Of a DNA stretch of 64,000 nt, positions 1 through 64,000 are shown piece by piece. The notes below the pieces were generated by a model. It had not been told where the DNA came from and searched no databases. It was given only the letters and a program-made list of their open reading frames with translations. Positions within the stretch are counted from its first letter, which is position 1. Every line of letters starts with the position of its first letter. Source of the stretch: Candidatus Eiseniibacteriota bacterium (lineage in GTDB: Bacteria > Eisenbacteria > RBG-16-71-46 > CAIMUX01 > VGJL01); assembly GCA_041946735.1 (NCBI GenBank), contig JBHGAY010000019.1, positions 49,594 to 113,593 of the forward strand, written 5' to 3'. A program made the position numbers and the translations under genes.

Positions 1-2084
1 CCCGCGTCCGCCATGTGCCGCACGATCTTCGGAGTGACGAAGATCAAGAGCTCGCGGCGGTCCTTCTGCGTCTCGCTCGTCTTGAACAGGTTGCCGAGGA
101 GCGGGATGTCCTTCAGAACCGGGATCCCCTGCTCGAAGACGGTGTCGTTCGTCCGGATCAGCCCGCCGATCACCGCCGTCTGGCCGTCGTCGACCATGAC
201 GCGCGTGTCGGCCTCGGTCGTCGTGAAGACGATCCCGCCCTGCACCGTCGCCTGCGACGAGAGATCGCTCACCTCGGGATGCAGGTCGAGCGTGATCCGC
301 TTCTCGGAGTTGATGTAGGGGGTCACCTCGAGCGTGATCCCGACCTTCTTCAGCTGCGTGATCGGGTTGCCCGCCTCGTCGAGGACGATGAGCGGGATCT
401 CCTTGCCGACCAGGATCCGGGCGAGGCGGTTGTTCACCGTCGTGATGCTCGGGTTCGAGATGATGTTCGCCTTGTTCGTCCGCTCGAGGGCCTGGATCGT
501 CGCGTCGATGTTGCCCCAGTCGCGGACGACGCCGATCTTCATCTCGGCGGCGGCGGAGGTTAGCGGAGTGCTGTGCGTGATCCCGCCCGAGATCCGCTCG
601 GAGTTCGAGTGGAGGTTCTGGATCGACCATTCGATCCCGAACTGGCGCGACGCGGTCGCGTCGACGTCGACCAGCTTCGCCACGATCTCGACCTGGAGCG
701 TCTCGCTGTCGAGCTGGTCGATCGTCTGGCGGATCTGGTCGATCCGCTCCGTGATGTCGGTCACGAGGATCGAGTTCGTCCTCGAGTCGACCTCGGCGCT
801 CCCCCTCTTGCTCAGCAGGAACGAAACCGCCTGGCGCAGTTCGGTCGCGTTCGCGTACTGGATCGGGAAGATCGCCGTGTCGAGCGGCAGGAACTCCTCC
901 TTCTTCCGGTCCGCCGACTGCTGGTCCAGCTCCTCGTTGAGGTAGGTCTCGTGCGTCGTGACGCGGATGACGTCCCCCCGCTCCATCGAGCGCAGTCCCG
1001 CCGCCTCGTTGACGATGTCGAGCGCGCGGCGCCACGGCACCGACACGAGCCGGACGCTGATCGGTCCGGAGATCTCGCGGTCGGGGACGATGTTCACGCC
1101 GCTGAACTCGGAGATCGAGCGCAGGACGGTCCGGATGTCGGCCCCCTGCACGTCCAAGTTCATCGGCTTGCCGCCGCCGGCCGGGTTGGTGACGCTCGAT
1201 GCGGGCGGCTCCTCGCGGACCGCGGGGAATCCTTCCGTGCGCTGGGCGAGCTGCGGGAGGCCGGGACCCGGCTCTCCCGTTCGCTTCGCGGGCGGCGGAA
1301 CGGCTTCGGCGAGCTGCGAGTCGCGCGCCGTCTTCGGCGCGACCTCCCGCCATCCGAAGGGCCGTTGCTTCCCGTGCTGGACGAACTGCGCGAGACGGCC
1401 GGGCGCTCCGGCCGAGCCGGCGACCACGCGAGCGGCGGGGGCGGACTTCGCCGCGCCGCTCTTGGCCACGGTCGGATCGGCGGCGCCGAGCGGAGGCGCG
1501 GCGTCCAGGGGTGGCCGGCTTGCCGCCGCCCGCGGCGCGCCCGTGGCCGTCACATCCGCCGTCGCTCCCGCCTGGTTCTCCGAGAAGTCAGGCGGCGTCC
1601 AAGTCCCGTCGGGCGGGGCCGTCGCGGCGGACGCCCGCGTTGCGCTCGCCGGGGTGGCCGGCAGATCCGATTCGCGGACGCAGAGGCGCAGATGCTCGCC
1701 GTCGGCCATCACGCTGTACTGCGCGCGGCCCTTCGTCTCGAGCACGTAGCGCCACGCGGGACGGGAGGGATCTTCCTCCCAGCGGGACGAGCGCATCGCG
1801 ACGAGCCATCCGGCGGCGTCCTGCCCTGCGATCTCCGGCTTGCCGGTGACCGAGGCCTCGAGCACGTCGAGGACGATGCGATCCGGTCCGGTGAGCTGGA
1901 AGACCTCGTAGCGGATCGTCCCGTTCGCCGTGAGATCGAGGGTCGCCTGCCCGGCTCCCTTCTCGAGCCGGACCTGCTCGAGCGAGTATCCCGCCCAGAC
2001 GGGCGAAGCGACCGCCGCCGCGAGGATCGCGGCGAGGAAGATCCGCCCGAGGAGGCTATCGGTTCCGCGAACGTGCATGGTCAT
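1..2084 (-). CDS. pilQ: Type IV pilus secretin PilQ with N-terminal AMIN-like domain (3' end runs off the window)
   Basis: Absent from the ORF track because there is no stop in the window. Manual translation from ATG 2084 gives MTMHVRGTDSLLGRIFLAAILAAAVASPVWA (signal peptide), then FQLTGPDRIVLDV (AMIN-like) and the secretin C-terminus GIPVLKDIPLLGNLFK...RRELLIFVTPKIV. Follows pilMNOP. Confidence 0.93.
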   Translation of the reverse strand, partial: MTMHVRGTDSLLGRIFLAAILAAAVASPVWAGYSLEQVRLEKGAGQATLDLTANGTIRYEVFQLTGPDRIVLDVLEASVTGKPEIAGQDAAGWLVAMRSSRWEEDPSRPAWRYVLETKGRAQYSVMADGEHLRLCVRESDLPATPASATRASAATAPPDGTWTPPDFSENQAGATADVTATGAPRAAASRPPLDAAPPLGAADPTVAKSGAAKSAPAARVVAGSAGAPGRLAQFVQHGKQRPFGWREVAPKTARDSQLAEAVPPPAKRTGEPGPGLPQLAQRTEGFPAVREEPPASSVTNPAGGGKPMNLDVQGADIRTVLRSISEFSGVNIVPDREISGPISVRLVSVPWRRALDIVNEAAGLRSMERGDVIRVTTHETYLNEELDQQSADRKKEEFLPLDTAIFPIQYANATELRQAVSFLLSKRGSAEVDSRTNSILVTDITERIDQIRQTIDQLDSETLQVEIVAKLVDVDATASRQFGIEWSIQNLHSNSERISGGITHSTPLTSAAAEMKIGVVRDWGNIDATIQALERTNKANIISNPSITTVNNRLARILVGKEIPLIVLDEAGNPITQLKKVGITLEVTPYINSEKRITLDLHPEVSDLSSQATVQGGIVFTTTEADTRVMVDDGQTAVIGGLIRTNDTVFEQGIPVLKDIPLLGNLFKTSETQKDRRELLIFVTPKIVRHMADA

Positions 2085-2742
2085 CCCCCCTCTGCTCCAG
2101 CGGCAGCGAGACGTTGCGCGAGGTGCCGTATTCGGTCACGTGGATCACCACCCGGTTCGGAAGGATCTCGATCACGGTTCCGTCCCCGACCGGATCCCCT
2201 TCCCGGAGGATCATGCTCTTCTCGTCGTCGGTCTCGATCAGCGCGAAGCGGTCCTTTTCGGCCCAAAGGATTCCGACGACGTGCAGCTGCGAGCTGACCG
2301 GAGCCGACGGGGGGTTGTCCTCCCGGTACTGCTCCGATACGAGGCTCACGAAGATGTCGCGGCGTCCGAGCCCCTGGTAGTAGTACGGCTCGGGCGAGAG
2401 GAGCAGGCCGTCCAGCTCCGCGTCGAACGGGATCGTCTCGTCGGTGGACGGCGCGGCGGGCGCGTCCGCCGAGACCCCCGTCGAGGGCGCCGGCGAACCG
2501 GTCTGCCCGACCTGCCCTGCCGCGGGCCTGCCGGTCTGCGCCGGGACGGGCGTCTCCGGCGCGCCACCCGGCTCCGCGGCGGGCGCCGGAATCTCCGCGA
2601 CCTTGTTGGCGGCCGCGCGCAAGGCGTCGCCCGGCGTCCCCTCCCCGCTTCCGGCCGCCGTCACGGCGCACGGAAGCGCGAGGAGCGCCGCGGCGCAGAG
2701 GAGCGCGAGCCCGCCGATTCCACGGTTCGACTCACTCCCCAT
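2056..2742 (-). CDS. pilP: PilP-like pilus assembly protein
   Basis: Signal peptide, Ala/Pro linker, YYYQGLGRRDIF and LHVVGILW..ALIE..ILREGDPVGDG beta domain; lies between pilO and pilQ. Confidence 0.75.
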   Translation of the reverse strand: MGSESNRGIGGLALLCAAALLALPCAVTAAGSGEGTPGDALRAAANKVAEIPAPAAEPGGAPETPVPAQTGRPAAGQVGQTGSPAPSTGVSADAPAAPSTDETIPFDAELDGLLLSPEPYYYQGLGRRDIFVSLVSEQYREDNPPSAPVSSQLHVVGILWAEKDRFALIETDDEKSMILREGDPVGDGTVIEILPNRVVIHVTEYGTSRNVSLPLEQRGDDHARSRNR

Positions 2743-3463
2743 GATCCGTCCCTCCCGTCTGCTTCTTCGCGAGCTTCTTCGTCAGGTCCTTCGCCTTGCC
2801 GACCGCCTGCGCGGCCGTCCCGCCTTTCGCCCCCTTGCCCGCCTTGCCGTCCTTCCCCGCCGCGAGCGCGTCGCTCTCCTGTTCCGGCGGCACGCCGGTC
2901 CCGCCGAGCGTGTAGGTCTTGGCGATGAACGAGGCCTTCGCCGGCGGGCCGTCCGGGCTGCGCGTGTCCTCGAGAGTCAAGCCGCTCACGACCAGGATCC
3001 GCTCGAGGTTCGCGATCTCCCCGAGGAAGGTCCCGATCTCGTGGTAGCCCCCCTCCACCTGCACCTCGACCGGATGCTCCGTGTAGTACTGCGCCGCCTG
3101 CTCCGGGAGCGGACGGAAGAGGACGAAGTCGATCCCCGACTGGTCCCCCAGCAACGTCACCGCGCGCAGCAGGGAGGCCATCTCCTGCTCGTCGGGCAGG
3201 AGCGCCTCCGCGGAGAGCCACTTGCGGTGCAGCAGCTCGTACTCCTGCTCGAGGTAGGCCATGGAGTGGACCGTCTGGCGCGCCTTCGTGAGATCGCTCG
3301 AGAGCTGTGTGTAGCGCCCGTTCAGCTCGCCGATCTGCGCGGCGCTCGCCTTGTAGGTGAACGGGAAGAGGCTCGTCAGGAAGTAGACGTAGAGGACGGC
3401 GAGACCGAGGATCGTCGCCAGGGCCGCCTTCTGCGTCTTCGGATCGTTGAGCTGGATCGCCAT
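2732..3463 (-). CDS. pilO: Type IV pilus assembly protein PilO
   Basis: N-terminal TM helix, coiled coil, LLPDEQEMASLL and VEGGYHEIGTFLGEIANLERI motifs. Confidence 0.9.
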   Translation of the reverse strand: MAIQLNDPKTQKAALATILGLAVLYVYFLTSLFPFTYKASAAQIGELNGRYTQLSSDLTKARQTVHSMAYLEQEYELLHRKWLSAEALLPDEQEMASLLRAVTLLGDQSGIDFVLFRPLPEQAAQYYTEHPVEVQVEGGYHEIGTFLGEIANLERILVVSGLTLEDTRSPDGPPAKASFIAKTYTLGGTGVPPEQESDALAAGKDGKAGKGAKGGTAAQAVGKAKDLTKKLAKKQTGGTDHGE

Positions 3464-3484
3464 CGTGTTCTTCCTCCCGCCCGG

Positions 3485-4048
3485 CTACGGCTTCACCCGC
3501 GTGGACAGGGTGAACTGGACGACCTCGACGTCTCCGAGCTTCTCCCGCTCGGCCACCATCAGCGAGACGTTCTCGAAGATGTCCGCCTCCTCCATGCGCA
3601 TCATCAGCTCGGCGACCAGGAGGTTGGAGAACGTCCTGCCTTCCAGCTCGAGCTGCCCCATCGTCGTGTTGCGGTAGTTCGTGAACCACAGGTAGTCGGG
3701 GGTGCAATCGGCCAGCTCGTCCATCACCTGGACCGGCAGGTAGCGGTCGCGCGAGAGCGACTGCACCGTGATGAGCCGCTCGTTCACCTGGTCGCGCTCC
3801 GTCATCAGCTGCTGGATCTTCTGGATCTGCGGCTGGAGCCGGCGCGACTCCGCCTCCGCCCTCGCGATGTCCGACTTCAGGCTCGCGATCTTCATCTGCT
3901 GCATCGCGCCGATGCCGGCGAGCGGAAGGAGGACGGCGATCGAGAGCGCGAGCGGGAGCCAGAAGCCGCGCTTGGGGAGACTCAGGGAGAGGCCGGGGCG
4001 CGAAGCCTCCTGCCTCTCCTCCACCGGGAGCAGGTTGACGCGGATCAC
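3485..4048 (-). CDS. pilN: Type IV pilus assembly protein PilN
   Basis: N-terminal IRVNLLP PilM-binding motif, TM helix, coiled coil. Confidence 0.92.
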   Translation of the reverse strand: MIRVNLLPVEERQEASRPGLSLSLPKRGFWLPLALSIAVLLPLAGIGAMQQMKIASLKSDIARAEAESRRLQPQIQKIQQLMTERDQVNERLITVQSLSRDRYLPVQVMDELADCTPDYLWFTNYRNTTMGQLELEGRTFSNLLVAELMMRMEEADIFENVSLMVAEREKLGDVEVVQFTLSTRVKP

Positions 4049-5094
4049 CGCTGCCTCGCCTTCCGCAGCGCGAGCCCGATCCCCACCGTGAGCTGCGGGG
4101 CGACCGCGCGCGCTTCATCGGAGCCGAACAGCTCCGGCGCGTAGGTGATCTTGCGAAGCGGGTCGACGAGATCGACCGGGACCTTCTGCCGCTCCGCGAG
4201 CGCTTGCGCGAGGCCTTGCAGCCGCGCGCCGCCGCCGGAGAGCAGGATCCGGTCGATCCTCTCCGCCTCGCCGCTGGAGCGCAGCGTCGCGAGGCTCCGC
4301 TCGATTCCCATGCCGAGCTCGTCGCCGAAGGAGCGCACGATCGGCTCGAGGTCGAACGGCGCGCTCGATCCCTCGTACGTCCGGCACGCGTGGACCGCCT
4401 CTTCGCGGCTCACCTGATAGCGCTTCTGGACCGTCTCGAGGAAGCTGTCGCCGCCGACCGAGAGATCCTGCGTGTAGAGCGGGACGCCGCCGCGGACGAT
4501 GTTGACGTTCGTCAGCTCGGCGCCGATGTTCACCAGCGCGACGATCTCCTCGCGGACGAAATCGTAGTTGCGCTCCGCGGCGTTCTGGACCGCGAAGGAG
4601 TTGATGTCGATCACCGACGGGATCAGTCCCGCTTCGCGGATCAGGTCCGCCTGCATCGAGACCAGATCCTTCTTCGCAGCGACCAGGAGCACCTGCATCT
4701 GCTTGGGTCCGACATCGAGGTCGAGGATCTCGAAGTCGAGGGAGACGTCGTGGACGTCGTACGGGACGTGCTGCTCGGCTTCCCAATGGATCGCCTCGCG
4801 CGCGTCCTTCGGGTCGAGACGATCCATCGTGATCTTCTTGACGATCACGCCGCGTCCCGCGATCCCGGTCGTCACACGCTTCTGCCGGATTCCCGCCTTC
4901 TCGAAGAGGTTCTGGATCGCCTCGATGACGAGTTGGCGATCCATGATCTCCCCGTCGACGATCGCCTCCGGGACGAGGTCGACGACGCCGTAGTGCACGA
5001 GCCGCGTCGTCTCACCGCGCGTCTCCAGCTCGACGGCTTTGATGGTGCTGGAACCGATGTCGAGACCCACCGTCGTCTTGCCTTTGCCGAACAC
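4045..5094 (-). CDS. pilM: Type IV pilus assembly protein PilM (actin-like)
   Basis: VGLDIGSSTIKAVEL, EAEQHVPY, ILLSGGGARL, VGIGLALR; GTG start after GGAGG. Confidence 0.95.
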   Translation of the reverse strand: MFGKGKTTVGLDIGSSTIKAVELETRGETTRLVHYGVVDLVPEAIVDGEIMDRQLVIEAIQNLFEKAGIRQKRVTTGIAGRGVIVKKITMDRLDPKDAREAIHWEAEQHVPYDVHDVSLDFEILDLDVGPKQMQVLLVAAKKDLVSMQADLIREAGLIPSVIDINSFAVQNAAERNYDFVREEIVALVNIGAELTNVNIVRGGVPLYTQDLSVGGDSFLETVQKRYQVSREEAVHACRTYEGSSAPFDLEPIVRSFGDELGMGIERSLATLRSSGEAERIDRILLSGGGARLQGLAQALAERQKVPVDLVDPLRKITYAPELFGSDEARAVAPQLTVGIGLALRKARQR

Positions 5095-5197
5095 TCCAGA
5101 CCTCCGGCTTCGTGTAGGAAAGCGGACGCGTGGGCTGGTTTCCCCAACGGGGAAGACCCTGCCGCAATCCCTATATCGGTCGAGCGGGCTGGGATGT

Positions 5198-6010
5198 TTA
5201 CCGACTTCCCGGGGTGAACGGCGCGAAGAGGCCCAGGTACCAGGTGAGCGCTCGGGAGCCGGCGAGAAGCACGACCGCCGCGGCCGGGGCCAGGAACGTT
5301 CCGTACGGAAGCGCGGTCCGGCCGTCCGCCCGCCGGGCGAAAAGCAATGCGATTGCGAAGAGCGAGCCGAGGAGCGAGCCGAGGAAGATCGCCATCAGCA
5401 CGCCCTTCCAGCCCAGGAAGGCGCCGAGCATCCCGGCGAGCTTCACGTCCCCCATCCCCATTCCGGCGGCGCCACGGATCGCCCGGTAGGCCGCGGCGAC
5501 GGCCAGGAGGGCGCCCGCGCCGGCGGCGACGCCGATCGCGCCGTCGAGGCGAGAGACCCCCATCCAGGGGCAGAGCAGCAGGCCGGCGGCGACGCCGGGC
5601 AGGCTGATCTCGTCGGGGATGATCCGATGATCGAGATCGATCCAGGTGATGACGAGGAGCGCGAGCAGAAACGCGGCGCGGATCGCCGCCTCGGCCGGTC
5701 CCGGCGCGCTCGCCGCGGCGACGAGGACGGCCACCGCCCCGGCGATCTCCACGGCGGGATAGCGAAGCGGGATCGGCGCCCTGCAGCGGCGGCAGCGCCC
5801 GCGAAGGAGCAGGTAGCTCGCGACCGGGACGTTGTCGTAGGGGGCGATTCGGCTCTCGCAGCGCGGACAGCGCGACCGCGGGCGCACGAGCGAGAGGCCG
5901 AGCGGGAGCCGGTGGATCACGACGTTCGCGAAGCTGCCGAGGCAGAGGCCCAGGATCGCGAGCAGCGGCCAGACGCCCGGCAGGCCGTCGGTCCAGTGCG
6001 GGGCGCTCAT
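5198..6010 (-). CDS. pilD: Prepilin peptidase/N-methyltransferase
   Basis: GSFANVVIHRLP, RSRCPRC...GRCRRC zinc motif, IDLDHRIIPD, GMGMGDVKL, LPYGTFL. Confidence 0.95.
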   Translation of the reverse strand: MSAPHWTDGLPGVWPLLAILGLCLGSFANVVIHRLPLGLSLVRPRSRCPRCESRIAPYDNVPVASYLLLRGRCRRCRAPIPLRYPAVEIAGAVAVLVAAASAPGPAEAAIRAAFLLALLVITWIDLDHRIIPDEISLPGVAAGLLLCPWMGVSRLDGAIGVAAGAGALLAVAAAYRAIRGAAGMGMGDVKLAGMLGAFLGWKGVLMAIFLGSLLGSLFAIALLFARRADGRTALPYGTFLAPAAAVVLLAGSRALTWYLGLFAPFTPGSR

Positions 6011-6816
6011 CGCGCCTCGCGCACGGGCCGCGCCTCGCGGGCAGGTCGCGCGTCGCCCGCAGGCAGCGCCTCGCGCGCAGGTCGCGCGCCGCCCGCGGCT
6101 CCGGCCGCCGGCTCCGGGCCCGCCTCTTCCAGCTCCTGGAGACGGCGCCGCGCCACCTCGCGGAGGCTCTCGTCCTCACCCACGGCGATCTCCTGCCAGA
6201 GGCGGACGGCCAGCTCGCGGCGGCCGACCTTCGCGAACGCGTGGGCCGCCATCCGTGCGGCATAAGGGGCGGCGCCGGGACGGCGCGAGGCGCGCTCCAT
6301 CTCGATCGCGCCGGTCTCGAGATCGCCCCGCAGGTACTCGAGGAAGCCGTGATGGAACGGGATCTGCCAGTCGAGCGGATTCTCGCGGGCTCCGCGCGCG
6401 AAGAGAGCGCGCGCCGCCGGCAGGCTCGCCGCGTCGTCGCCGAGCACGAGGCCGCCGAAGATGTAGGCGTTGCGGAAGCGCGGATCGAGGTCGGTCGTGA
6501 CGCGGAAGAGGTGCTCGGCAAGCGGGTAGCGGCGATCTCCCAGCCGGTGGCGACCGTAGTACTGGATCGACTCGAGCCACGCGAGATCCGCGGCGAGCGT
6601 GCGATGGCCGAGCGAGAGGATTCCGAGGAGCCGGCCCGACGGGAAGAGCGCCATCTCCTCGCTCGCGCCGGCGGCGGCGCAAGCGCGCGATCGAGCGGCA
6701 TCGAGGCGAGGCGCGAGGAGTCCCGCGGCCGCGACGGCGAGGATGCCGAGCACGAGCGCGGGAAGCGGCGCGTGAAAGCCCCGCAGCAGACCTCGTGCGC
6801 TTCGGCGCACCTTCAT
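6007..6816 (-). CDS. Membrane-anchored TPR protein (Myxococcus PilG-like by position and character)
   Basis: ATG 6816 overlaps the upstream stop (ATGA). TM helix, ADLAWLESIQYYG and TDLDPRF TPR-like helices; follows the pilus-linked ABC pair. Confidence 0.6.
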   Translation of the reverse strand: MKVRRSARGLLRGFHAPLPALVLGILAVAAAGLLAPRLDAARSRACAAAGASEEMALFPSGRLLGILSLGHRTLAADLAWLESIQYYGRHRLGDRRYPLAEHLFRVTTDLDPRFRNAYIFGGLVLGDDAASLPAARALFARGARENPLDWQIPFHHGFLEYLRGDLETGAIEMERASRRPGAAPYAARMAAHAFAKVGRRELAVRLWQEIAVGEDESLREVARRRLQELEEAGPEPAAGAAGGARPAREALPAGDARPAREARPVREAR

Positions 6817-7616
6817 CCGACCAGCGAGCGGCGCGCGAACGCCACGCGCGCGAGGAGCAGCGCGCCCGTGGCGTAGAGCGCAGCGTAGCAGACCGAGAAG
6901 AGCCACTGCTCCGGCGCGATCCGGCCGCCGTGCACGACGGCCGGCGCCGCCTGGAAGAGATCGAAGCGCGGGACGATCCAGAGAAGCGCGCGGGAGAGCG
7001 CGCCGGCGCCCCCCTGCGGGAAGAGTTGGCCGAGCTGCGTCAGGCTGCCGGCTGCGTTACCGATCAGGAACGCGCCGGCGACGAACAGCCCGGCCAGGAT
7101 CGGGGAGGCGAGCGCGGCGAAGAGGATCGCCAGGGCCGCGAGCACCCAGAGCTCGAGCAGGACGAGGGCGATCGCGCCGGCGAAGACGGCGCCCACCTCA
7201 TAACCGGAGAGAACGAGGACCAGGAACAGGACGATTCCCATCCCGGCGACGGCGCCGGCGAGGACGGCGGCCAGGCCGAGGAACTTGCCCGTCACGAACG
7301 ATCCGCGCCCGAGCGGGCGGCTGAAGAGAAACGCCGCCGATCCGCGCTCCAGCTCGCGGTAGACGAGGGAATGTCCGACGAAGACGATCAGGAGCAGCCC
7401 GAAGAGCGAGAGTCCGGCGAGGCCGATGTCGATCGTGACGCGGCGTCCCTCGCCGAGCGCGAGGGGCGCCAGGACGCGCGAGGCGGCGCAGGCGAAGAGC
7501 GCGAAGCCGGCGAGCAGGTAGAGGACCTTCTCGCGGACCGCCTCGAGGACCGTGTTGCGCGCGATCGCGAGAGTCGCTTCCGGCAGATCGAACGCGAACC
7601 TTCCTTGCGCCGCCAT
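6813..7616 (-). CDS. ABC transporter permease (Myxococcus PilI-like)
   Basis: IARNTVLEAVREK start, about 6 hydrophobic segments, SRPLGRGSFVTGKFLG ABC-2 type motif. Confidence 0.8.
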   Translation of the reverse strand: MAAQGRFAFDLPEATLAIARNTVLEAVREKVLYLLAGFALFACAASRVLAPLALGEGRRVTIDIGLAGLSLFGLLLIVFVGHSLVYRELERGSAAFLFSRPLGRGSFVTGKFLGLAAVLAGAVAGMGIVLFLVLVLSGYEVGAVFAGAIALVLLELWVLAALAILFAALASPILAGLFVAGAFLIGNAAGSLTQLGQLFPQGGAGALSRALLWIVPRFDLFQAAPAVVHGGRIAPEQWLFSVCYAALYATGALLLARVAFARRSLVG

Positions 7617-7617
7617 C

Positions 7618-8631
7618 TCAGCTCCCTTCCGCCGCGCCGCGGCTGGCGGCGGCGGCGGCGGCGCCGGCCCGGTCCGTCGCCTCGCGGCTGCCGGCGTCGG
7701 CTTCGCCGCGGCCCGTCCGGTAGGAGTCGACGAACACCTCCTCGAGCCCGCGGCGCCGGCGCAGCACGGAGCGGACCGTCCCGCCGCGCGCGAGGATGCG
7801 CGCGAGGAGAGCGGAGACCGCGAGCTCCTGATCCGCCTCGACGCGGGCCGTCCAGATTCCCGCCCCTTCGCGCAAGACCACGGGAAGCTCGCGCACGAGC
7901 GGGGCGGGATCGACCGGGAGGCGGAAGACGATCTCGGTGCCGGTCTCGCTCCCCTCGAGCAGCTCTTCCGCCGTCCCCTGGAGGGCAATCGCGCCGTCGC
8001 GGAGCATCCCGACCCGGTCGGCGAGCGCCTCGACGTCGGGGAGCATGTGGCTCGCGAGGAGGACGGTGCGCCCCTCGTCGCGCCATCCGCGGATCCAGCC
8101 CTTCACCTCGGAGCGCGCAAGCGGATCGAGGCCGCTCATCGGCTCGTCGAGGATCAACAGCTCCGGCTCGTGCACCGCCGCCTGCGCGATCCCGACCCGC
8201 TGGAGCTGCCCCTTGCTGAGCTTCTTCACGGGACGGTGCGCGAGGGCCGCCAGGCCGAAGCGCTCGAGCGCGCGATCGACCGCGCGCGCGCGATCGGCGA
8301 CGCGCGAGAGGCGGGCGGCGAGATCGAGCAGCTCGCGGACCGAGAGGAACGGGTAGTAGCACGGAGCCTCGGGCAGGTAGCCGAGGCGCGCGCGCCCGCG
8401 CCGGTCGCCGAGCGGCGCGCCGAGGATCGTCCCGCGCCCCGAGTCGGCCCGCACGAGCCCGAGCAGGATACGGAAGGCGGTCGTTTTGCCCGCGCCGTTG
8501 GGGCCGACCAGCGCGTACACCTCTCCCGCGGGGACGGCGAGCGACAACCCGCGGAGCGCGGGCACCGCGGGCCGCAGGATCCCCGGGCGATAGGTCTTGC
8601 GGATCTCCTCGAGGACGATCGCCGGTTCCAA
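7618..8631 (-). CDS. ABC transporter ATP-binding protein (Myxococcus PilH-like)
   Basis: Walker A GPNGAGKTT, signature LSKGQ, Walker B LLILDEP; TTG start at 8631 after GGAGGAG. Confidence 0.9.
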   Translation of the reverse strand: MEPAIVLEEIRKTYRPGILRPAVPALRGLSLAVPAGEVYALVGPNGAGKTTAFRILLGLVRADSGRGTILGAPLGDRRGRARLGYLPEAPCYYPFLSVRELLDLAARLSRVADRARAVDRALERFGLAALAHRPVKKLSKGQLQRVGIAQAAVHEPELLILDEPMSGLDPLARSEVKGWIRGWRDEGRTVLLASHMLPDVEALADRVGMLRDGAIALQGTAEELLEGSETGTEIVFRLPVDPAPLVRELPVVLREGAGIWTARVEADQELAVSALLARILARGGTVRSVLRRRRGLEEVFVDSYRTGRGEADAGSREATDRAGAAAAAASRGAAEGS

Positions 8632-8745
8632 GGCTCCTCCCTGCTTCGATGGCGGCCGCGGGCGAGACGCTCGCGCGGCCGCGGCTCCTCGCTTCTGTGA
8701 TCGGCCCGGGCGGGTTGCGACTTGACGCGGCGAAGGGCGGCGGTG

Positions 8746-8775
8746 GGGCAAGGCAAGGCAAGGCAGGGCAGGGCG
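8746..8775. repeat. Pentanucleotide microsatellite (AGGCA/GGGCA) in the pilA-ABC intergenic region
   Basis: gggca aggca aggca aggca gggca gggcg read directly. Confidence 0.7.
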
Positions 8776-8923
8776 GGACGCGGCGGCATCCGGCGGCGGG
8801 ACGCGACGCAACCTATACGACGAACCGGCCGTCATTCGACGGCCGGCCCGGGGTCCGAACGGCGGCCGGGGCAGGCGCAGGACCTCGCGGGACCCTGCAC
8901 TCCCGCCCCGACCCGACGGTTCG

Positions 8924-9316
8924 TTAGTTGGTCGTGTTGCTCAAGGTCAGGATCGGCGTCCCTTCCTTGCCGTTGGCCGTGATCACGTAGCTCGTGAAGT
9001 CAGCGGAAGGCGTCCAGTAGACGACGCCCACGTCGGCGCCGGCCGCGCCGTCGGCGAACGGATCGCCGCCGCCGAACGGGTTGGTGTACTCGAGGTTCAG
9101 GACGGCCGCCACGGTGGCCGGGTAGACGCCGTTCGCCTTGACGCCCTCGTCCTCGCCGTAGAGCTGGCACGCGTGGGCGTTGCCCTTGACGCTTCCCTCG
9201 CGGGCGCGGTCCTGCATGCTGACGTAGTTCGGGATGGCGATCGCCGCGAGGATGCCGATGATCACCACCACGATCATCAGCTCGATCAGGGTGAAGCCTT
9301 GCTTGTTCCGCAACAT
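8924..9316 (-). CDS. pilA: Type IVa major pilin (130 aa precursor)
   Basis: MLRNKQG|FTLIELMIVVVIIGILAAIAIPNY class III signal with E5; GGAGG RBS; immediately downstream of pilSR. Confidence 0.95.
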   Translation of the reverse strand: MLRNKQGFTLIELMIVVVIIGILAAIAIPNYVSMQDRAREGSVKGNAHACQLYGEDEGVKANGVYPATVAAVLNLEYTNPFGGGDPFADGAAGADVGVVYWTPSADFTSYVITANGKEGTPILTLSNTTN

Positions 9317-9441
9317 GTCACACCTCCGTTGCCGACCAGGTCTCTCTCTCCAGTCGCCCCGATCGAGTCCGGGGCCGGACCGGCTTGGGGTCCGGTCCAC
9401 CGGGCCTGCGGCGACTTCGCCGTTGCCGTCTCCAACCATTG

Positions 9442-9456
9442 GCCAGGGTCGTGCCA
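9442..9456 (-). promoter_or_regulatory. Sigma-54 (-24/-12) promoter of pilA
   Basis: Minus strand TGGCACGACCCTGGC is GG-N10-GC with the TGGCACG consensus; PilR activator gene is adjacent. Confidence 0.75.
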
Positions 9457-9615
9457 TCGCCACGTCGCATCGCAACGCGATGGCAGCGCGGCGCTTGCGG
9501 CCGGCGTGCCGCGCGCCCGGCCGCCACGCCTCGTCGTCCTGCATGTTTGGGGTTTGCAGTTCGCAATCCGTCCGACGCCGCGCAACGAGAGCGCGGCGAG
9601 GCGACGCCGGGCTCC

Positions 9616-11028
9616 TCACGCCGCCTCCGCCTGCTGCGAGTCCTCGAAGCCGGGCTCGAGCGCGCCCTTCCCCTCGTGGTCGCCGATTCCGTAGGAGAGG
9701 AGCTTGCGGTAGAGCGTGGACGGGTTGATCCCGAGGATCTCGCTCGCCCGCTTCTTCTGCCATCCGGTGTGGTCCAAGACCTTCAGGATGTACTCGCGCT
9801 CGAGCTCGTCGAGCGTGAGCGTCGGCGTGTCGATCACGAGCGTCCCCTGGCGCGTGGGTCCGCGGATGATCTTCTCCGGCAGATCCTGCAGGCGGATCGC
9901 GCCGCCTTCGTTCAGGATCACGGCCCGCTCGATCACGTTCTCCAGCTCGCGCACGTTTCCCGGCCAGTCGTAGCGGAGCAGCCCCTCGAGCGCCTCGTCG
10001 TCGACCGTCTTCAGGCCGGTCGGCCCGGTGAAACGCTGCAGGAAGTGCTCGACGAGCAGCGGGATGTCGTCGCGCCGCTGGCGCAGCGGCGGCAGGCGCA
10101 GCGGGATCACGTTCAGCCGGTAGAAGAGGTCGGTCCGGAAGCGCCCCTCGCTCACCTCCCGCTCGAGGTCGGCGTTCGTCGCGGCGATCAGGCGCACGTT
10201 GATCTGGATCGGCTTCGTCCCGCCGACCGGGATGATCTCGCGCTCCTGGAGCGCCCGGAGGAGCTTCACCTGCGTCGCCGGAGTCATCTCCCCGACCTCG
10301 TCGAGCAGGAAGGTCCCGCCCTCGCTGACGGTGAAGAGGCCGGGCTGGTCGCGCACCGCGCCGGTGAAGGAGCCGCGGACGTGGCCGAAGAGGTTCGACT
10401 CGAGGAGGTCCTTCGGGAGCGCGCCGCAGTTGATCGAGACGAACGGCCCCTGCGCGCGCCGGCTGCAGTAGTGGATCTCGCGCGCGATCAGCTCCTTGCC
10501 GGTGCCGCTCTCGCCGTAGATCAGGATCGTCGCCTCGGTGTCGGCGACTTTCTCGATCATCTTGAAGACCTTCGCCATCTCCTCGGACTTGCCGATGATC
10601 TTGCGTTCGGAGTGCGTGCGCCGCATCTGCCGCTTCAACGTCTGGTTCTCCGACTGCAGGCGTCCCATGGAGAGGGCGTTGCGCACGACGAGGAGGATCT
10701 CGTCGTTCTTCGCCTTCTTCTCGATGTACTGGTACGCCCCCTTGTTCAGCGCTTCGATGGCCGAGGCGGTGGAGGCGTAGGCGGTGAGGATGACGACCGG
10801 CGTCTCGACCGACTTCTGCTTCACCGCCTCGAGGATCTGGATGCCGGTCGCGTCGGGCATCTTCAGGTCGGTGATGACGAGGTCGAACGACTCCTCCTCG
10901 AGGAGCGCGAGCGCGGCCCGCCCCGTCGAAGAGGAGACGACGCGATGGCCTTCCTTCTCGAGGAGGACGGTCAGGAACCGGCGCATCGACTCTTCGTCAT
11001 CGATGATCAGGATGCTCGTCTTCTCCAC
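9616..11028 (-). CDS. pilR: Sigma-54-dependent NtrC-family response regulator PilR
   Basis: Receiver domain (IIDDE, TDLKMP), GESGTGKE, GSFTGA (GAFTGA variant), WPGNVRELEN, C-terminal HTH. Confidence 0.9.
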   Translation of the reverse strand: MEKTSILIIDDEESMRRFLTVLLEKEGHRVVSSSTGRAALALLEEESFDLVITDLKMPDATGIQILEAVKQKSVETPVVILTAYASTASAIEALNKGAYQYIEKKAKNDEILLVVRNALSMGRLQSENQTLKRQMRRTHSERKIIGKSEEMAKVFKMIEKVADTEATILIYGESGTGKELIAREIHYCSRRAQGPFVSINCGALPKDLLESNLFGHVRGSFTGAVRDQPGLFTVSEGGTFLLDEVGEMTPATQVKLLRALQEREIIPVGGTKPIQINVRLIAATNADLEREVSEGRFRTDLFYRLNVIPLRLPPLRQRRDDIPLLVEHFLQRFTGPTGLKTVDDEALEGLLRYDWPGNVRELENVIERAVILNEGGAIRLQDLPEKIIRGPTRQGTLVIDTPTLTLDELEREYILKVLDHTGWQKKRASEILGINPSTLYRKLLSYGIGDHEGKGALEPGFEDSQQAEAA

Positions 11029-11043
11029 GGTCTCCTCCGGTTG

Positions 11044-12684
11044 TCAAGCCACCCGCGCCAGCGCCGTCCCGCGGGGCAGGGAGAGCCGCGCCCTCGCTCC
11101 GCCCCCCTCGCGGGGTTCCAGCCGCACCTCGCCGCCCATACGGCGCGCGAGCCTGCGCGCGATCGAAAGACCGAGTCCCGTCCCCCCCGCCTTGTGGGAG
11201 CGGAACGGCTCGAACAGCCCCTCCGGATCCCCCTCCGGAAGCCCCTCGCCCGTGTCCTCGACGAGGATCGCGAGCGCGCCGTCTGCGGCGTCCGCGGCGT
11301 CCGCGACGTCGGTGGCGTCCGCGGCGTCCCCGGCAGGCTCCCCCTCCGCCACGCGCACCCGGACCTCCCCCTTCGGGGTCGCCTCCAGGGCGTTCAGGAT
11401 CAGGTTGCGGAGGACATCGCGCAGGGCGGAGCGGTCGGCGCGCGCCGTCCAGCCTCCGCCGTCCACCACGATCGCGACCTCCGGAGAGCGCGACGGATGG
11501 AACGAGAGGGCGGACGCCTCCTCACGCAGGAGTGAATCGAGATCGATCTCCTCGATCGTTAGCGATTTGTCCCGAGCGAAGGTCAGGAAATCGCCGAGGA
11601 AGGTCTCGAGCGCCGCGGACTCGCGCAGGATGATCGAGAAGAGCTCGCCCGCGACCCCTTCCTGGGGGATCTCGCGCGAGAGAAGCTCGATCGATCCGAC
11701 GACCGGCTTCAGGGAGTTGCGGATCTCGTGCGCGAGATGCCCCGAAAGTTCCCCGAGCAGCGCGAGGCGTTCGCGCCGCGCCGCCTCGGCCTCCTGCTCC
11801 TTGTGCGTCGTCAGGTCGTGCAGGAGAAGGACGAGGCCGCGGGGATCGCCCTGCGCGTCGCGCACGTGCGAGGCGAACAGCTCGAGCGGGACCGGGGCCG
11901 CCCCTGGAGTGAAGGAGGTGGCGAGGCCGATCTCCTCGCCGGCCAAGGGCAGCCCCAACATCGTCTTCTCGATCGCCGCCAGTAGCGGCGCCAGCCTCTC
12001 CGGGTCCCCCGCTTCGTCGAGACGCTTGCCCTCGAAATCGGGATGGAGGGCGAGCAGCGAAACGGCGGAAGCGTTCGCGCGGCGGATCCGCCCGGTCCGA
12101 TCGAGGCAGAGGAGCGGATTCGCGAGGCTTTCGACGATCGTCTCCGCGTCGAGCCGCTCGTGCTCCAGCTCTCCCTGAACGCGGGCCATCTCGCGCGTCT
12201 GCCTCTCCATGCGGCGCCCGAGCAGTCCGACGAGGAGTCCGAGCAGCAGCAGGAAGAAGCTCGTCAGGACGGAGGGGAAGCCCGAGTCGACGCCGGCGTG
12301 GGCGATCCCCGCCCAGGTCGCGCCGGCCGCGCCGAAGGCGGCGACCATCCCGCCGGCCAGGCCGAACGACATCCCGGCGCAGCCGATCGTGAGGGTGAAG
12401 AGGAGCAGGAACGGCGATCGCGACAGCCCGGTCGTCGCGACGGCGGCCGCTTCGAGCAGGAGATCGAGCGCGAGCAGGATGGCCAGGATCGTCGCACGCG
12501 ACGACGGAGAGCCTCTCCGCAGCGGGACCGCCGCGGCGAGGCTGCTCGCCGCGGCCGCCCCGATCAGGAGGGGGGCGAGCCCGCGCGCCGGCGCGTCGAA
12601 CCAGAAGGCCAAGAGCGCCCCGATCCCGGCGGCCAGCAGGACGCGGGTCACCAGATAGCGGATCAAGGTGCTGGAGGCGCGCAT
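11044..12684 (-). CDS. pilS: Membrane sensor histidine kinase PilS
   Basis: Multi-TM N-terminus, PAS-like region, LAHEIRNSL H-box, NLILNA, DTGEG, GTGLGL; lies between pilC and pilR. Confidence 0.85.
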   Translation of the reverse strand: MRASSTLIRYLVTRVLLAAGIGALLAFWFDAPARGLAPLLIGAAAASSLAAAVPLRRGSPSSRATILAILLALDLLLEAAAVATTGLSRSPFLLLFTLTIGCAGMSFGLAGGMVAAFGAAGATWAGIAHAGVDSGFPSVLTSFFLLLLGLLVGLLGRRMERQTREMARVQGELEHERLDAETIVESLANPLLCLDRTGRIRRANASAVSLLALHPDFEGKRLDEAGDPERLAPLLAAIEKTMLGLPLAGEEIGLATSFTPGAAPVPLELFASHVRDAQGDPRGLVLLLHDLTTHKEQEAEAARRERLALLGELSGHLAHEIRNSLKPVVGSIELLSREIPQEGVAGELFSIILRESAALETFLGDFLTFARDKSLTIEEIDLDSLLREEASALSFHPSRSPEVAIVVDGGGWTARADRSALRDVLRNLILNALEATPKGEVRVRVAEGEPAGDAADATDVADAADAADGALAILVEDTGEGLPEGDPEGLFEPFRSHKAGGTGLGLSIARRLARRMGGEVRLEPREGGGARARLSLPRGTALARVA

Positions 12685-12706
12685 CACGAATCCGCCCCGG
12701 GCCGGG

Positions 12707-13924
12707 TCACTTCGAGCCGGCGACGACGTTGATCAGCTTGAACATCGGCAGGTACATCGCGATCACCATCCCGCCGACCAGAACTCCCATGATGACGATC
12801 ATGACCGGCTCGATGATCGAGGTCAGCGTCTCGACGGCGACGTTCACCTCGTCGTCGTAGAAGTTCGCGATCTTCTCGAGCATCTTGTCGAGCGCGCCGG
12901 TCTCCTCGCCGACCGCGATCATCTGGACGACCATCGGCGGGAAGACGCCCGATTCCTTCAGGGGGGCCGCGATCGTCTCCCCTTCGCCGATCGAGCCCTT
13001 GGTCGTCAGGATCGCCGCCTCGATCACCTTGTTGCCGGCCGTCCGCGCGGTGATGTCGAGGGCGGTCAGGATCGGCACGCCCGAAGTGATCATCGTCCCG
13101 AGCGTGCGCGTGAAGCGGGCGATCGAGGACTTGCGCAGGAGCGATCCGAGGACCGGCGACTTGAGGAGCATCCGGTCGATGCGCATCTTGCCGGACTCGG
13201 TACGGTAGTAGCGGCGCAGCGCGGTCACGAGCGCGAAGATGACCCCCGCGATCGCCCACCAGTACGCCTTGAGCCCGTTCGACATGATCATGACGATCCG
13301 CGTGGGGAGAGGCAGCTCGCCGCCGAAGTCGGCGAAGATTCGCGCGAAGGTCGGGATGATGAAGATCAGCATGAAGACCGTGGCCCCGATCGCGACGGTC
13401 ATGACGACCGCCGGGTAGGTCATCGCGCTCTTCACCTTGCGGCGGAGCGCCTCGGCCTTCTCGAGGTAACCGGCGAGACGCTGGAGGATGTCGTCCAGGA
13501 TACCGCCCGCCTCCCCCGCGTCGACCATGTTGCAGTAGAGGGTGTCGAACACCTGCGGGCGGCGCCCGAGCGACTCGGACAGGGTCGAGCCGGCCTCGAC
13601 GTCGTGCATGACCCCCGCGATGATCTGGCGGAAGTTCGCGCTCTCCGCCTGCTTCGACAGGATGTCGAGGCACTGCACGAGCGGAAGCCCCGAGTTGATC
13701 ATCGTGGCGAACTGCCGCGTGAAGATCACGAGGTCCTTCATCTTCACGCGCGCCGCCGCGACCTTCAGCCCGAGCGTGATCGGTTTCGGCTTCTCGCGAA
13801 TGTAGAGCGCGATGATCCGCTTGCGGCGGAGATAGGTCACCGCCTCGTCGCGCGAGTTGAACGTGAGCTCCCCCGCCTGCGATTCGCCGGCGGTCGTCTT
13901 CCCCTTCCACGCGTAGACCGGCAT
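12707..13924 (-). CDS. pilC: Type IV pilus platform protein PilC
   Basis: FTRQFATMINSGLPL, AGEAGGIL, KVKSAMTYP, VGEETGALD, IAMYLPMF. Confidence 0.96.
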   Translation of the reverse strand: MPVYAWKGKTTAGESQAGELTFNSRDEAVTYLRRKRIIALYIREKPKPITLGLKVAAARVKMKDLVIFTRQFATMINSGLPLVQCLDILSKQAESANFRQIIAGVMHDVEAGSTLSESLGRRPQVFDTLYCNMVDAGEAGGILDDILQRLAGYLEKAEALRRKVKSAMTYPAVVMTVAIGATVFMLIFIIPTFARIFADFGGELPLPTRIVMIMSNGLKAYWWAIAGVIFALVTALRRYYRTESGKMRIDRMLLKSPVLGSLLRKSSIARFTRTLGTMITSGVPILTALDITARTAGNKVIEAAILTTKGSIGEGETIAAPLKESGVFPPMVVQMIAVGEETGALDKMLEKIANFYDDEVNVAVETLTSIIEPVMIVIMGVLVGGMVIAMYLPMFKLINVVAGSK

Positions 13925-13964
13925 CGGTCGAAACTCCTCTCGGCACCTACCGCGGCGCCAGCGC

Positions 13965-15074
13965 CTACCGCGACGTCAGGCTGACGCTCTGCGGCCGGTA
14001 GCTCGGATCCGACTTCTGGATCATCTGCTCGAGCTCGAGCATGTTCGAGCTGTGGCCGATCGCGCTCTCGAGCGTGATCTTCTTCTGGACGTAGGCGGCG
14101 AAGAGCCCCTGGTTCATCGTTTGCATGCCGAACTTCTGCCCCGCCTGCATGAGCGTGTAGATCTGGTGCGTCTTCCCTTCCCGGATGACCGCGGACACGG
14201 CCGGGGTGCAGACGAGCAGCTCGCTCACGTTGATCCGGCCGCCGCCGCGCGCGCGCGCGATGAGCTGCTGCGTGATGACTCCCTTCAGCACGAAGGCGAG
14301 CTGCGAGAGCACCTGCCGCTGCTGGTTCGGCGGGAAGACGTCGACGATGCGGTTGATCGACTCGAACGTGGAGTTCGTGTGCAGGGTCGCGAAGACCAAG
14401 TGGCCGGTCTCCGCGATCGTCAGCGCCGCGGCGATCGTCTCGAGGTCTCTCATCTCTCCGATCAGGATCACGTCCGGGTCCTGGCGGAGGACGTACTTCA
14501 GAGCCTCCTGGAACGACCGCGTGTCGGAGTTCACCTCCCGCTGGTTGACGATGCACCGCTTGTGCGGATGGATGTACTCGATCGGGTCCTCGATCGTGAT
14601 GATGTGTCCCGCGCGGTTCGCGTTGATCCGGTCGAGCAGCGCGGCGAGCGTCGTCGACTTGCCGCTGCCGGTCGGACCCGTCACGAGGACGAGGCCGTTC
14701 GGCAGATCGGAGAAGTTGCGGACGACCGGCGGGAGGCCGAGCGCGTCGAAGTCCGGGATCTCGTACGGGATCTTTCGGATCGCGGCGGTCGTGACGCCGC
14801 GCTGCAGGAAGACGTTCACGCGGAAGCGCGAGAGGCCCTGGATCCCGAAGGAGAGGTCCAGCTCCTTGTTCATCTCGAAGCGTTTCTTCTGATCGTCCCG
14901 GAGGATCGAGTAGATCAGCGACTCGCAGGTCTCCGGAGTGAGCGGCTCATGGGAGGTGGGGAGGATTTCCCCATCGACCCGGAGTTGCGGCGGCACCCCC
15001 GCCGTCAGATGGAGGTCGGACGCGTTCTGCTCGATCGCTTCCTGCAACAACATGTGCAACGTCAGCATGCTCAT
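13965..15074 (-). CDS. pilT: Pilus retraction ATPase PilT
   Basis: ASDLHL, GPTGSGKSTT, TIEDPIE, LRQDPDVILIGEMRD, AETGHLVFATLHTN, AVIREGK, GMQTM. Confidence 0.95.
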   Translation of the reverse strand: MSMLTLHMLLQEAIEQNASDLHLTAGVPPQLRVDGEILPTSHEPLTPETCESLIYSILRDDQKKRFEMNKELDLSFGIQGLSRFRVNVFLQRGVTTAAIRKIPYEIPDFDALGLPPVVRNFSDLPNGLVLVTGPTGSGKSTTLAALLDRINANRAGHIITIEDPIEYIHPHKRCIVNQREVNSDTRSFQEALKYVLRQDPDVILIGEMRDLETIAAALTIAETGHLVFATLHTNSTFESINRIVDVFPPNQQRQVLSQLAFVLKGVITQQLIARARGGGRINVSELLVCTPAVSAVIREGKTHQIYTLMQAGQKFGMQTMNQGLFAAYVQKKITLESAIGHSSNMLELEQMIQKSDPSYRPQSVSLTSR

Positions 15075-15239
15075 CCCCCTGCGCGCTCGCCGAGCGCCGT
15101 CCGGCCGTGGAATCCCCTAGCGTTTTCGACCGTTCCGGCGGGCGTCTTGAGGGGGGATCCGGAGGCGGCCGGATCGGGGAATTGCGCCCGGCCGCCGGAG
15201 GGGCGCGCGGGCGAAGCGGGGCGATGCCGCGGACCCGGT

Positions 15240-16379
15240 CTAGGTCGTCTGCCGGTCCGCCCAGGCGAGGACGGTGCTCGCGACGTATTCCCGCTGCTCG
15301 GGCGTCACGTCGGGATGGACCGGCAAGGCCAGGACTTCCCCGGCGGCCTCCTCCGCGACGGGGCAGTCCCCCGCGCGGCCGCCGAGCGGCGCGAAGCATT
15401 CCTGCAGGTGCAACGGCAGCGGGTAGTAGATTCCGCTGTCGATTCCGGCATCGGTCAAGTGCCGGCGCAGGCCGTCGCGGCCGCCGCCCGCAACGCGGAT
15501 CACGTACTGGTGGTAGACGTGGCGGCGTCCGGGCAGGACGGCGGGAGGGAAGAGGGCGGGATGGCCGGCGAAGCGAGCGTCGTAGAAGCGGGCGTTCTCC
15601 TCGCGCGCCTTCTGCCACACCGGGAGCCTCGACAGCTTCACCCGCAGGATCGCCGCCTGCACGGCGTCCAGGCGGCTGTTCGTCCCGACGACGCGGTGCA
15701 CGTAGCCGCCGTCGCTGCCGTGCGCGGCGTAGCGGCGAACCGCGGCGGCGAGAGCGTCGTCGTCCGTCGTGACGAGCCCCGCGTCGCCGCAGGCGCCGAG
15801 GTTCTTCGTGGGATAGAAACTGAAGGCCGCGAGATCGGCCAGATCGCCGAGCGCGCCGGCCGGCCGGCCGTCGAGCGTCGCGCCGATCGCCTGCGCCGCG
15901 TCCTCGAGGATCGCGATCGGTCGCGCGGGGAGTGTGGGGAGCGCGGCTCGGATCGCGTCGTAGCCGGCGCACTGTCCGAAGAGGTCGACCGGGATCACCG
16001 CCTTCGTGCGCTCGGTGACGAGGCGCGGCAGCGCGGCGGGATCGAGCGTCATGCCGGCGGGCTCGACGTCGGCGAAGACGGGCCGGGCGCCGGCGTTCAC
16101 CACCGCTCCGGCGGTCGCGAAGAAGGTGAAGGTCGGGACGATCACCTCGTCCCCCCGTCCGACGCCGAGCGCCTTGAGGGAGAGCAGGAGCGCGTCGGTC
16201 CCCGACGCGACGGCGATCGCGTGGCGCGCGCCGAGGAGGCGGGCCATCTCCTCCTCGAGCCCCTTCACCTCCGGCCCGCCGATCCATCCGCCCGAGGCGA
16301 GCACCCGCTCCACCGCCTCGAGGATCGGCTTGCGCAACGATTCGAACTGAGCCGCCGTGTCGAGCATCCGCACCCGCAT
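15240..16379 (-). CDS. DegT/DnrJ/EryC1/StrS PLP-dependent sugar aminotransferase
   Basis: ASGTDAL, GDEVIVPTFTFFATA, EDAAQAIG, SFYPTKNLG (PLP lysine), GTNSRLD. Confidence 0.93.
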   Translation of the reverse strand: MRVRMLDTAAQFESLRKPILEAVERVLASGGWIGGPEVKGLEEEMARLLGARHAIAVASGTDALLLSLKALGVGRGDEVIVPTFTFFATAGAVVNAGARPVFADVEPAGMTLDPAALPRLVTERTKAVIPVDLFGQCAGYDAIRAALPTLPARPIAILEDAAQAIGATLDGRPAGALGDLADLAAFSFYPTKNLGACGDAGLVTTDDDALAAAVRRYAAHGSDGGYVHRVVGTNSRLDAVQAAILRVKLSRLPVWQKAREENARFYDARFAGHPALFPPAVLPGRRHVYHQYVIRVAGGGRDGLRRHLTDAGIDSGIYYPLPLHLQECFAPLGGRAGDCPVAEEAAGEVLALPVHPDVTPEQREYVASTVLAWADRQTT

Positions 16380-16513
16380 CGTCCTCTTCCCTCCCCGCCG
16401 TCCCGGCCGGCATTCCCCGCCGAGGTCCCGATTGCGGCCGTGACCCGCCGTATCGTAGCCCAGCGGCGGCAGGACGGAACAGGAGAAGGAGCGAGGGGCA
16501 GCGGCCGCCTTCG

Positions 16514-18208
16514 CTACTCGTCCGGGCCGGTCTCCTTGAGAATCTCCTCCGCGCTCGTGATCCCCCGCTTGAGCTTCTCGAGCCCGTCCATCCGGAGCGT
16601 CAGCATCCCCTCGCGGATCGCTTGCTCCTTGATCGCCTGGGTCGAGGCGCGGTCGAGGATCATCTGGCGGATGCGCCCGCTGACGGTCAGGACCTCGTAG
16701 ACGCCTTGCCGCCCGCGGTAGCCGGTGTTGTTGCAGTCGTAGCAGCCGCGGCCGCGATAGAACGTGACGCCGGCGGCGCGGGCCGGATCGAGCTGCAGCT
16801 CTCGCAGCACCTCGGCGGAGAGATCGACCGGCTCGCGGCACTTCATGCAGATCCGGCGGATCAGGCGTTGCGCGAGGATCAGGTTCGTCGAGGAGGCGAC
16901 GAGGAACGGCTCGATCCCCATGTCGATCAGGCGGGTCAGCGTCGAGGGGGCGTCGTTGGTGTGGAGAGTCGAGAAGACGAGGTGCCCGGTGAGCGCCGCC
17001 TTGACGGCGATCGAGGCGGTTTCATGGTCCCGCATCTCGCCGACCATGATGATGTTCGGATCCTGCCGCAGGAAGGAGCGCAGCGCGGCGGCGAACGTCA
17101 GGTCGACCGCCTCGTTGACGTTGACCTGGTTGATGCCGTCGAGGTTGTACTCGACCGGATCCTCCGCGGTCATGATGTTCACCTCGGGCGTGTTCACCTT
17201 CGAGAGGGCGGAGTAGAGCGTGGTCGTCTTTCCCGATCCGGTCGGCCCGGTCACCAGGATCATCCCGTACGGCAGGACGATCGCGCGCTGGAAGCCCTCG
17301 AGCGCGCCCGGCTCGAAGCCGAGCTTCGTGAGATCGAGGGACAGGTTCGATTTGTCGAGGATGCGCAGGACGATCTTCTCGCCGTGGATGCACGGGAGGC
17401 TCGAGACGCGCAGGTCGACCTGGCGATTGCCGAGGCGGATCTTGATGCGCCCGTCCTGCGGGACGCGGCGCTCCGCGATGTCGAGGTCGGCCATGATCTT
17501 CAGGCGCGAGGTGATCGCGGCGCGCAGCTTGTGCGGCGGGGACATCATCTCGTAGAGCGTGCCATCGATGCGGAAGCGGACGCGCAGCGTCTTCTCGTAC
17601 GGCTCGATGTGGATGTCGCTCGCCCCGCGGCGCACCGCCTCGGCGATCAGGCTGTTCACGAACTTGACGACCGGCGCCTCGCCCGCGCCGACGGCCCCCG
17701 CCTCGATCGAGAGGTCCTCGTCGATCGTCTCGACGACCTCGACCTCCTCCTCGACCGTTCGCATGATGTCTTCCATCGAGCCGGCGGAGTCGTAGTACTT
17801 GTCGATCGCGCGCTTCAACTGCGCTTCGGTCGCGACGAGCACGCGGACGTTCAGGCCGGTGATGAACTTGATGTCGTCGATCGCGAAGAAGTTCGTCGGG
17901 TTCGCCATCGCCACCGTCATCTGGCGGCCGTTGCGGGCGATCGGAAGGACCTGGAACTTGTTCGCGACCTCTGCCGGGATCATGCGGACGACGGTGGGGT
18001 CGATCTCCGCCTGATCGAGTTGCACCGCCTGGATGCCATAGAGATCGGAGAGGAAGGCGAGGAGCTGCTCGTCGCTCACGGCGCCGAGCTTGACGAGAGC
18101 GGTCGCGACCGAGCCCCCCTCCGCCTTCTCGATCTCGCGGGCCCGGCGAAGGGCCTCCTCGCCGATCAATCCGGCATCGAGGAGCTTGCGACCGATGTCG
18201 TGCTTCAA
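16514..18208 (-). CDS. pilB: Pilus assembly ATPase PilB
   Basis: ASDIHIEP, LDIAERRVPQDGR, GPTGSGKTTTLY, LRQDPN, CMKC/CYDC zinc motif; TTG start after GGAGG. Confidence 0.95.
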   Translation of the reverse strand: MKHDIGRKLLDAGLIGEEALRRAREIEKAEGGSVATALVKLGAVSDEQLLAFLSDLYGIQAVQLDQAEIDPTVVRMIPAEVANKFQVLPIARNGRQMTVAMANPTNFFAIDDIKFITGLNVRVLVATEAQLKRAIDKYYDSAGSMEDIMRTVEEEVEVVETIDEDLSIEAGAVGAGEAPVVKFVNSLIAEAVRRGASDIHIEPYEKTLRVRFRIDGTLYEMMSPPHKLRAAITSRLKIMADLDIAERRVPQDGRIKIRLGNRQVDLRVSSLPCIHGEKIVLRILDKSNLSLDLTKLGFEPGALEGFQRAIVLPYGMILVTGPTGSGKTTTLYSALSKVNTPEVNIMTAEDPVEYNLDGINQVNVNEAVDLTFAAALRSFLRQDPNIIMVGEMRDHETASIAVKAALTGHLVFSTLHTNDAPSTLTRLIDMGIEPFLVASSTNLILAQRLIRRICMKCREPVDLSAEVLRELQLDPARAAGVTFYRGRGCYDCNNTGYRGRQGVYEVLTVSGRIRQMILDRASTQAIKEQAIREGMLTLRMDGLEKLKRGITSAEEILKETGPDE

Positions 18209-18320
18209 CCGCGCGCCTCCGAGGAAAACGACACGGACGGCACGACCGTATCCGCGGTCGTGCCGGGGCGACCGGACGCAAGGGCTACCAGAGGCATGCC
18301 AGAAGCGCGGGCGGAACCGC

Positions 18321-18860
18321 TCAGGGAAGTCGCGAAGAGGCGCGGGGTTGCGATCCGGAGGCCGCCGGGCGGCCGCGTGCGCCGCGTGCAATCTGCATCG
18401 AGGAATCGGCGAAAGAGGGCGAATCGCCCGGAGCGATCTCGAAGCTCAGAAGCGGCGCGAGACGTTCCACCGTCCGCGGACCGATCCCCTTCACGCGCCG
18501 CAGATCGGCCGGCGCCCGGAACGGCCCGCCCTCGCGGCGCGACGCGACGATGCGGCCGGCAAGCGCCGGGCCGATGCGCGGGAGCGCCTCGAGCGCCGCT
18601 TCGTCCGCCTCGTTGATCCGGATCCGCCCTTCACCGGCGAGGCCGGGAGGCGCCGGCGCGAGGGAGGTGCCCGCGGCGGAACCGGGCGGGGCGGAGGACG
18701 TCGCGAGGCTCTCCGCCTCCTGCGCCAGCAGCACGAGCAGGGAGTCGCCCCCGCAGGCGGGGGAAGGAGCGTCCGGGAACGCCACCCATGCGAGGAGGCC
18801 GAGAGAGAGAAGCCCGATCAGCGCGAGGAGCGCGCGTCTCTCGTCGGGAGTGAAGAGCAT
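18321..18860 (-). CDS. comEA: ComEA-family helix-hairpin-helix DNA-binding protein
   Basis: N-terminal TM helix, then INEADEAALEALPRIGPALAGRIV...GPF...DLRRVKGIGP. Confidence 0.9.
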   Translation of the reverse strand: MLFTPDERRALLALIGLLSLGLLAWVAFPDAPSPACGGDSLLVLLAQEAESLATSSAPPGSAAGTSLAPAPPGLAGEGRIRINEADEAALEALPRIGPALAGRIVASRREGGPFRAPADLRRVKGIGPRTVERLAPLLSFEIAPGDSPSFADSSMQIARGARGRPAASGSQPRASSRLP

Positions 18861-18909
18861 GATCGCCTCGGCATTGGCGTGACGTAGCGCCACGCCACGC
18901 CGCGCGGAA

Positions 18910-20949
18910 TCAGTCGAAGAACGCCCAGCGGACGCCGGCGCGGTAGTGGCGTCGCGGCATCGACATGAACGAGCCGTCCCAGCTCCAGGACGGAGTGTCG
19001 ACGTTCGTCAGGTTCGCGAGGACGAAGAAGAGCTCGGCGTCGCCGATCCGACCTCGCGCCTGACCCTCGAGCCACTCCATGGCGGGAAGCGTGCCGTAGG
19101 GGGTCGCGACGCGCGAGCGCCCCTCCCCGGTCACGCGGAGATCGAGATCGAGGCTGCGGCGGAAGAGCGCGCCTCGCCATCCCAGCCAGCCGTTCCAGCG
19201 CGCCTCCGGGACGCCGGCGTGCGCGCGCACGCCTTCCTCCGCGATCGTTCCGCGCGCGCCCGCTCCCGCGAAGAAGCCGTACCGCAGGCGCGACTCGATC
19301 CCCGCCCACGGAGAGAAGAAGTGGGCGGAAGCGTCGAGCTCGGCCGGCGAGAGTTCCCGCTGGCGATCGATGCCGAGGAGCGGCACGACGGAGGAGCCGG
19401 GCGCCAGCGAGTGATCGGTGCGCAGCGCTTCGACGCCGGCCGTGACGACCGCGCGAGCGGAGCGATCCGTTCCCGCTTCGATGCCGAGCGTCAGCGCCGA
19501 CGCCGGCGCATCCCCAGGCTTCGAGCCGGCAAGGCCGATTCCCTGCAGAACCCAGGCGCGCCCGTCGGTCGCCAGACGCGGCAGCGACGGGGCGCCGACA
19601 CCGCGGCTCGCGTAGAGGGCGAAGTAGGGAACGATGCGGCCGCGCAGCGACGCTTCGGCGCCGAAGATCGGGGAGGGATCGAATGGCGCGATCCGCGCGA
19701 AGCCGGCGGAGAGCTTCGCGTCCCAGCCGCCCGTCCCACCGCCCTCCCATCCCCCTGCCAGGCCGAAGGAGAGGTCGCGGTGGCGATGGTGCCCTCCCCC
19801 GTCGATCGCGTAGCGCGTGCGCGCGGCGTCGATCTCCGCGACCGCGACGCCGGTGCCGGCGGCAAGGGGCCGCTGGGCGAGCAGGCGGGCGAACAGCGAC
19901 CGGCTCTCGCGCTCGTTCGGGCCGAGGCCGCTTGCCCATCCCGCCTCGACGTCCTGGAAGGTCGCGGCCGCTTCGATCGACGTCGCGATGGAGTCCGGCC
20001 TCTGGTAGCGCACGGTGACCGCGTTGCGGTCCCACGTCCCCTTGCGCGTCGCGGGAAGCGAGAACTGCTGCTCGTCGTCGTCGTAGCCCCACTCGAGGAC
20101 GCCGCGCCCGGCGCGGTGCGCCATCCGCAGGCCGATCGTCTCGCCGAACTGGCGTCCCCAGAGCCGGCGTCCCGCGCTCTTCGTGTCGCCGTAGTAGAGC
20201 GAGAAGAGGAGCGGGCCGACCGGGCGGCGGAGCGCGATCTCCTCGGCGAAGGTGGCGTAGTTCGCGCGGGTGAGACGGACGACGCTCTCGGCCACGTCGG
20301 AAGGCGGGCGCGCGAGGCGCACGTCGATGCGTGGGCCGCCGGTCTGCGAGAGAGGTCCGTCGGCCGGCGAGAAGCGGCGGAGGCAGACGCTGTCGACGGC
20401 GACGAGCGGCACCGGAAGGAAGAGCGTCTCCGGCCAGCGGAGCGGATGCGCCGGCAGTCCATCGATCCGGATCTCGGAAACGTCGCGGCCCGGGGCGACG
20501 AGGAACAGCGGATCCGGAAGGTTCGGGCTGCCCGCGGCAAGCGAGGGGATCTCGAGCCGGACCTGCGCCGCCTCGCGTGGATCGCCGATCGCCGGGAAGT
20601 CCGGCGTGCCGCCCGGACGCATGCACCGGATTGCGGAGCCGCGCGCCGCGGGGAGGATCGGCGCCGGCAGGACGAGCGGCTGCTCGATCGTCGCGCGCGT
20701 GGTGTCGACCGCGAGCGACTCGGGGAGCGCCGGCAGAGGGGACGGAGGAAGGCCTTGCGCGAGCGCGACGCGCCCGCCCCCGTCGAGGACGGTCGAGCCG
20801 GACAGCGGGAGTGCGGCGCCAAGCGCGAGGACGAGGAGGAGGACGCGACGGAGAGAGCGAGCGCGGGACGAAGCGAAGGCAACGGCCGCGACGGCCAGGG
20901 CGGTCGCGACGGCCGCGGCGGCGAACGTCGCGAGGACGGCGGCGATCAG
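18910..20949 (-). CDS. Outer-membrane beta-barrel (putative porin / TonB-receptor-like)
   Basis: Hydrophobic leader, plug-like EIRIDGLP, amphipathic strands, C-terminal YRAGVRWAFFD. Start is uncertain (CTG overlapping the upstream stop). Confidence 0.6.
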   Translation of the reverse strand: MIAAVLATFAAAAVATALAVAAVAFASSRARSLRRVLLLVLALGAALPLSGSTVLDGGGRVALAQGLPPSPLPALPESLAVDTTRATIEQPLVLPAPILPAARGSAIRCMRPGGTPDFPAIGDPREAAQVRLEIPSLAAGSPNLPDPLFLVAPGRDVSEIRIDGLPAHPLRWPETLFLPVPLVAVDSVCLRRFSPADGPLSQTGGPRIDVRLARPPSDVAESVVRLTRANYATFAEEIALRRPVGPLLFSLYYGDTKSAGRRLWGRQFGETIGLRMAHRAGRGVLEWGYDDDEQQFSLPATRKGTWDRNAVTVRYQRPDSIATSIEAAATFQDVEAGWASGLGPNERESRSLFARLLAQRPLAAGTGVAVAEIDAARTRYAIDGGGHHRHRDLSFGLAGGWEGGGTGGWDAKLSAGFARIAPFDPSPIFGAEASLRGRIVPYFALYASRGVGAPSLPRLATDGRAWVLQGIGLAGSKPGDAPASALTLGIEAGTDRSARAVVTAGVEALRTDHSLAPGSSVVPLLGIDRQRELSPAELDASAHFFSPWAGIESRLRYGFFAGAGARGTIAEEGVRAHAGVPEARWNGWLGWRGALFRRSLDLDLRVTGEGRSRVATPYGTLPAMEWLEGQARGRIGDAELFFVLANLTNVDTPSWSWDGSFMSMPRRHYRAGVRWAFFD

Positions 20950-22838
20950 CCTCCCAGGCGCTGCAGGCGCTCTTCGAGATCGGGGAACGCGGCGTGCTCG
21001 ATCGAGAGCGCGCGGAAGAGCTGCCGCGCCTCCTCGATCTCCCCGCTCGCTTCGAGCAGGCAGGCGAGACGGTAGCGCACCCCTGCGGCGTTCGGCGATT
21101 CCGCCGGGTCCTGGCCGAGAATGCGGCGATACTCCGAGGACGCTTCTTCGGTGCGGCCGAGCCGTTCGAGGCAGATGCCGCGCATCTCGCGCGCCTGGGC
21201 CGCCCGTCCAGGCGGCAGCGATGGCACCGCGAGGACGAAGTCGAACTCCTCGATCGCCTCCTCGTAGAGGCCCATCTCCTGATGGCTCACGCCGAGGTCG
21301 TAATGACCCTCCACGTCGTCCGGCCGGAACTGGCTGCGCACCCCGGCGCGGAACTCCTCGAGGAGGGTCGAGAGATCGACCCATTCCGGCCCGCCCGTCC
21401 CCTCCTGCTCGAGGACGGTGAGCGGTACGCGGCGCGGCGGCGGGGACGCCTCCCCCTCGACCGTATCCGGGATGCGCTCCCAGCCACGGACCCGCATCTC
21501 GCGGAACCGCGCGAGACGCCGGCAGGCCGTCGCATTCTCCCGTTCGATGTCGAGGACTTGGAGGAAGCAGTCGAGCGAGCCCTCCAGATCCTCCTCGTTG
21601 ATCCGGAGATCGCCGAGAAGGGTCAGGTAGCGTACCGCGGCCAGTCTATCCCCCTGCCCGCGTGCGGCGGCAATCAGTTTCTCGACGATCCAGCTCTGCT
21701 CGGGCTGCTCCTCGTGAAGGCGAAGCAGCAGGTCCGTGGCGAGCGAGAAGTCTCGCTCCTCGAGAAGCCTCTCGATCCTCTCCCGTTCGGTGCGCGTCTC
21801 CGCGTCGCCGGCGGATCGCGCGGCCGGATCGATGGCAGCCGGCTCGATTGCAGCCGGATCGAGGGCCGCATCGGCGACCGGACGCAGGTCGAAGACTCCC
21901 CCGCGAGGTTCGTGGCCGTTGCCGCCGCTGCCGCCGCTGCCCGGCGTCGCGGACTCCTCCGCGCCTTCGCATGCCGCCGCCGGTCGCGCCGTCCCCGCCT
22001 CCGCCCGCTCGTGATCCTCCGCCGGCGCTTCCGCATCCGCCTCCGCCGGCGAACCGGCAGCCGCCGTAGCGCCGGAGATCTCGAGGTCCGCCTCGACGGT
22101 GAGATCGAGCGAGAACGGCTCGCGCGGGGGTCCGAACGGGGCGGGAGGCTCCACGCAAGGCTCGAGCGCTCGCGGCATGTCCTCGACGATCGAGGCGGCC
22201 AGGTCCGCGACCGGATCCGGCCCCTCGGGAGGCGTCGCGCAAGACCCGGGATCGAGCCCGTCGGCCCTCTCCCGCAGCGGCAGGGCGATGTCGAGGGCGC
22301 CGGCCGCCGCGGCCTGGTCCGCCACGCTGCGGAGCAGCATGGCGGCGCGATCGGCACGCCCGGCCCGCGCGCAGAGGTCCGCGAGGCGCAACGCCACTTC
22401 CGCCTTGGGACCTGCGATCTCCGCGACCCGCTCGAGGACTTCGAGGAACTCCTCGCCGGTCGCCTCTCCGCCGGCCCGGTCCAGGAAGATCAGGAAGTGG
22501 GCGATCGCGTCGCCCATCAGCCCCTCGCTGGCGTACAGCTCCCCGAGGCGGCGATGCGTGCGCGGCCGGGCGGGATCCGTGCGGAGGATCTTCTTCGCGA
22601 TCGCGATCGCGTTGCGGAAGAGACCGACGCGCTCATAGGCGAGCACCGCCTCCTCGTAGGAGGCGATCGCATCTTCGACGCGGTTCCCGCGCGCGAGGAG
22701 ATCGCCATGAAAGACGAAGTCGTACGGATCGGTTTCCCCGCCCTGGAGGACCCGCTCCATCTCCCCGATCGCCCGGTTCAGCTCGCCATCGCGGGCCAGC
22801 TGCTGCGCCTTCCTTCTCGCAGCGATGCTTCGATCCAA
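20946..22838 (-). CDS. Tetratricopeptide-repeat protein, SgmX-like architecture
   Basis: N-terminal TPRs (AIAIAKKILRTDP), acidic Ala/Pro linker, C-terminal HYDLGVSHQEMGLYEEAIEEF TPRs. Confidence 0.75.
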   Translation of the reverse strand: MDRSIAARRKAQQLARDGELNRAIGEMERVLQGGETDPYDFVFHGDLLARGNRVEDAIASYEEAVLAYERVGLFRNAIAIAKKILRTDPARPRTHRRLGELYASEGLMGDAIAHFLIFLDRAGGEATGEEFLEVLERVAEIAGPKAEVALRLADLCARAGRADRAAMLLRSVADQAAAAGALDIALPLRERADGLDPGSCATPPEGPDPVADLAASIVEDMPRALEPCVEPPAPFGPPREPFSLDLTVEADLEISGATAAAGSPAEADAEAPAEDHERAEAGTARPAAACEGAEESATPGSGGSGGNGHEPRGGVFDLRPVADAALDPAAIEPAAIDPAARSAGDAETRTERERIERLLEERDFSLATDLLLRLHEEQPEQSWIVEKLIAAARGQGDRLAAVRYLTLLGDLRINEEDLEGSLDCFLQVLDIERENATACRRLARFREMRVRGWERIPDTVEGEASPPPRRVPLTVLEQEGTGGPEWVDLSTLLEEFRAGVRSQFRPDDVEGHYDLGVSHQEMGLYEEAIEEFDFVLAVPSLPPGRAAQAREMRGICLERLGRTEEASSEYRRILGQDPAESPNAAGVRYRLACLLEASGEIEEARQLFRALSIEHAAFPDLEERLQRLGG

Positions 22839-23018
22839 GCGGTTCTCCTGGTCCGCCGTCGCGCGGCGCTCCTGTGGGAATCGGCGCTACCCCGTCTTGC
22901 TATCGGACGATGCGGGGCCCCTCTCCAACATTTCCCGCGGGACCGCAAGCGGCGGGGAGCGAGGAACCTCGCGCTCGTGGGGAAGAGTCCCCGGTCGCCC
23001 GAGGCGGTTCGGCGCTCT

Positions 23019-24281
23019 TCAGGCGGCGGCCATGTCCTTTCCCGCCTTCACGACACGCTCGGGCCGCAGTCCCCCCAGCCGATAGACGATCGCCGCCGGG
23101 GTGGAAGCGCGAAGCACCTGCAGGTCGGCCCGCATTCCAGGAGCGATCCGGCCGATCTCGCTCTCGAGGCCGAGCGAGGCGGCCGCGTTCACCGTCACCG
23201 CGGTGATCGCCGCCCCCACCGTCATCTTCATCTCGAGGACGGCCAGCGTGATCACGAGCGGCAGGCTCGTCGTCATCGAGGAGCCGGGGTTGCAGTCGGT
23301 CGCGAGCGCGATCGGAATCCCGAGCTCGCGCATCCTTGCGGCGGGGGCGTAGCGCCGCTTGCCCATCGAGAAGGAGGTGGCGGGCAGGAGGATCGCGATC
23401 ACGCCGCCGTCGCGCATCGCCGCGAGCCCTTCCTCGTCGATCTCCATGAGATGGTCGGCCGAGAACGCCCGGAGCGATCCGGCCAGCGCGGCGGCCCCGC
23501 TCGGCGCGAACTCGTCGGCGTGCAGCCGCGGCTCGAGCCCGGCAGCCCGCCCCGCCTCGAGGATCTCGCGCGCCTCCTCGGGCGTGTAGACACCCTTCTC
23601 GCAAAAGACGTCGCAGAAGCGCGCGCGCGTCGAGCGCGCGACCTCCGGGATCATCTCTTCGACGATCCGGCGGATGTAGGCGCGGCGGTCGGAGCGGAAC
23701 TCGGGAGGAATGTCATGCGCGCCGAGGAAGGTGCCGACGAGATCGACCGGATGCTCGTCGTCGAGGCGATCGATCAGGCGGCACGCCCGGATCTCCTGCT
23801 CGACGGAAAGGCCGTAGCCGCTCTTCGCCTCGATCGTCGTCGTCCCCATCGCGAGCATCGCGTCGAGGCGCGCCCGCGACTGGGCGAGCAGATCCGCGTC
23901 GCTCGCCTCCCGAAACGCGCGCACCGACGAGGCGATGCCGCCCCCCGCGGCGGCGATCTCCATGTAGCTCTTCCCCGCCAGGCGCATCTCGAACTCGCGC
24001 TCGCGCGAACCGGCGAAGAGCACGTGCGTGTGGGGATCGACGAAGCCGGGCAGGACGGTCCGGCCGGGAAGCTCGAACGTGCGCTCCGATGGCGCGGCGA
24101 AGCGGCTCTCGATCTCGGCGGTCGTGCCCGCCGCGACGATCCGCCCGTCGCGCACGGCGAGCGCGCCGTCCTCGATGGTGCCGAGGTCGTCCGCCTCGCT
24201 TCCCCGCCGCGGGATTGCCCCGCCGTCGAGCGTCGCGAGGCATCCGATCCGCTTCCAGAGGAAGTCGACCGCTTCGCGCAT
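23019..24281 (-). CDS. hutI: Imidazolonepropionase
   Basis: PGFVDPHTH, SYMEIAAAGGGI, GTTTIEAKSGYGL, DVFCEKG, HADE, ALATDCNPGSS. Confidence 0.95.
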   Translation of the reverse strand: MREAVDFLWKRIGCLATLDGGAIPRRGSEADDLGTIEDGALAVRDGRIVAAGTTAEIESRFAAPSERTFELPGRTVLPGFVDPHTHVLFAGSREREFEMRLAGKSYMEIAAAGGGIASSVRAFREASDADLLAQSRARLDAMLAMGTTTIEAKSGYGLSVEQEIRACRLIDRLDDEHPVDLVGTFLGAHDIPPEFRSDRRAYIRRIVEEMIPEVARSTRARFCDVFCEKGVYTPEEAREILEAGRAAGLEPRLHADEFAPSGAAALAGSLRAFSADHLMEIDEEGLAAMRDGGVIAILLPATSFSMGKRRYAPAARMRELGIPIALATDCNPGSSMTTSLPLVITLAVLEMKMTVGAAITAVTVNAAASLGLESEIGRIAPGMRADLQVLRASTPAAIVYRLGGLRPERVVKAGKDMAAA

Positions 24282-24298
24282 CACTGCGCCGCCCGCGC

Positions 24299-25996
24299 CT
24301 AACGGTCCCCGGGCGCGCCGCCCGGTCCCGGCGTATCGAGCATCGGAATGCGGACGCCGCTCGCGCGCGCGAACTCGATCGCCTCCTCGTAGCCGGCGTC
24401 GGCGTGGCGCGCGACCCCCATCCCCGGATCGCTCGTCAGCACCCGCGAGAGGCGCTCCGCCGCCTCGCGCGTGCCGTCGGCGACGACGACCATCCCGGCG
24501 TGGATCGAGTTGCCGATCCCGACCCCGCCGCCGTGGTGGATCGACACCCAGGAGGCGCCGCACGCCGTGTTGACGAGGGCGTTCAGGAGCGGCCAGTCGG
24601 CCACGGCGTCGGAGCCGTCCTTCATCGACTCGGTCTCGCGATAGGGCGATGCGACCGATCCGGAGTCGAGATGATCGCGGCCGATCACGATCGGCGCCGA
24701 CACCTCTCCCCGCGCGACCAGATCGTTGAAGGCGAGGCCCGCCTTCTCGCGCTCGCCGTATCCGAGCCAGCAGATGCGCGAGGGCAGTCCCTGAAACGCC
24801 ACGCGCTCCTCCGCCATCCGGATCCATCGCGACAGGCTCTCGTTCTCGGGGAACGCCTCGAGGATGGCGCGATCGGTGCGCAGGATGTCGGCGGGGTCGC
24901 CGGAGAGCGCCGCCCAGCGGAACGGACCCTTTCCCCGACAGAAGAGGGGGCGGATGTAGGCGGGAACGAAGCCGGGATAGGCGAACGCGCGCGCGAAGCC
25001 GGCCTTCTGCGCCTGCCCGCGCAGGTTGTTGCCGTAATCGAAGACGATCGATCCCGCGTCGAGGAAGCCGACCATCGCCTCGGTGTGCCGCGCCATCGAC
25101 GACATCGAGGCGTCGATGTACGCCTTCGGATCGCGGCGGCGCAGGTCGAGGGCGGCCGCGAGGGTCATCCCGCCCGGGACGTAACCGTTCAGCTCGTCGT
25201 GCGCGGAGGTCTGGTCGGTCACGACGTCCGGCTTCTCGCCCCGCCGCAGCAGCTCGGGCAGGACTTCCGAAGCGTTGCCCGTGAGGCCGATCGAGACCGC
25301 CTGGCGCGCCGCGACCGCCTGGCGCGTCCAGCGGAGCGCCTCGTCGATCGAGCCGGTCGCGCGATCGAGATAGCGGGTCTCGATGCGTCGCTGGATGCGC
25401 GCCGGATCGACCTCGACGCAGAGCGCGACGCCGCCGTTCATCGTGATCGCGAGCGGCTGGGCGCCGCCCATCCCGCCGAGGCCGGCTGTCAGGGTCCAGG
25501 TCCCCGCGAGCGAGCCGCCGAAGTGGCGGCGTCCGATCTCGGCGAACGTCTCGTAGGTCCCCTGCAGGATCCCCTGCGTCCCGATGTAGATCCACGAGCC
25601 GGCCGTCATCTGGCCGTACATCATGAGCCCCTTCGCCTCGAGATCGCGGAAGACGGTCCAGTTCCCCCAGGCGGGGACCAGGTTCGAGTTCGCGATCATC
25701 ACGCGCGGCGACATCGGGGTCGTGCGGAAGATGGCGACCGGCTTGCCCGACTGCACGAGGAGCGTCTCGTCGTTCTCCAGCGAGCGGAGCGAGGAGACGA
25801 TCGCCTCGTAGCAGTCCCAGTTGCGGGCCGCCCTCCCCGAGCCGCCGTAGACGATCAGCTCGTCGGGCCGCTCGGCGACCTCCGGGTCGAGGTTGTTCAT
25901 CAGCATCCGCATCGCCGCCTCCTGCACCCATCCCTTGCAGGAGATCTCCCGCCCGCGCGGCGCGCGCACGGGGCGCGGCCCGGCCGTCGTCTTCAT
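24299..25996 (-). CDS. hutU: Urocanate hydratase
   Basis: [65 protein letters not shown]. Confidence 0.97.
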
Positions 25997-26020
25997 CGCT
26001 GCCTCCCCTTCTCGCCTACC

Positions 26021-26146
26021 CTCGGTCGATCGGTCCCTCGGTCCAGAGTCCGTCGTCGATCGGTCCATCGGTCCATCGGTCTATCGATCTATCGGTTCCT
26101 CGGTCCAACGGAACATCGGAACGTCCGTCCATCGGAACGTCCGTCA
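26021..26146. repeat. Degenerate 8-bp tandem repeat (consensus ATCGGTCC), about 15 units
   Basis: ctcggtcg atcggtcc ctcggtcc ... atcggtcc atcggtcc atcggtct atcgatct atcggttc ctcggtcc aacggaac atcggaac gtccgtcc atcggaac gtccgtca. Confidence 0.8.
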
Positions 26147-28228
26147 ATGACGGAACCACGCCTCGGCCGCCTGGACGAGCGCGTCCCAGGACGCGGGCGC
26201 CTCGACCGGGATGCCGATCGCTTCCCGGAAGCGGCTTCCGTAGCGCCGCGTGAGGATCCGCGCGTCGAGGACGGCGAAGACGCCGCGGTCCTCTCGGCTG
26301 CGGATCAGCCTTCCGAACCCCTGGCGGAAACGAACGATCGCCTCCGGCAGCATGTAGTCGTCGAACGCATCGCGCCCGTCCTCGCGCAGCCGCTCCGCGT
26401 ACGCCTCGACGAACGGATCGGTCGGCACGGGGAACGGTAACCGCGCCATCACGAGGATCTCGAGATCCTCGCCGGGGAAATCGACCCCTTCCCAGAAGCT
26501 CGCGGCGCCGAGGAGCACCGCCCGCTCGCTCTCCACGAAGCCGGAGATCAGCGCCTGGCGCCCGCCCGCGTCGCGCCCCTGCGCGTAGACGCGGACGCCG
26601 CGATCCTGAAGCGGCGTCCGGATCCTCTCCTCCACGCGCCGCAGCGTCTCGTGCGCCGTGAACAGGACGAGCAGCTTGCGTGGCAGGGCGGTCGCGAGCT
26701 TGACGATCCCTTCGGCGAGGTCCGCCTCGTGTCCCGGCGCGGTCGGCTCGGGCATGCGGGCCGGAACGAGCGCCTTCACCTGGCTCGCGAGATCGAATAC
26801 CGGCGGCAGGATCAGCGAAGGGGTATCCGCCGGCAGGCCGCACTGGCGCGCGAAGAACTCCGTGCCGCGATCGGCGGCGAGCGTCGCCGAGGTGAGCACG
26901 ACCGCCCGTCCCGAGACGAGGCGCTCGCCGAGCGGCCCCGACATCTGCAGCGGGCGCGAATGGAGCGACAGGTCCTCCCCGTCGCGCTCGAACCAGTAGA
27001 CGGTCTCCGCGGCGTCCGCCTCGACGAGGAAGGTGAGCGCATCGAGCGCTTCGCGCGCGGCGTCGAGCTGCGTCCGGATCTCGGGAACGATCGCCTCGGC
27101 CACCTGCTCGCCCGCCGGCATCGGAGCGATGGCGGGAAGGACATCCCGCAGGATCTGTTCGTGACGATCGAGAAGCCCCGAGGCCGCTTCGAGGAGCGGA
27201 TACGTCGACTCGGGGAACGGTCCCCCCGAACCCGCTCCCTGCCGGTAGCGCTCCCGCCCCGTCGCCGGCGGCACCTCGGCCGTCGCCCGCAGATCGGCGA
27301 AGAAGGCGCGGGATCGCTCGAGCAGCCTGCCCAGCTCCGACTCGACCTCGCGCACGCGCCGGAGCCGCCGCTGCCGCTCCTCCTTGTCCGGGATGGCGCG
27401 CGCGAGGCGCCGGTACAGGTCGCTCGCGCCCGGCTCCCCCTGCCCGCCAAGCCCGAGCATCGCGGCGTTCCACGCCCGACCGCTCATGCGGCGCGCGAGC
27501 GCGTCGCCGGCGATCCGCGGAAGGTGATGCGCCTCGTCGAGGATCGCCCCGTCCCAATCGGGCAGCCCGACGCTGCCATGGAGCAGATCGAGGACGAGCA
27601 GGCTGTGGTTCACGAGGACGATGTGGGCCTCGCGCGCCCTCTTGCGGGATAGCTTGAAGAAGCAGCCGGAATCTGCGTCGCAGCCGGTAGTTGCGCAGCT
27701 ACGAGCGTCGGAGGAGATGCGCGAGAGCAGCGGGCGCAGGCGCGGCGGGACGATCGGTCCCTCGTCGAAGTCCCCGCTCTCGGTGACCGGGATCCACCCC
27801 TCCATCAGCCGTACGAACGCCTCGCCGTCGGTCGTCCCGAGCAGATCCTCGCGGGCGACCTGCCAGCGCCGCCGGCAGAGATAGTTCGCCCGCCCCTTGA
27901 GGACGGCGGCCTCGATGCGCCGGTCGGTCAGCCGCCGGAGCAGCGGCAGGTCCCGGCGGAGGATCTGGTCCTGCAGGTGCCGCGTGTGCGTCGAGACGAG
28001 CAGGCGCTTCTGGGATCCGCGTGCCCAGAGCGCTCCCGGCACCATGTAGGCGATCGACTTGCCGACGCCGGTCGGCGCCTCGACGATCTGGATCGAGCCG
28101 TCCTGCAACGCGGAGGCGACCGCGTCGGCCATCTGGGCCTGCTGCGACCGCCACTCGTAGGACGGCAGCGCCCGAGAGAGGCTCCCGTGCGGGGCGAAGA
28201 TCCCCGCGACCTGGCTGCGGAGGCTCAG
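26144..28228 (-). CDS. dinG: DinG/YoaA-family ATP-dependent helicase with probable Fe-S cluster
   Basis: EAPTGVGKS, LKGRANYLC plus a CxxxxCxxxxxC cluster, DEAHH, TSATL, SFWEGVD, FRQGFGRLIRS. Start is uncertain (CTG after GGAGGGAGG). Confidence 0.9.
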   Translation of the reverse strand: MSLRSQVAGIFAPHGSLSRALPSYEWRSQQAQMADAVASALQDGSIQIVEAPTGVGKSIAYMVPGALWARGSQKRLLVSTHTRHLQDQILRRDLPLLRRLTDRRIEAAVLKGRANYLCRRRWQVAREDLLGTTDGEAFVRLMEGWIPVTESGDFDEGPIVPPRLRPLLSRISSDARSCATTGCDADSGCFFKLSRKRAREAHIVLVNHSLLVLDLLHGSVGLPDWDGAILDEAHHLPRIAGDALARRMSGRAWNAAMLGLGGQGEPGASDLYRRLARAIPDKEERQRRLRRVREVESELGRLLERSRAFFADLRATAEVPPATGRERYRQGAGSGGPFPESTYPLLEAASGLLDRHEQILRDVLPAIAPMPAGEQVAEAIVPEIRTQLDAAREALDALTFLVEADAAETVYWFERDGEDLSLHSRPLQMSGPLGERLVSGRAVVLTSATLAADRGTEFFARQCGLPADTPSLILPPVFDLASQVKALVPARMPEPTAPGHEADLAEGIVKLATALPRKLLVLFTAHETLRRVEERIRTPLQDRGVRVYAQGRDAGGRQALISGFVESERAVLLGAASFWEGVDFPGEDLEILVMARLPFPVPTDPFVEAYAERLREDGRDAFDDYMLPEAIVRFRQGFGRLIRSREDRGVFAVLDARILTRRYGSRFREAIGIPVEAPASWDALVQAAEAWFRH

Positions 28229-28661
28229 AGTGCGCCTCCCTCCGGTCGGGGCGGCACCGCGCCGCCGGTCGCCATGGCGCTCGCCGCCGCCCTCGGCATC
28301 GCTGTTCCCGGCGCTCCCGCCGCTCCCGAATCTCCGCCGCCGGTGCGCAGCAGCGCGATCTCCTGCGCGAGCGTGCGCATCGCGGCGGAGAGGCGCGACA
28401 GGCGCACGGTCAGGTGCAGGACGATGAAGAGCAGCACGATGATGCAGACGAAGAAGAAGAATGCGGGGGGATAGTCGATCCCGACCAGGCGCGACAGCGC
28501 GTCCGCCTTCTCGGTCCAGAAGGCGGCCACGACGGCGAACCCGGTCAGGAGCAGCCAGAGGATCGAGTACTCGAGCCCGAGCGCGCGCCGCCGCGACATG
28601 CGCAGCACGACGAGAAAGAGGATCGCCGAAAGTCCGGCGACGAAGATCCTTCCGGTCAGCG

Positions 28662-28665
<4 letters not shown>
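28225..28665 (-). CDS. DUF2304-like small membrane protein
   Basis: Three TM helices, YSILWL, VGIDYPP, RTLAQEIALL; typical partner of the upstream GT2; GTGA overlap. Confidence 0.75.
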
Positions 28666-31711
<3,046 letters not shown>

Positions 31712-31785
31712 CGAAGGGGGTCTCTGCGCGGAGAGGGCCCGGGTCGCGCCGAGGCGCGCCCCCGAACCCTCTCTCCGTCTCTCGT

Positions 31786-31826
31786 CCGGCCCGGGATCGA
31801 TCTCCCGGGATCGATCTTGGCCGGGC
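31786..31826. terminator. GC-rich hairpin between convergent ligA and PPIase genes
   Basis: GATCGATC-TCCCGG-GATCGATC inverted repeat with GC-rich flanks; no U-tract. Confidence 0.35.
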
Positions 31827-33584
31827 CTATCCCTTGTTCGCGCCGGAGCCGGCCGGCACCCGGTCCGGATAGATCTTCAGCCCCATCTTCTCGCGGGATT
31901 CCTTGACGAGCTGATCGACTCGCTCGCCGGTCTTCTGCTCGTCGAGAATCGTTCGAAGCTGCACGGTCAGCTTCTCGAACGGCTGCATTCCCTCGTGCTC
32001 GCGGTACTGCACCCGGCCGACCGCCCACCCGCGATCGCCGTAGCGCGCCGGCCCGACGATGTCTCCCTGCTCCGCCGCCTTCCCCTTCTCGCACAGATCT
32101 CGCATCTCCTCGGGGATCGTGCCGGAGTAGAGGATCTCGTCGCCGTTCTCCTGAACGAGCACGTCCTGGCGCTTCTTCAGCTCGGTCATCCGATCCGCCC
32201 ACCAGAACGGATCCTTCTTCGCGCTCGCCTCGGCGTAGAACTTCGCCGCCTCGTTAGCCGTCGGGAAGACGACGTGCGCGAGCCGGATCTTCTCGTAGTT
32301 GCGGAAGCGGTCCGGATTCTCCTCGTAATACTTCCGCATCTCGTCCTCGGTGATCGTCACGTCCTTCTTCACCTGCTTCGCGACGAACTGTTCGAGGAGG
32401 ACCTTCTCCTCCTCCATCCGGTTGCTCGCGAGAAGCTTCGGATCCTTGTCGAGGCCGGCGCGGCGCGCGAGGTCGATCTCGACCTGCACCAGCGCCCGGG
32501 TCTCGATCAACCGGACCAGATCCTCCGGCGCCCCTCCGCTCGGCCAGAGCGAGTTGGGGACATCGGGCAGGCCCTCGAGATACTCCCGCAACGTGTAGGT
32601 CTTCCCCTGCAACTTGTAGAGCGGCGTCTTCAGCTCCTCGGGACGGAATGCGGAGAGCGGAGCGGTGCGCAGGCGCGGGACCCCGCGCGGCAGCGGCGGC
32701 TCGTTCTTCTTCAGCGAGTCGTAGTAGGCGGCCATCCGCGTCTGGACCATCGGAAGCGGGTCGCGCAGGACCTCGATCTGCGAGGCGGTCTTCACCGAGT
32801 CGATCCACGAGGTGATCCGCTGCCGGACCCGGATGCGCGTGGCCGTGATGCGCGTGAGACGCTCGAAGTCCGGGTCCTGGCTCCTATCCACCGGCGCGAT
32901 CGAGTCGATCTGCGCGAGCTCGATCCCCTGCATCGTGTGGATGATCGGACTGAGGTACCCCGGCTGCCGGTCCCCCTTCAGCCACAGGTCTTCCGCCATG
33001 TCCGTGTCGACGGTGTAGGGGACCTTCCAGCCGACGTCGCCGCCGAGAGCGGCGGTCTTCGGCTCGAGCGAGTACTTCTTGGCGACCTCGGCGAACGGCG
33101 TTCCCGATTCGACGAGCTTGCGGGCTTCGGCGCTCGCGGAGTCGGACGTCATCAGCATCATCCGCAGCTTCATCTTGCGGCGGAACTTCTCGAGCAGCGG
33201 ATCGAGGCCGGCGCTGTCGCGCTGCACCTTCTGGACCAGGCTGTTCTCGAGCGACTGGAGCAATCGCGCGTCGCGGCCCTGGCGAATCATCTGCGCATAG
33301 TTCGGCTCGAGTCCGCCCGCCTCGCGAGCGAGGCGCAAGAGAATCTCCTTGCTGCCGATCGTCTCGAGGAAGTCGCGCTGCTCTTCGCTCGAGGCGGCGT
33401 CGAAGCTCTGTCCGTCGTGGCTCCGCGCGTAGAGTTCGCGGACCTCCTCCAGCGTCACCTTTCGATCGCCCAGTTCCACGACCACCGGCCCGCCCCCCGC
33501 CCGGTCGGACGTGCAGGCGATCGGCAACAGGACGAGACAGGCGAGAAGCACACTCGGTACAGGAATCAAGCGCAAGAACGACAC
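31827..33584 (-). CDS. Parvulin-type peptidyl-prolyl isomerase / foldase lipoprotein (PrsA/SurA-like)
   Basis: GTG 33584 after AAGGAGG; lipobox-like LPIAC; FAEVAKKYS..GGDVGW rotamase motif; second IRLAHVV domain. Confidence 0.8.
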   Translation of the reverse strand: MSFLRLIPVPSVLLACLVLLPIACTSDRAGGGPVVVELGDRKVTLEEVRELYARSHDGQSFDAASSEEQRDFLETIGSKEILLRLAREAGGLEPNYAQMIRQGRDARLLQSLENSLVQKVQRDSAGLDPLLEKFRRKMKLRMMLMTSDSASAEARKLVESGTPFAEVAKKYSLEPKTAALGGDVGWKVPYTVDTDMAEDLWLKGDRQPGYLSPIIHTMQGIELAQIDSIAPVDRSQDPDFERLTRITATRIRVRQRITSWIDSVKTASQIEVLRDPLPMVQTRMAAYYDSLKKNEPPLPRGVPRLRTAPLSAFRPEELKTPLYKLQGKTYTLREYLEGLPDVPNSLWPSGGAPEDLVRLIETRALVQVEIDLARRAGLDKDPKLLASNRMEEEKVLLEQFVAKQVKKDVTITEDEMRKYYEENPDRFRNYEKIRLAHVVFPTANEAAKFYAEASAKKDPFWWADRMTELKKRQDVLVQENGDEILYSGTIPEEMRDLCEKGKAAEQGDIVGPARYGDRGWAVGRVQYREHEGMQPFEKLTVQLRTILDEQKTGERVDQLVKESREKMGLKIYPDRVPAGSGANKG

Positions 33585-33693
33585 GGGGATGACCTCCTTT
33601 TGCCATTGGGCCCCTTGGGGAGGGCCGCGGTCCATCCTACCGGCAGCGTGGGGAGGGAGTCCACGGCCGGATCGGCGGTTTCGGTCGGGGTTT

Positions 33694-33753
33694 GGCGACG
33701 GCTTCGCAGGCGCCGGTTGCCCAGGCGACGGCTGCGCAGGCGGCAGCTTCGCG
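33694..33753. repeat. Four degenerate 15-bp tandem repeats, intergenic
   Basis: GGCGACGGCTTCGCA GGCGCCGGTTGCCCA GGCGACGGCTGCGCA GGCGGCAGCTTCGCG. Confidence 0.65.
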
Positions 33754-33813
33754 TGGGCCGGCCGGGCAGGGCTGCCGGCCGTGCCGCGTCTGCCAGGGGC
33801 TGCCGGGGTCGCT

Positions 33814-35607
33814 TCAGAAGCGGGTCTCGAGACGGAAGTGCAGGCGCCCGGCGAGCGGGGGTTCGCCCTTGGGAATGCCGTAGTCGAGGCGGATCCAGCC
33901 GCCGGCCCCCCGTACACGAACGCCCGCTCCGTATCCCCAACGCTGCTCCGTCTTGCCGGTCCCCCCCGGCCACGCGCGGAAGAAGGCGCCGTCGGCGAAA
34001 AGGTAGAGCCGGTTTCCCTCGGGAAGGATCCGGATGCCCGGCTCCACGCGAAGACGGCCGTAGCGGAGGGCGCGAAACGCCCCGTCTTCGTATCCGCGCA
34101 GCCCCGCGCTTCCACCGAGGTCGAAGGCGTCGGGCCGCGGGAGGGAGTCCGGTCCCTCGATCCATCCCCCCTCGACTTCGAGGCGGAGGTGCGCCGAGCG
34201 TCCGGCCGGGAAGTTCTCCTCCGCGGTCGCGACGGTCCGCAGGAGCGTCCCTTCTCCGCTGGCGCGGCGCGGCGAGCGGTGCAGATCCCCGCGCTCGATC
34301 TCGATCACGGCGCGATCGCCTCGGGTGGCCGACTCACGCAGCCCGTCGTGGCCCAGCCCGAGGATCGTCGAGACGATCGAGGTGCGGTACGGATCGATCC
34401 CGGACGCGACGTTGCGGCGCGCGGCGAGACCGGCGCGAGCGAAGAAGCCGCTTCCGAGGTCGCCCTCGAGTCCGAGCCGCGCCTGGTCGGACGACCAGGT
34501 CGAGTCCTCGACCTCCTGCGAGAGCGAGGCGTCGGCAGCGACCGGCAGGTTTGCGAGAAACGGCTCCCGGTAGGCGAGGGAAAGCGCGGAGCGGTCGCGC
34601 GTGAGGCGTCGCCACGAGGCGGCCGCGCTGCGGCCGGTGCCGAAGAGGTTGCCGAGTCCCACCTCGAGGTAACCGGACATCGTGCGGCTCTTGCCGTCGT
34701 AGCCGAGGGCGCCGTCGATCCTGTTCTGGGACTGGGGGACGAGGCGGTAGACGAGGACGCCCCCGCTCTCTCCCGCGCGGCGGAGGTAAGGGCCGTCGAC
34801 CTGGCGGAAGAGCCCGCTCCGCTCGATCCGCTCGCGCGCCTCGCGCGCTTCCTCCACCCGGATCGGATCTCCGACCCGCAGCCCCGAGATGCGCGCCAGG
34901 TAGGAGTCGCGCGTCCCTCCGGCCCCTTCGAAGGCGAGCCCGGTCAAGCGCAGGCGTGGGCCGTCGTGCAGGCGCGCGCGCACGCGCATCGACGTGCCGT
35001 CCCCTCCCGCTTCGAGAATCTGGATCGAGGCGAGGGGATGGCCATCCTCCTGCACCTCCTCGAGGAGGCGCGAGATCTCCTCGCCGCGGTGCTCGGGCTC
35101 CCAAAGGCCGGGCCGCGGTCCGTCCGGGGGATCGTCCGAGCCGACCCATTCCCAGCTCGAGAGCCTCGCGGGCTCGAGGCCGCGCAGCGTGAGGCGCGCC
35201 CGCCATCCGGAGACGGAAGTCGAGTCGATTTCCGCCTCGATCTCTCCGTTCCCCCATCCTTCCTCGACGAGGCGGCGGGCGACCGCCTGCGCGAGCGCGA
35301 CGGGATCGATTGCGCGGGCGGCGCTCGCGGGCTGCCCCGGAGCGGCTTCGCGGAGATACGCGGCGGCGGCGTCCTCGGCGGTCGCGCGTGCGCCGGCCGG
35401 GCCGCCCGCGACCTCGATCGCAGCGGCGGCCGCGGCCGAGGCGGCGTCGAGCGGAGTGGCGGCGGCGGCCGCTGCGGGCGCGAGCGCGGCGGGAGCGGAC
35501 GCCACGAGCGCGACGACGAGGACGACCGGAAGGGCATGGGTTCGTGCACTCGCACGGACTCGGGCGGGGACACGCGCGACACGCGCAAGGAGGCGCGCGG
35601 GCCGCAT
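33814..35607 (-). CDS. Omp85 (BamA/TamA-like) outer membrane protein with POTRA domain
   Basis: POTRA-like FEGAGGTRDSYLAR..SGLF, NLFGTGR, LGGSAGLRGY (VRGF-type motif), GYGAGVR, RLDYG, C-terminal Phe. Confidence 0.85.
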   Translation of the reverse strand: MRPARLLARVARVPARVRASARTHALPVVLVVALVASAPAALAPAAAAAATPLDAASAAAAAAIEVAGGPAGARATAEDAAAAYLREAAPGQPASAARAIDPVALAQAVARRLVEEGWGNGEIEAEIDSTSVSGWRARLTLRGLEPARLSSWEWVGSDDPPDGPRPGLWEPEHRGEEISRLLEEVQEDGHPLASIQILEAGGDGTSMRVRARLHDGPRLRLTGLAFEGAGGTRDSYLARISGLRVGDPIRVEEAREARERIERSGLFRQVDGPYLRRAGESGGVLVYRLVPQSQNRIDGALGYDGKSRTMSGYLEVGLGNLFGTGRSAAASWRRLTRDRSALSLAYREPFLANLPVAADASLSQEVEDSTWSSDQARLGLEGDLGSGFFARAGLAARRNVASGIDPYRTSIVSTILGLGHDGLRESATRGDRAVIEIERGDLHRSPRRASGEGTLLRTVATAEENFPAGRSAHLRLEVEGGWIEGPDSLPRPDAFDLGGSAGLRGYEDGAFRALRYGRLRVEPGIRILPEGNRLYLFADGAFFRAWPGGTGKTEQRWGYGAGVRVRGAGGWIRLDYGIPKGEPPLAGRLHFRLETRF

Positions 35608-38600
35608 CAGAAGCTCGCCCGCAGCTCCATCCGCGCGTTGGTGCGCGATGGAGCGCCGTCGGGATCGTCCCAGTCGAGGAGAAGCGAGGCGTCGAGCGAG
35701 CTTCGCAGCCGCACCGCGAGCGTGCCCCGCGCTTCCCATCCGGCCCGCTCGAGCCCGAGGACGCGCGCGCGCGGGCCATCGTGCCAGGTGCGCTTCGCCT
35801 GGAGGTCGAGCCGCATCCGCTCGCGCGGGATCCACTGGACCCCGGGGAGGATCTGCACGATTCGCACGCGATCCCCCTCGGCGGACGCGTGGTGGCGAGT
35901 CCTGCCGATCGTCCCGGCGCGGAGCGTCCACGCCTTGCCGGCCCTCCAGGCGGCGGAGAGCCGGAGCTGCGCCGAGCGCCATCCGTAGGCCGTCTCGGGG
36001 GAAGAAGGGGAGTCGAGCCAGCGCGCGAACTGGAGGTCGCGATCGATCTGCACCTCCTGCTCGAGCGTCCAGCCCTCGCGCGGTGTCGAACGCAACTGGA
36101 GCGCGGCGAGGTCGCGTTCGATCCGCGACGACGCGTTGGAGAGCGCGGAGGAGCGGCTCCGCTCCCGTTCGAGGCGGATCTGCGGGCTGGCCCATCGCGC
36201 GCGCGGCAGCGCGCTCCCTTCCATCCGCAGCCGGTGCGAGGCGAGCGGAACGCCGTCGCGGCGCGCGAGGAGCAGCTGCGGCAGATCGCGCCAGAACGAA
36301 GCGGCCGATCCGGTGGCGCGTGTCGAGAAGCTCGCATAGAGCAGCCAGCGCGAGGACGACCAGAGCCGCGTGGCGAGCGGCACCCCTTCGCGCTCGCCCG
36401 GCCCCTTCGGGACGAAGTCGACCCGCCAGGAGCCATCGAGACGGCGCTCGAGCTGACGCAGTCCCGAAGGAACGAGGACGAGATCGTAGTCGCCGTCGCC
36501 GACGTAGACGCCGAGGGAGTCGTAGCGGCCGGCGCCGGGTCCGACGTAGCGCAGCGAGCGCGACTTCCCTTCCTCCTCGTTCGTGCTCAGGTCGGCACGG
36601 AGCTGCTGGCCGAACCATCCGTCCCCTCGGTCCTGCGACCAGAGAAGCGCCGCGACGTCGGAACGCGTGTCCCCCTCCTCGAGCCGCGTCAGGGTGCGCC
36701 AGGTGTAGCGCGCGTCGAGGAGCTTGCCGGGCGGGCTGTAGGCGGCGTGCGCCTCCCACGTGCGGGCCCGGTCCGAGTCGCGCTCGTCGCCGGCGGCGAT
36801 CGTGCGATCCTGGCGCGCGGTGCGCGAGAGCTCGAAACTGCCGCGCTCCTCCGGCAGGCGGTAGACCGCGCCGAGGCGCCACTCGTCGAAGCCGTTGCCG
36901 CTCGCTGCCCCGGCCTCCCCGTTTCGGGTGCGTTCGCGCCGGAACGCGACCGTCGCCTCGGTCGCGGCGAGACGCCCGCCCAGCATCCCCGAATCGACCG
37001 ATCGCTCGCCGGGCACCTCCGCTCCGCTCGATCGGTCGCGCGTCGTCGCGCGCGCGCGCTCGGCGAAGCCGAAGATCGCGCCGCTGCGCCGGATCCCCAG
37101 GCGGGAGCGCTCGCCTTCGAGATCCCGGCGGTTGGAGAGCGTCTCGTACGCCCCCTCGAGCTGGAATCCCAGCCCCGGCTCCTGCGTGAGGACGGCGGAA
37201 CGCCGGCGATCGCCGCGCGCGAGGCGCTCCTCGGCGACCCCCCATTCGTAACCGGCCCACGATGGATCGACGCGTCCGATCGCGCGGAAGCGATCGTCGC
37301 GATCGCGCGTCTCGATCCGGAAGCCGACCTTGCCGAGCGAGACTCCTCCCGGAGCGAACGGAAGGACGTCGCGGCCGAAGCGCAGGCGCATCGCCCCTCC
37401 GCGTCGGTCGCGATCGTCGCGGCTCGACAGCGTGTTCGGATCGTCCTGCGATCCCGCCGCCTCGATCTCGCCGGAGAGCCCGGACGGACCGATCCAGCCG
37501 GCCTGCAGATCGAGCATGTCGCGTTGCGACGGCCGTGGGACGGCGCGGCCAGGCAGCCAGCGTCCCTGGCGGTAGCCGACGTAGCGGAAGATCGTGTCGC
37601 CGGAAGGCGCGAGGCTGTCGGCATAGTCGCCGTTCTTCTCGCCGACCAGGTCGAACCGGACCCGGCAGGTTCCCTCTCCGCGTCCCACGTAGCGCAGGAA
37701 CCGCACGTCGAGCGTGTCCGCCTCGACCCATTCATAGTCCCCGTCCCCCGGGCTTCCGCATTCCACGCCCGATGCGAGATCGGTCGTCACGCTGTCTCCG
37801 GCCGCCTGGAGCGCGTCGCGTTCGCGGTCGCTCAGCGCTCCTCCCACCGGATGGCCCACGTCGTCCCGCTCGGTGAAGAGGCTCGCGCGGAAGCCCAGCC
37901 CCGGCTCGCGCGAGGAGATCGCGCGGCCGAAGGAGATGTCGGCGGCGTAGGCGTTGCGGCGGTACGGCTGATCGCTCCGCTCGAGATCGACCGTGATGCG
38001 GGAGTCCTTGTCGATCAGGCGGCGCCCGGTGAAGGTGATCGTGCCGGCGGCGTAGTCGATCACGTAGTCGCGGTCCTCGCCCCGCACGAGCAGTTCGCCG
38101 TCGACCCAGACCTTCTCGCTGCCGGCGACGATCGGCGAGTCGAACAGGCGGCCTCCCGACGGAACGAGCCGGTAGGGCCCCTGCTTCCCTTCCTCGCCGA
38201 GAAACTCGAACGAGACGAACTCCCCCGGCACCTGCGCGGCGGCCACCGAAGCGGATGCCGTCCCGCGGCTGCCACGCAACGAGATCCCTTCGAGCTGGCG
38301 CTCGTAGTTGCCGAAGAGCCCGCCCGGCCCGCGAAGCTGGAAGTCGCCGAGGAGCATGCTCGCTCCCCGTCCCTCGACCTGCAGGTAGACGCGATCGAGG
38401 TCGGACAGCTCCGTCGTCCGTCCCTCCGGCTGGAGCGGCGTCTCGCGATCCGAGAGGACGCCGCGCACCGTCACGCCCGGCGCGATCTCGCCGGTCAGCG
38501 CGACGTCGAGCGACTGGCGGAGCGTCAGGTCCTGGGACGATCCGATCTCGAGGCTCACCGTCTTGCTCCCCCGCAGATCGAGACGGGCATGAGAGGGATC

Positions 38601-39047
38601 GTTCGCGCGCCCGGAGGAGCCGCCGCCGGGATCGCGCGGCGCAATCGCCGTGGAGGCCGCGCGCACGCTGTCGAACGGGATCGGCTGCTGGAACACGCGG
38701 CCGATCGCGAGCGGCACGATGCGGTAGGTGACGCGCAACTCTCCCGCTCGCTCACGCGCGCCGGGCACCTTCAGGATCCCTTCGGCCGGCTCGAGCTGGT
38801 AGTCGGCGCCGGCGCGCAGGGTCTCGGCGCCGACCGTCGCGATCAGGCTCCCGGCAACGATCCACCGTTCCGGAAGGTCGAAGCGCGTCGTGTCGGCCGG
38901 GAGCGAGACGGTCCAGATCCGCAGATCGAGCGGGAGGCGCACGTGGGCGCGGCTGGGCGGCGGCGCTACGGAGGAATCGCCGGCCCGTGCGATCCCTCCC
39001 GCGCCGCTCACGAAGGCGAGCAGGAAGAGGAGGCTTCTAGCGCGCGT
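35607..39047 (-). CDS. Very large (about 1,140 aa) outer-membrane beta-barrel protein with SprA-like motifs
   Basis: Signal-like LLFLLAFVSGAGGIARA; two IVAGS...G.DY.....G repeats; extensive amphipathic strands; C-terminal MELRASF. Start is uncertain (ACG after GGAGG). Confidence 0.65.
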   Translation of the reverse strand, partial: TRARSLLFLLAFVSGAGGIARAGDSSVAPPPSRAHVRLPLDLRIWTVSLPADTTRFDLPERWIVAGSLIATVGAETLRAGADYQLEPAEGILKVPGARERAGELRVTYRIVPLAIGRVFQQPIPFDSVRAASTAIAPRDPGGGSSGRANDPSHARLDLRGSKTVSLEIGSSQDLTLRQSLDVALTGEIAPGVTVRGVLSDRETPLQPEGRTTELSDLDRVYLQVEGRGASMLLGDFQLRGPGGLFGNYERQLEGISLRGSRGTASASVAAAQVPGEFVSFEFLGEEGKQGPYRLVPSGGRLFDSPIVAGSEKVWVDGELLVRGEDRDYVIDYAAGTITFTGRRLIDKDSRITVDLERSDQPYRRNAYAADISFGRAISSREPGLGFRASLFTERDDVGHPVGGALSDRERDALQAAGDSVTTDLASGVECGSPGDGDYEWVEADTLDVRFLRYVGRGEGTCRVRFDLVGEKNGDYADSLAPSGDTIFRYVGYRQGRWLPGRAVPRPSQRDMLDLQAGWIGPSGLSGEIEAAGSQDDPNTLSSRDDRDRRGGAMRLRFGRDVLPFAPGGVSLGKVGFRIETRDRDDRFRAIGRVDPSWAGYEWGVAEERLARGDRRRSAVLTQEPGLGFQLEGAYETLSNRRDLEGERSRLGIRRSGAIFGFAERARATTRDRSSGAEVPGERSVDSGMLGGRLAATEATVAFRRERTRNGEAGAASGNGFDEWRLGAVYRLPEERGSFELSRTARQDRTIAAGDERDSDRARTWEAHAAYSPPGKLLDARYTWRTLTRLEEGDTRSDVAALLWSQDRGDGWFGQQLRADLSTNEEEGKSRSLRYVGPGAGRYDSLGVYVGDGDYDLVLVPSGLRQLERRLDGSWRVDFVPKGPGEREGVPLATRLWSSSRWLLYASFSTRATGSAASFWRDLPQLLLARRDGVPLASHRLRMEGSALPRARWASPQIRLERERSRSSALSNASSRIERDLAALQLRSTPREGWTLEQEVQIDRDLQFARWLDSPSSPETAYGWRSAQLRLSAAWRAGKAWTLRAGTIGRTRHHASAEGDRVRIVQILPGVQWIPRERMRLDLQAKRTWHDGPRARVLGLERAGWEARGTLAVRLRSSLDASLLLDWDDPDGAPSRTNARMELRASF

Positions 39048-40050
39048 CGTCCCCTCCCGCGGGGGGCACGATCCGCCAACGGAGAATCTGGCCCCGGGTC
39101 GGATCGGCGCGATAGAGGATCCCCTGGCGATCGACCAGGATCGGGTGGACGCCGGAGGTGCGCTCTCCGCCGGGCGGCACGCCCTCCCAGCGGGGAGGCC
39201 CGCCGCCGCGCGGGAAGATCCGCACCACGCCGCTCGCATCGAGCACGACGATCTCCCCCGCCGGCGTCGTCGCGAGCGAAGCGGGAACGGGGAGCGTCGG
39301 GCCGATCGAGCGCGCCGGCAGGATTCTCCCTTCCGGATCGAGACCGGCGAGACGCGGAGGATCGGCGACGAGGAGGCGGAGCGTGTCGTCCTCGTCGAGC
39401 GCGAGGTCCTCGATGAGGGACGGACGGTCGGGCCCGGCGAGCGCGTCGAGCGGAGCCTCGAGAAAGCGGCCGCGACGGTCGAAGTGCAGCAGGTCGCCGC
39501 TGTGGAGGTCGGCGAGCCACAGGTCGCCCGAGCGGCCGACGATCAGGCGTGAGGCCAGGAATCCTCGCCGCCCGGCGCGCTCGATCTCGCTGGACAGATC
39601 GACCCGGTCGCGAAGGTGGCCGTCGAGATCGAGTAGTGCGATGGCGGGGACGGCGGGATCGAGCAGATAGAGGAACGTGCCGCTCGCAGCGAGATCCGAG
39701 TAGGGAGCGCCGGCCGCGTCGCCCGTCTGGGCGGCCGGGCTGAACGAGAACCCCTCGCCCGCGCTCGGCCCCTCCCGTCCGGGATCGAGGCGCAGGACTC
39801 GGCCGCGTGATCGATCGAGCACCCAGATCCGGTTCAGCGGATCGAGCGCGAGGGCGTGGGGCGTGAGGCGGATCCCGGCCTGCGGATCGCGCGGCGTCAT
39901 CGCCGGCAGCGCGACGAGCGAATCGAGCGCGGCCCGCGCCGTGTCAGCAGCCACCGCATCGGGGCCCGCACCGATCGCCTCAGGCGCTGCAGCAGCCACA
40001 GGGGCGAGCACGGCGAGCAGGAGCGCGAGTCGGAGAAGGACGGGGCGCAT
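39037..40050 (-). CDS. Secreted NHL-like beta-propeller protein
   Basis: Signal peptide MRPVLLRLALLLAVLAPVAAA; repeated PHALALDPLNRIWVLD / GDLWLAD / GILYRAD blades. Confidence 0.65.
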   Translation of the reverse strand: MRPVLLRLALLLAVLAPVAAAAPEAIGAGPDAVAADTARAALDSLVALPAMTPRDPQAGIRLTPHALALDPLNRIWVLDRSRGRVLRLDPGREGPSAGEGFSFSPAAQTGDAAGAPYSDLAASGTFLYLLDPAVPAIALLDLDGHLRDRVDLSSEIERAGRRGFLASRLIVGRSGDLWLADLHSGDLLHFDRRGRFLEAPLDALAGPDRPSLIEDLALDEDDTLRLLVADPPRLAGLDPEGRILPARSIGPTLPVPASLATTPAGEIVVLDASGVVRIFPRGGGPPRWEGVPPGGERTSGVHPILVDRQGILYRADPTRGQILRWRIVPPAGGDDAR

Positions 40051-40106
40051 GCGCAGGAAGGTCGCGCCGAGCGGCAGCCGGCCGCGCGGCGCCGGACGGA
40101 GAGCTG

Positions 40107-40889
40107 CTATCGGAAGCGCAGGGCGAGGCCGATACGCGCAGCCAGCTCGGGATCTCTCGGATCGGCGGAGAGGATCAGCCCCATGGCCGGCTCCTTCCCC
40201 TGGTTGTTCGCGATCCGCACCGCGTCGATCGCCGCCACGAGACGATTCGCCACGGCAATGCCGAGCATGTAGTTCGCGCGCTTGCTCGCCTGCTGGCTGT
40301 CGCTCCGCTTCGCGCGGTAGCGATCCCATTCGGCTGTCGAACTCCACGACCATCGCTGGTCCTCCGGGACCCGGTGGCGCTGGTAATAGTCCTCTCGCGC
40401 CGGAAGATCATCGGGATAGAGGGCCCGGGCGTCGCGCCTCACCTCGTCGTCCACCCAATCCGAAGAGGGGTACCTTCCGAGCTGGCGGTAGTATTCGTCG
40501 GAGTGCCCGCTCGCGTCCTTCACGCCGGCGAACAGCTCCGCCATCTCGATGTAGCTGTCCTTCCGCAGGTGGGACTGGACCTCGAACACTCCGAACCCGC
40601 CCCAGATTCCCGCTTCCGTTCCAAGGAAGATGGCGCCCCGCGTCTCGCGCCCCAGCGCGCGGTGGCCCAGCCCCGGGACGAGAAGCGACAGCCCGAGGAC
40701 CTTCAGGCGGGACGGCGGATCGTGCGATCCCAGCGCGGCCGCATCGCTCGCCTGCGGCGCTACCGCCCCCGATCCACCCAACAGCCCGCCGAGGAGCAGC
40801 GCCAGCGGCGCCAGGATCTTGAGCCTCGGAGTGAGCCTCGGGGAGCGCCTCGGGGTCACCATCGGAGAGAGCCTCGAGCGGCCGCTCAC
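40107..40889 (-). CDS. Hypothetical envelope protein, paralog of the upstream gene (DUF5683-like SxxxPGxG motif)
   Basis: SLLVPGLGHRALG...FLGTE, YYRQLGRY, YRAKRSDS, NRLVAAIDA; GTGA overlap with the upstream gene. Confidence 0.6.
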   Translation of the reverse strand: MSGRSRLSPMVTPRRSPRLTPRLKILAPLALLLGGLLGGSGAVAPQASDAAALGSHDPPSRLKVLGLSLLVPGLGHRALGRETRGAIFLGTEAGIWGGFGVFEVQSHLRKDSYIEMAELFAGVKDASGHSDEYYRQLGRYPSSDWVDDEVRRDARALYPDDLPAREDYYQRHRVPEDQRWSWSSTAEWDRYRAKRSDSQQASKRANYMLGIAVANRLVAAIDAVRIANNQGKEPAMGLILSADPRDPELAARIGLALRFR

Positions 40890-41908
40890 CAGCGCTTCCT
40901 CACGCGCAGGGCAGCGCGCGGCCTCTCCAGCGAGCCGCCGAAGTCGAGCTCGAGGTCCGTCCCCTGGGCGATCTTCAGCCGCGCGCCGCGCGCGGTCCGG
41001 TAGGCGTCGACCGCCGAGACGACGCGGTTCAAGAACGCGAACGTCGTCGCAAAGCGCGCCTTGTCGAGGTAGGAGTTGCTGTCGTCGCGCATGCTGCGGT
41101 ACTCGCCCCGGTTCGGCGAGATCACGATCGCGTTGGGATCGGCGGGACAGGGAAAGTCGTCCCATCCCCCGCGGTAGGCTTCGAGCTTGCCGATGTCCTC
41201 GTAGTAGTGCTGGTAGTTCTCCTCGTCGAGAAAGTGGATCAGCGTGGACTCCGCATCGGCCCGGTTCACTCCCGGCGGGATCGCGGTCAGGCAGCTGTCG
41301 GCCGTGGCGCGCCAGCGGTCGAGATCCCAGTGGCGGCGGGCGTACGCCTCGTACTCCCCTTCCTTCTTGTTCCCCGCGTCGAGCCAGGCGAAATGCGCGA
41401 TCCACGCCATCGTCTCGGCGCCGAGATAGGCGAAGGCGCGGTTGCGTCCCTCCAGGAGCTGGCCGGCGCCCGGCAGGATCGCGCTCGCGAGGAACGCGAG
41501 GCCCGGCGAAACGCGGGACGCTCGATCCACCGTCTCCACCCTGCCGGTCATCACTTCCCCGGCCGACGGGCCGCCCGCCTGCGCGAGATCGCGGCGGTAG
41601 CCTTCCTCGGCGCTGCGAAGCCACCGGTCGCGAGCGCTCGAGGCGAGAGCGAATGCGAGTGCCGACCGAGAGGAACGAGGACCGGATGCGCCGTCCTGCG
41701 CGCTCGCCATCGCCGCGTCTTCCGCGGCACGCGCGTTCGCGCTCGACCCGGCGCACCAGCCGGCGAGAGCGGGAAGGAGCGCCGCGAGCACCAGGCAAAG
41801 CGACGGTCGCCCAGACCCGCGAATCCCGCGGAGCCGTCGCGCGGTAGCAGCGATGATTCGCCTTCCGGCCATGCCGCCGATCTTACGGGCCGCGCTCACT
41901 CCTGCCAA
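40886..41908 (-). CDS. Hypothetical envelope protein (DUF5683-like SxxxPGxG motif)
   Basis: SAILPGAGQLLEG...YLGAE, YYEDIGK, YRSMRDDS, NRVVSAVDA. Start is uncertain. Confidence 0.6.
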   Translation of the reverse strand: MAGVSAARKIGGMAGRRIIAATARRLRGIRGSGRPSLCLVLAALLPALAGWCAGSSANARAAEDAAMASAQDGASGPRSSRSALAFALASSARDRWLRSAEEGYRRDLAQAGGPSAGEVMTGRVETVDRASRVSPGLAFLASAILPGAGQLLEGRNRAFAYLGAETMAWIAHFAWLDAGNKKEGEYEAYARRHWDLDRWRATADSCLTAIPPGVNRADAESTLIHFLDEENYQHYYEDIGKLEAYRGGWDDFPCPADPNAIVISPNRGEYRSMRDDSNSYLDKARFATTFAFLNRVVSAVDAYRTARGARLKIAQGTDLELDFGGSLERPRAALRVRKRW

Positions 41909-41969
41909 CCCGCCTCCCGTCGCTCCCCGCGATGCTCCCCGCGCCGCCGCCTCGCCCCGCGCGTCTCGA

Positions 41970-44900
41970 TCATCGGACCACCGCGATCATCTTGCGGATC
42001 GTGCGCGACTCCCCGTCTCCTTCGACTCGCAGCTGCACGACGTACGGCCCGGGCGCGAGCGCGCTCAGGTCCCAGCGATAGACGCTCCCCGCGGCGCCCG
42101 CCACTCCGTCCCAGCGGGCCGACGCGACGCGCCGGCCGCTGACGTCGAACGCCTCGACTCGCATCCGCGCCGGCTCGCCGAGCGTGTAGCGGATTGCCAG
42201 CACATCGCCGCGCACCGGGTTCGGCGCGAACACCACCTGGCTCGGATCGAGGAACGAGGGCGCCGTCGCGGGCACCGGCACCATCGCGGGATCGAGCGAC
42301 CCGGCGCGATTCGGGCCGCCGCCCGGGCCGGGGAAACAGCCGACGCAATGGTCGGCGACGCTCGTCCCGGCCAGCGGGGCGCCGGCAAGCGCGGTGATCG
42401 TGTCGGAGAGCGCCTCGGAGAAGACGAAGGCTTCGTCGCCGAGCGGCGAGAAGAGCCGGATCGGTCCGGAGTGCCCGAGCGCGCCGCTGGCGAAGGGCCA
42501 CCCAGGGAGGTTCTTCCCCTGGGAATCCCACACGAGCAGGATTCCGTCGCCGCGAAGCTGGATGAGCTCGACGCTCCCGTCCGATCCGACGTCCCAGAAG
42601 CGCGGGCCGCTCGTGCAATCGGGCCGGCGGAACTGGTCCGGATGCCAGACCGACTTGGGCCAGCCGCGTTCGGTGTTCCCCCCGAGGTCCCAGAGGAAGA
42701 TCTCGCCGGAGCGCGTCGTGACGGCGACCTCGAGCGCGCCATCGCCGTCAGGGTCGCCCACGGCCGGCGACCCGGCGAGCGAATCGCCCGCCTGCTGCGG
42801 CCATCCGTCGACCGGGAGCAGATCCTCGCCTTCGACCCGCAGCAGATCGACCGTCCCGTCGCTCGTCGTCGCGAGGACCAGCCGCTCCGCGTCTCCGCCG
42901 AAGAGGCGAGGCGCGCGGAACTGCAGGAGGTCCTTCACGGAACCGGCTCCGATCGAGACGGGGCGCGATGCCACGTCCTCGTCGGAGATGCGCGCGACGT
43001 TCCCATTCTCCGTGCCGAGCACGACCACGCCCATGATCGCCGAGACAGCCGTCGCGGCGCCGGTCAGGCCGGCGTCGCGCACGTATGCCTGGTCGAGCGA
43101 ACCGTCCGGTCGCAACGTGAGCGAAGCGGCCTTGCCGTCGCTCGTGCCGGCGACGATCGCCCCGGCGGTTGCGATCGGGCCTGCCGTGACCTTCCGCTCC
43201 GTCGTGTCGGCGGGCCAGGAACCGAGGAGCGTCCCCGCCGCATCGAGCCACCACGCCTTCCCAGCGGCGCGCTGCAGCACGGCGGGCGCGCCCTCTCCCG
43301 TCCATCCCGTCACGACCGCAGGACCGGCTTCCAGCGTGTCGGGGAAGCTCGCGAAGAGGACTCCCTCGCCCCCCTGCGTGAATCCTGTCCCGTCGTAGCG
43401 GATCCCGAAGAGCGCGTCGCCCGCCGCCAACAGCACCTCGTCGAATCCGTCCCCGTCGAGGTCGATCTGGTTCAAGCCATCGCGGACCGGCACGCCGATC
43501 AATCCGACCGGGAAGCCGGCGAGCTGGCGCTCGGAACCGGCGCGAATCCGCATCTCGAGTCCCGGTGGATCGAGCACCTCGATCGACACGCCGCTCGGGG
43601 ATCCGTCGTTGGTGCGGGAGTCGGGAAGCGTCTCGGGCCCGAACTTCGTGTAGCCGCCTGCGAAGTAGGGATCGTACGGGCCGCCGAGGAACTCCGGCGA
43701 GGCGGTGCCGATGTCCTGGATTCCGTCCGCCTCCTCGACATCGACTCCCCGCCGGTCGGAGTAAATGTTCACGCCTCCATACGGGGAGTTCAGGCCGGAG
43801 ATCGCCGCCAGCTCGTCGATGTGCCAGACGAGGATGCCGCTGCCCGGCAGCAGGTAGTCGTACTCGAGCCGCGCGAGCGGATCGTTCCCGTTCTCCTCGG
43901 CCGGCTCGGGCCCGAGGATCACCCCGGTCTCGGGGTCGGCGCGCAGGACGATCGACGAGTCGCCGTTGTAGTCGATCTCCCGGTTCTCGGCGAGGAAGTA
44001 CTCGGACAGATGGACCGGCAGATAGAGGACGTCGCGCTCGAGGAGCACCGCCTTCTGCGAGACGGTCTGCTCGGGACCGATCTCCAGGAGGTTCGTGTAG
44101 TCCGGGAAGAACAGCACCCGGTGCCACGGATCGAGGCTCGCGGGCAGGATCCCGCGCACCGCGACGACCTGCGTCGTGTCGTACGGATCGGCGACGAGCC
44201 CGTACTCCCCCTCTCCGGAGTCCATGAGGCTGAACACCCCGACGACCGGCAGGCCGCTGAAGACGTCGTAGAGATCGAAGAAGCCGAGCTGATGGCCGAA
44301 CTCGTGCGCGAGGACCCCGTTCATCGCCCCGGTGAATCCGTCCTGGCTCACCGTCTCCGGGACCACCATCACGAGGTTGATCTTCACCGAGTCAGCGCCG
44401 CCGACGGTCACGGCAAGCGAGTCGGTCAGTCCCAGGTTGAAGCTCGGAATGTCGTAGGGGGTGTCCTGGTGGATGTCCCCCTGGAAGTCGGTCCCCGCGT
44501 GGAAGACGAGGAAGGACTGGTAGCGCTTCCAGTCGATCGACCGATCGAGCGAGTCGGCGAGCATCACGCTCTCGCGGACGAACCGCTCGGCGCGCGTAAG
44601 GATCGAATCGCTGCTGACGCTGAAGATCCAGGGGCCGTAACGATCGGTGTCGGGAAGGTGATACGCCGAGTCGGGCTCCTGCGGAAAGACGTCGTACTGC
44701 AGGACGAGGCCGCCGCCGGTCTGCACGTCGTAGTAGCGGCGGAGCGCCTCGAGGTGCCGCTCGAAGTAGAGCTTGTTGTGCGGCGGAGGATCGATCGCCA
44801 CTTTCGCGCTGTCAGGGTCGCGCATGTCGAACCGGCCGTCCCCCGTCGTCTGGTCGCCCGCGGAGTTCTTCGCGAAGTCGACCCGCAGCGCGAGGATCCG

Positions 44901-45242
44901 CACCGTCTCGGGCTCCGCGACCTCCCGGAGCTTGGCCATCGCCCGCAACGCCGACGCGGGATCGCTTCCGCGATCGGAGAGCATGGCCGGCATCCGCCGC
45001 AGGACCGTCGGACGCATCGTCTTCGAGGAGAGCGTCGCGTTGCCCGTCCGCCCGAGGCCATCGGTGGAGCCGATCGCCCCGCGCTCGAGCAGATGCGGGA
45101 AGGGACGGAGCGACGGTGCGGCGAGGCCCGCACGCTCGGCGCTCGCCGGAGCGGCGGGGCGCACGTGGAAGGAGCGCGCAAAGGAGGCGGCCGGGAAGAG
45201 GAGCCCGGCCGCCAGCATCAGGATCCCGAGAGTCTTGCGCAA
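41970..45242 (-). CDS. Secreted zinc metalloprotease (M6/immune inhibitor A-like) with FG-GAP-like repeats and T9SS-type C-terminal domain
   Basis: Signal peptide; LAHEFGHQLGFFDLYD zincin motif; FSLMDSG; EYFLAENR; GILVWHIDE; DLDGDG/DPDGDG repeats; C-terminal FAPNPV...AFDVSGRRV...LAPGPYVVQL...KMIAVVR. Confidence 0.85.
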   Translation of the reverse strand: MRKTLGILMLAAGLLFPAASFARSFHVRPAAPASAERAGLAAPSLRPFPHLLERGAIGSTDGLGRTGNATLSSKTMRPTVLRRMPAMLSDRGSDPASALRAMAKLREVAEPETVRILALRVDFAKNSAGDQTTGDGRFDMRDPDSAKVAIDPPPHNKLYFERHLEALRRYYDVQTGGGLVLQYDVFPQEPDSAYHLPDTDRYGPWIFSVSSDSILTRAERFVRESVMLADSLDRSIDWKRYQSFLVFHAGTDFQGDIHQDTPYDIPSFNLGLTDSLAVTVGGADSVKINLVMVVPETVSQDGFTGAMNGVLAHEFGHQLGFFDLYDVFSGLPVVGVFSLMDSGEGEYGLVADPYDTTQVVAVRGILPASLDPWHRVLFFPDYTNLLEIGPEQTVSQKAVLLERDVLYLPVHLSEYFLAENREIDYNGDSSIVLRADPETGVILGPEPAEENGNDPLARLEYDYLLPGSGILVWHIDELAAISGLNSPYGGVNIYSDRRGVDVEEADGIQDIGTASPEFLGGPYDPYFAGGYTKFGPETLPDSRTNDGSPSGVSIEVLDPPGLEMRIRAGSERQLAGFPVGLIGVPVRDGLNQIDLDGDGFDEVLLAAGDALFGIRYDGTGFTQGGEGVLFASFPDTLEAGPAVVTGWTGEGAPAVLQRAAGKAWWLDAAGTLLGSWPADTTERKVTAGPIATAGAIVAGTSDGKAASLTLRPDGSLDQAYVRDAGLTGAATAVSAIMGVVVLGTENGNVARISDEDVASRPVSIGAGSVKDLLQFRAPRLFGGDAERLVLATTSDGTVDLLRVEGEDLLPVDGWPQQAGDSLAGSPAVGDPDGDGALEVAVTTRSGEIFLWDLGGNTERGWPKSVWHPDQFRRPDCTSGPRFWDVGSDGSVELIQLRGDGILLVWDSQGKNLPGWPFASGALGHSGPIRLFSPLGDEAFVFSEALSDTITALAGAPLAGTSVADHCVGCFPGPGGGPNRAGSLDPAMVPVPATAPSFLDPSQVVFAPNPVRGDVLAIRYTLGEPARMRVEAFDVSGRRVASARWDGVAGAAGSVYRWDLSALAPGPYVVQLRVEGDGESRTIRKMIAVVR

Positions 45243-45259
45243 AGCGGCGACCTGATCGA

Positions 45260-46234
45260 TCAGAACCGGTAGGTCAGGGAGAACTTGTTCACCCGGTCGA
45301 GCCCTCGCGCCTGGGGCACGCTCGCGTAATCGAACGCGAGGCTCCCGATCTGCACGCCGAAGCCGAAGCTCGGATCGCGGATATCGCCGTCCTTGTCGTA
45401 GATGTAGCCGGCGCGCAGGGCGGCGTAGGTCGAGTAGCCGAGCTCGACGCCGCCGTTCAGGATCGGCTTCTCATCGGAGTAGATGAGGCTCTTGTTGACG
45501 TCGAACTCGCCGAGAGCGCGGAAGGTGCCGTTGTCGAACGGCTTCGCCGCCACGCCGACCTTGAGGTTGCGGCCGATCGGGTCGGACTGGTCCGCGTCGA
45601 TGAAGGCGATGTTCGGGCCGAGGTTCTGCACGTTGACGCCGACGCGCACCGGGACGCCGGGCACCTCGTAGAGAGCGGCGAGGTCGGCGGCGAAGGTATC
45701 GCCGGTCCCGGCCTGGCCGTCCTGCGTGACGTCCGCCGGAGCGAGGTTCACGTAGACGTACTTCAGCGTGATCCCGGCCGACAGGCCCTTCGCGATCTGC
45801 GATCCGAGCGAGATCGAGGGCGCCACCTCGTAGCTCGAGAAGGTCCCTTTCTCGATCCCCTGCTCGTCGGTCGCGACGCTCTTGCCGTAGGTGAGGAAGA
45901 TCAGGCTCGCTCCGACGCCGCCCCATCCCTCCAGGTGCTGGGCGTAGCCGAGGTACTCGTAGTAGACGTCGTCGGCGAGGCCGGGCACGAGCTGGGTGTG
46001 CATCAGGGAGAAGACGCGTTGATTCAGTCCTGCCAGAGCGGCCGGATTCCACCAGTTCGCGGTGGCGTCGTTGACGGTCGCCACGGCGGCGCGGCCCATC
46101 CCGTCCGCGCGGGCGCCCGGGGTGATGTTCAGCGAGGCGGCGCCGCTGGTGCCTTGCGCCATGGCGTGAGCGGAGAGTACGAGGGCGAGACCGGCGGCCA
46201 GGGCGGCCGCACGAGAGAGAATCCGACGGTTCAA
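45260..46234 (-). CDS. porV: PorV/PorQ-family outer membrane protein
   Basis: Signal peptide; SLNITPGARADGMG and WWNPAAL motifs; LRAGY; C-terminal FSLTYRF; TTG start after GAGGAGG. Confidence 0.8.
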   Translation of the reverse strand: MNRRILSRAAALAAGLALVLSAHAMAQGTSGAASLNITPGARADGMGRAAVATVNDATANWWNPAALAGLNQRVFSLMHTQLVPGLADDVYYEYLGYAQHLEGWGGVGASLIFLTYGKSVATDEQGIEKGTFSSYEVAPSISLGSQIAKGLSAGITLKYVYVNLAPADVTQDGQAGTGDTFAADLAALYEVPGVPVRVGVNVQNLGPNIAFIDADQSDPIGRNLKVGVAAKPFDNGTFRALGEFDVNKSLIYSDEKPILNGGVELGYSTYAALRAGYIYDKDGDIRDPSFGFGVQIGSLAFDYASVPQARGLDRVNKFSLTYRF

Positions 46235-46469
46235 CGAACTACCTCCTCGATTCCCGGGAACGTCGCCACGGCAAAAGCCACGGCCGACTAACCCGTACCG
46301 GCCGGTCGGTTCCCGGGATTCTAGCATCGGCGCGGAAGGCCCACAACGTCACCACAGATCTGTACGGTGAAACGAGTTTCGTGCGGGCGCCCGTCCGGAT
46401 CGCGGTCTCCGCCCCGGTTGCTCCGGGGTCTTTCGGGTTTCGTTTCATGTTCCGAGCGGCACCGAACGG

Positions 46470-46499
46470 ACCGTACCACCCGCTCGGCGAGGGGGTCAA
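46470..46499 (-). promoter_or_regulatory. Candidate sigma-70 promoter upstream of porV
   Basis: TTGACC-N18-TACGGT with extended TG. A second extended -10 (TGcTAGAAT) lies at 46318-46326. Confidence 0.45.
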
Positions 46500-46810
46500 C
46501 GAAGGGACGGCGCAAGGCTCGGCGGAAGGGCACGGCGCGGGCGAGACCAAGGGATCAAGGGACAAAGGCATAGCCCCCGCTCGAGGGTGCCGTCTCCGTT
46601 GCCGAGATCTCTCCACGCGCCGATGGATCTGAACCGGGGACGTTGTTTGCACCCGTCTCGCAGGGGCTCGCCCTGAGACCCTTCCCATCCGGGTCTGCGC
46701 GGGAGAGAAGCAGGTCGCGTGCCGGAGCGCGACTCGAGAACCGCCCGGGGCCCGGCAACGAGTTACGGCCGCGAAGCGGCGCGGATCGCGGGCGGGCAGG
46801 CTCGCGAGAC

Positions 46811-46844
46811 GGGCGGAATCCCCCGAGATCGGGGAATCCCGCCC
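46811..46844 (-). terminator. Strong hairpin downstream of the Ig-repeat lipoprotein gene
   Basis: GGGCGGGATTCCCCGA-TC-TCGGGGGATTCCGCCC near-perfect stem about 30 nt after the stop. Confidence 0.55.
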
Positions 46845-46871
46845 GCGAAGCGCAGCCGATCGATCCCGGAT

Positions 46872-49800
46872 CTACGGCAGCGTGATCGTGATCGGCCACG
46901 AGCAAGGCTCGATGCCCTGCACCGTGAAGGTGAGAGTGACCACCGGCATCGAGGGGCAGTCATTCCCCAGCGGCGGATAGAAGACGTAGGGGGCGACGCC
47001 GTCCTTCGTGACGAGGGTGCCGTTGCGCCCGTCGATTCCGGTCACGAGACCGCCGGGGCTCGCCGACACCGAGACGACCGTGCCGTCCTTCACGGCGTTG
47101 CCGTACGCGTCGGTGACGAAGGCGACGGTGCTCTCGTCGCTCACCATCCCGCCGCCGCACACGAGCTGCGCCGGTCCTCCGCACTGCAGGTCGGCCGGAG
47201 GTCCGGAGGCGACGTTCACGCCGACCGCCTCGGAGACGACCGATCCGGCCTCTGCGGTGATGCGGACGGTCCCGGTCAGGGTGCCGGCGGTCAGCACGGC
47301 GCTCGCCGTCCCGGAGCGGAAGGTCGGCGCCGTGATCACGGCGGCTCCGTTCTCGAAGCGCTCCCCGCCTCCCGGCCCGCCGACGATCCGGAAGGTGACC
47401 CTCGCCCCCTCGCCGACCAGATCTCCGGACGCGTTGGTGACCGTCGCGGTGAGGATCGTCTGCTCGACGCCTCCCGCTCCGTAGACCTCGATCTCCGGTT
47501 CGGCCGCGTCGAGCGCGATCGCCGCCGGGTCGCTCGCCGTGTTCGGAATCCCGATCACGCAGGAGCCATGCTGCGCGTCGACTTCGCAGCCGACGACGGC
47601 GATTCCGTCTCCGCCGGGGAGGAGCCCCGACGCCGCGTAGACGGCGCTCGCGCGCCCCCCTTCGGTTCGTGAGTAGAGCGCGCCCGGATAGGCCGTCCCG
47701 GTGATACGCCCCTCGTCGACCGAGACTCGGACCACGGTCGAGTCGGCAACCGGATTGCGGTAGCGATCGAGCACGCGGAAGTGGACGGTCGTCGTGTCGT
47801 CGAGCGCGACGGTCGCGTCGGTCGCCCAGACGGTGAGGTCCTCGGCGGGCCCCGGAGCGATCAGGAAGTTGCGGCGGTTGCTCTCCATCACACCGTAGCG
47901 CGCGACCAAGGTCATCGGACCGGGGAGCGTCCCGGTCAGGAGAGGCACGAGGACCTTGCCGTCGGAACCGGTCGTGCGCGTCACCTCGCGCGTGCCTGCG
48001 CCTTCGATCCCCTCTCCGCCGTTCGGGCCGGAGACGATCGACACCTCGATCGGGAATCCGGCTCCGCAGGGGCGTCCCTGCGCGTCGATCGCGATCACCT
48101 CGAGCGTCGTCTCGTCCGTCCCTCCGGCGTCCTTGACGACGAGCCGGGTCGCCGGGCTGGTGAGCGTGAGCCCGGCGATCGACACCGGCGAGGTCGGGAT
48201 CCTCACGAGGGCGATGCAGGACAAGTCGGTCCCTTCGGCATGGCAGGTGATCCGCGCGATTCCATCGTCGCCGGGACGGGCGACGGGGCACTGGAAGAGG
48301 GCGCGGGCGACGCCGTTGCTGGAAATGCTCGTCGCTGGACCGTCCATGCCCTCGATGATCCCCCAGTCCGACTCGAAGCGCACCCACGCGCCATCGACCG
48401 GATTGTGCCGCTCGTCGTAGAGATGGACGAGGATCTCGGAGGTCCCTTCCGTGTCGATTTCCTCGGGATTCGCCTCACAGAAGAGGCCGGCCGGAGGACC
48501 GGACGCGATCTGCACGGTGATCGTGCGCTGCGCCGCTCCGGCTTCCGCCAGCACCTGCACGAGCCCCGGCGCGGTCCCCGCCTGGAGCACGGCGATTGCC
48601 TCCCCGTCGGCGTTCGTCTGCGTCGTGAAGACGCCTTCCTGCCCGCCGAGGATCGTCTCCCCTTCGTCCGGTCCGGACGCGATCGTGAAGCGGACGGTGA
48701 GGCCGGCCGGGACGCGCGCGCCGAGAGCGTCGAAGCAGGTCGCCGTGAGCGTGGCCGCGTCGTCGCCACCGCTGCCCCGCGTGCGGATCGACTCGTTGTC
48801 GGTGACGAGGTCGAGCCTCGTCACCGGCGGGAGCGAGAGGAGCTGGATCGTGATCTCCTCGGAGACGCCGTCGACGGTCGCCTTGAGGGTCGTCTCGCCA
48901 GGCTCCATCCCGGAGACGAGATCCACGTAGGCGCGACCGCCGTCGCCGGTCACGACGCTCGCCGGAACCGAACCGATCGCGTTCCAGGTGCGGTCGCCGT
49001 TCTGGTCGCGCCGGAGCCGATCGACGCCGGGGGTCCAGACTCCGTTGCCGTCGACGTCGTCGAACGGCTCGCCGGCCGCGAGGAGGATCCGCTTGCCGGG
49101 CAAGGCCGTCTGGTTGACGTCCCACACCTGGATCGACACCGGCGCACGGCTCGTGCCGTCCGCGTAGATCGGTCCTCCCTCGGCCTCGAGAGACATCCGG
49201 TAGGCGGAGGGCATCCGCAGGAGATGGACGATCGCCTGCGCCTCGACGCCGCGCGTGCGCGCCTGGATCGTCACGTCTCCCGGATCGACGCCGGCGCGAT
49301 AGAGCACCGTCGCCGTGCCGTCGTGCTGGGTCGTGGCGTGGGAGCCGATCGCGCCCATCACGTCCCACCGTCCGTTGCCGTTCGTGTCGCTGAAGATGTC
49401 GGTGGGGTCGGTGTACTGCCCATCGCCGTCCAGGTCCTCGAACGGCTCGCCGGCCGTGAACTGCACCACCACTCCCTGCACCGGACGCCCCTCCCAGTCG
49501 GTGACGATCGCGTAGACCTCCGACTCGCGCAGCCCGTCCGCCATCATCTCCGACTCGACCGCGTGCACCTCGAGGAGCAGCGTCGTCGGGTGGAAGACGA
49601 TCGCGAAGTCGGTCTCGCCGTCATCGGACGAGGCGTGAACCCAGGTGGTGCCCGGCGTGGAGGCCGCGCGGATCGTGAACTCGGCCGTCCCCGATCCGTC
49701 CGTGACGACTGCCGCGGGAACGGTGCCGAGCGGATCCCAGGAGCCGTTCTGGTTCAGGTCTCCGCCCTGGAGGAGCTGATCGCCGCTCGTGAAGGCCCCG

Positions 49801-50393
49801 TCCCGGTCGTTGTCGACGAAGCGGTCGCCTGCCGCGAGCCGCACGGTGGCGTTCGCGAGCGGTTCTCCATCGAGCCCGCGCGTGACGTGCACCTGCAATG
49901 AAAGCAGGCTCGTTCCGTCGGCCGGGATCGCGGTCGCGTTGGAGGGCGAGGAGATGGTCAACACGTCGGAGCCGGCCTGGCTCGCCTGCAGCAGCAGCTG
50001 CACGTAGCTCGTCGACTCGCCGCTGCGCGCCTTGAGCGTGACCAGGCCCCAGTAGCCCCGGTCGGCGCGGTAGAGCGCCTCGGCCCAGCCGCTCGCGTCG
50101 GTCGTCGCCGCCTGCGGCGCGAACGTGCCCGACTCGCGGTCGAGCATCTCGCCGAAGAGCACCTGCTTACCTGCCGCTCCGGTCACCCCGTCGTCCAGGA
50201 CGACCCGCGCTCGCACGAGCGTCGAGTCGCCGGGACCGAGGATCGCCGTAGCGACGGTAAGGGTTTCCATCCGCCAGGTTTCCCCGGAGGACGGACCGGT
50301 CGAGGAATCGTCGCCGCAGCCGCCGGTGAGCGACAGCAGGACGGCGGCCGCGAGGAGCAGCATGGATGAAGCGATCGGATGGGACGCGCGCAC
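46872..50393 (-). CDS. Large surface lipoprotein with invasin/intimin-type Ig (Big_1-like) repeats and Ca-binding DxDxDG loops
   Basis: Lipobox LTGGC; repeated IPADG/MMADG/IYADG, TDASG.A and D.YGN.V.DGT.V motifs; three G(E/D)xFxDxDxDG inserts. Confidence 0.8.
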   Translation of the reverse strand: MRASHPIASSMLLLAAAVLLSLTGGCGDDSSTGPSSGETWRMETLTVATAILGPGDSTLVRARVVLDDGVTGAAGKQVLFGEMLDRESGTFAPQAATTDASGWAEALYRADRGYWGLVTLKARSGESTSYVQLLLQASQAGSDVLTISSPSNATAIPADGTSLLSLQVHVTRGLDGEPLANATVRLAAGDRFVDNDRDGAFTSGDQLLQGGDLNQNGSWDPLGTVPAAVVTDGSGTAEFTIRAASTPGTTWVHASSDDGETDFAIVFHPTTLLLEVHAVESEMMADGLRESEVYAIVTDWEGRPVQGVVVQFTAGEPFEDLDGDGQYTDPTDIFSDTNGNGRWDVMGAIGSHATTQHDGTATVLYRAGVDPGDVTIQARTRGVEAQAIVHLLRMPSAYRMSLEAEGGPIYADGTSRAPVSIQVWDVNQTALPGKRILLAAGEPFDDVDGNGVWTPGVDRLRRDQNGDRTWNAIGSVPASVVTGDGGRAYVDLVSGMEPGETTLKATVDGVSEEITIQLLSLPPVTRLDLVTDNESIRTRGSGGDDAATLTATCFDALGARVPAGLTVRFTIASGPDEGETILGGQEGVFTTQTNADGEAIAVLQAGTAPGLVQVLAEAGAAQRTITVQIASGPPAGLFCEANPEEIDTEGTSEILVHLYDERHNPVDGAWVRFESDWGIIEGMDGPATSISSNGVARALFQCPVARPGDDGIARITCHAEGTDLSCIALVRIPTSPVSIAGLTLTSPATRLVVKDAGGTDETTLEVIAIDAQGRPCGAGFPIEVSIVSGPNGGEGIEGAGTREVTRTTGSDGKVLVPLLTGTLPGPMTLVARYGVMESNRRNFLIAPGPAEDLTVWATDATVALDDTTTVHFRVLDRYRNPVADSTVVRVSVDEGRITGTAYPGALYSRTEGGRASAVYAASGLLPGGDGIAVVGCEVDAQHGSCVIGIPNTASDPAAIALDAAEPEIEVYGAGGVEQTILTATVTNASGDLVGEGARVTFRIVGGPGGGERFENGAAVITAPTFRSGTASAVLTAGTLTGTVRITAEAGSVVSEAVGVNVASGPPADLQCGGPAQLVCGGGMVSDESTVAFVTDAYGNAVKDGTVVSVSASPGGLVTGIDGRNGTLVTKDGVAPYVFYPPLGNDCPSMPVVTLTFTVQGIEPCSWPITITLP

Positions 50394-50596
50394 GGCAACC
50401 TCCTGGGTGGACCTACCCGCAACGGGTACCCGAGTCCCGCTGGGAGCGGGACTCCCCCCGGAGGTTTTCGACCACTCGGACGGATCCCTACACCGTTTCG
50501 ATGAAGGAGGCCGGCTTCGAACGCGGAACGGAGAAGAAAGCGGGCCGGATTGGGGAATCCGGCCCAGCGAAGGCGCGGCGCCGCCTCACGGACGGC

Positions 50597-50836
50597 TCAA
50601 GCGGTCTTCTCCTCTACCTGGAGCTTGTCTGCCTGGAGTTTGCGGACGGCGGTCGCCTTCGCGCCCTTCGGCCCTTGCGCGAAGTCGAACTCGACGGCGT
50701 CCCCTTCCGCGAGGCTACGGAAGCCCTCTCCGTCGATCACGCTGAAGTGGACGAAGACGTCCCCGGAGCCGTCCTCCGCCTGGATGAATCCGTAGCCTTT
50801 CGCATCGCTGAACCACTTGACCCGTCCCTTCGGCAT
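50597..50836 (-). CDS. cspA: Cold-shock protein
   Basis: [15 protein letters not shown] (RNP1), DVFVHFS (RNP2), QGPKG. Confidence 0.95.
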
Positions 50837-50959
50837 TCCGTCCCCTCCTCGAATCGGGCACGTGGGGGGGGCGGCGCGCTTGCGGCCCAGCCCCCGTCGT
50901 TGCGGGCGGCAGAACCGTGCCGCGGCCATCGAGACGATGCGGCACGCTCTGCGCGGCGG

Positions 50960-50988
50960 AGTCTACCATCGCCGTTGTCGGCGGTCAA
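50960..50988 (-). promoter_or_regulatory. Sigma-70 promoter of cspA
   Basis: TTGACC-N17-TAGACT with extended TG; implies a long (about 115 nt) 5' UTR, typical of csp genes. Confidence 0.7.
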
Positions 50989-51063
50989 TCGAACGCGGGG
51001 ACACGGACGCGGGGCACGAACGGCGACCGCTGCGCTGCTGCACAGTCACTCCGCCGCCGGTGG

Positions 51064-51708
51064 TCAGCGGAAGAACGCCCCTGCGATCGAGTGCGGAGCG
51101 TCCCGGAACAGGAAGGTGAGGCGTCCGATCAGCAAGCTGATGCGAGCCATCACCGTGTAGCCGTAGGAAGCGCCGAAGCTGACCATGAGAAACCAGATCC
51201 CGAGCCTCGCCGTCCCCCCCGCCACGCCGCGGTGCTGCACCGAGAAGAAGAAGTAGAAGAGCGAGGCCAGGAGGCCGATCACCAGGATCCAGTTGTCGAT
51301 CGTCGAGCCGATGTGGCCCGTCCAGAGCGGCACGAGGTTCGCGCGGATCTGCGGCACGAGATCGCCCTGCGCGAAGCCGATCACGGCGAGCCCGGAGTAC
51401 GCTCCGATCAGCAAGCCCATCGGCCACCGTGACAGCCAACCGATCCGGTCGACCAGGCGGGTGAAGAGGAGCAGGACCAGCGCGAGCGGGATCAGCTCGA
51501 GCAGGTCGCCATCGTGCACGAGCGGGTCCCACAAGTTGGGACGGAACACCTGGTGGAACTCGAGCGCCAGGTAGTAGCCGGCCGCCAGCCCGACGAAGAG
51601 ATGCTCCGCGAAGCGGTACACCGGGTTGTCTTTATAGAGGAAGGAGAGGATCGCGAGGGTCAGGATGGCCCCCACGATCGCGCCGAAGGCGTCGCCGAGC
51701 CCGGTCAT
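51064..51708 (-). CDS. Uncharacterised polytopic membrane protein (GlmL-linked cluster)
   Basis: About 6 hydrophobic segments; LYKDNPVYRFAEHLFVG; FGASYGYTVMARISLLIGR; ATGA overlap. Confidence 0.75.
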   Translation of the reverse strand: MTGLGDAFGAIVGAILTLAILSFLYKDNPVYRFAEHLFVGLAAGYYLALEFHQVFRPNLWDPLVHDGDLLELIPLALVLLLFTRLVDRIGWLSRWPMGLLIGAYSGLAVIGFAQGDLVPQIRANLVPLWTGHIGSTIDNWILVIGLLASLFYFFFSVQHRGVAGGTARLGIWFLMVSFGASYGYTVMARISLLIGRLTFLFRDAPHSIAGAFFR

Positions 51709-52538
51709 CGCGACTCCCCCGGCTTCCGCCTTCCGGTCCAGGCGAGGACGTTGCCGGCGATGATGAAGAGCAGGATCACGAGATGGCCGAGGCTCTGCGC
51801 GTCCATTCCGCGCACCGCGTCCCCCTCCGTCCCGAGAAGCTCCTCGTACTCCGCCGCCCCGGCAAGCCCGCCCAGCAATCCCTGAAGCTGCCCCGCCTGC
51901 ACGTACGGGTAGTACTCCGGGGCGCTCACGGCGGTCGTCCCCGCCACGATCGGCACGTCGAATCTCGTCCGCACCTGCTGCACCCATTCCTTCGTGCCGG
52001 GATAGCCGGCGGAGATGTTCACGATCAGGCGGATCTGATCGAAGTTGCGGATCCCGCGCATCACCGGCAGCGCCGTCACCGGGTTGCCGCGCGCGTCCCG
52101 CGGATACGTTCCGGGGATCGACGTGCCGAGACGCACCATCACCGCCTCGCGCCCCTCCTTGAAGCCGAGATTGACGAAGTCGACGCCGTATCGCTTGCCC
52201 ATCCGGGCGCCGGTCTCCTCGAACGCGCGGTCGACGAGCGGCGGCGCGGCCGGCCAGAGGCTTCCGGAGACGACGCGCAGGTCCTTGCGGAACGCCTGCT
52301 GCATCGAGGAGACCAGCATCGGGTAGAGCTCCGGCATCGATCCCGGATCGAAGTCGGTCGCGAGGTAGATGACGCTTCCCGCCGGCAGATCCTCGATCGC
52401 CTTCTCGTACGCGATGACGAACGGAGTCGGCCGGATCTGGAAGCCGATCCGCACGAGGAGCGGAATCAGCACCGCGATCCCCACGGCCAGGAAGATCCAG
52501 CGGCGGTCGAGATCGAGGAGGAATCGACGCACGCTCAT
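51705..52538 (-). CDS. Uncharacterised membrane-anchored alpha/beta protein (GlmL-linked cluster)
   Basis: N- and C-terminal TM helices flanking a soluble domain; FVNLGFKEG; YYPYVQAGQLQGLLGGLAGAAEYE; MDAQSLGH. Confidence 0.75.
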   Translation of the reverse strand: MSVRRFLLDLDRRWIFLAVGIAVLIPLLVRIGFQIRPTPFVIAYEKAIEDLPAGSVIYLATDFDPGSMPELYPMLVSSMQQAFRKDLRVVSGSLWPAAPPLVDRAFEETGARMGKRYGVDFVNLGFKEGREAVMVRLGTSIPGTYPRDARGNPVTALPVMRGIRNFDQIRLIVNISAGYPGTKEWVQQVRTRFDVPIVAGTTAVSAPEYYPYVQAGQLQGLLGGLAGAAEYEELLGTEGDAVRGMDAQSLGHLVILLFIIAGNVLAWTGRRKPGESR

Positions 52539-52544
52539 CTCACT

Positions 52545-53165
52545 TCACTCCGCCCCGATCACGCCCCGCTCGAGCCCGAGCAGGATCTTCAGCCCTGTCG
52601 CGATGGCGCCGAGCGCGGCGCCGATCAGGATCGCCCGCTTCGCGGCGAGCTGCGGGTAGTTCATGATCCACTCCGAGACGGTGGGGAACCGGTCCCAGAT
52701 CGCCGCCCCGACCGGGACGCGCCCGATCATCACGAGCACGGCGGCGACCGCCAGGAGCCCCGCCTCCCAGCTCCGGATCCGGAACGCGCGGTAGGCGGCG
52801 GAGGCGATGAAGAAGGCGAGCAGCGCGAACATCGTCCCCTGCATCGGCACGTAGGCGTTGAGGTAGAGCCAGTCGAAGGGGGTTCCCGGATCGATCCCGC
52901 CGATCAATCCGATCGCCGCCATCGCCACGACTCCGGCGAGGAGCGGGATCGAGTACGGCCATCCTCCTTCCTTTCGCTGCAGCTTGCGCAGGTGGATCCG
53001 CCCGACGTTCGCCACACCGAGAACGACCGCCGCGGCCGCGATCACGATGATCCACTCCTGCAGCCGCGCCGAAATCGTCTGCACGAACGGCAGCGGCGAG
53101 AAGAACTGCAGGATCATGAACCATCCGAAGAAGATCGCGAGCAGCAGGGGCACTTCGCGGCGCAT
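52545..53165 (-). CDS. Uncharacterised polytopic membrane protein (GlmL-linked cluster)
   Basis: 5-6 TM helices; TMFALLAFFIASAAYRAFR; KRAILIGAALG; LLGLER. Confidence 0.75.
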   Translation of the reverse strand: MRREVPLLLAIFFGWFMILQFFSPLPFVQTISARLQEWIIVIAAAAVVLGVANVGRIHLRKLQRKEGGWPYSIPLLAGVVAMAAIGLIGGIDPGTPFDWLYLNAYVPMQGTMFALLAFFIASAAYRAFRIRSWEAGLLAVAAVLVMIGRVPVGAAIWDRFPTVSEWIMNYPQLAAKRAILIGAALGAIATGLKILLGLERGVIGAE

Positions 53166-53168
53166 CGC

Positions 53169-54290
53169 TTACTGCGTCTCCAGCCAGTGGCTCAGGCCGC
53201 TCAGCTGCGCCGTCTCGAGGACGGCGCCGACGACGAGGAGCACGAGAATCAACACCTTCATCCAGTCGGTCCCCTTCAGCGTGCCGACCAGGTCCGGCTC
53301 GCGCGAGAGGTAGGCGGAGGTCGCGAAGAACTCCTCGCCGATCAGCGTGTAGTCGCACGACACGACGAAGAACGGAAGCTGATGGATGTTCGCCGTCCCG
53401 GCGATCTGCACGGCGCCGGTCGAGAAGCCGGTCTCGGCGAGCATGAGGCTCTCCGCGAAGAACGACCCGAGGAACAGGTTCGCCGCCGGCTTCTCCCGCA
53501 GCATGATGCCGCTCGTCGCGGCGGTGAACGCGAACTGCTCGTCGCTGAGATAGCGGATGTCGTCGCGGCGGAACGCGGAGGGCCGGCCCGCGTCGAGATA
53601 CGCCTGGCGCACCGTCTCCTCCGCCATCGGCACCACGAACGAGCGGCAGATCGGAACGATCAAGCGCGTCTCGTACTTCGCCACCATCTTCGCCACGTTG
53701 CTCAGGATCACCATGCTGTAGATCGTCTGGATGTTGTTCGCCTCGTCGATCCCCGGCACGTAGAGGACCGACCGGCCCATCTCGGTCGCGCGCCCCACCG
53801 CCTCCTCGATCGCGTCGAGCCCGGGGATCCGGCGGATGAAGAGATCGGCCCGCCGTTTCGCGAGCCGCCGGAAGTAGAGCAGGAGCGCAAGGAAGACGGC
53901 GAGGAAGAGGAGCAGGTTGAACCGGGCGACGTCGAAGAGGCTGCGGCGCGGAACGGCGCCCGCGGCGCCGGTGAGCGCCGTGCCGAGCGTGTCCTCGAGG
54001 CGGTAGGCGAAGGTCTTGCCGTCGGCTAAGCGCGTGGAGTCCCCGTCGATCCAGGAGCCGCTCGTCGCCAGAACGCGCGCGACGGGAACGAAGCCGTTCC
54101 CGTCGTCTCGAGCGATCGTCAAGACCCCCGCCGGCGCGACCGACGCGTCGGCGGGGGTCCACTCGAGCTGGATCCGCCCCCCTCCATCGTTCGGTATGTC
54201 GCGAGCGGTCAGGATGAGCGCCCCCGCGCCGTCGGGCGCGAGTGTCGCGAGAGTCGCGGCGGCCAGAACCGGGAGGATCCGGCGGATCAT
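53169..54290 (-). CDS. Membrane protein with N-terminal exported FN3-like domain and C-terminal DUF6754-like domain
   Basis: Signal peptide; ARDIPNDGGGRIQLEW FN3-like start; TM helix; IRRIPGLDAIEEAVGRATEMGR; GSFFAESL..AETG; YTLIGEE. The DUF name is from memory and unverified. Confidence 0.7.
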   Translation of the reverse strand: MIRRILPVLAAATLATLAPDGAGALILTARDIPNDGGGRIQLEWTPADASVAPAGVLTIARDDGNGFVPVARVLATSGSWIDGDSTRLADGKTFAYRLEDTLGTALTGAAGAVPRRSLFDVARFNLLLFLAVFLALLLYFRRLAKRRADLFIRRIPGLDAIEEAVGRATEMGRSVLYVPGIDEANNIQTIYSMVILSNVAKMVAKYETRLIVPICRSFVVPMAEETVRQAYLDAGRPSAFRRDDIRYLSDEQFAFTAATSGIMLREKPAANLFLGSFFAESLMLAETGFSTGAVQIAGTANIHQLPFFVVSCDYTLIGEEFFATSAYLSREPDLVGTLKGTDWMKVLILVLLVVGAVLETAQLSGLSHWLETQ

Positions 54291-54303
54291 CTTCCTCCGA
54301 TCT

Positions 54304-55425
54304 CTACGATTCGATCATTTCCACATTCGCCCTCGGCAGCACCGCCTCCTCCCCACCATCGAACCGCACCTTCAACACGCGGACCTTCGCCTCGGTCTCG
54401 AGCTTCTGCAGCTCCGGCGGCAGCCCCACGACCTCGCCGAGGCGCCCGAAGTACGGCATCCGGATCACGCGGACCGGCGAGCCGATCGCGAGCCCCTCGT
54501 TCGCCACCTCGCGCGCCGCGCTCGCCTTCTCCCCCGACATCGGGATCACGATCTCCGGCCGCATCACGCCGGCGCGGATCTGCGTCGCGCCGTTGACCGA
54601 CACCTTCTTGCCCTCGAAGCGGCCGAGCAGGTCGAAGGTCCTCCGCGCCATCGTCATCGCGCCGAATCCCTCGGTGACCACGATCGTGGCGCCGATCGAC
54701 TCCTGGCCGGTGATCGCAACCCCGAGATCATACCCGAGAAGCGAGCGAAGGTCCTGGTCGTCCAAGCCTCCCACGACGACCGCCTTCACGCCGAGCTGGA
54801 TCGCCCGCCGGAGGGCCGGAATCCGGATCAGCGACCCGCCCACCACGACCTTGCCGGCGTGCTCCGGCTTGAGGTGCGCCTCGGTCAGCTCCACGTCGGG
54901 CGATGGGACCACGATCTGCAGCTGGCCGACCGTCTCTCCGCCGACGCCGAAGATCCCCTGGAGGAACGCCCCCTCCGCCTCGACGACGACCCCTTCGCCC
55001 GGCATCACCTCGCCGACGACGCCGTCGATGTAGGCCTCGACCTGCACCGGGATCGGCGGCTCGCGGATGATCACCTGCCCGGTGACGTCGGAGATCGATT
55101 CGACGGTCCCCTCCACCGGGGAACGGCAGTGGGACTTGAAGAGGCCGAAGAACGACTTCGAGGTGGCGATCACCTCGTCTTTGGCGACCTGGTCCCCTTC
55201 CTTCTTGAGCATGAACTCGCGGAGGTCCTGCTGCGCGACCCCGAGGATCGAGGCGGCCTTGACCGGCTGCACGTTCCCCGGCAGGTCCGTCCGCGCGACG
55301 ACCGTCTCCGCCTGGACCTTGTCTCCCTTCTTCACCACGACCTGTCCCTTGAGCGGGAGGCGGCGGACCTTCAGGATCCGCGTTCGCTCCGTCACCCGGA
55401 GACCCGGCGTATAGGCATGCGCCAC
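54304..55425 (-). CDS. Uncharacterised soluble protein with barrel-sandwich-hybrid-like repeats and C-terminal KOW/SH3-like domain
   Basis: VKKGDKVQAETVVA; KKEGDQVAKDEVIA...SPVEGTVESI; GVKAVVVGG; IGSPVRVIRMPYFGRLGEV...VLPRANVE. Confidence 0.7.
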   Translation of the reverse strand: MAHAYTPGLRVTERTRILKVRRLPLKGQVVVKKGDKVQAETVVARTDLPGNVQPVKAASILGVAQQDLREFMLKKEGDQVAKDEVIATSKSFFGLFKSHCRSPVEGTVESISDVTGQVIIREPPIPVQVEAYIDGVVGEVMPGEGVVVEAEGAFLQGIFGVGGETVGQLQIVVPSPDVELTEAHLKPEHAGKVVVGGSLIRIPALRRAIQLGVKAVVVGGLDDQDLRSLLGYDLGVAITGQESIGATIVVTEGFGAMTMARRTFDLLGRFEGKKVSVNGATQIRAGVMRPEIVIPMSGEKASAAREVANEGLAIGSPVRVIRMPYFGRLGEVVGLPPELQKLETEAKVRVLKVRFDGGEEAVLPRANVEMIES

Positions 55426-55470
55426 GACCTTCCCCCTTCCTTTCCCTTTCCCTATCCGCGCGCGCGCCGG

Positions 55471-57378
55471 CTACCGGCCCACGCCCGCCGTCGCCGCCGC
55501 GGCCGCCGGAGCCGCCTTCGCCGCAGTCGCCGCGATCGTGCGGAACTGCCCCGGATAGACGTCGAGCGCCTCGCACCACTCCACCAGCTTGCGGATCCGC
55601 TCCTGCCGCTCCTTCGGCAGCGCGAACGGGCGTCCGCGGCCGTCGAAGATGATCCCCGCGACGCCGCCCTTGAGCGTCGCCTTCATGCTCTTCCCCTTGC
55701 CCGCGCCGATGTCGAAGCCTCCGGCCGGCTCGAGCGTCGCCTCGACCGTCTTGCCGACCTCGAGCGGGATCAGCCGCATCCCGCCGAACGGCAGGTCGAT
55801 CTCCTCGGTCTTGCCGCCGGGGAGCGCGAGCGTCGCCTTCAGGCAGCGCTGCCCCTCCTTCCCCTGGCCGATCGGAGCGACGCTCGTCCCGAGCCGCACG
55901 AGGCAGTCGAGGAAGAAGACGTCGGTGGCCGCCTTGCGCCGCGCCTCGGCGAGCAGATCGCTGTCGGGCGCGTCGGCGAGAACGCCGAGCTGCGGCATCA
56001 TGAAGATCGAGTCGACCGCCAGCTCCGTGATCCCCTCGGGGAGGAACGCGTCGAGCATCATCAAGGCGGACTGCACGCGGCGCGGCGCGTGGGAGAGCAC
56101 CCCGCCCGATCCGACGAGCAGGTCCAGGTCGCGCATGTTGATCAGCGACTCTCCGCTCGCCGTCTGGTCGAACGTGTCGGAGATCGTCCGCTCCTTCTGC
56201 ACTCCCTTGAGCCCGACCGCGAGCGACTTGTGCTGCTCGAAGGCGAGGCGCAGCGCCTCGCGCGAGATCGCCTGCTCGATCAGGAGCTCCTCGAGCGCCT
56301 GCGGGATCGTCGTCGGCCGGATCATCTTGTTCTTGATCCGGTTGCGCAGGTCCCCCTCGTCGATCGGGAACGGGATCCAGCGCAGGATGTTGTCGAGCCC
56401 GGCCTCGGCGAGGACGTTGGAGATCGAGTAGCTCATCCCGAGGTTCGCGCTCACCGTGCGGACGAAGACGTCCTGGAAGTAGCTGAAGACGTCGGTCGTG
56501 GCGCCGCCGATGTCGACGCCGATCACCTGGATCTTCTCCCGTTTCGCGACCGCCTGGATCATGTCGCCGACGGCCGCCGGGGTCGGCTTGATCGGGTTCG
56601 GCGCCGTCCAGTCCATGAGCTTCTGGTAGCCCGGCGCGTGCTTCATCACGTGCTCCATGAACTGGTTGTGGATTTCGTGGCGCGCCGGCATCAGGTTCTC
56701 GCGCTCCATCACGGGACGGATGTTGTCGGTGACGACGAGGGCGCACTTGTCGGCCAGGCGCTCCTCGATCTCCTTGCGCGCGTCTTTGTTGCCGGAGTAG
56801 ATGATCGGCAGATCGTAGCCGGCGCCGAGGCGCGCCTTCGGGTCGGCCGCAGCGATGATCTCCGCCAGCTCGACGACATGGGTCACCGTCCCGCCGTCGA
56901 TCCCGCCGGAGAGCAGGATCATGTCGGGGCGCAGCTCACGGATGCGCCGGATCTTCTCGTGCGGAAGGCGGCCGTCGTTGCTGGCGATGATGTCCATCAC
57001 GATCGCGCCGGCGCCCAGAGCGGCGCGCTCGGCCGATTCGCCGGTCATCGACTTGACGACGCCGGTCACCATCATCTGCAGCCCGCCGCCCGCGCTCGAG
57101 GTCGAGACGTACAGGTCGACCCCCTCCGTGTCGGTCGCGGGGGACATGATGCGCTCGCCGTCCAGGATCTTCCGGCCGGCCAGCTCCTCGACCTCCATGA
57201 TCGCGTTCAGCACCCCGCGCGTGACGTCCTCGAACGGAGCCTCGACCGTGGTCGGAGCCTCGCCGCGGAAGAGCAGCCGGTAGACGTCCCCCTGCTTTCC
57301 GATCAGGATCGCCTTGGTCGTCGTCGATCCGCAGTCGGTCGCCAGGATCCAGTTCAGCCCTTTCCCTTGCGAAACCAT
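55471..57378 (-). CDS. GlmL/MutL (glutamate mutase L)-family ASKHA ATPase, long form (635 aa)
   Basis: ILATDCGSTTTKA, SSAGGGLQM, PDMILLSGGIDGG, VDIGGATTDVFS, RTVSANLGM, VGSGGVLSH; C-terminal extension ending GIIFDGRGRP. Confidence 0.85.
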   Translation of the reverse strand: MVSQGKGLNWILATDCGSTTTKAILIGKQGDVYRLLFRGEAPTTVEAPFEDVTRGVLNAIMEVEELAGRKILDGERIMSPATDTEGVDLYVSTSSAGGGLQMMVTGVVKSMTGESAERAALGAGAIVMDIIASNDGRLPHEKIRRIRELRPDMILLSGGIDGGTVTHVVELAEIIAAADPKARLGAGYDLPIIYSGNKDARKEIEERLADKCALVVTDNIRPVMERENLMPARHEIHNQFMEHVMKHAPGYQKLMDWTAPNPIKPTPAAVGDMIQAVAKREKIQVIGVDIGGATTDVFSYFQDVFVRTVSANLGMSYSISNVLAEAGLDNILRWIPFPIDEGDLRNRIKNKMIRPTTIPQALEELLIEQAISREALRLAFEQHKSLAVGLKGVQKERTISDTFDQTASGESLINMRDLDLLVGSGGVLSHAPRRVQSALMMLDAFLPEGITELAVDSIFMMPQLGVLADAPDSDLLAEARRKAATDVFFLDCLVRLGTSVAPIGQGKEGQRCLKATLALPGGKTEEIDLPFGGMRLIPLEVGKTVEATLEPAGGFDIGAGKGKSMKATLKGGVAGIIFDGRGRPFALPKERQERIRKLVEWCEALDVYPGQFRTIAATAAKAAPAAAAATAGVGR

Positions 57379-57806
57379 CGCCTCCCCTTTTCCCCCTTCT
57401 CGGCCCGCTTCCGAGCCTTCTCTTCCCGCTCGGCGCGGGCTCTCTCCTCCTCGAGCTCCTCGACCCTGCGGATCAGGCGCTCGACGTTCTTACGGTCCTC
57501 CATGAGGGCCGTGAACCGGTCGTAGCTGGCGACGTTCAAGAACGCCTTCACGAACGGCTCGAAGAAGACCAACGCCTGGCTGCCGACGAAGGAGAGCGGC
57601 TTCGACGACTCCAGGAAGAAGACCGCCGGGACGGCGAGCCCCATCCGAACGATCTTCGTGGCGACCGCGGTGAGAAGCTTCTCGTCCGGGTCCGGCTCCA
57701 CTCCGTCCGGCGGCGGCGCGCCGCCGCCCTGCGGCTTCGAGCCTCCGGGCGGCGAGCCGCCCGGAGGCGGTGCGCCCGCAGGCATGCCGCCGCCCGGCCG
57801 CCTCAC
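57354..57806 (-). CDS. Small hypothetical protein with Pro/Gly N-terminus, amphipathic core and charged tail
   Basis: MGLAVPAVFFLESSKPLSFVGSQALVFFEPFV...EDRKNVERLI; overlaps both neighbours; alternative start is ATG 57785. Confidence 0.7.
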   Translation of the reverse strand: MRRPGGGMPAGAPPPGGSPPGGSKPQGGGAPPPDGVEPDPDEKLLTAVATKIVRMGLAVPAVFFLESSKPLSFVGSQALVFFEPFVKAFLNVASYDRFTALMEDRKNVERLIRRVEELEEERARAEREEKARKRAEKGEKGRRWFRKGKG

Positions 57807-58264
57807 GCCCCTTTCGCGTCCGCTCTCCACCGGGGATCCTGCACCCACTCGGCCGTCGGCTGCACGTGCTCTCGAACGAACCGGACGACCTCGTCCCGCT
57901 CGCGCGGGCCGAACCGGAGCCGGATCGCCCGGTACTCCTCCAGCCAGGACGACTTCGAAAACGGGCTCAGCGTCAGCCCGTTGCCGTCGAGCAGGCAGCG
58001 CCGGAAGGCGCCCCACTCCCTCTCGCTCTTCGAGAAGCGGCGGATCACCGTCAGCTTCGCGTCCTCCAGAACGAACCGGGTCGGGAAGTAGAACGACTCG
58101 AGGGAGAGGAACAGGACCGCGAAGGAGAAGAGCCCCCAGTAGACGTGCCCGGAATAGAACGACGCGCCGACGCTGAAGGCGAGGATCGCCGCGAGCACGG
58201 CGATCCCCCTCCTCCTGCGCTCCGCGAACGGATGGATCGTCCAGTCCAGGACGGTCTCGCTCAC
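57803..58264 (-). CDS. Small membrane protein (2 TM plus PH-like beta domain)
   Basis: GTGA overlap with gcvPB; WTIHP, two TM helices, FYFPTRFVL, LSPFSKSSWLEEYRAI. Confidence 0.7.
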   Translation of the reverse strand: MSETVLDWTIHPFAERRRRGIAVLAAILAFSVGASFYSGHVYWGLFSFAVLFLSLESFYFPTRFVLEDAKLTVIRRFSKSEREWGAFRRCLLDGNGLTLSPFSKSSWLEEYRAIRLRFGPRERDEVVRFVREHVQPTAEWVQDPRWRADAKGA

Positions 58265-59727
58265 TCCTTCTCCTTCGGCTCCCACCGAACGATCAGATTG
58301 CGCGCCGCGGCCCCCTCGTCCAGCCTCCGGACCGGCGTGTCATGCGGCGCTCCGGTCACGATCTCCGGCTGCTCGCGAACCTCCCGCGCGATCTGCCGCA
58401 GCGCGCCCGCGAACTCGTCGAGGCTCGTGCGGCTCTCGCTCTCGGTCGGCTCGATCATCAGGCAGTCGTGCACGATCAGCGGGAAGCTGACCGTCGGGGC
58501 ATGCACCCCGAAGTCCAGCAGCCGCTTCGCGACGTCGATGTTCTTCACCCCGTGCTTCTTCATCCAGGTGCACGACACGACGAACTCGTGCATGCAGGGA
58601 CCGGGGTAGGCGACGGGGTAGTCGGCCTCGACGAGCTTCATCAGGTAGTTCGCGTTGACGATCGCCGCGCGGCTGATCTCGGCGAGACCGTCGGAGCCGA
58701 GCGACCGCAGATAGGCGAACGCGCGCAGGATCATGCCGACGTTGCCGGCATACGGATGCAGGCGCCCGACCGAGCGCGGCCGGTCGGTATCGAGGTAGAA
58801 GCGGCCGTCCGCCTCCTCGATCACCGGCGCCGGCAGGAACGGGATCAGCTTCGCCTTCACGCCGACCGGCCCGGCCCCCGGTCCTCCCCCGCCATGCGGC
58901 GTCGAGAAGGTCTTGTGGAGGTTGATGTGGACCATGTCGGCCCCCATGTCGCCGGGACGGGTCAAGCCGAGCATCGCGTTCAGGTTCGCGCCGTCCATGT
59001 AGAGGAGCCCGTCGACGGAATGCAGGATGTCGGCCGCCTCGCGAATCTCGCTCTCGAAGTGGCCGAGCGTGTTCGGGTTCGTAACCATGAGCGCGGCGGT
59101 CTCGGCGTTCACCGCCTCGCGCAACGCGGCGATGTCGAGCCGGCCGTCGGGCCGCGACTTCAGCTCCCGCGTCTCGTAGCCGACCATGTGCGCCGTCGCG
59201 GGGTTCGTCCCGTGCGCCGAGTCGGGGATCAGGACGACCTTCTTCTTGTTCCCCTGCGCGTCGTGATAGGCGCGGGCGAGCCGGATGCCGAGAAGCTCCC
59301 CTTGCGCTCCGGCCGCCGGATGCAGGCTGACGGTATCCATTCCGACGACAGCGGCCAGCTCGCGGGTGAAGCGATGGAGAATGCCGAGCATTCCCTGGAC
59401 CAGCTCGGGCGGCGCCATCGGGTGGAGTCCCGCGAGTCCCGGAAGGCGAGCGAGATCCTCGTTCACCTTCGGGTTGTACTTCATCGTGCAGGAGCCGAGC
59501 GGGTAGATCGCCTTGTCGACGTGATGGTTGAAGGTCGAGATCCGCACGTAGTGGCGCACGACCTCCGGCTCCGGCACCTCGGGGAGGCGCGGAGCCTCGG
59601 AGCGAAGCGCCCCGCCGGGGATCATCTCGGCGAGCGGCCGCTCGGGGACGTCGTTCTCCGGGAGGCGATAGCCTTCGGCTCCCGGGAACGACCGGTCGTA
59701 GATCAGACGAAAATCGCGCGGGGTCAT
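58261..59727 (-). CDS. gcvPB: Glycine decarboxylase subunit 2
   Basis: YPLGSCTMKYNP, PDSAHGTNPA, YMDGANLNA, HINLHKTFSTPHGGGGPG, MIEPTESE. Confidence 0.96.
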   Translation of the reverse strand: MTPRDFRLIYDRSFPGAEGYRLPENDVPERPLAEMIPGGALRSEAPRLPEVPEPEVVRHYVRISTFNHHVDKAIYPLGSCTMKYNPKVNEDLARLPGLAGLHPMAPPELVQGMLGILHRFTRELAAVVGMDTVSLHPAAGAQGELLGIRLARAYHDAQGNKKKVVLIPDSAHGTNPATAHMVGYETRELKSRPDGRLDIAALREAVNAETAALMVTNPNTLGHFESEIREAADILHSVDGLLYMDGANLNAMLGLTRPGDMGADMVHINLHKTFSTPHGGGGPGAGPVGVKAKLIPFLPAPVIEEADGRFYLDTDRPRSVGRLHPYAGNVGMILRAFAYLRSLGSDGLAEISRAAIVNANYLMKLVEADYPVAYPGPCMHEFVVSCTWMKKHGVKNIDVAKRLLDFGVHAPTVSFPLIVHDCLMIEPTESESRTSLDEFAGALRQIAREVREQPEIVTGAPHDTPVRRLDEGAAARNLIVRWEPKEKE

Positions 59728-61067
59728 GCCAGCACCCTCCTCATCGCCGCCGCCAGCCGGTCCATCTCCTCGCGGGTCCTCTTCTCGGTCACGGCGACCA
59801 GGAGCCGGTCCTTCCATTCGGGACGGACACGGCCGAGGTCGATGCCGGCGAGGATGCGCTCCTCGTCGTAGATCGCGCGCGCGACCTCGGCCGCCGGACG
59901 CGGCAGGCGCAGCGCGAACTCGAAGAAGAACGGGCCCTGCGGCTCGCGCCGCACGCCGGGGATCGAGGTGAGGGACTTCTCGAGGTAGTGAGCCTTCTGC
60001 AGGCAGAGGTCGGCCATCCGGGAGAGACCTCCGGGGCCGAGCAGGGAGAGCGTGATCGTGAAGCCGAGCGCGACGAGCGAGTTGTTCGTGCAGATGTTCG
60101 ACGTCGCCTTCTCGCGGCGGATGTGCTGCTCGCGCGTCTGGAGCGTGAGGACGAAGCCGCGCCGTCCTTCGCGGTCGACCGTCTCGGCGACGAGGCGGCC
60201 GGGCAGGCGGCGGATCAGCTCCTTCTTGCAGGCGAAGAGGCCGCAGGCGGGACCGCCGAAGGCCGGCCCGCCTCCCAGGTTCTGCCCTTCGCCGACGACG
60301 ATGTCGGCGCCGAGCTTGCCGGGGGCCTCGAGGCGCGCGAGCGCGACCGGATCGGAGGAGACGACGAGCAGCGCGCCGGCCGCGTGGACCGCGTCGGCGA
60401 TCGGCCCGAGCGTCTCGATTCCACCGAGGAAGTTCGGCTGCTGCACGAGGAGCGCGGCGGTCTCGCCGTCGAGGTGCTTCGCGAGTTCGGCGGGCGAAAG
60501 CGGCCCTTCCGTCCCGACGTCGACGAATGAGAGACCCGGCGGAACGCCGTAGGTCTCGAGGATGGCGCGATGGTGAGGGTGGAAGGTGCGGGCGACCAGG
60601 ATCTTGTTGCGGCCGGTCGCGCCCGACGCCATCAGCGCCGCTTCGGCGGCCGCGGATCCCGCGTCGTACATCGAGGCGTTGGCGACCGGAAGGCCGGTCA
60701 GCTCCGAGACCATCGTCTGGAACTCGAAGATCGCCATGAGCGTCCCCTGGGAGACCTCAGGCTGGTAGGGCGTGTAGGCGGTGTAGAACTCGCTGCGGAG
60801 CAGCATGTGCTGCACCGCGGCGGGAACGTCGTGGTCGTAGAGGCCTCCACCGAGGAAGGAAGGCGTGGTCGCCGGGTCGTAGTTCTTGATCTCCGCTTCG
60901 CGGAAGAGACGCCGCACCTCGAGCTCGCTCTGTCCCTTGGGAATGTCGATCGGACGGCCGAGCCGAAGCGACTCCGGAAGGTCGGGAATCAACTCCTCGA
61001 AACGCGAGACGCCGATCGCGCGAAGCAGCTCTTTCTCTTCCCCGGGACCGTGTCCCGTGTACGGCAT
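59724..61067 (-). CDS. gcvPA: Glycine decarboxylase subunit 1
   Basis: FYTAYTPYQPEVSQGTL, ANASMYD, LQTREQHIRREKATSNICTN. Confidence 0.96.
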   Translation of the reverse strand: MPYTGHGPGEEKELLRAIGVSRFEELIPDLPESLRLGRPIDIPKGQSELEVRRLFREAEIKNYDPATTPSFLGGGLYDHDVPAAVQHMLLRSEFYTAYTPYQPEVSQGTLMAIFEFQTMVSELTGLPVANASMYDAGSAAAEAALMASGATGRNKILVARTFHPHHRAILETYGVPPGLSFVDVGTEGPLSPAELAKHLDGETAALLVQQPNFLGGIETLGPIADAVHAAGALLVVSSDPVALARLEAPGKLGADIVVGEGQNLGGGPAFGGPACGLFACKKELIRRLPGRLVAETVDREGRRGFVLTLQTREQHIRREKATSNICTNNSLVALGFTITLSLLGPGGLSRMADLCLQKAHYLEKSLTSIPGVRREPQGPFFFEFALRLPRPAAEVARAIYDEERILAGIDLGRVRPEWKDRLLVAVTEKRTREEMDRLAAAMRRVLA

Positions 61068-61462
61068 CAGGCGCCTCCCTCGAGGCCGCGGACCATCTCC
61101 TCGTACGCCTCCGGCGTCAGGAGCGCGTCGAGCTCCTTGGCGTTCTGGATGCGCGCGCGGATCATCCACCCCTCGTCATAGGGAGAGCGGTTCACGACGC
61201 TCGGATCGTTCGCGATCGCCTCGTTCACCTCGGCCACTTCGCCGTTCACCGGACTGAAGAGGTCGCTCACCGTCTTTACCGCCTCCACCGATCCGAACGG
61301 CTGCATGTGATGCAGAGCCGTCCCCGCCGACGGCAGCTCGACGAAGACGATGTCGCCGAGCGCGCCCTGCGCGTAGTCGGTGATGCCGATCTTCACGTGG
61401 TCCGGCCCGTCGGGACGGACCCACTCGTGCTCGTTCGTGTAGCGGCAGTCCTTCGGAATCAT
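61067..61462 (-). CDS. gcvH: Glycine cleavage H protein
   Basis: HEWV, GITDYAQGALGDIVFVELP, VEAVKTVSD (lipoyl lysine), NRSPYDEGW. Confidence 0.96.
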   Translation of the reverse strand: MIPKDCRYTNEHEWVRPDGPDHVKIGITDYAQGALGDIVFVELPSAGTALHHMQPFGSVEAVKTVSDLFSPVNGEVAEVNEAIANDPSVVNRSPYDEGWMIRARIQNAKELDALLTPEAYEEMVRGLEGGA

Positions 61463-61482
61463 CCTCCCTCCCTCCTCCACCC

Positions 61483-62586
61483 TCAGCGGTGAGACGCGTT
61501 CTTGTAGAAAGGCCGCTCGACGACGACGGCCGGGACGCTCGTCCCGCGCACGTCGATCGAGAGGCGGGTGCCGACCGCGGCGAGGTCCGGCGGGACGTAG
61601 CCGAGCCCCATCCCCTTGTTGCCGAGGCTCGGGCAGGGTCCCCCGCTGGTGACCTTCCCGACCGCGCGACCTTCGTGCAGGATCGTCTGGCCGTGGCGGG
61701 GCATCCGCACCCCCTCGACCTCGAATCCGGCGATCGTTTTGGGCAGCCCCTTCTCCTTGAGGCGGAGCAGCGGCTCCTTTCCGAAGAAGTCAGGCTTCTT
61801 GAGCTTCACCGTCCAGCCGATCCCCGCTTCCAGCGGCGTCGTCTCGCGGTCCAGCTCGTTTCCATAGAGCGCGTACCCCATCTCGAAGCGCAGGGTGTCG
61901 CGCGCCCCGAGACCGATCGGGCGAACGCCGCGCTCGAGCAGCGCTTTCCACAGGTCGCTCGCGCCCTCCGCCGGGAGGTAGATCTCGAAGCCGTCCTCGC
62001 CGGTGTAGCCGTTCCGCGAGATCAGGACGTCGGGGACGCCGAGGACGGTGAAGCGCCCGTAGCGGTAATAGCCGATTGGATCGAGATCGCCCGAGACGAG
62101 CGGAGAGAAACGCTCCTGCGCCCGCGGTCCCTGGACGGCGAGCTGCGCGATCGCGTCGCTCTCGTCGACCAGCGTCACGTCGGCCGGCTTGTGGGAGGCG
62201 ATCCAGTCCCAATCCGGCTTGCGGTTCGACGCATTGACGACGAGCAGGCAGCCGTCCTCGAGCTTGTAGGCGGTGACGTCGTCGATGATCCCGCCGCTCT
62301 CGTCGCAGAGCGCGGCGTAGAGAACCTGGCCGACTGCGGCCTTCTCGAAATCGTTGGTGATCAGCTTCTGGACGTAGGAATGGGCCCCGGGACCGCCGAA
62401 GCGGAAGCGGCCCATGTGGGAGACGTCGAAGACGCCCGCGTCGGTCCGGACGATCCTGTGCTCCTCGAGCTGGCCTGTCGGATACTGGATGGGCATCTCC
62501 CAACCCGCGAACCCCACCATTTTTGCGCCCCCCTCGCGATGGTTCGCCCACAAGGGGGTCCTGCGCAGCACCTCACCCATCTCCAT
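61483..62586 (-). CDS. gcvT: Glycine cleavage T protein (aminomethyltransferase)
   Basis: FAGWEMPIQY, FDVSHMG, AVQGP, GYTGEDGFEI, GLGARDTLRFE. Confidence 0.96.
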   Translation of the reverse strand: MEMGEVLRRTPLWANHREGGAKMVGFAGWEMPIQYPTGQLEEHRIVRTDAGVFDVSHMGRFRFGGPGAHSYVQKLITNDFEKAAVGQVLYAALCDESGGIIDDVTAYKLEDGCLLVVNASNRKPDWDWIASHKPADVTLVDESDAIAQLAVQGPRAQERFSPLVSGDLDPIGYYRYGRFTVLGVPDVLISRNGYTGEDGFEIYLPAEGASDLWKALLERGVRPIGLGARDTLRFEMGYALYGNELDRETTPLEAGIGWTVKLKKPDFFGKEPLLRLKEKGLPKTIAGFEVEGVRMPRHGQTILHEGRAVGKVTSGGPCPSLGNKGMGLGYVPPDLAAVGTRLSIDVRGTSVPAVVVERPFYKNASHR

Positions 62587-62634
62587 CCTTCCCTGGTGAT
62601 GAAACGTGGTAATCGTTGAACGCGCAACGCGTTC

Positions 62635-62664
62635 ATGCTAGGGGCGCTGCCGGAGGGGTGTCAA
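62635..62664 (-). promoter_or_regulatory. Sigma-70 promoter of the gcv operon
   Basis: Perfect TTGACA (62659-62664), 18-nt spacer, TAGCAT (62635-62640), about 50 nt above gcvT. Confidence 0.7.
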
Positions 62665-62712
62665 GGCCGGCGGTCCAGGAGCCATCATCAGGAAAGGACA
62701 TCGGGGGACATC

Positions 62713-63798
62713 ATGAAAGCGACGCATCTGCTTCGCCCGCTCGCGCTGGCGAGTCTGCTCCCGTTCTGCACCCTCCCCGCCGGCTGTGGCCGGGGGGATC
62801 CGACTTCCGATCCCACGGCGCCGGGCGTGGAGTCCGACCCGCACAGCGTCACCCCCGGCGTCGTCCTGAACGAGGATTTCACGGACCGTCAGATCTTCCC
62901 GCCGGACAACTGGTGGAATCTCGAGGTGACGCAGGCCCCGGTCGATCCGCGATCCCAGGAGCTGATCGACTGGATCAGCGGGCGGACGCCGGAGGATCCC
63001 GACGCGGTCGCGCGGCTGCATCCCGACTTCGGCCCCCCTCCGTATGGAATGCCGTACATCGGCGTCTCGGGGACGCAGCCGCTCGAGCCGGTCACGTTCG
63101 TGATCTACCCGGAGGAGAGCGACCCGGGGGCGCCTGGGATGCCGCCCGGGTATCCGATCCCGGTCGAGGCGCGCGAGCTTCCGAACTACATCGAGGGGGG
63201 CGTGCCGGGCGGAGGGGATGAAGGTGACCGCCACATGCTGATCGTCGACCGGGACCATTGGCTGCTGTTCGAGACGTGGGCGACCTCGTGGAACGACGAG
63301 CGGCAGCGCTGGGAGGCGGGATCGGGGGCGGTCTGGAACCTCTCGACGAACGACCGGCGCCCGGAGGGCTGGACCTCGGCCGACGCTGCAGGGCTCGCGA
63401 TATTCCCGGGATTGATCAAGTACGAGGAGGCCTACGGCGAGGAGCCGATCCGCCACGCCTTCCGCTTCACGACGCGCGCGACGAACGGCTACGTCTGGCC
63501 GGCATCGCACGAGGCGGGGGACGACCCGGAGGCCCCGCCGATGGGAACGCGGTTGCGGATGAAGGCGGACGTCGACCTGTCCGCGTTCCCGGAGCCGCTG
63601 CAGCGGCTGTTTCAGGCGATGAAGGAGTACGGCCTGATCCTCGCGGACAACGGAACGGACATGTATATCCAGGGGACCATGGATCCGCGGTGGGACAACG
63701 AGATCCTGAACCCCGCCTTCCACTCGCTGCACGCCGACGACTTCGAGGTGCTCGAACTGGGATGGAACCCGGTCTCCTCGGGAGTGACGGAGGAGTAG
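62713..63798 (+). CDS. Hypothetical lipoprotein
   Basis: ATG after GGGGGA; lipobox LPAGC; conserved-looking FPPDNWWN, GDRH, GWTSADAAGLAIFPGL, RHAFRF, YGLILADNG. Confidence 0.7.
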   Translation: MKATHLLRPLALASLLPFCTLPAGCGRGDPTSDPTAPGVESDPHSVTPGVVLNEDFTDRQIFPPDNWWNLEVTQAPVDPRSQELIDWISGRTPEDPDAVARLHPDFGPPPYGMPYIGVSGTQPLEPVTFVIYPEESDPGAPGMPPGYPIPVEARELPNYIEGGVPGGGDEGDRHMLIVDRDHWLLFETWATSWNDERQRWEAGSGAVWNLSTNDRRPEGWTSADAAGLAIFPGLIKYEEAYGEEPIRHAFRFTTRATNGYVWPASHEAGDDPEAPPMGTRLRMKADVDLSAFPEPLQRLFQAMKEYGLILADNGTDMYIQGTMDPRWDNEILNPAFHSLHADDFEVLELGWNPVSSGVTEE

Positions 63799-63820
63799 GC
63801 GCACGGCGGTCCGCTCGGGG

Positions 63821-64000
63821 TCAGCGACTCGCTACGATTCGCTGCCCGCGCGTCCGGAGGAGGCCGCCGCCCAGGTCCCAGCGAAGCTCGTCGGGCGCGG
63901 TGCCTTCGACCCGCAGGCGCCCCTCGTGGATCAGCTTGTGGTGCGCCGAGCAGACGCACACCTGGTTGGCCGCGACGTCCGGGCCGCCGAGACCGAGCGG
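63821..64000 (-). CDS. C-terminus of an HNH endonuclease-domain protein (5' part outside the window)
   Basis: Manual translation gives PLGLGGPDVAANQVCVCSAHHKLIHEGRLRVEG...*, matching the GG-x5-N-x4-C-x2-HH-x3-H end of HNH domains. Confidence 0.7.
   Translation of the reverse strand, partial: PLGLGGPDVAANQVCVCSAHHKLIHEGRLRVEGTAPDELRWDLGGGLLRTRGQRIVASR

Follow-up and report, generated by a model that had tools for sequence, protein, structure and literature searches.

A widespread gene cluster encoding an ASKHA ATPase and membrane proteins, located downstream of glycine-cleavage genes in an uncultured soil bacterium: a probable ATP-driven membrane machine of a new type

Introduction

Several ASKHA proteins, i.e., FtsA, PilM and MreB, act at membranes via bound partner peptides, while to our knowledge the function of GlmL itself has not been established. 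Export, extraction or assembly of envelope components is work of the kind done by MacB, LolCDE and FtsEX, which are powered by ABC ATPases. In the reactivases of diol and glycerol dehydratases, the alpha subunit has, besides an ATPase domain similar to Hsp70, a swiveling domain by which the beta subunit is held and released (PMC7674605).

Here we analyze eight genes of an uncultured soil bacterium that represent, in one lineage, a membrane system which is widespread, very conserved and undescribed and which is probably an ATP-driven machine of a new kind. Our literature search found no paper on this system, in agreement with the first-pass annotation of this DNA, whose author knew of no characterised function for it. 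The gene set and its order, co-occurrence, copy ratio, ATP motifs, the predicted complex of the ATPase with its partner, natural fusions, topology and divergence of paralogues were all computed directly.

Results

Organization of the Gene Cluster

The window (the whole analyzed stretch of 64,000 bp) contains eight co-oriented genes, g1 to g8, all on the minus strand and located directly after gcvPB, as the first-pass annotation had noted. Immediately upstream and in the same direction lies the glycine-cleavage block (58261–62586, minus strand), which was identified by Pfam and consists of gcvT (61483–62586), gcvH (61067–61480), gcvPA (59724–61169) and gcvPB (58261–59817; GcvP2_C/GDC-P).

The first two genes encode small proteins: g1 (57803–58264, minus strand, 153 aa) a membrane protein whose N-terminal hydrophobic hairpin is followed by a soluble tail, and g2 (57354–57806, minus strand, 150 aa) a protein with a Pro/Gly-rich N-terminus, a hydrophobic segment at residues 47–65 and a highly charged C-terminal tail. 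Both begin with GTG, and these starts are choices, the alternatives being GTG 58285 for g1 and ATG 57785 for g2. The start of g1 overlaps the gcvPB stop by 4 nt (GTGA); the g1/g2 junction is a 4-nt overlap as well (GTGA), and g2 and g3 overlap by 25 nt. Gaps of 45 nt (g3/g4), 13 nt (g4/g5), 3 nt (g5/g6) and 6 nt (g6/g7) follow, and the start of g8 overlaps the g7 stop by 4 nt. The series of junctions described at first pass was thus reproduced exactly from the coordinates. The start codons of g1, g2 and g3, together with Shine-Dalgarno-like runs, were seen on direct reading of the sequence.

Upstream of the 12 genes from gcvT to g8 the only promoter-like site is at 62635–62664 (minus strand; TTGACA, 18 nt, TAGCAT), about 49 nt before gcvT, and is a consensus match only. 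Two such consensus matches were found in the region against 0.5 expected. The cold-shock gene (csp) that follows g8 has a promoter-like site of its own (50960–50988), and after this gene lies the only strong terminator-like hairpin (50541–50566, minus strand, 11 pairs). From gcvT to g8 the only terminator-like sites are weak ones of 5–6 pairs, within g2, and the overall total of four terminator-like sites is no excess over shuffled sequences (4.8). No convincing terminator interrupting gcvT through g8, which would have spoken against the cluster as first proposed, was revealed by this hairpin scan.

The ATPase g3

The gene g3 (55471–57378, minus strand) encodes a 635-aa ATPase of the ASKHA (actin/Hsp70/sugar-kinase) fold. 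The families named at first pass were recovered by Pfam profiles, PF13941 (MutL) in g3 and PF20539 (DUF6754) in g5. The MutL match (E 1.3e-118, 397.1 bits against a cut-off of 27) covers residues 11–470 and profile positions 1–437 of 450, and a beta-rich C-terminal extension of about 165 aa follows it. In contrast to this, g3 does not reach the cut-offs of more narrowly defined families: NF040745 (GlmL, methylaspartate mutase accessory protein) gave 204 bits against a curated cut-off of 475, NF040744 (GlmL-related Or-4, ornithine degradation) 193.4 against 600, and TIGR01319 (glmL_fam) 158.8 against 204.05.

Three groups of residues are invariant among 22 sequences: T14-D-C-G-S-T-T20 with K22, D289-I-G-G-A-T-T-D296 and G423-S-G-G426. 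We take them to be the phosphate-1, phosphate-2 and adenosine motifs of ASKHA ATPases; judged by these conserved motifs, g3 has an ASKHA nucleotide site. Mean column identity over the 22 sequences, which come from different phyla, is 71%, and the identity between phyla (60–76%) is that of a housekeeping protein. Neither the sequence of g3 nor its profile matched any PDB chain.

Pfam revealed no mutase among the eight genes. A search of the genome (94.78% complete) for the glutamate mutase E subunit (PF06368, Met_asp_mut_E) gave no match, and the B12-binding domain is limited to a single gene on another contig. The earlier remark that no B12 mutase accompanies the GlmL-like ATPase therefore stands.

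The Partner Protein g4 and the g3–g4 Pair

The product of g4 (54304–55425, minus strand, 373 aa) is a fixed partner of g3. Behind a conserved N-terminal AHAYTPGL motif, its structure model (pLDDT 84.5) contains three domains assigned by fold matches, i.e., a barrel-sandwich hybrid (about residues 16–150), a swivelling beta/beta/alpha domain (about 152–299) and a KOW/SH3-like domain (about 310–373). The only Pfam matches are weak, and every one is below its cut-off: RnfC_N (20.5 vs. 25.6 bits), NQRA_N, i.e., NqrA_N (19 vs. 25), and Biotin_lipoyl (14.7 vs. 22.1).

Both g3 and g4 are single-copy in this genome, and g4 stands directly behind g3 in 36 of 37 loci. Modelling of the complex gave an ipSAE of 0.78 in three of three runs, while the best of three controls gave 0.00; this mark was attained by 116 of 157 solved complexes and by 2 of 215 mismatched pairs. 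The modelled interface has 168–179 contacts, of which at least 86% were shared between runs, with a partner pLDDT of at least 84. The predicted interface brings the invariant TEGFG loop of g4 to g3 residues that adjoin the phosphate-2 and adenosine motifs. Of 80 longer g4 homologues, 79 carry PF13941 and are natural g3–g4 fusions of the Rosetta-stone type; in one of them (P0126) the g3 part has 57% and the g4 part 51% identity, and the AHAY(S/T)PGL motif is retained. Binding of g4 to g3 is thus predicted, and the large modelled interface and the natural fusions indicate a 1:1 heterodimer.

This result bears on the idea that g3 might polymerise like MreB, FtsA or ParM and form a membrane-anchored scaffold that arranges the membrane units spatially and does not energise them. 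The actin/Hsp70 fold signature of g3 and its intact nucleotide motifs would agree with such a role. However, the nearest families of g3 are GlmL and hydantoinase-type enzymes, not actins, and the extensive predicted g3–g4 contact and the fusions point to a heterodimer, so that we regard a scaffold as very improbable.

Two known types of domain were compared with g4. A lipoyl or biotinyl carrier was rejected: the candidate residue K90 is K or R in 28 sequences, where the site reads SKS, SRS, GRS or NRP, and the lysine to be modified is not invariant. The swivelling fold is that of the mobile (phosphohistidine) domain of PEP-utilising enzymes; no invariant or nearly invariant histidine was found in residues 152–299, and the loop at the position where we presume the phospho-accepting histidine of those enzymes to lie reads T251-E-G-F-G255.

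It should be mentioned that identity of the cluster with Rnf or Na+-NQR was rejected, RnfC_N and NQRA_N being below cut-offs and no cofactor domains being found. The g4 likeness to the N-terminal barrel-sandwich domain of NqrA/RnfC stays under the Pfam cut-offs, its swivel and KOW parts are unlike either protein, and the cluster differs in lacking flavin and Fe-S domains as well as Rnf/Nqr membrane subunits.

The Membrane Cassette

The remaining four genes form a membrane cassette. The protein encoded by g5 (53169–54290, minus strand, 373 aa) has a signal peptide, an outward FN3 domain, a transmembrane (TM) segment, a cytoplasmic alpha/beta domain (DUF6754) and a second TM segment. Its match to PF20539 spans residues 115–368 (E 2.2e-111, 371.6 bits, cut-off 27), and FN3 folds fill the best of the fold matches listed for the g5 model. 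Strands and helices alternate in the model of DUF6754 residues 156–291, while for the most conserved stretch, 258–316, the monomer model gives a pLDDT under 50. Next come g6 (52545–53165, minus strand, 206 aa), a polytopic protein with about six TM segments that follows g5 in all cases examined; g7 (51705–52538, minus strand, 277 aa), in which an alpha/beta domain of about 216 aa, predicted to be periplasmic, lies between two TM segments and both termini are Lys/Arg-rich; and g8 (51064–51708, minus strand, 214 aa), again polytopic. The first-pass annotation had recognised these types of membrane genes and had given them in a wrong order, with both polytopic proteins before the membrane-anchored alpha/beta protein.

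No Pfam or NCBIfam family was found for g1, g2, g6, g7 and g8, and solved chains gave neither sequence nor profile matches to g6, g7 and g8. Weak TMD0_ABC matches occur in 12 of 37 g6 members (best E 3e-4), and a Rnf-Nqr match in one of 37 (E 0.066). ABC_tran ATPase and ECF T or S components are absent from all eight proteins (Pfam/NCBIfam, E≤0.1). The label "non-ABC" given earlier was borne out insofar as sequence searches map no protein to ABC, ECF, TRAP, Rnf or Mrp systems.

As for the small genes, each has one copy in this genome; a g1 homologue is found at the same place in 17 loci, and g2 homologues stand directly before g3 in 27 loci, including those of Planctomycetota, Latescibacterota and Binatia.

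A Proposed Single Motor for Many Membrane Units

The genome contains six g5-g6-g7-g8 cassettes, and accordingly g5 plus five further copies of DUF6754, against one g3 and one g4. The five cassettes located elsewhere have no ATPase of their own; therefore the cluster is not the self-contained module that had been suggested at first pass. Conservation among the six paralogues is highest in DUF6754, the cytoplasmic domain (57% mean pairwise identity, 63 of 200 residues invariant), and lowest in the N-terminal outward part of g5 (31%), followed by the outward domain of g7 (38%).

To estimate the spread of the system, 80 loci around DUF6754 homologues were surveyed. The g5–g8 set is complete in 67 of them, in the order g5-g6-g7-g8 in 62 and g6-g7-g8-g5 in five, and g8 is the last cassette gene in 62 of the 67. 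In three loci (L016, L017, L018), g3-g4 is followed by three tandem cassettes; four loci with room downstream (L040, L048, L060, L067) show no g6–g8 match. The arrangement, found in the same order in dozens of loci from several phyla, is far beyond chance. Among 151 genomes of this phylum, which are not independent of one another, both PF20539 and PF13941 are present in 133 and neither in 13; DUF6754 alone is present in four and MutL alone in one. The four genomes with DUF6754 and without a MutL match at E≤1e-20 (G055, G084, G087, G115) are 88–98% complete. The earlier expectation that the core genes travel as a unit was thus confirmed. More than 7,700 DUF6754 clusters at 90% identity were obtained among 8,000 candidates scored, and these lineages have up to nine cassettes per genome.

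We propose, giving it about an even chance, that one motor of the ASKHA ATPase and g4 energises interchangeable membrane units and so moves a substrate at or across the inner membrane. The system would have two parts: (i) a soluble motor, in which g3 is bound to g4 and g4 contributes the swivelling domain; (ii) a four-protein inner-membrane unit made of g5 (FN3 outside, DUF6754 inside), g7 (alpha/beta domain outside) and the polytopic g6 and g8. Since one motor coexists with six diverged membrane units, it may dock on one conserved DUF6754 domain after another at the cytoplasmic side, and the substrate would be moved by a conformational change powered by the binding and hydrolysis of ATP. The proteins g1 and g2 may be small membrane accessories of the motor-linked copy. 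We infer here the transport with its direction and substrate, the ATP-driven work and the docking on DUF6754.

The g3–g4 pair could instead be a reactivase-like chaperone or gate that spends ATP on holding and releasing, loading or resetting DUF6754, and not on powering transport; the membrane units would then be gradient-driven carriers, channels or sensors. The MutL family (PF13941) accompanies B12 mutases, and an ASKHA ATPase is paired with a swivel domain and releases an alpha/beta partner in an ATP-dependent manner in the glycerol dehydratase reactivase (PMC7674605); the predicted strand/helix alternation of DUF6754 would suit such a client. Besides, many cassettes are remote from the ATPase genes: of 41 loci with 9 kb or more of upstream DNA, 14 have no g4 in it. 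On the other hand, no reactivase match was obtained, either by sequence or among the best 50 fold matches listed (which does not speak for a difference), no cofactor-binding motif was identified in DUF6754, and the near-perfect co-occurrence suits an obligatory motor equally well. We consider a chaperone or gate improbable.

Neighboring Genes and the Glycine-Cleavage Link

Sufficient upstream DNA was available for 24 loci, and in 19 of these the system is preceded by gcv genes, with gcvPB within 3 kb in 16; the other links are gcvT in L004, gcvT-gcvH in L006 and gcvPB 4.7 kb upstream in L057. In two loci outside the 4-kb upstream filter (L013, L042), gcvPB adjoins g1 nonetheless. Twelve of the 19 linked loci are Eisenbacteria-type, six are unlabelled and one is from Dormiibacterota, so the linkage may be one inherited arrangement. 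No gcv genes were found near the system in the five Planctomycetota/Latescibacterota loci examined or beside the other five cassettes of this genome. Attachment to the glycine-cleavage operon, as described at first pass, is a conserved, lineage-specific synteny limited to Eisenbacteria-type loci and is absent in the five loci named.

If the synteny were functional, the system might be an accessory of glycine cleavage or lipoyl metabolism that supplies or exports a substrate, cofactor or product of GcvTHP, with g4 as a lipoyl-like carrier. Apart from the position of gcv directly before the system, this would agree with the lipoyl/biotinyl-like barrel sandwich of g4 and with the lipoate-protein ligase genes found after g8 in L001 and two genes past g8 in L057. 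However, g4 does not conserve the lysine at the site of lipoyl attachment, gcv is missing near the loci and cassettes mentioned above, the linked loci may reflect common descent, and the system is far more widespread than the linkage. Such a role is very hard to accept.

Other neighbors in this and related genomes are connected with peptides. Genes for S8 and M16 peptidases adjoin two paralogous cassettes of this genome, a TldD/PmbA pair precedes g2-g3 in L054, and peptidases of types M1 and M43, as well as an OPT transporter, are encoded near fused motor paralogues. Together with the gcv genes upstream, these neighbors suggest the leading guess for the cargo of the proposed motor-driven units, namely that amino acids or peptides are taken up, the gcv-linked copy importing glycine or a source of it. 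It should be mentioned, as a point against such hints, that peptidases are common in these lineages anyway.

In other phyla the neighboring genes are heterogeneous. Between g4 and g5, L001 has genes for a processive GT2 synthase, a polysaccharide deacetylase of 1139 aa and a TPR protein, and L008 and L009 have GT2 genes. A Wzi-like outer-membrane protein is encoded directly after g8 in L034, L068, L071, L077 and L080, and PMT_2, PIG-L, GT2, GT4 and DegT genes stand beside further loci. Big_1/invasin Ig-like proteins follow the cassette here (46872–50393) and in L004; L015, L017 and L018 also have them there, encoded on the opposite strand. In L051 a V-type ATPase operon encloses the cassette. 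Several of these neighbors in other phyla (GT2/deacetylase/TPR, Wzi-like, V-type ATPase) point in directions other than the proposed reading.

The envelope-related neighbors could mean that ATP hydrolysis is relayed through the membrane unit to the outward alpha/beta domain of g7 and FN3 domain of g5, which would export, extract or assemble a polysaccharide, lipoprotein or surface protein. In favor of such a relay are the g7 layout, with a periplasmic domain between two TM segments, the outward FN3 of g5, the insertions between g4 and g5, the Wzi-like genes of five loci, the further flanking genes listed above, and the Ig-like proteins. However, envelope genes vary by lineage, the lineages of the five Wzi loci are related to each other, and such genes are abundant in these phyla anyway. 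Moreover, six diverged units on one motor suit many substrates better than one envelope polymer, and sequence and profile searches revealed no homology to MacB, FtsX or LolC. We therefore regard this relay as unlikely, if less so than a chaperone or gate.

Discussion

The system is large and common, and we found no paper, solved structure or curated family that gives its role; sequence and profile searches of PDB chains revealed no solved structural relative for the cluster proteins. The database label "glutamate mutase L" for g3 misleads metabolic reconstructions of uncultured phyla. If one motor indeed serves many modules, this would be a new class of ATP-driven membrane machine and would account for the up to nine cassettes per genome in these lineages. 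The g3–g4 pair offers a concrete handle on it, with its predicted interface, natural fusions and invariant loops.

Going further, one may tentatively, and with somewhat less than even confidence, see here a third and unrelated route to modular primary active transport beside ABC/ECF systems, in which a roaming motor of an actin-fold ATPase and a swivel protein would serve interchangeable four-subunit units. Each unit would have its own outward recognition domains, bacteria of many uncultured phyla would take up different nutrients in this way, and the copy behind gcv would feed glycine catabolism.

Comparison with described systems revealed the following. As in GlmL/MutL and Or-4, the full MutL domain match and the ASKHA nucleotide motifs are kept in g3; it differs from GlmL/MutL in scores far under the curated cut-offs, in the C-terminal extension of about 165 aa, in an obligate partner, g4, that is often fused to it, in co-occurrence with DUF6754 cassettes and in the absence of glutamate mutase E. 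With the reactivases DdrAB/GdrAB, whose nucleotide state controls the holding and release of an alpha/beta-fold partner, g3 and g4 share the combination of ATPase fold and swivel domain, a likeness of domain composition only (PMC7674605). In the present system the chain with the swivel domain is either separate from the ATPase or fused to its C-terminus, and it also bears the barrel-sandwich and KOW domains; a B12 enzyme is lacking, and the presumed client is a membrane protein; no reactivase chain is among the best 50 fold matches listed for g4, which is not evidence of difference.

The layout of g7 (TM, large periplasmic domain, TM, with a cytoplasmic ATPase) is like that of type VII ABC systems (MacB, LolCDE, FtsEX); this likeness concerns the layout of g7, whose sequence showed no similarity to them, and the ATPase belongs to another class. 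Finally, ECF transporters also have one energiser and several membrane modules at scattered loci, here six cassettes to one motor. Unlike them, the system described here has an energiser of the ASKHA fold, with no ABC ATPase, EcfT or S-component domain according to Pfam, and each of its membrane modules consists of four proteins and has large domains exposed on either side of the membrane.

Gene organization and transcription signals

The G+C content of the window is high (66–72%), therefore long spurious ORFs are numerous. A single consistent set of eight genes, g1 to g8, was found on the minus strand immediately behind gcvPB, from 58264 down to 51064. The junctions described for these genes in the first-pass annotation were exact. 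At the first three, counted from gcvPB, the genes overlap by 4, 4 and 25 nt; at the next four they are separated by 45, 13, 3 and 6 nt, and the last is again a 4-nt overlap. As read in the sequence, g1 starts with GTG at 58264, which overlaps the gcvPB stop within GTGA and is preceded by GAAGGAG at a distance of 5 nt; g2 starts with GTG at 57806, which forms GTGA with the g1 stop; and g3 starts with ATG at 57378, preceded by AAGGGGAGG.

The genes gcvT, gcvH, gcvPA and gcvPB lie upstream of g1–g8, and the sole promoter-like site ahead of these twelve genes is located at 62664–62635. The only strong terminator-like hairpin was revealed beyond the cold-shock gene downstream of g8. Between the two, terminator-like signals are weak, and shuffled sequence contains at least as many of them; a strong terminator between the genes, named earlier as an argument against a common module, was not found from gcvT to g8. 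With a lone upstream promoter-like site and only weak internal signals, a twelve-gene transcript from gcvT to g8 appears plausible. A search of positions 48000–64000 against Rfam at gathering thresholds gave no RNA families, hence a glycine riboswitch is absent at this threshold. Upstream of gcvT, two overlapping opposite-strand ORFs of 387 and 388 aa (62635–63804) were noticed, with no Pfam match at E ≤ 1e-5.

Several membrane cassettes and a single putative motor

The eight genes had been considered a self-contained module. This proved incorrect: the genome from which the window comes (4.89 Mb, completeness 94.78%) contains six full cassettes g5–g8, on six contigs, versus one copy each of g3 and g4, the putative motor, and of the small membrane proteins g1 and g2.

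Around DUF6754 homologues we collected 80 loci on contigs representing one genome per species. The cassette was complete in 67 of them, 62 with the order g5-g6-g7-g8 and five with g6-g7-g8-g5. Contig ends truncate nine of the 13 incomplete loci. In the other four (L040, L048, L060 and L067) several kb are available downstream, where tblastn revealed no g6–g8 at E ≤ 1e-5, and their DUF6754 genes may be orphans or have strongly diverged partners. Among the 41 loci that extend 9 kb or more beyond g5 on its upstream side, g4 was located upstream in 27 and in none of the other 14, which carry the labels WOR-3, Cloacimonadota, Zixibacteria and others. In loci L016–L018, g3-g4 are followed by three tandem cassettes.

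Among 151 genomes of the phylum, both PF20539 (DUF6754, E ≤ 0.001) and PF13941 (MutL, E ≤ 1e-20) matched in 133 (132 of 150 without the unpublished genome G015, which has both; kin are not independent), DUF6754 alone in four, MutL alone in one (G114) and neither in 13. The four genomes with DUF6754 and no MutL match at this threshold are G055, a single contig with 90% completeness, G084, G087 and G115. Within the order to which the window belongs, represented in this sample by 28 genomes (G000 included), DUF6754 matches ranged from two to nine and MutL matches from one to three; these are not exact copy numbers. DUF6754 had no match in 14 control genomes. Thus, the co-occurrence of the core genes expected at first reading was borne out by both loci and genomes.

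Comparison of the six paralogous cassettes revealed that the best-kept part is the cytoplasmic DUF6754 domain (mean pairwise identity of 57%, with 63 of its 200 residues invariant), and that divergence is greatest in the outward parts, namely the N-terminal extension of g5 (31%) and the outward domain of g7 (38%). This pattern is expected from one common cytoplasmic partner and diversified outward specificity. It should be mentioned that the g5 paralogues of three cassettes (contigs C10, C12 and C29; loci L088, L089 and L091) have longer N-terminal open frames, with 448–602 aa ahead of DUF6754, which may point to outward domains larger than the single FN3 of the window.

Families and topology of the cassette proteins

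According to hydropathy and charge, the FN3 domain of g5 is outside and its DUF6754 domain of about 200 residues inside, while the alpha/beta domain of g7 (about 216 residues) is outside and flanked by two TM helices, the cytoplasmic ends of which are rich in Lys/Arg. Hydropathy indicated about six TM segments in g6 and at least three in g8. No Pfam or NCBIfam family was found for g1, g2, g6, g7 and g8, and when individual members of g6, g7 and g8 were scanned against Pfam, scattered weak matches only were obtained. In PDB sequence and profile searches with g3–g8, FN3 was the only solved relative; FN3 also filled the match list of a fold search with the g5 model. The nearest ESM Atlas clusters of g7 are unnamed (scores 0.97–0.98), and no usable match was obtained among named entries. 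An ancient 2+2 duplication (A-B-A'-B') was also considered; profile-profile hhalign comparison of g5 with g7 and of g6 with g8 gave no homology (probability <2% for both pairs), therefore it has no sequence support.

The putative motor proteins g3 and g4 as one unit

The assignment of g3 (635 aa) to the MutL/GlmL group was confirmed by its Pfam match to MutL (PF13941, E 1.3e-118); its scores are far under the curated cut-offs of the GlmL, Or-4 and TIGR01319 models. Across 22 sequences from several phyla, the nucleotide motifs of the ASKHA fold show no variation, and mean column identity is 71%. An ASKHA protein of this kind might be read as an actin-like scaffold, which we consider very improbable.

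Together with g4, which immediately follows it in 36 of 37 loci, g3 forms one unit. Prediction of the g3-g4 complex gave ipSAE of 0.78 in all three runs (0.00 for the top of three controls), with at least 86% of contacts in common and partner pLDDT of at least 84; of 157 solved complexes 116 reach the ipSAE mark, as do two of 215 mismatched pairs, counts that are only roughly valid for our own alignments. The predicted interface involves an invariant T251-E-G-F-G255 loop, D222-D223 and the KOW motifs of g4, and residues 341–365, A293 (phosphate-2 loop) and 430–433 (by the adenosine motif) of g3, a position that would place g4 at the nucleotide cleft.

Evidence independent of this prediction comes from the longer g4 homologues, 79 of 80 of which bear PF13941. 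The 989-aa protein P0126 consists of g3 (57% identity), a short linker and g4 (51% identity), with AHAY(S/T)PGL kept. A second, remoter fused motor paralogue, a single g3-g4-like ORF of 766–1011 aa with 40–43% identity to g3 and 27–35% to g4, was found in four genomes of this order (L093:6601–9168; L095:7200–9806; L094:5963–8998; L096:6146–8446); it has no DUF6754 cassette alongside and is absent from the window's genome.

One 707-aa homologue on a single contig, P0122, spans the whole of g4 (52% identity) and bears PF20539. Either g4 and DUF6754 are apparently fused here, or two neighbouring genes have been read through; if the fusion is real, its topology is puzzling.

In the g4 model (28-sequence alignment, pLDDT 84.5) each of the three domains has a clear fold. 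Foldseek with this model found no full-length match and only KOW-type matches, one at E ≤ 0.001. Two carrier functions were rejected on the same alignment: g4 is not a lipoyl carrier because the candidate Lys is unconserved (K/R), nor a phosphohistidine relay or carrier because no His is kept in the swivel domain.

The swiveling domain of reactivases probably shares its fold class with the swivel domains of PEP-utilisers. In glycerol dehydratase reactivase, the alpha subunit is described as combining an Hsp70/actin-fold ATPase with a swiveling domain, from which ATP hydrolysis frees the alpha/beta-fold beta subunit (PMC7674605). By this likeness g3-g4 might work as a reactivase-like chaperone or gate, an explanation that we regard as rather improbable. 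The g4 fold searches gave no reactivase chain among the matches listed, which is not evidence of difference.

Link to glycine cleavage genes

In 24 loci, g3 was present together with 4 kb or more of upstream sequence; gcvPB is located less than 3 kb upstream in 16 of these. Directly before g1 lie gcvT in L004 and gcvT-gcvH in L006, and in L057 gcvPB is 4.7 kb upstream and lipoate-protein ligase two genes past g8. No gcv genes were found near the five loci from Planctomycetota and Latescibacterota. The attachment to the gcv operon noted earlier is thus real here and in 19 of 24 loci, but lineage-specific. Two loci excluded by the 4-kb filter (L013, L042) also have gcvPB adjoining g1, and in L001 lipoate ligase immediately follows g8. 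By label, the 19 linked loci belong to Eisenbacteria (12), Dormiibacterota (1) or are unlabelled (6), and therefore may represent a single inherited arrangement, with the system embedded in an operon of gcv and lipoate-ligase genes. In the window's own genome, none of the five other cassettes has gcv neighbours. That the system is a gcv accessory, as the synteny would have it, seems to us hardly credible.

Neighbour genes as clues to the cargo

The cargo clues are mixed, and the neighbours listed here do not amount to statistical evidence. Toward amino acids or peptides point the gcv operon at the window copy, two S8 subtilases and two M16 peptidases adjoining the own-genome cassettes of contigs C19 and C71, respectively, a TldD/PmbA pair and a PLP enzyme ahead of g2-g3 (L054), an S8 protease (L066), DAO with Fer2_4/Pyr_redox_2 (L067), AFOR with an aminotransferase (L055), acyl-CoA dehydrogenases (L038, L058), an M16 peptidase (L001), and M1 and M43 peptidases and an OPT transporter close to the fused motor paralogues.

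Other neighbours point toward the envelope. Genes of processive GT2 glycosyltransferases are inserted in the same direction between g4 and g5 in three loci (L001:2205–9785; L008:7072–9586; L009:8043–9653), accompanied by a 1139-aa polysaccharide deacetylase and a TPR protein in L001 and by a DUF2270 membrane protein in L008. Wzi-like proteins follow g8 in five loci, and there are further glycosyltransferase-type neighbours. Big_1 Ig-like proteins come after the cassette in the window and in L004, and also in L015, L017 and L018, where they are encoded on the opposite strand; in the window, the gene of a 1173-aa Big_1/invasin-type Ig-repeat protein (46872–50393, minus strand) follows the cold-shock gene, and a PorV-like barrel gene (45260–46327, minus strand) comes next. 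Such neighbours would suit mechanotransmission across the envelope, and those listed before them the movement of amino acids or peptides; we consider mechanotransmission unlikely.

Some cases are odd. In L051 (uncultured bacterium; L051:5425–19791) the four-gene cassette lies within a V/A-type ATPase operon, after subunits G, I, E and C, with F immediately after it and A further on. PTS enzyme I precedes L048 and L076, and a fused ABC-2 transporter precedes the cassettes of Cloacimonadota.

Proposed function and relation to known systems

We propose that the ASKHA ATPase g3 and g4 form a roaming motor. From here on we infer that it would dock on interchangeable membrane units of four proteins each, at their cytoplasmic DUF6754 domains, and, once docked, would drive transport; this reading as a whole has about an even chance of being correct. 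The ATP-dependent membrane machine of the first-pass annotation was right in kind, with the correction that its motor is shared and its gcv link confined to a lineage. A literature search, with most subscription journals outside it, found no paper on DUF6754, PF20539, PF13941 or TIGR01319. Among known systems, ECF transporters have the same working logic as that proposed for g3-g4 and the cassettes, and B12 reactivases have a similar motor make-up; nevertheless, the g1–g8 system is a member of neither group.
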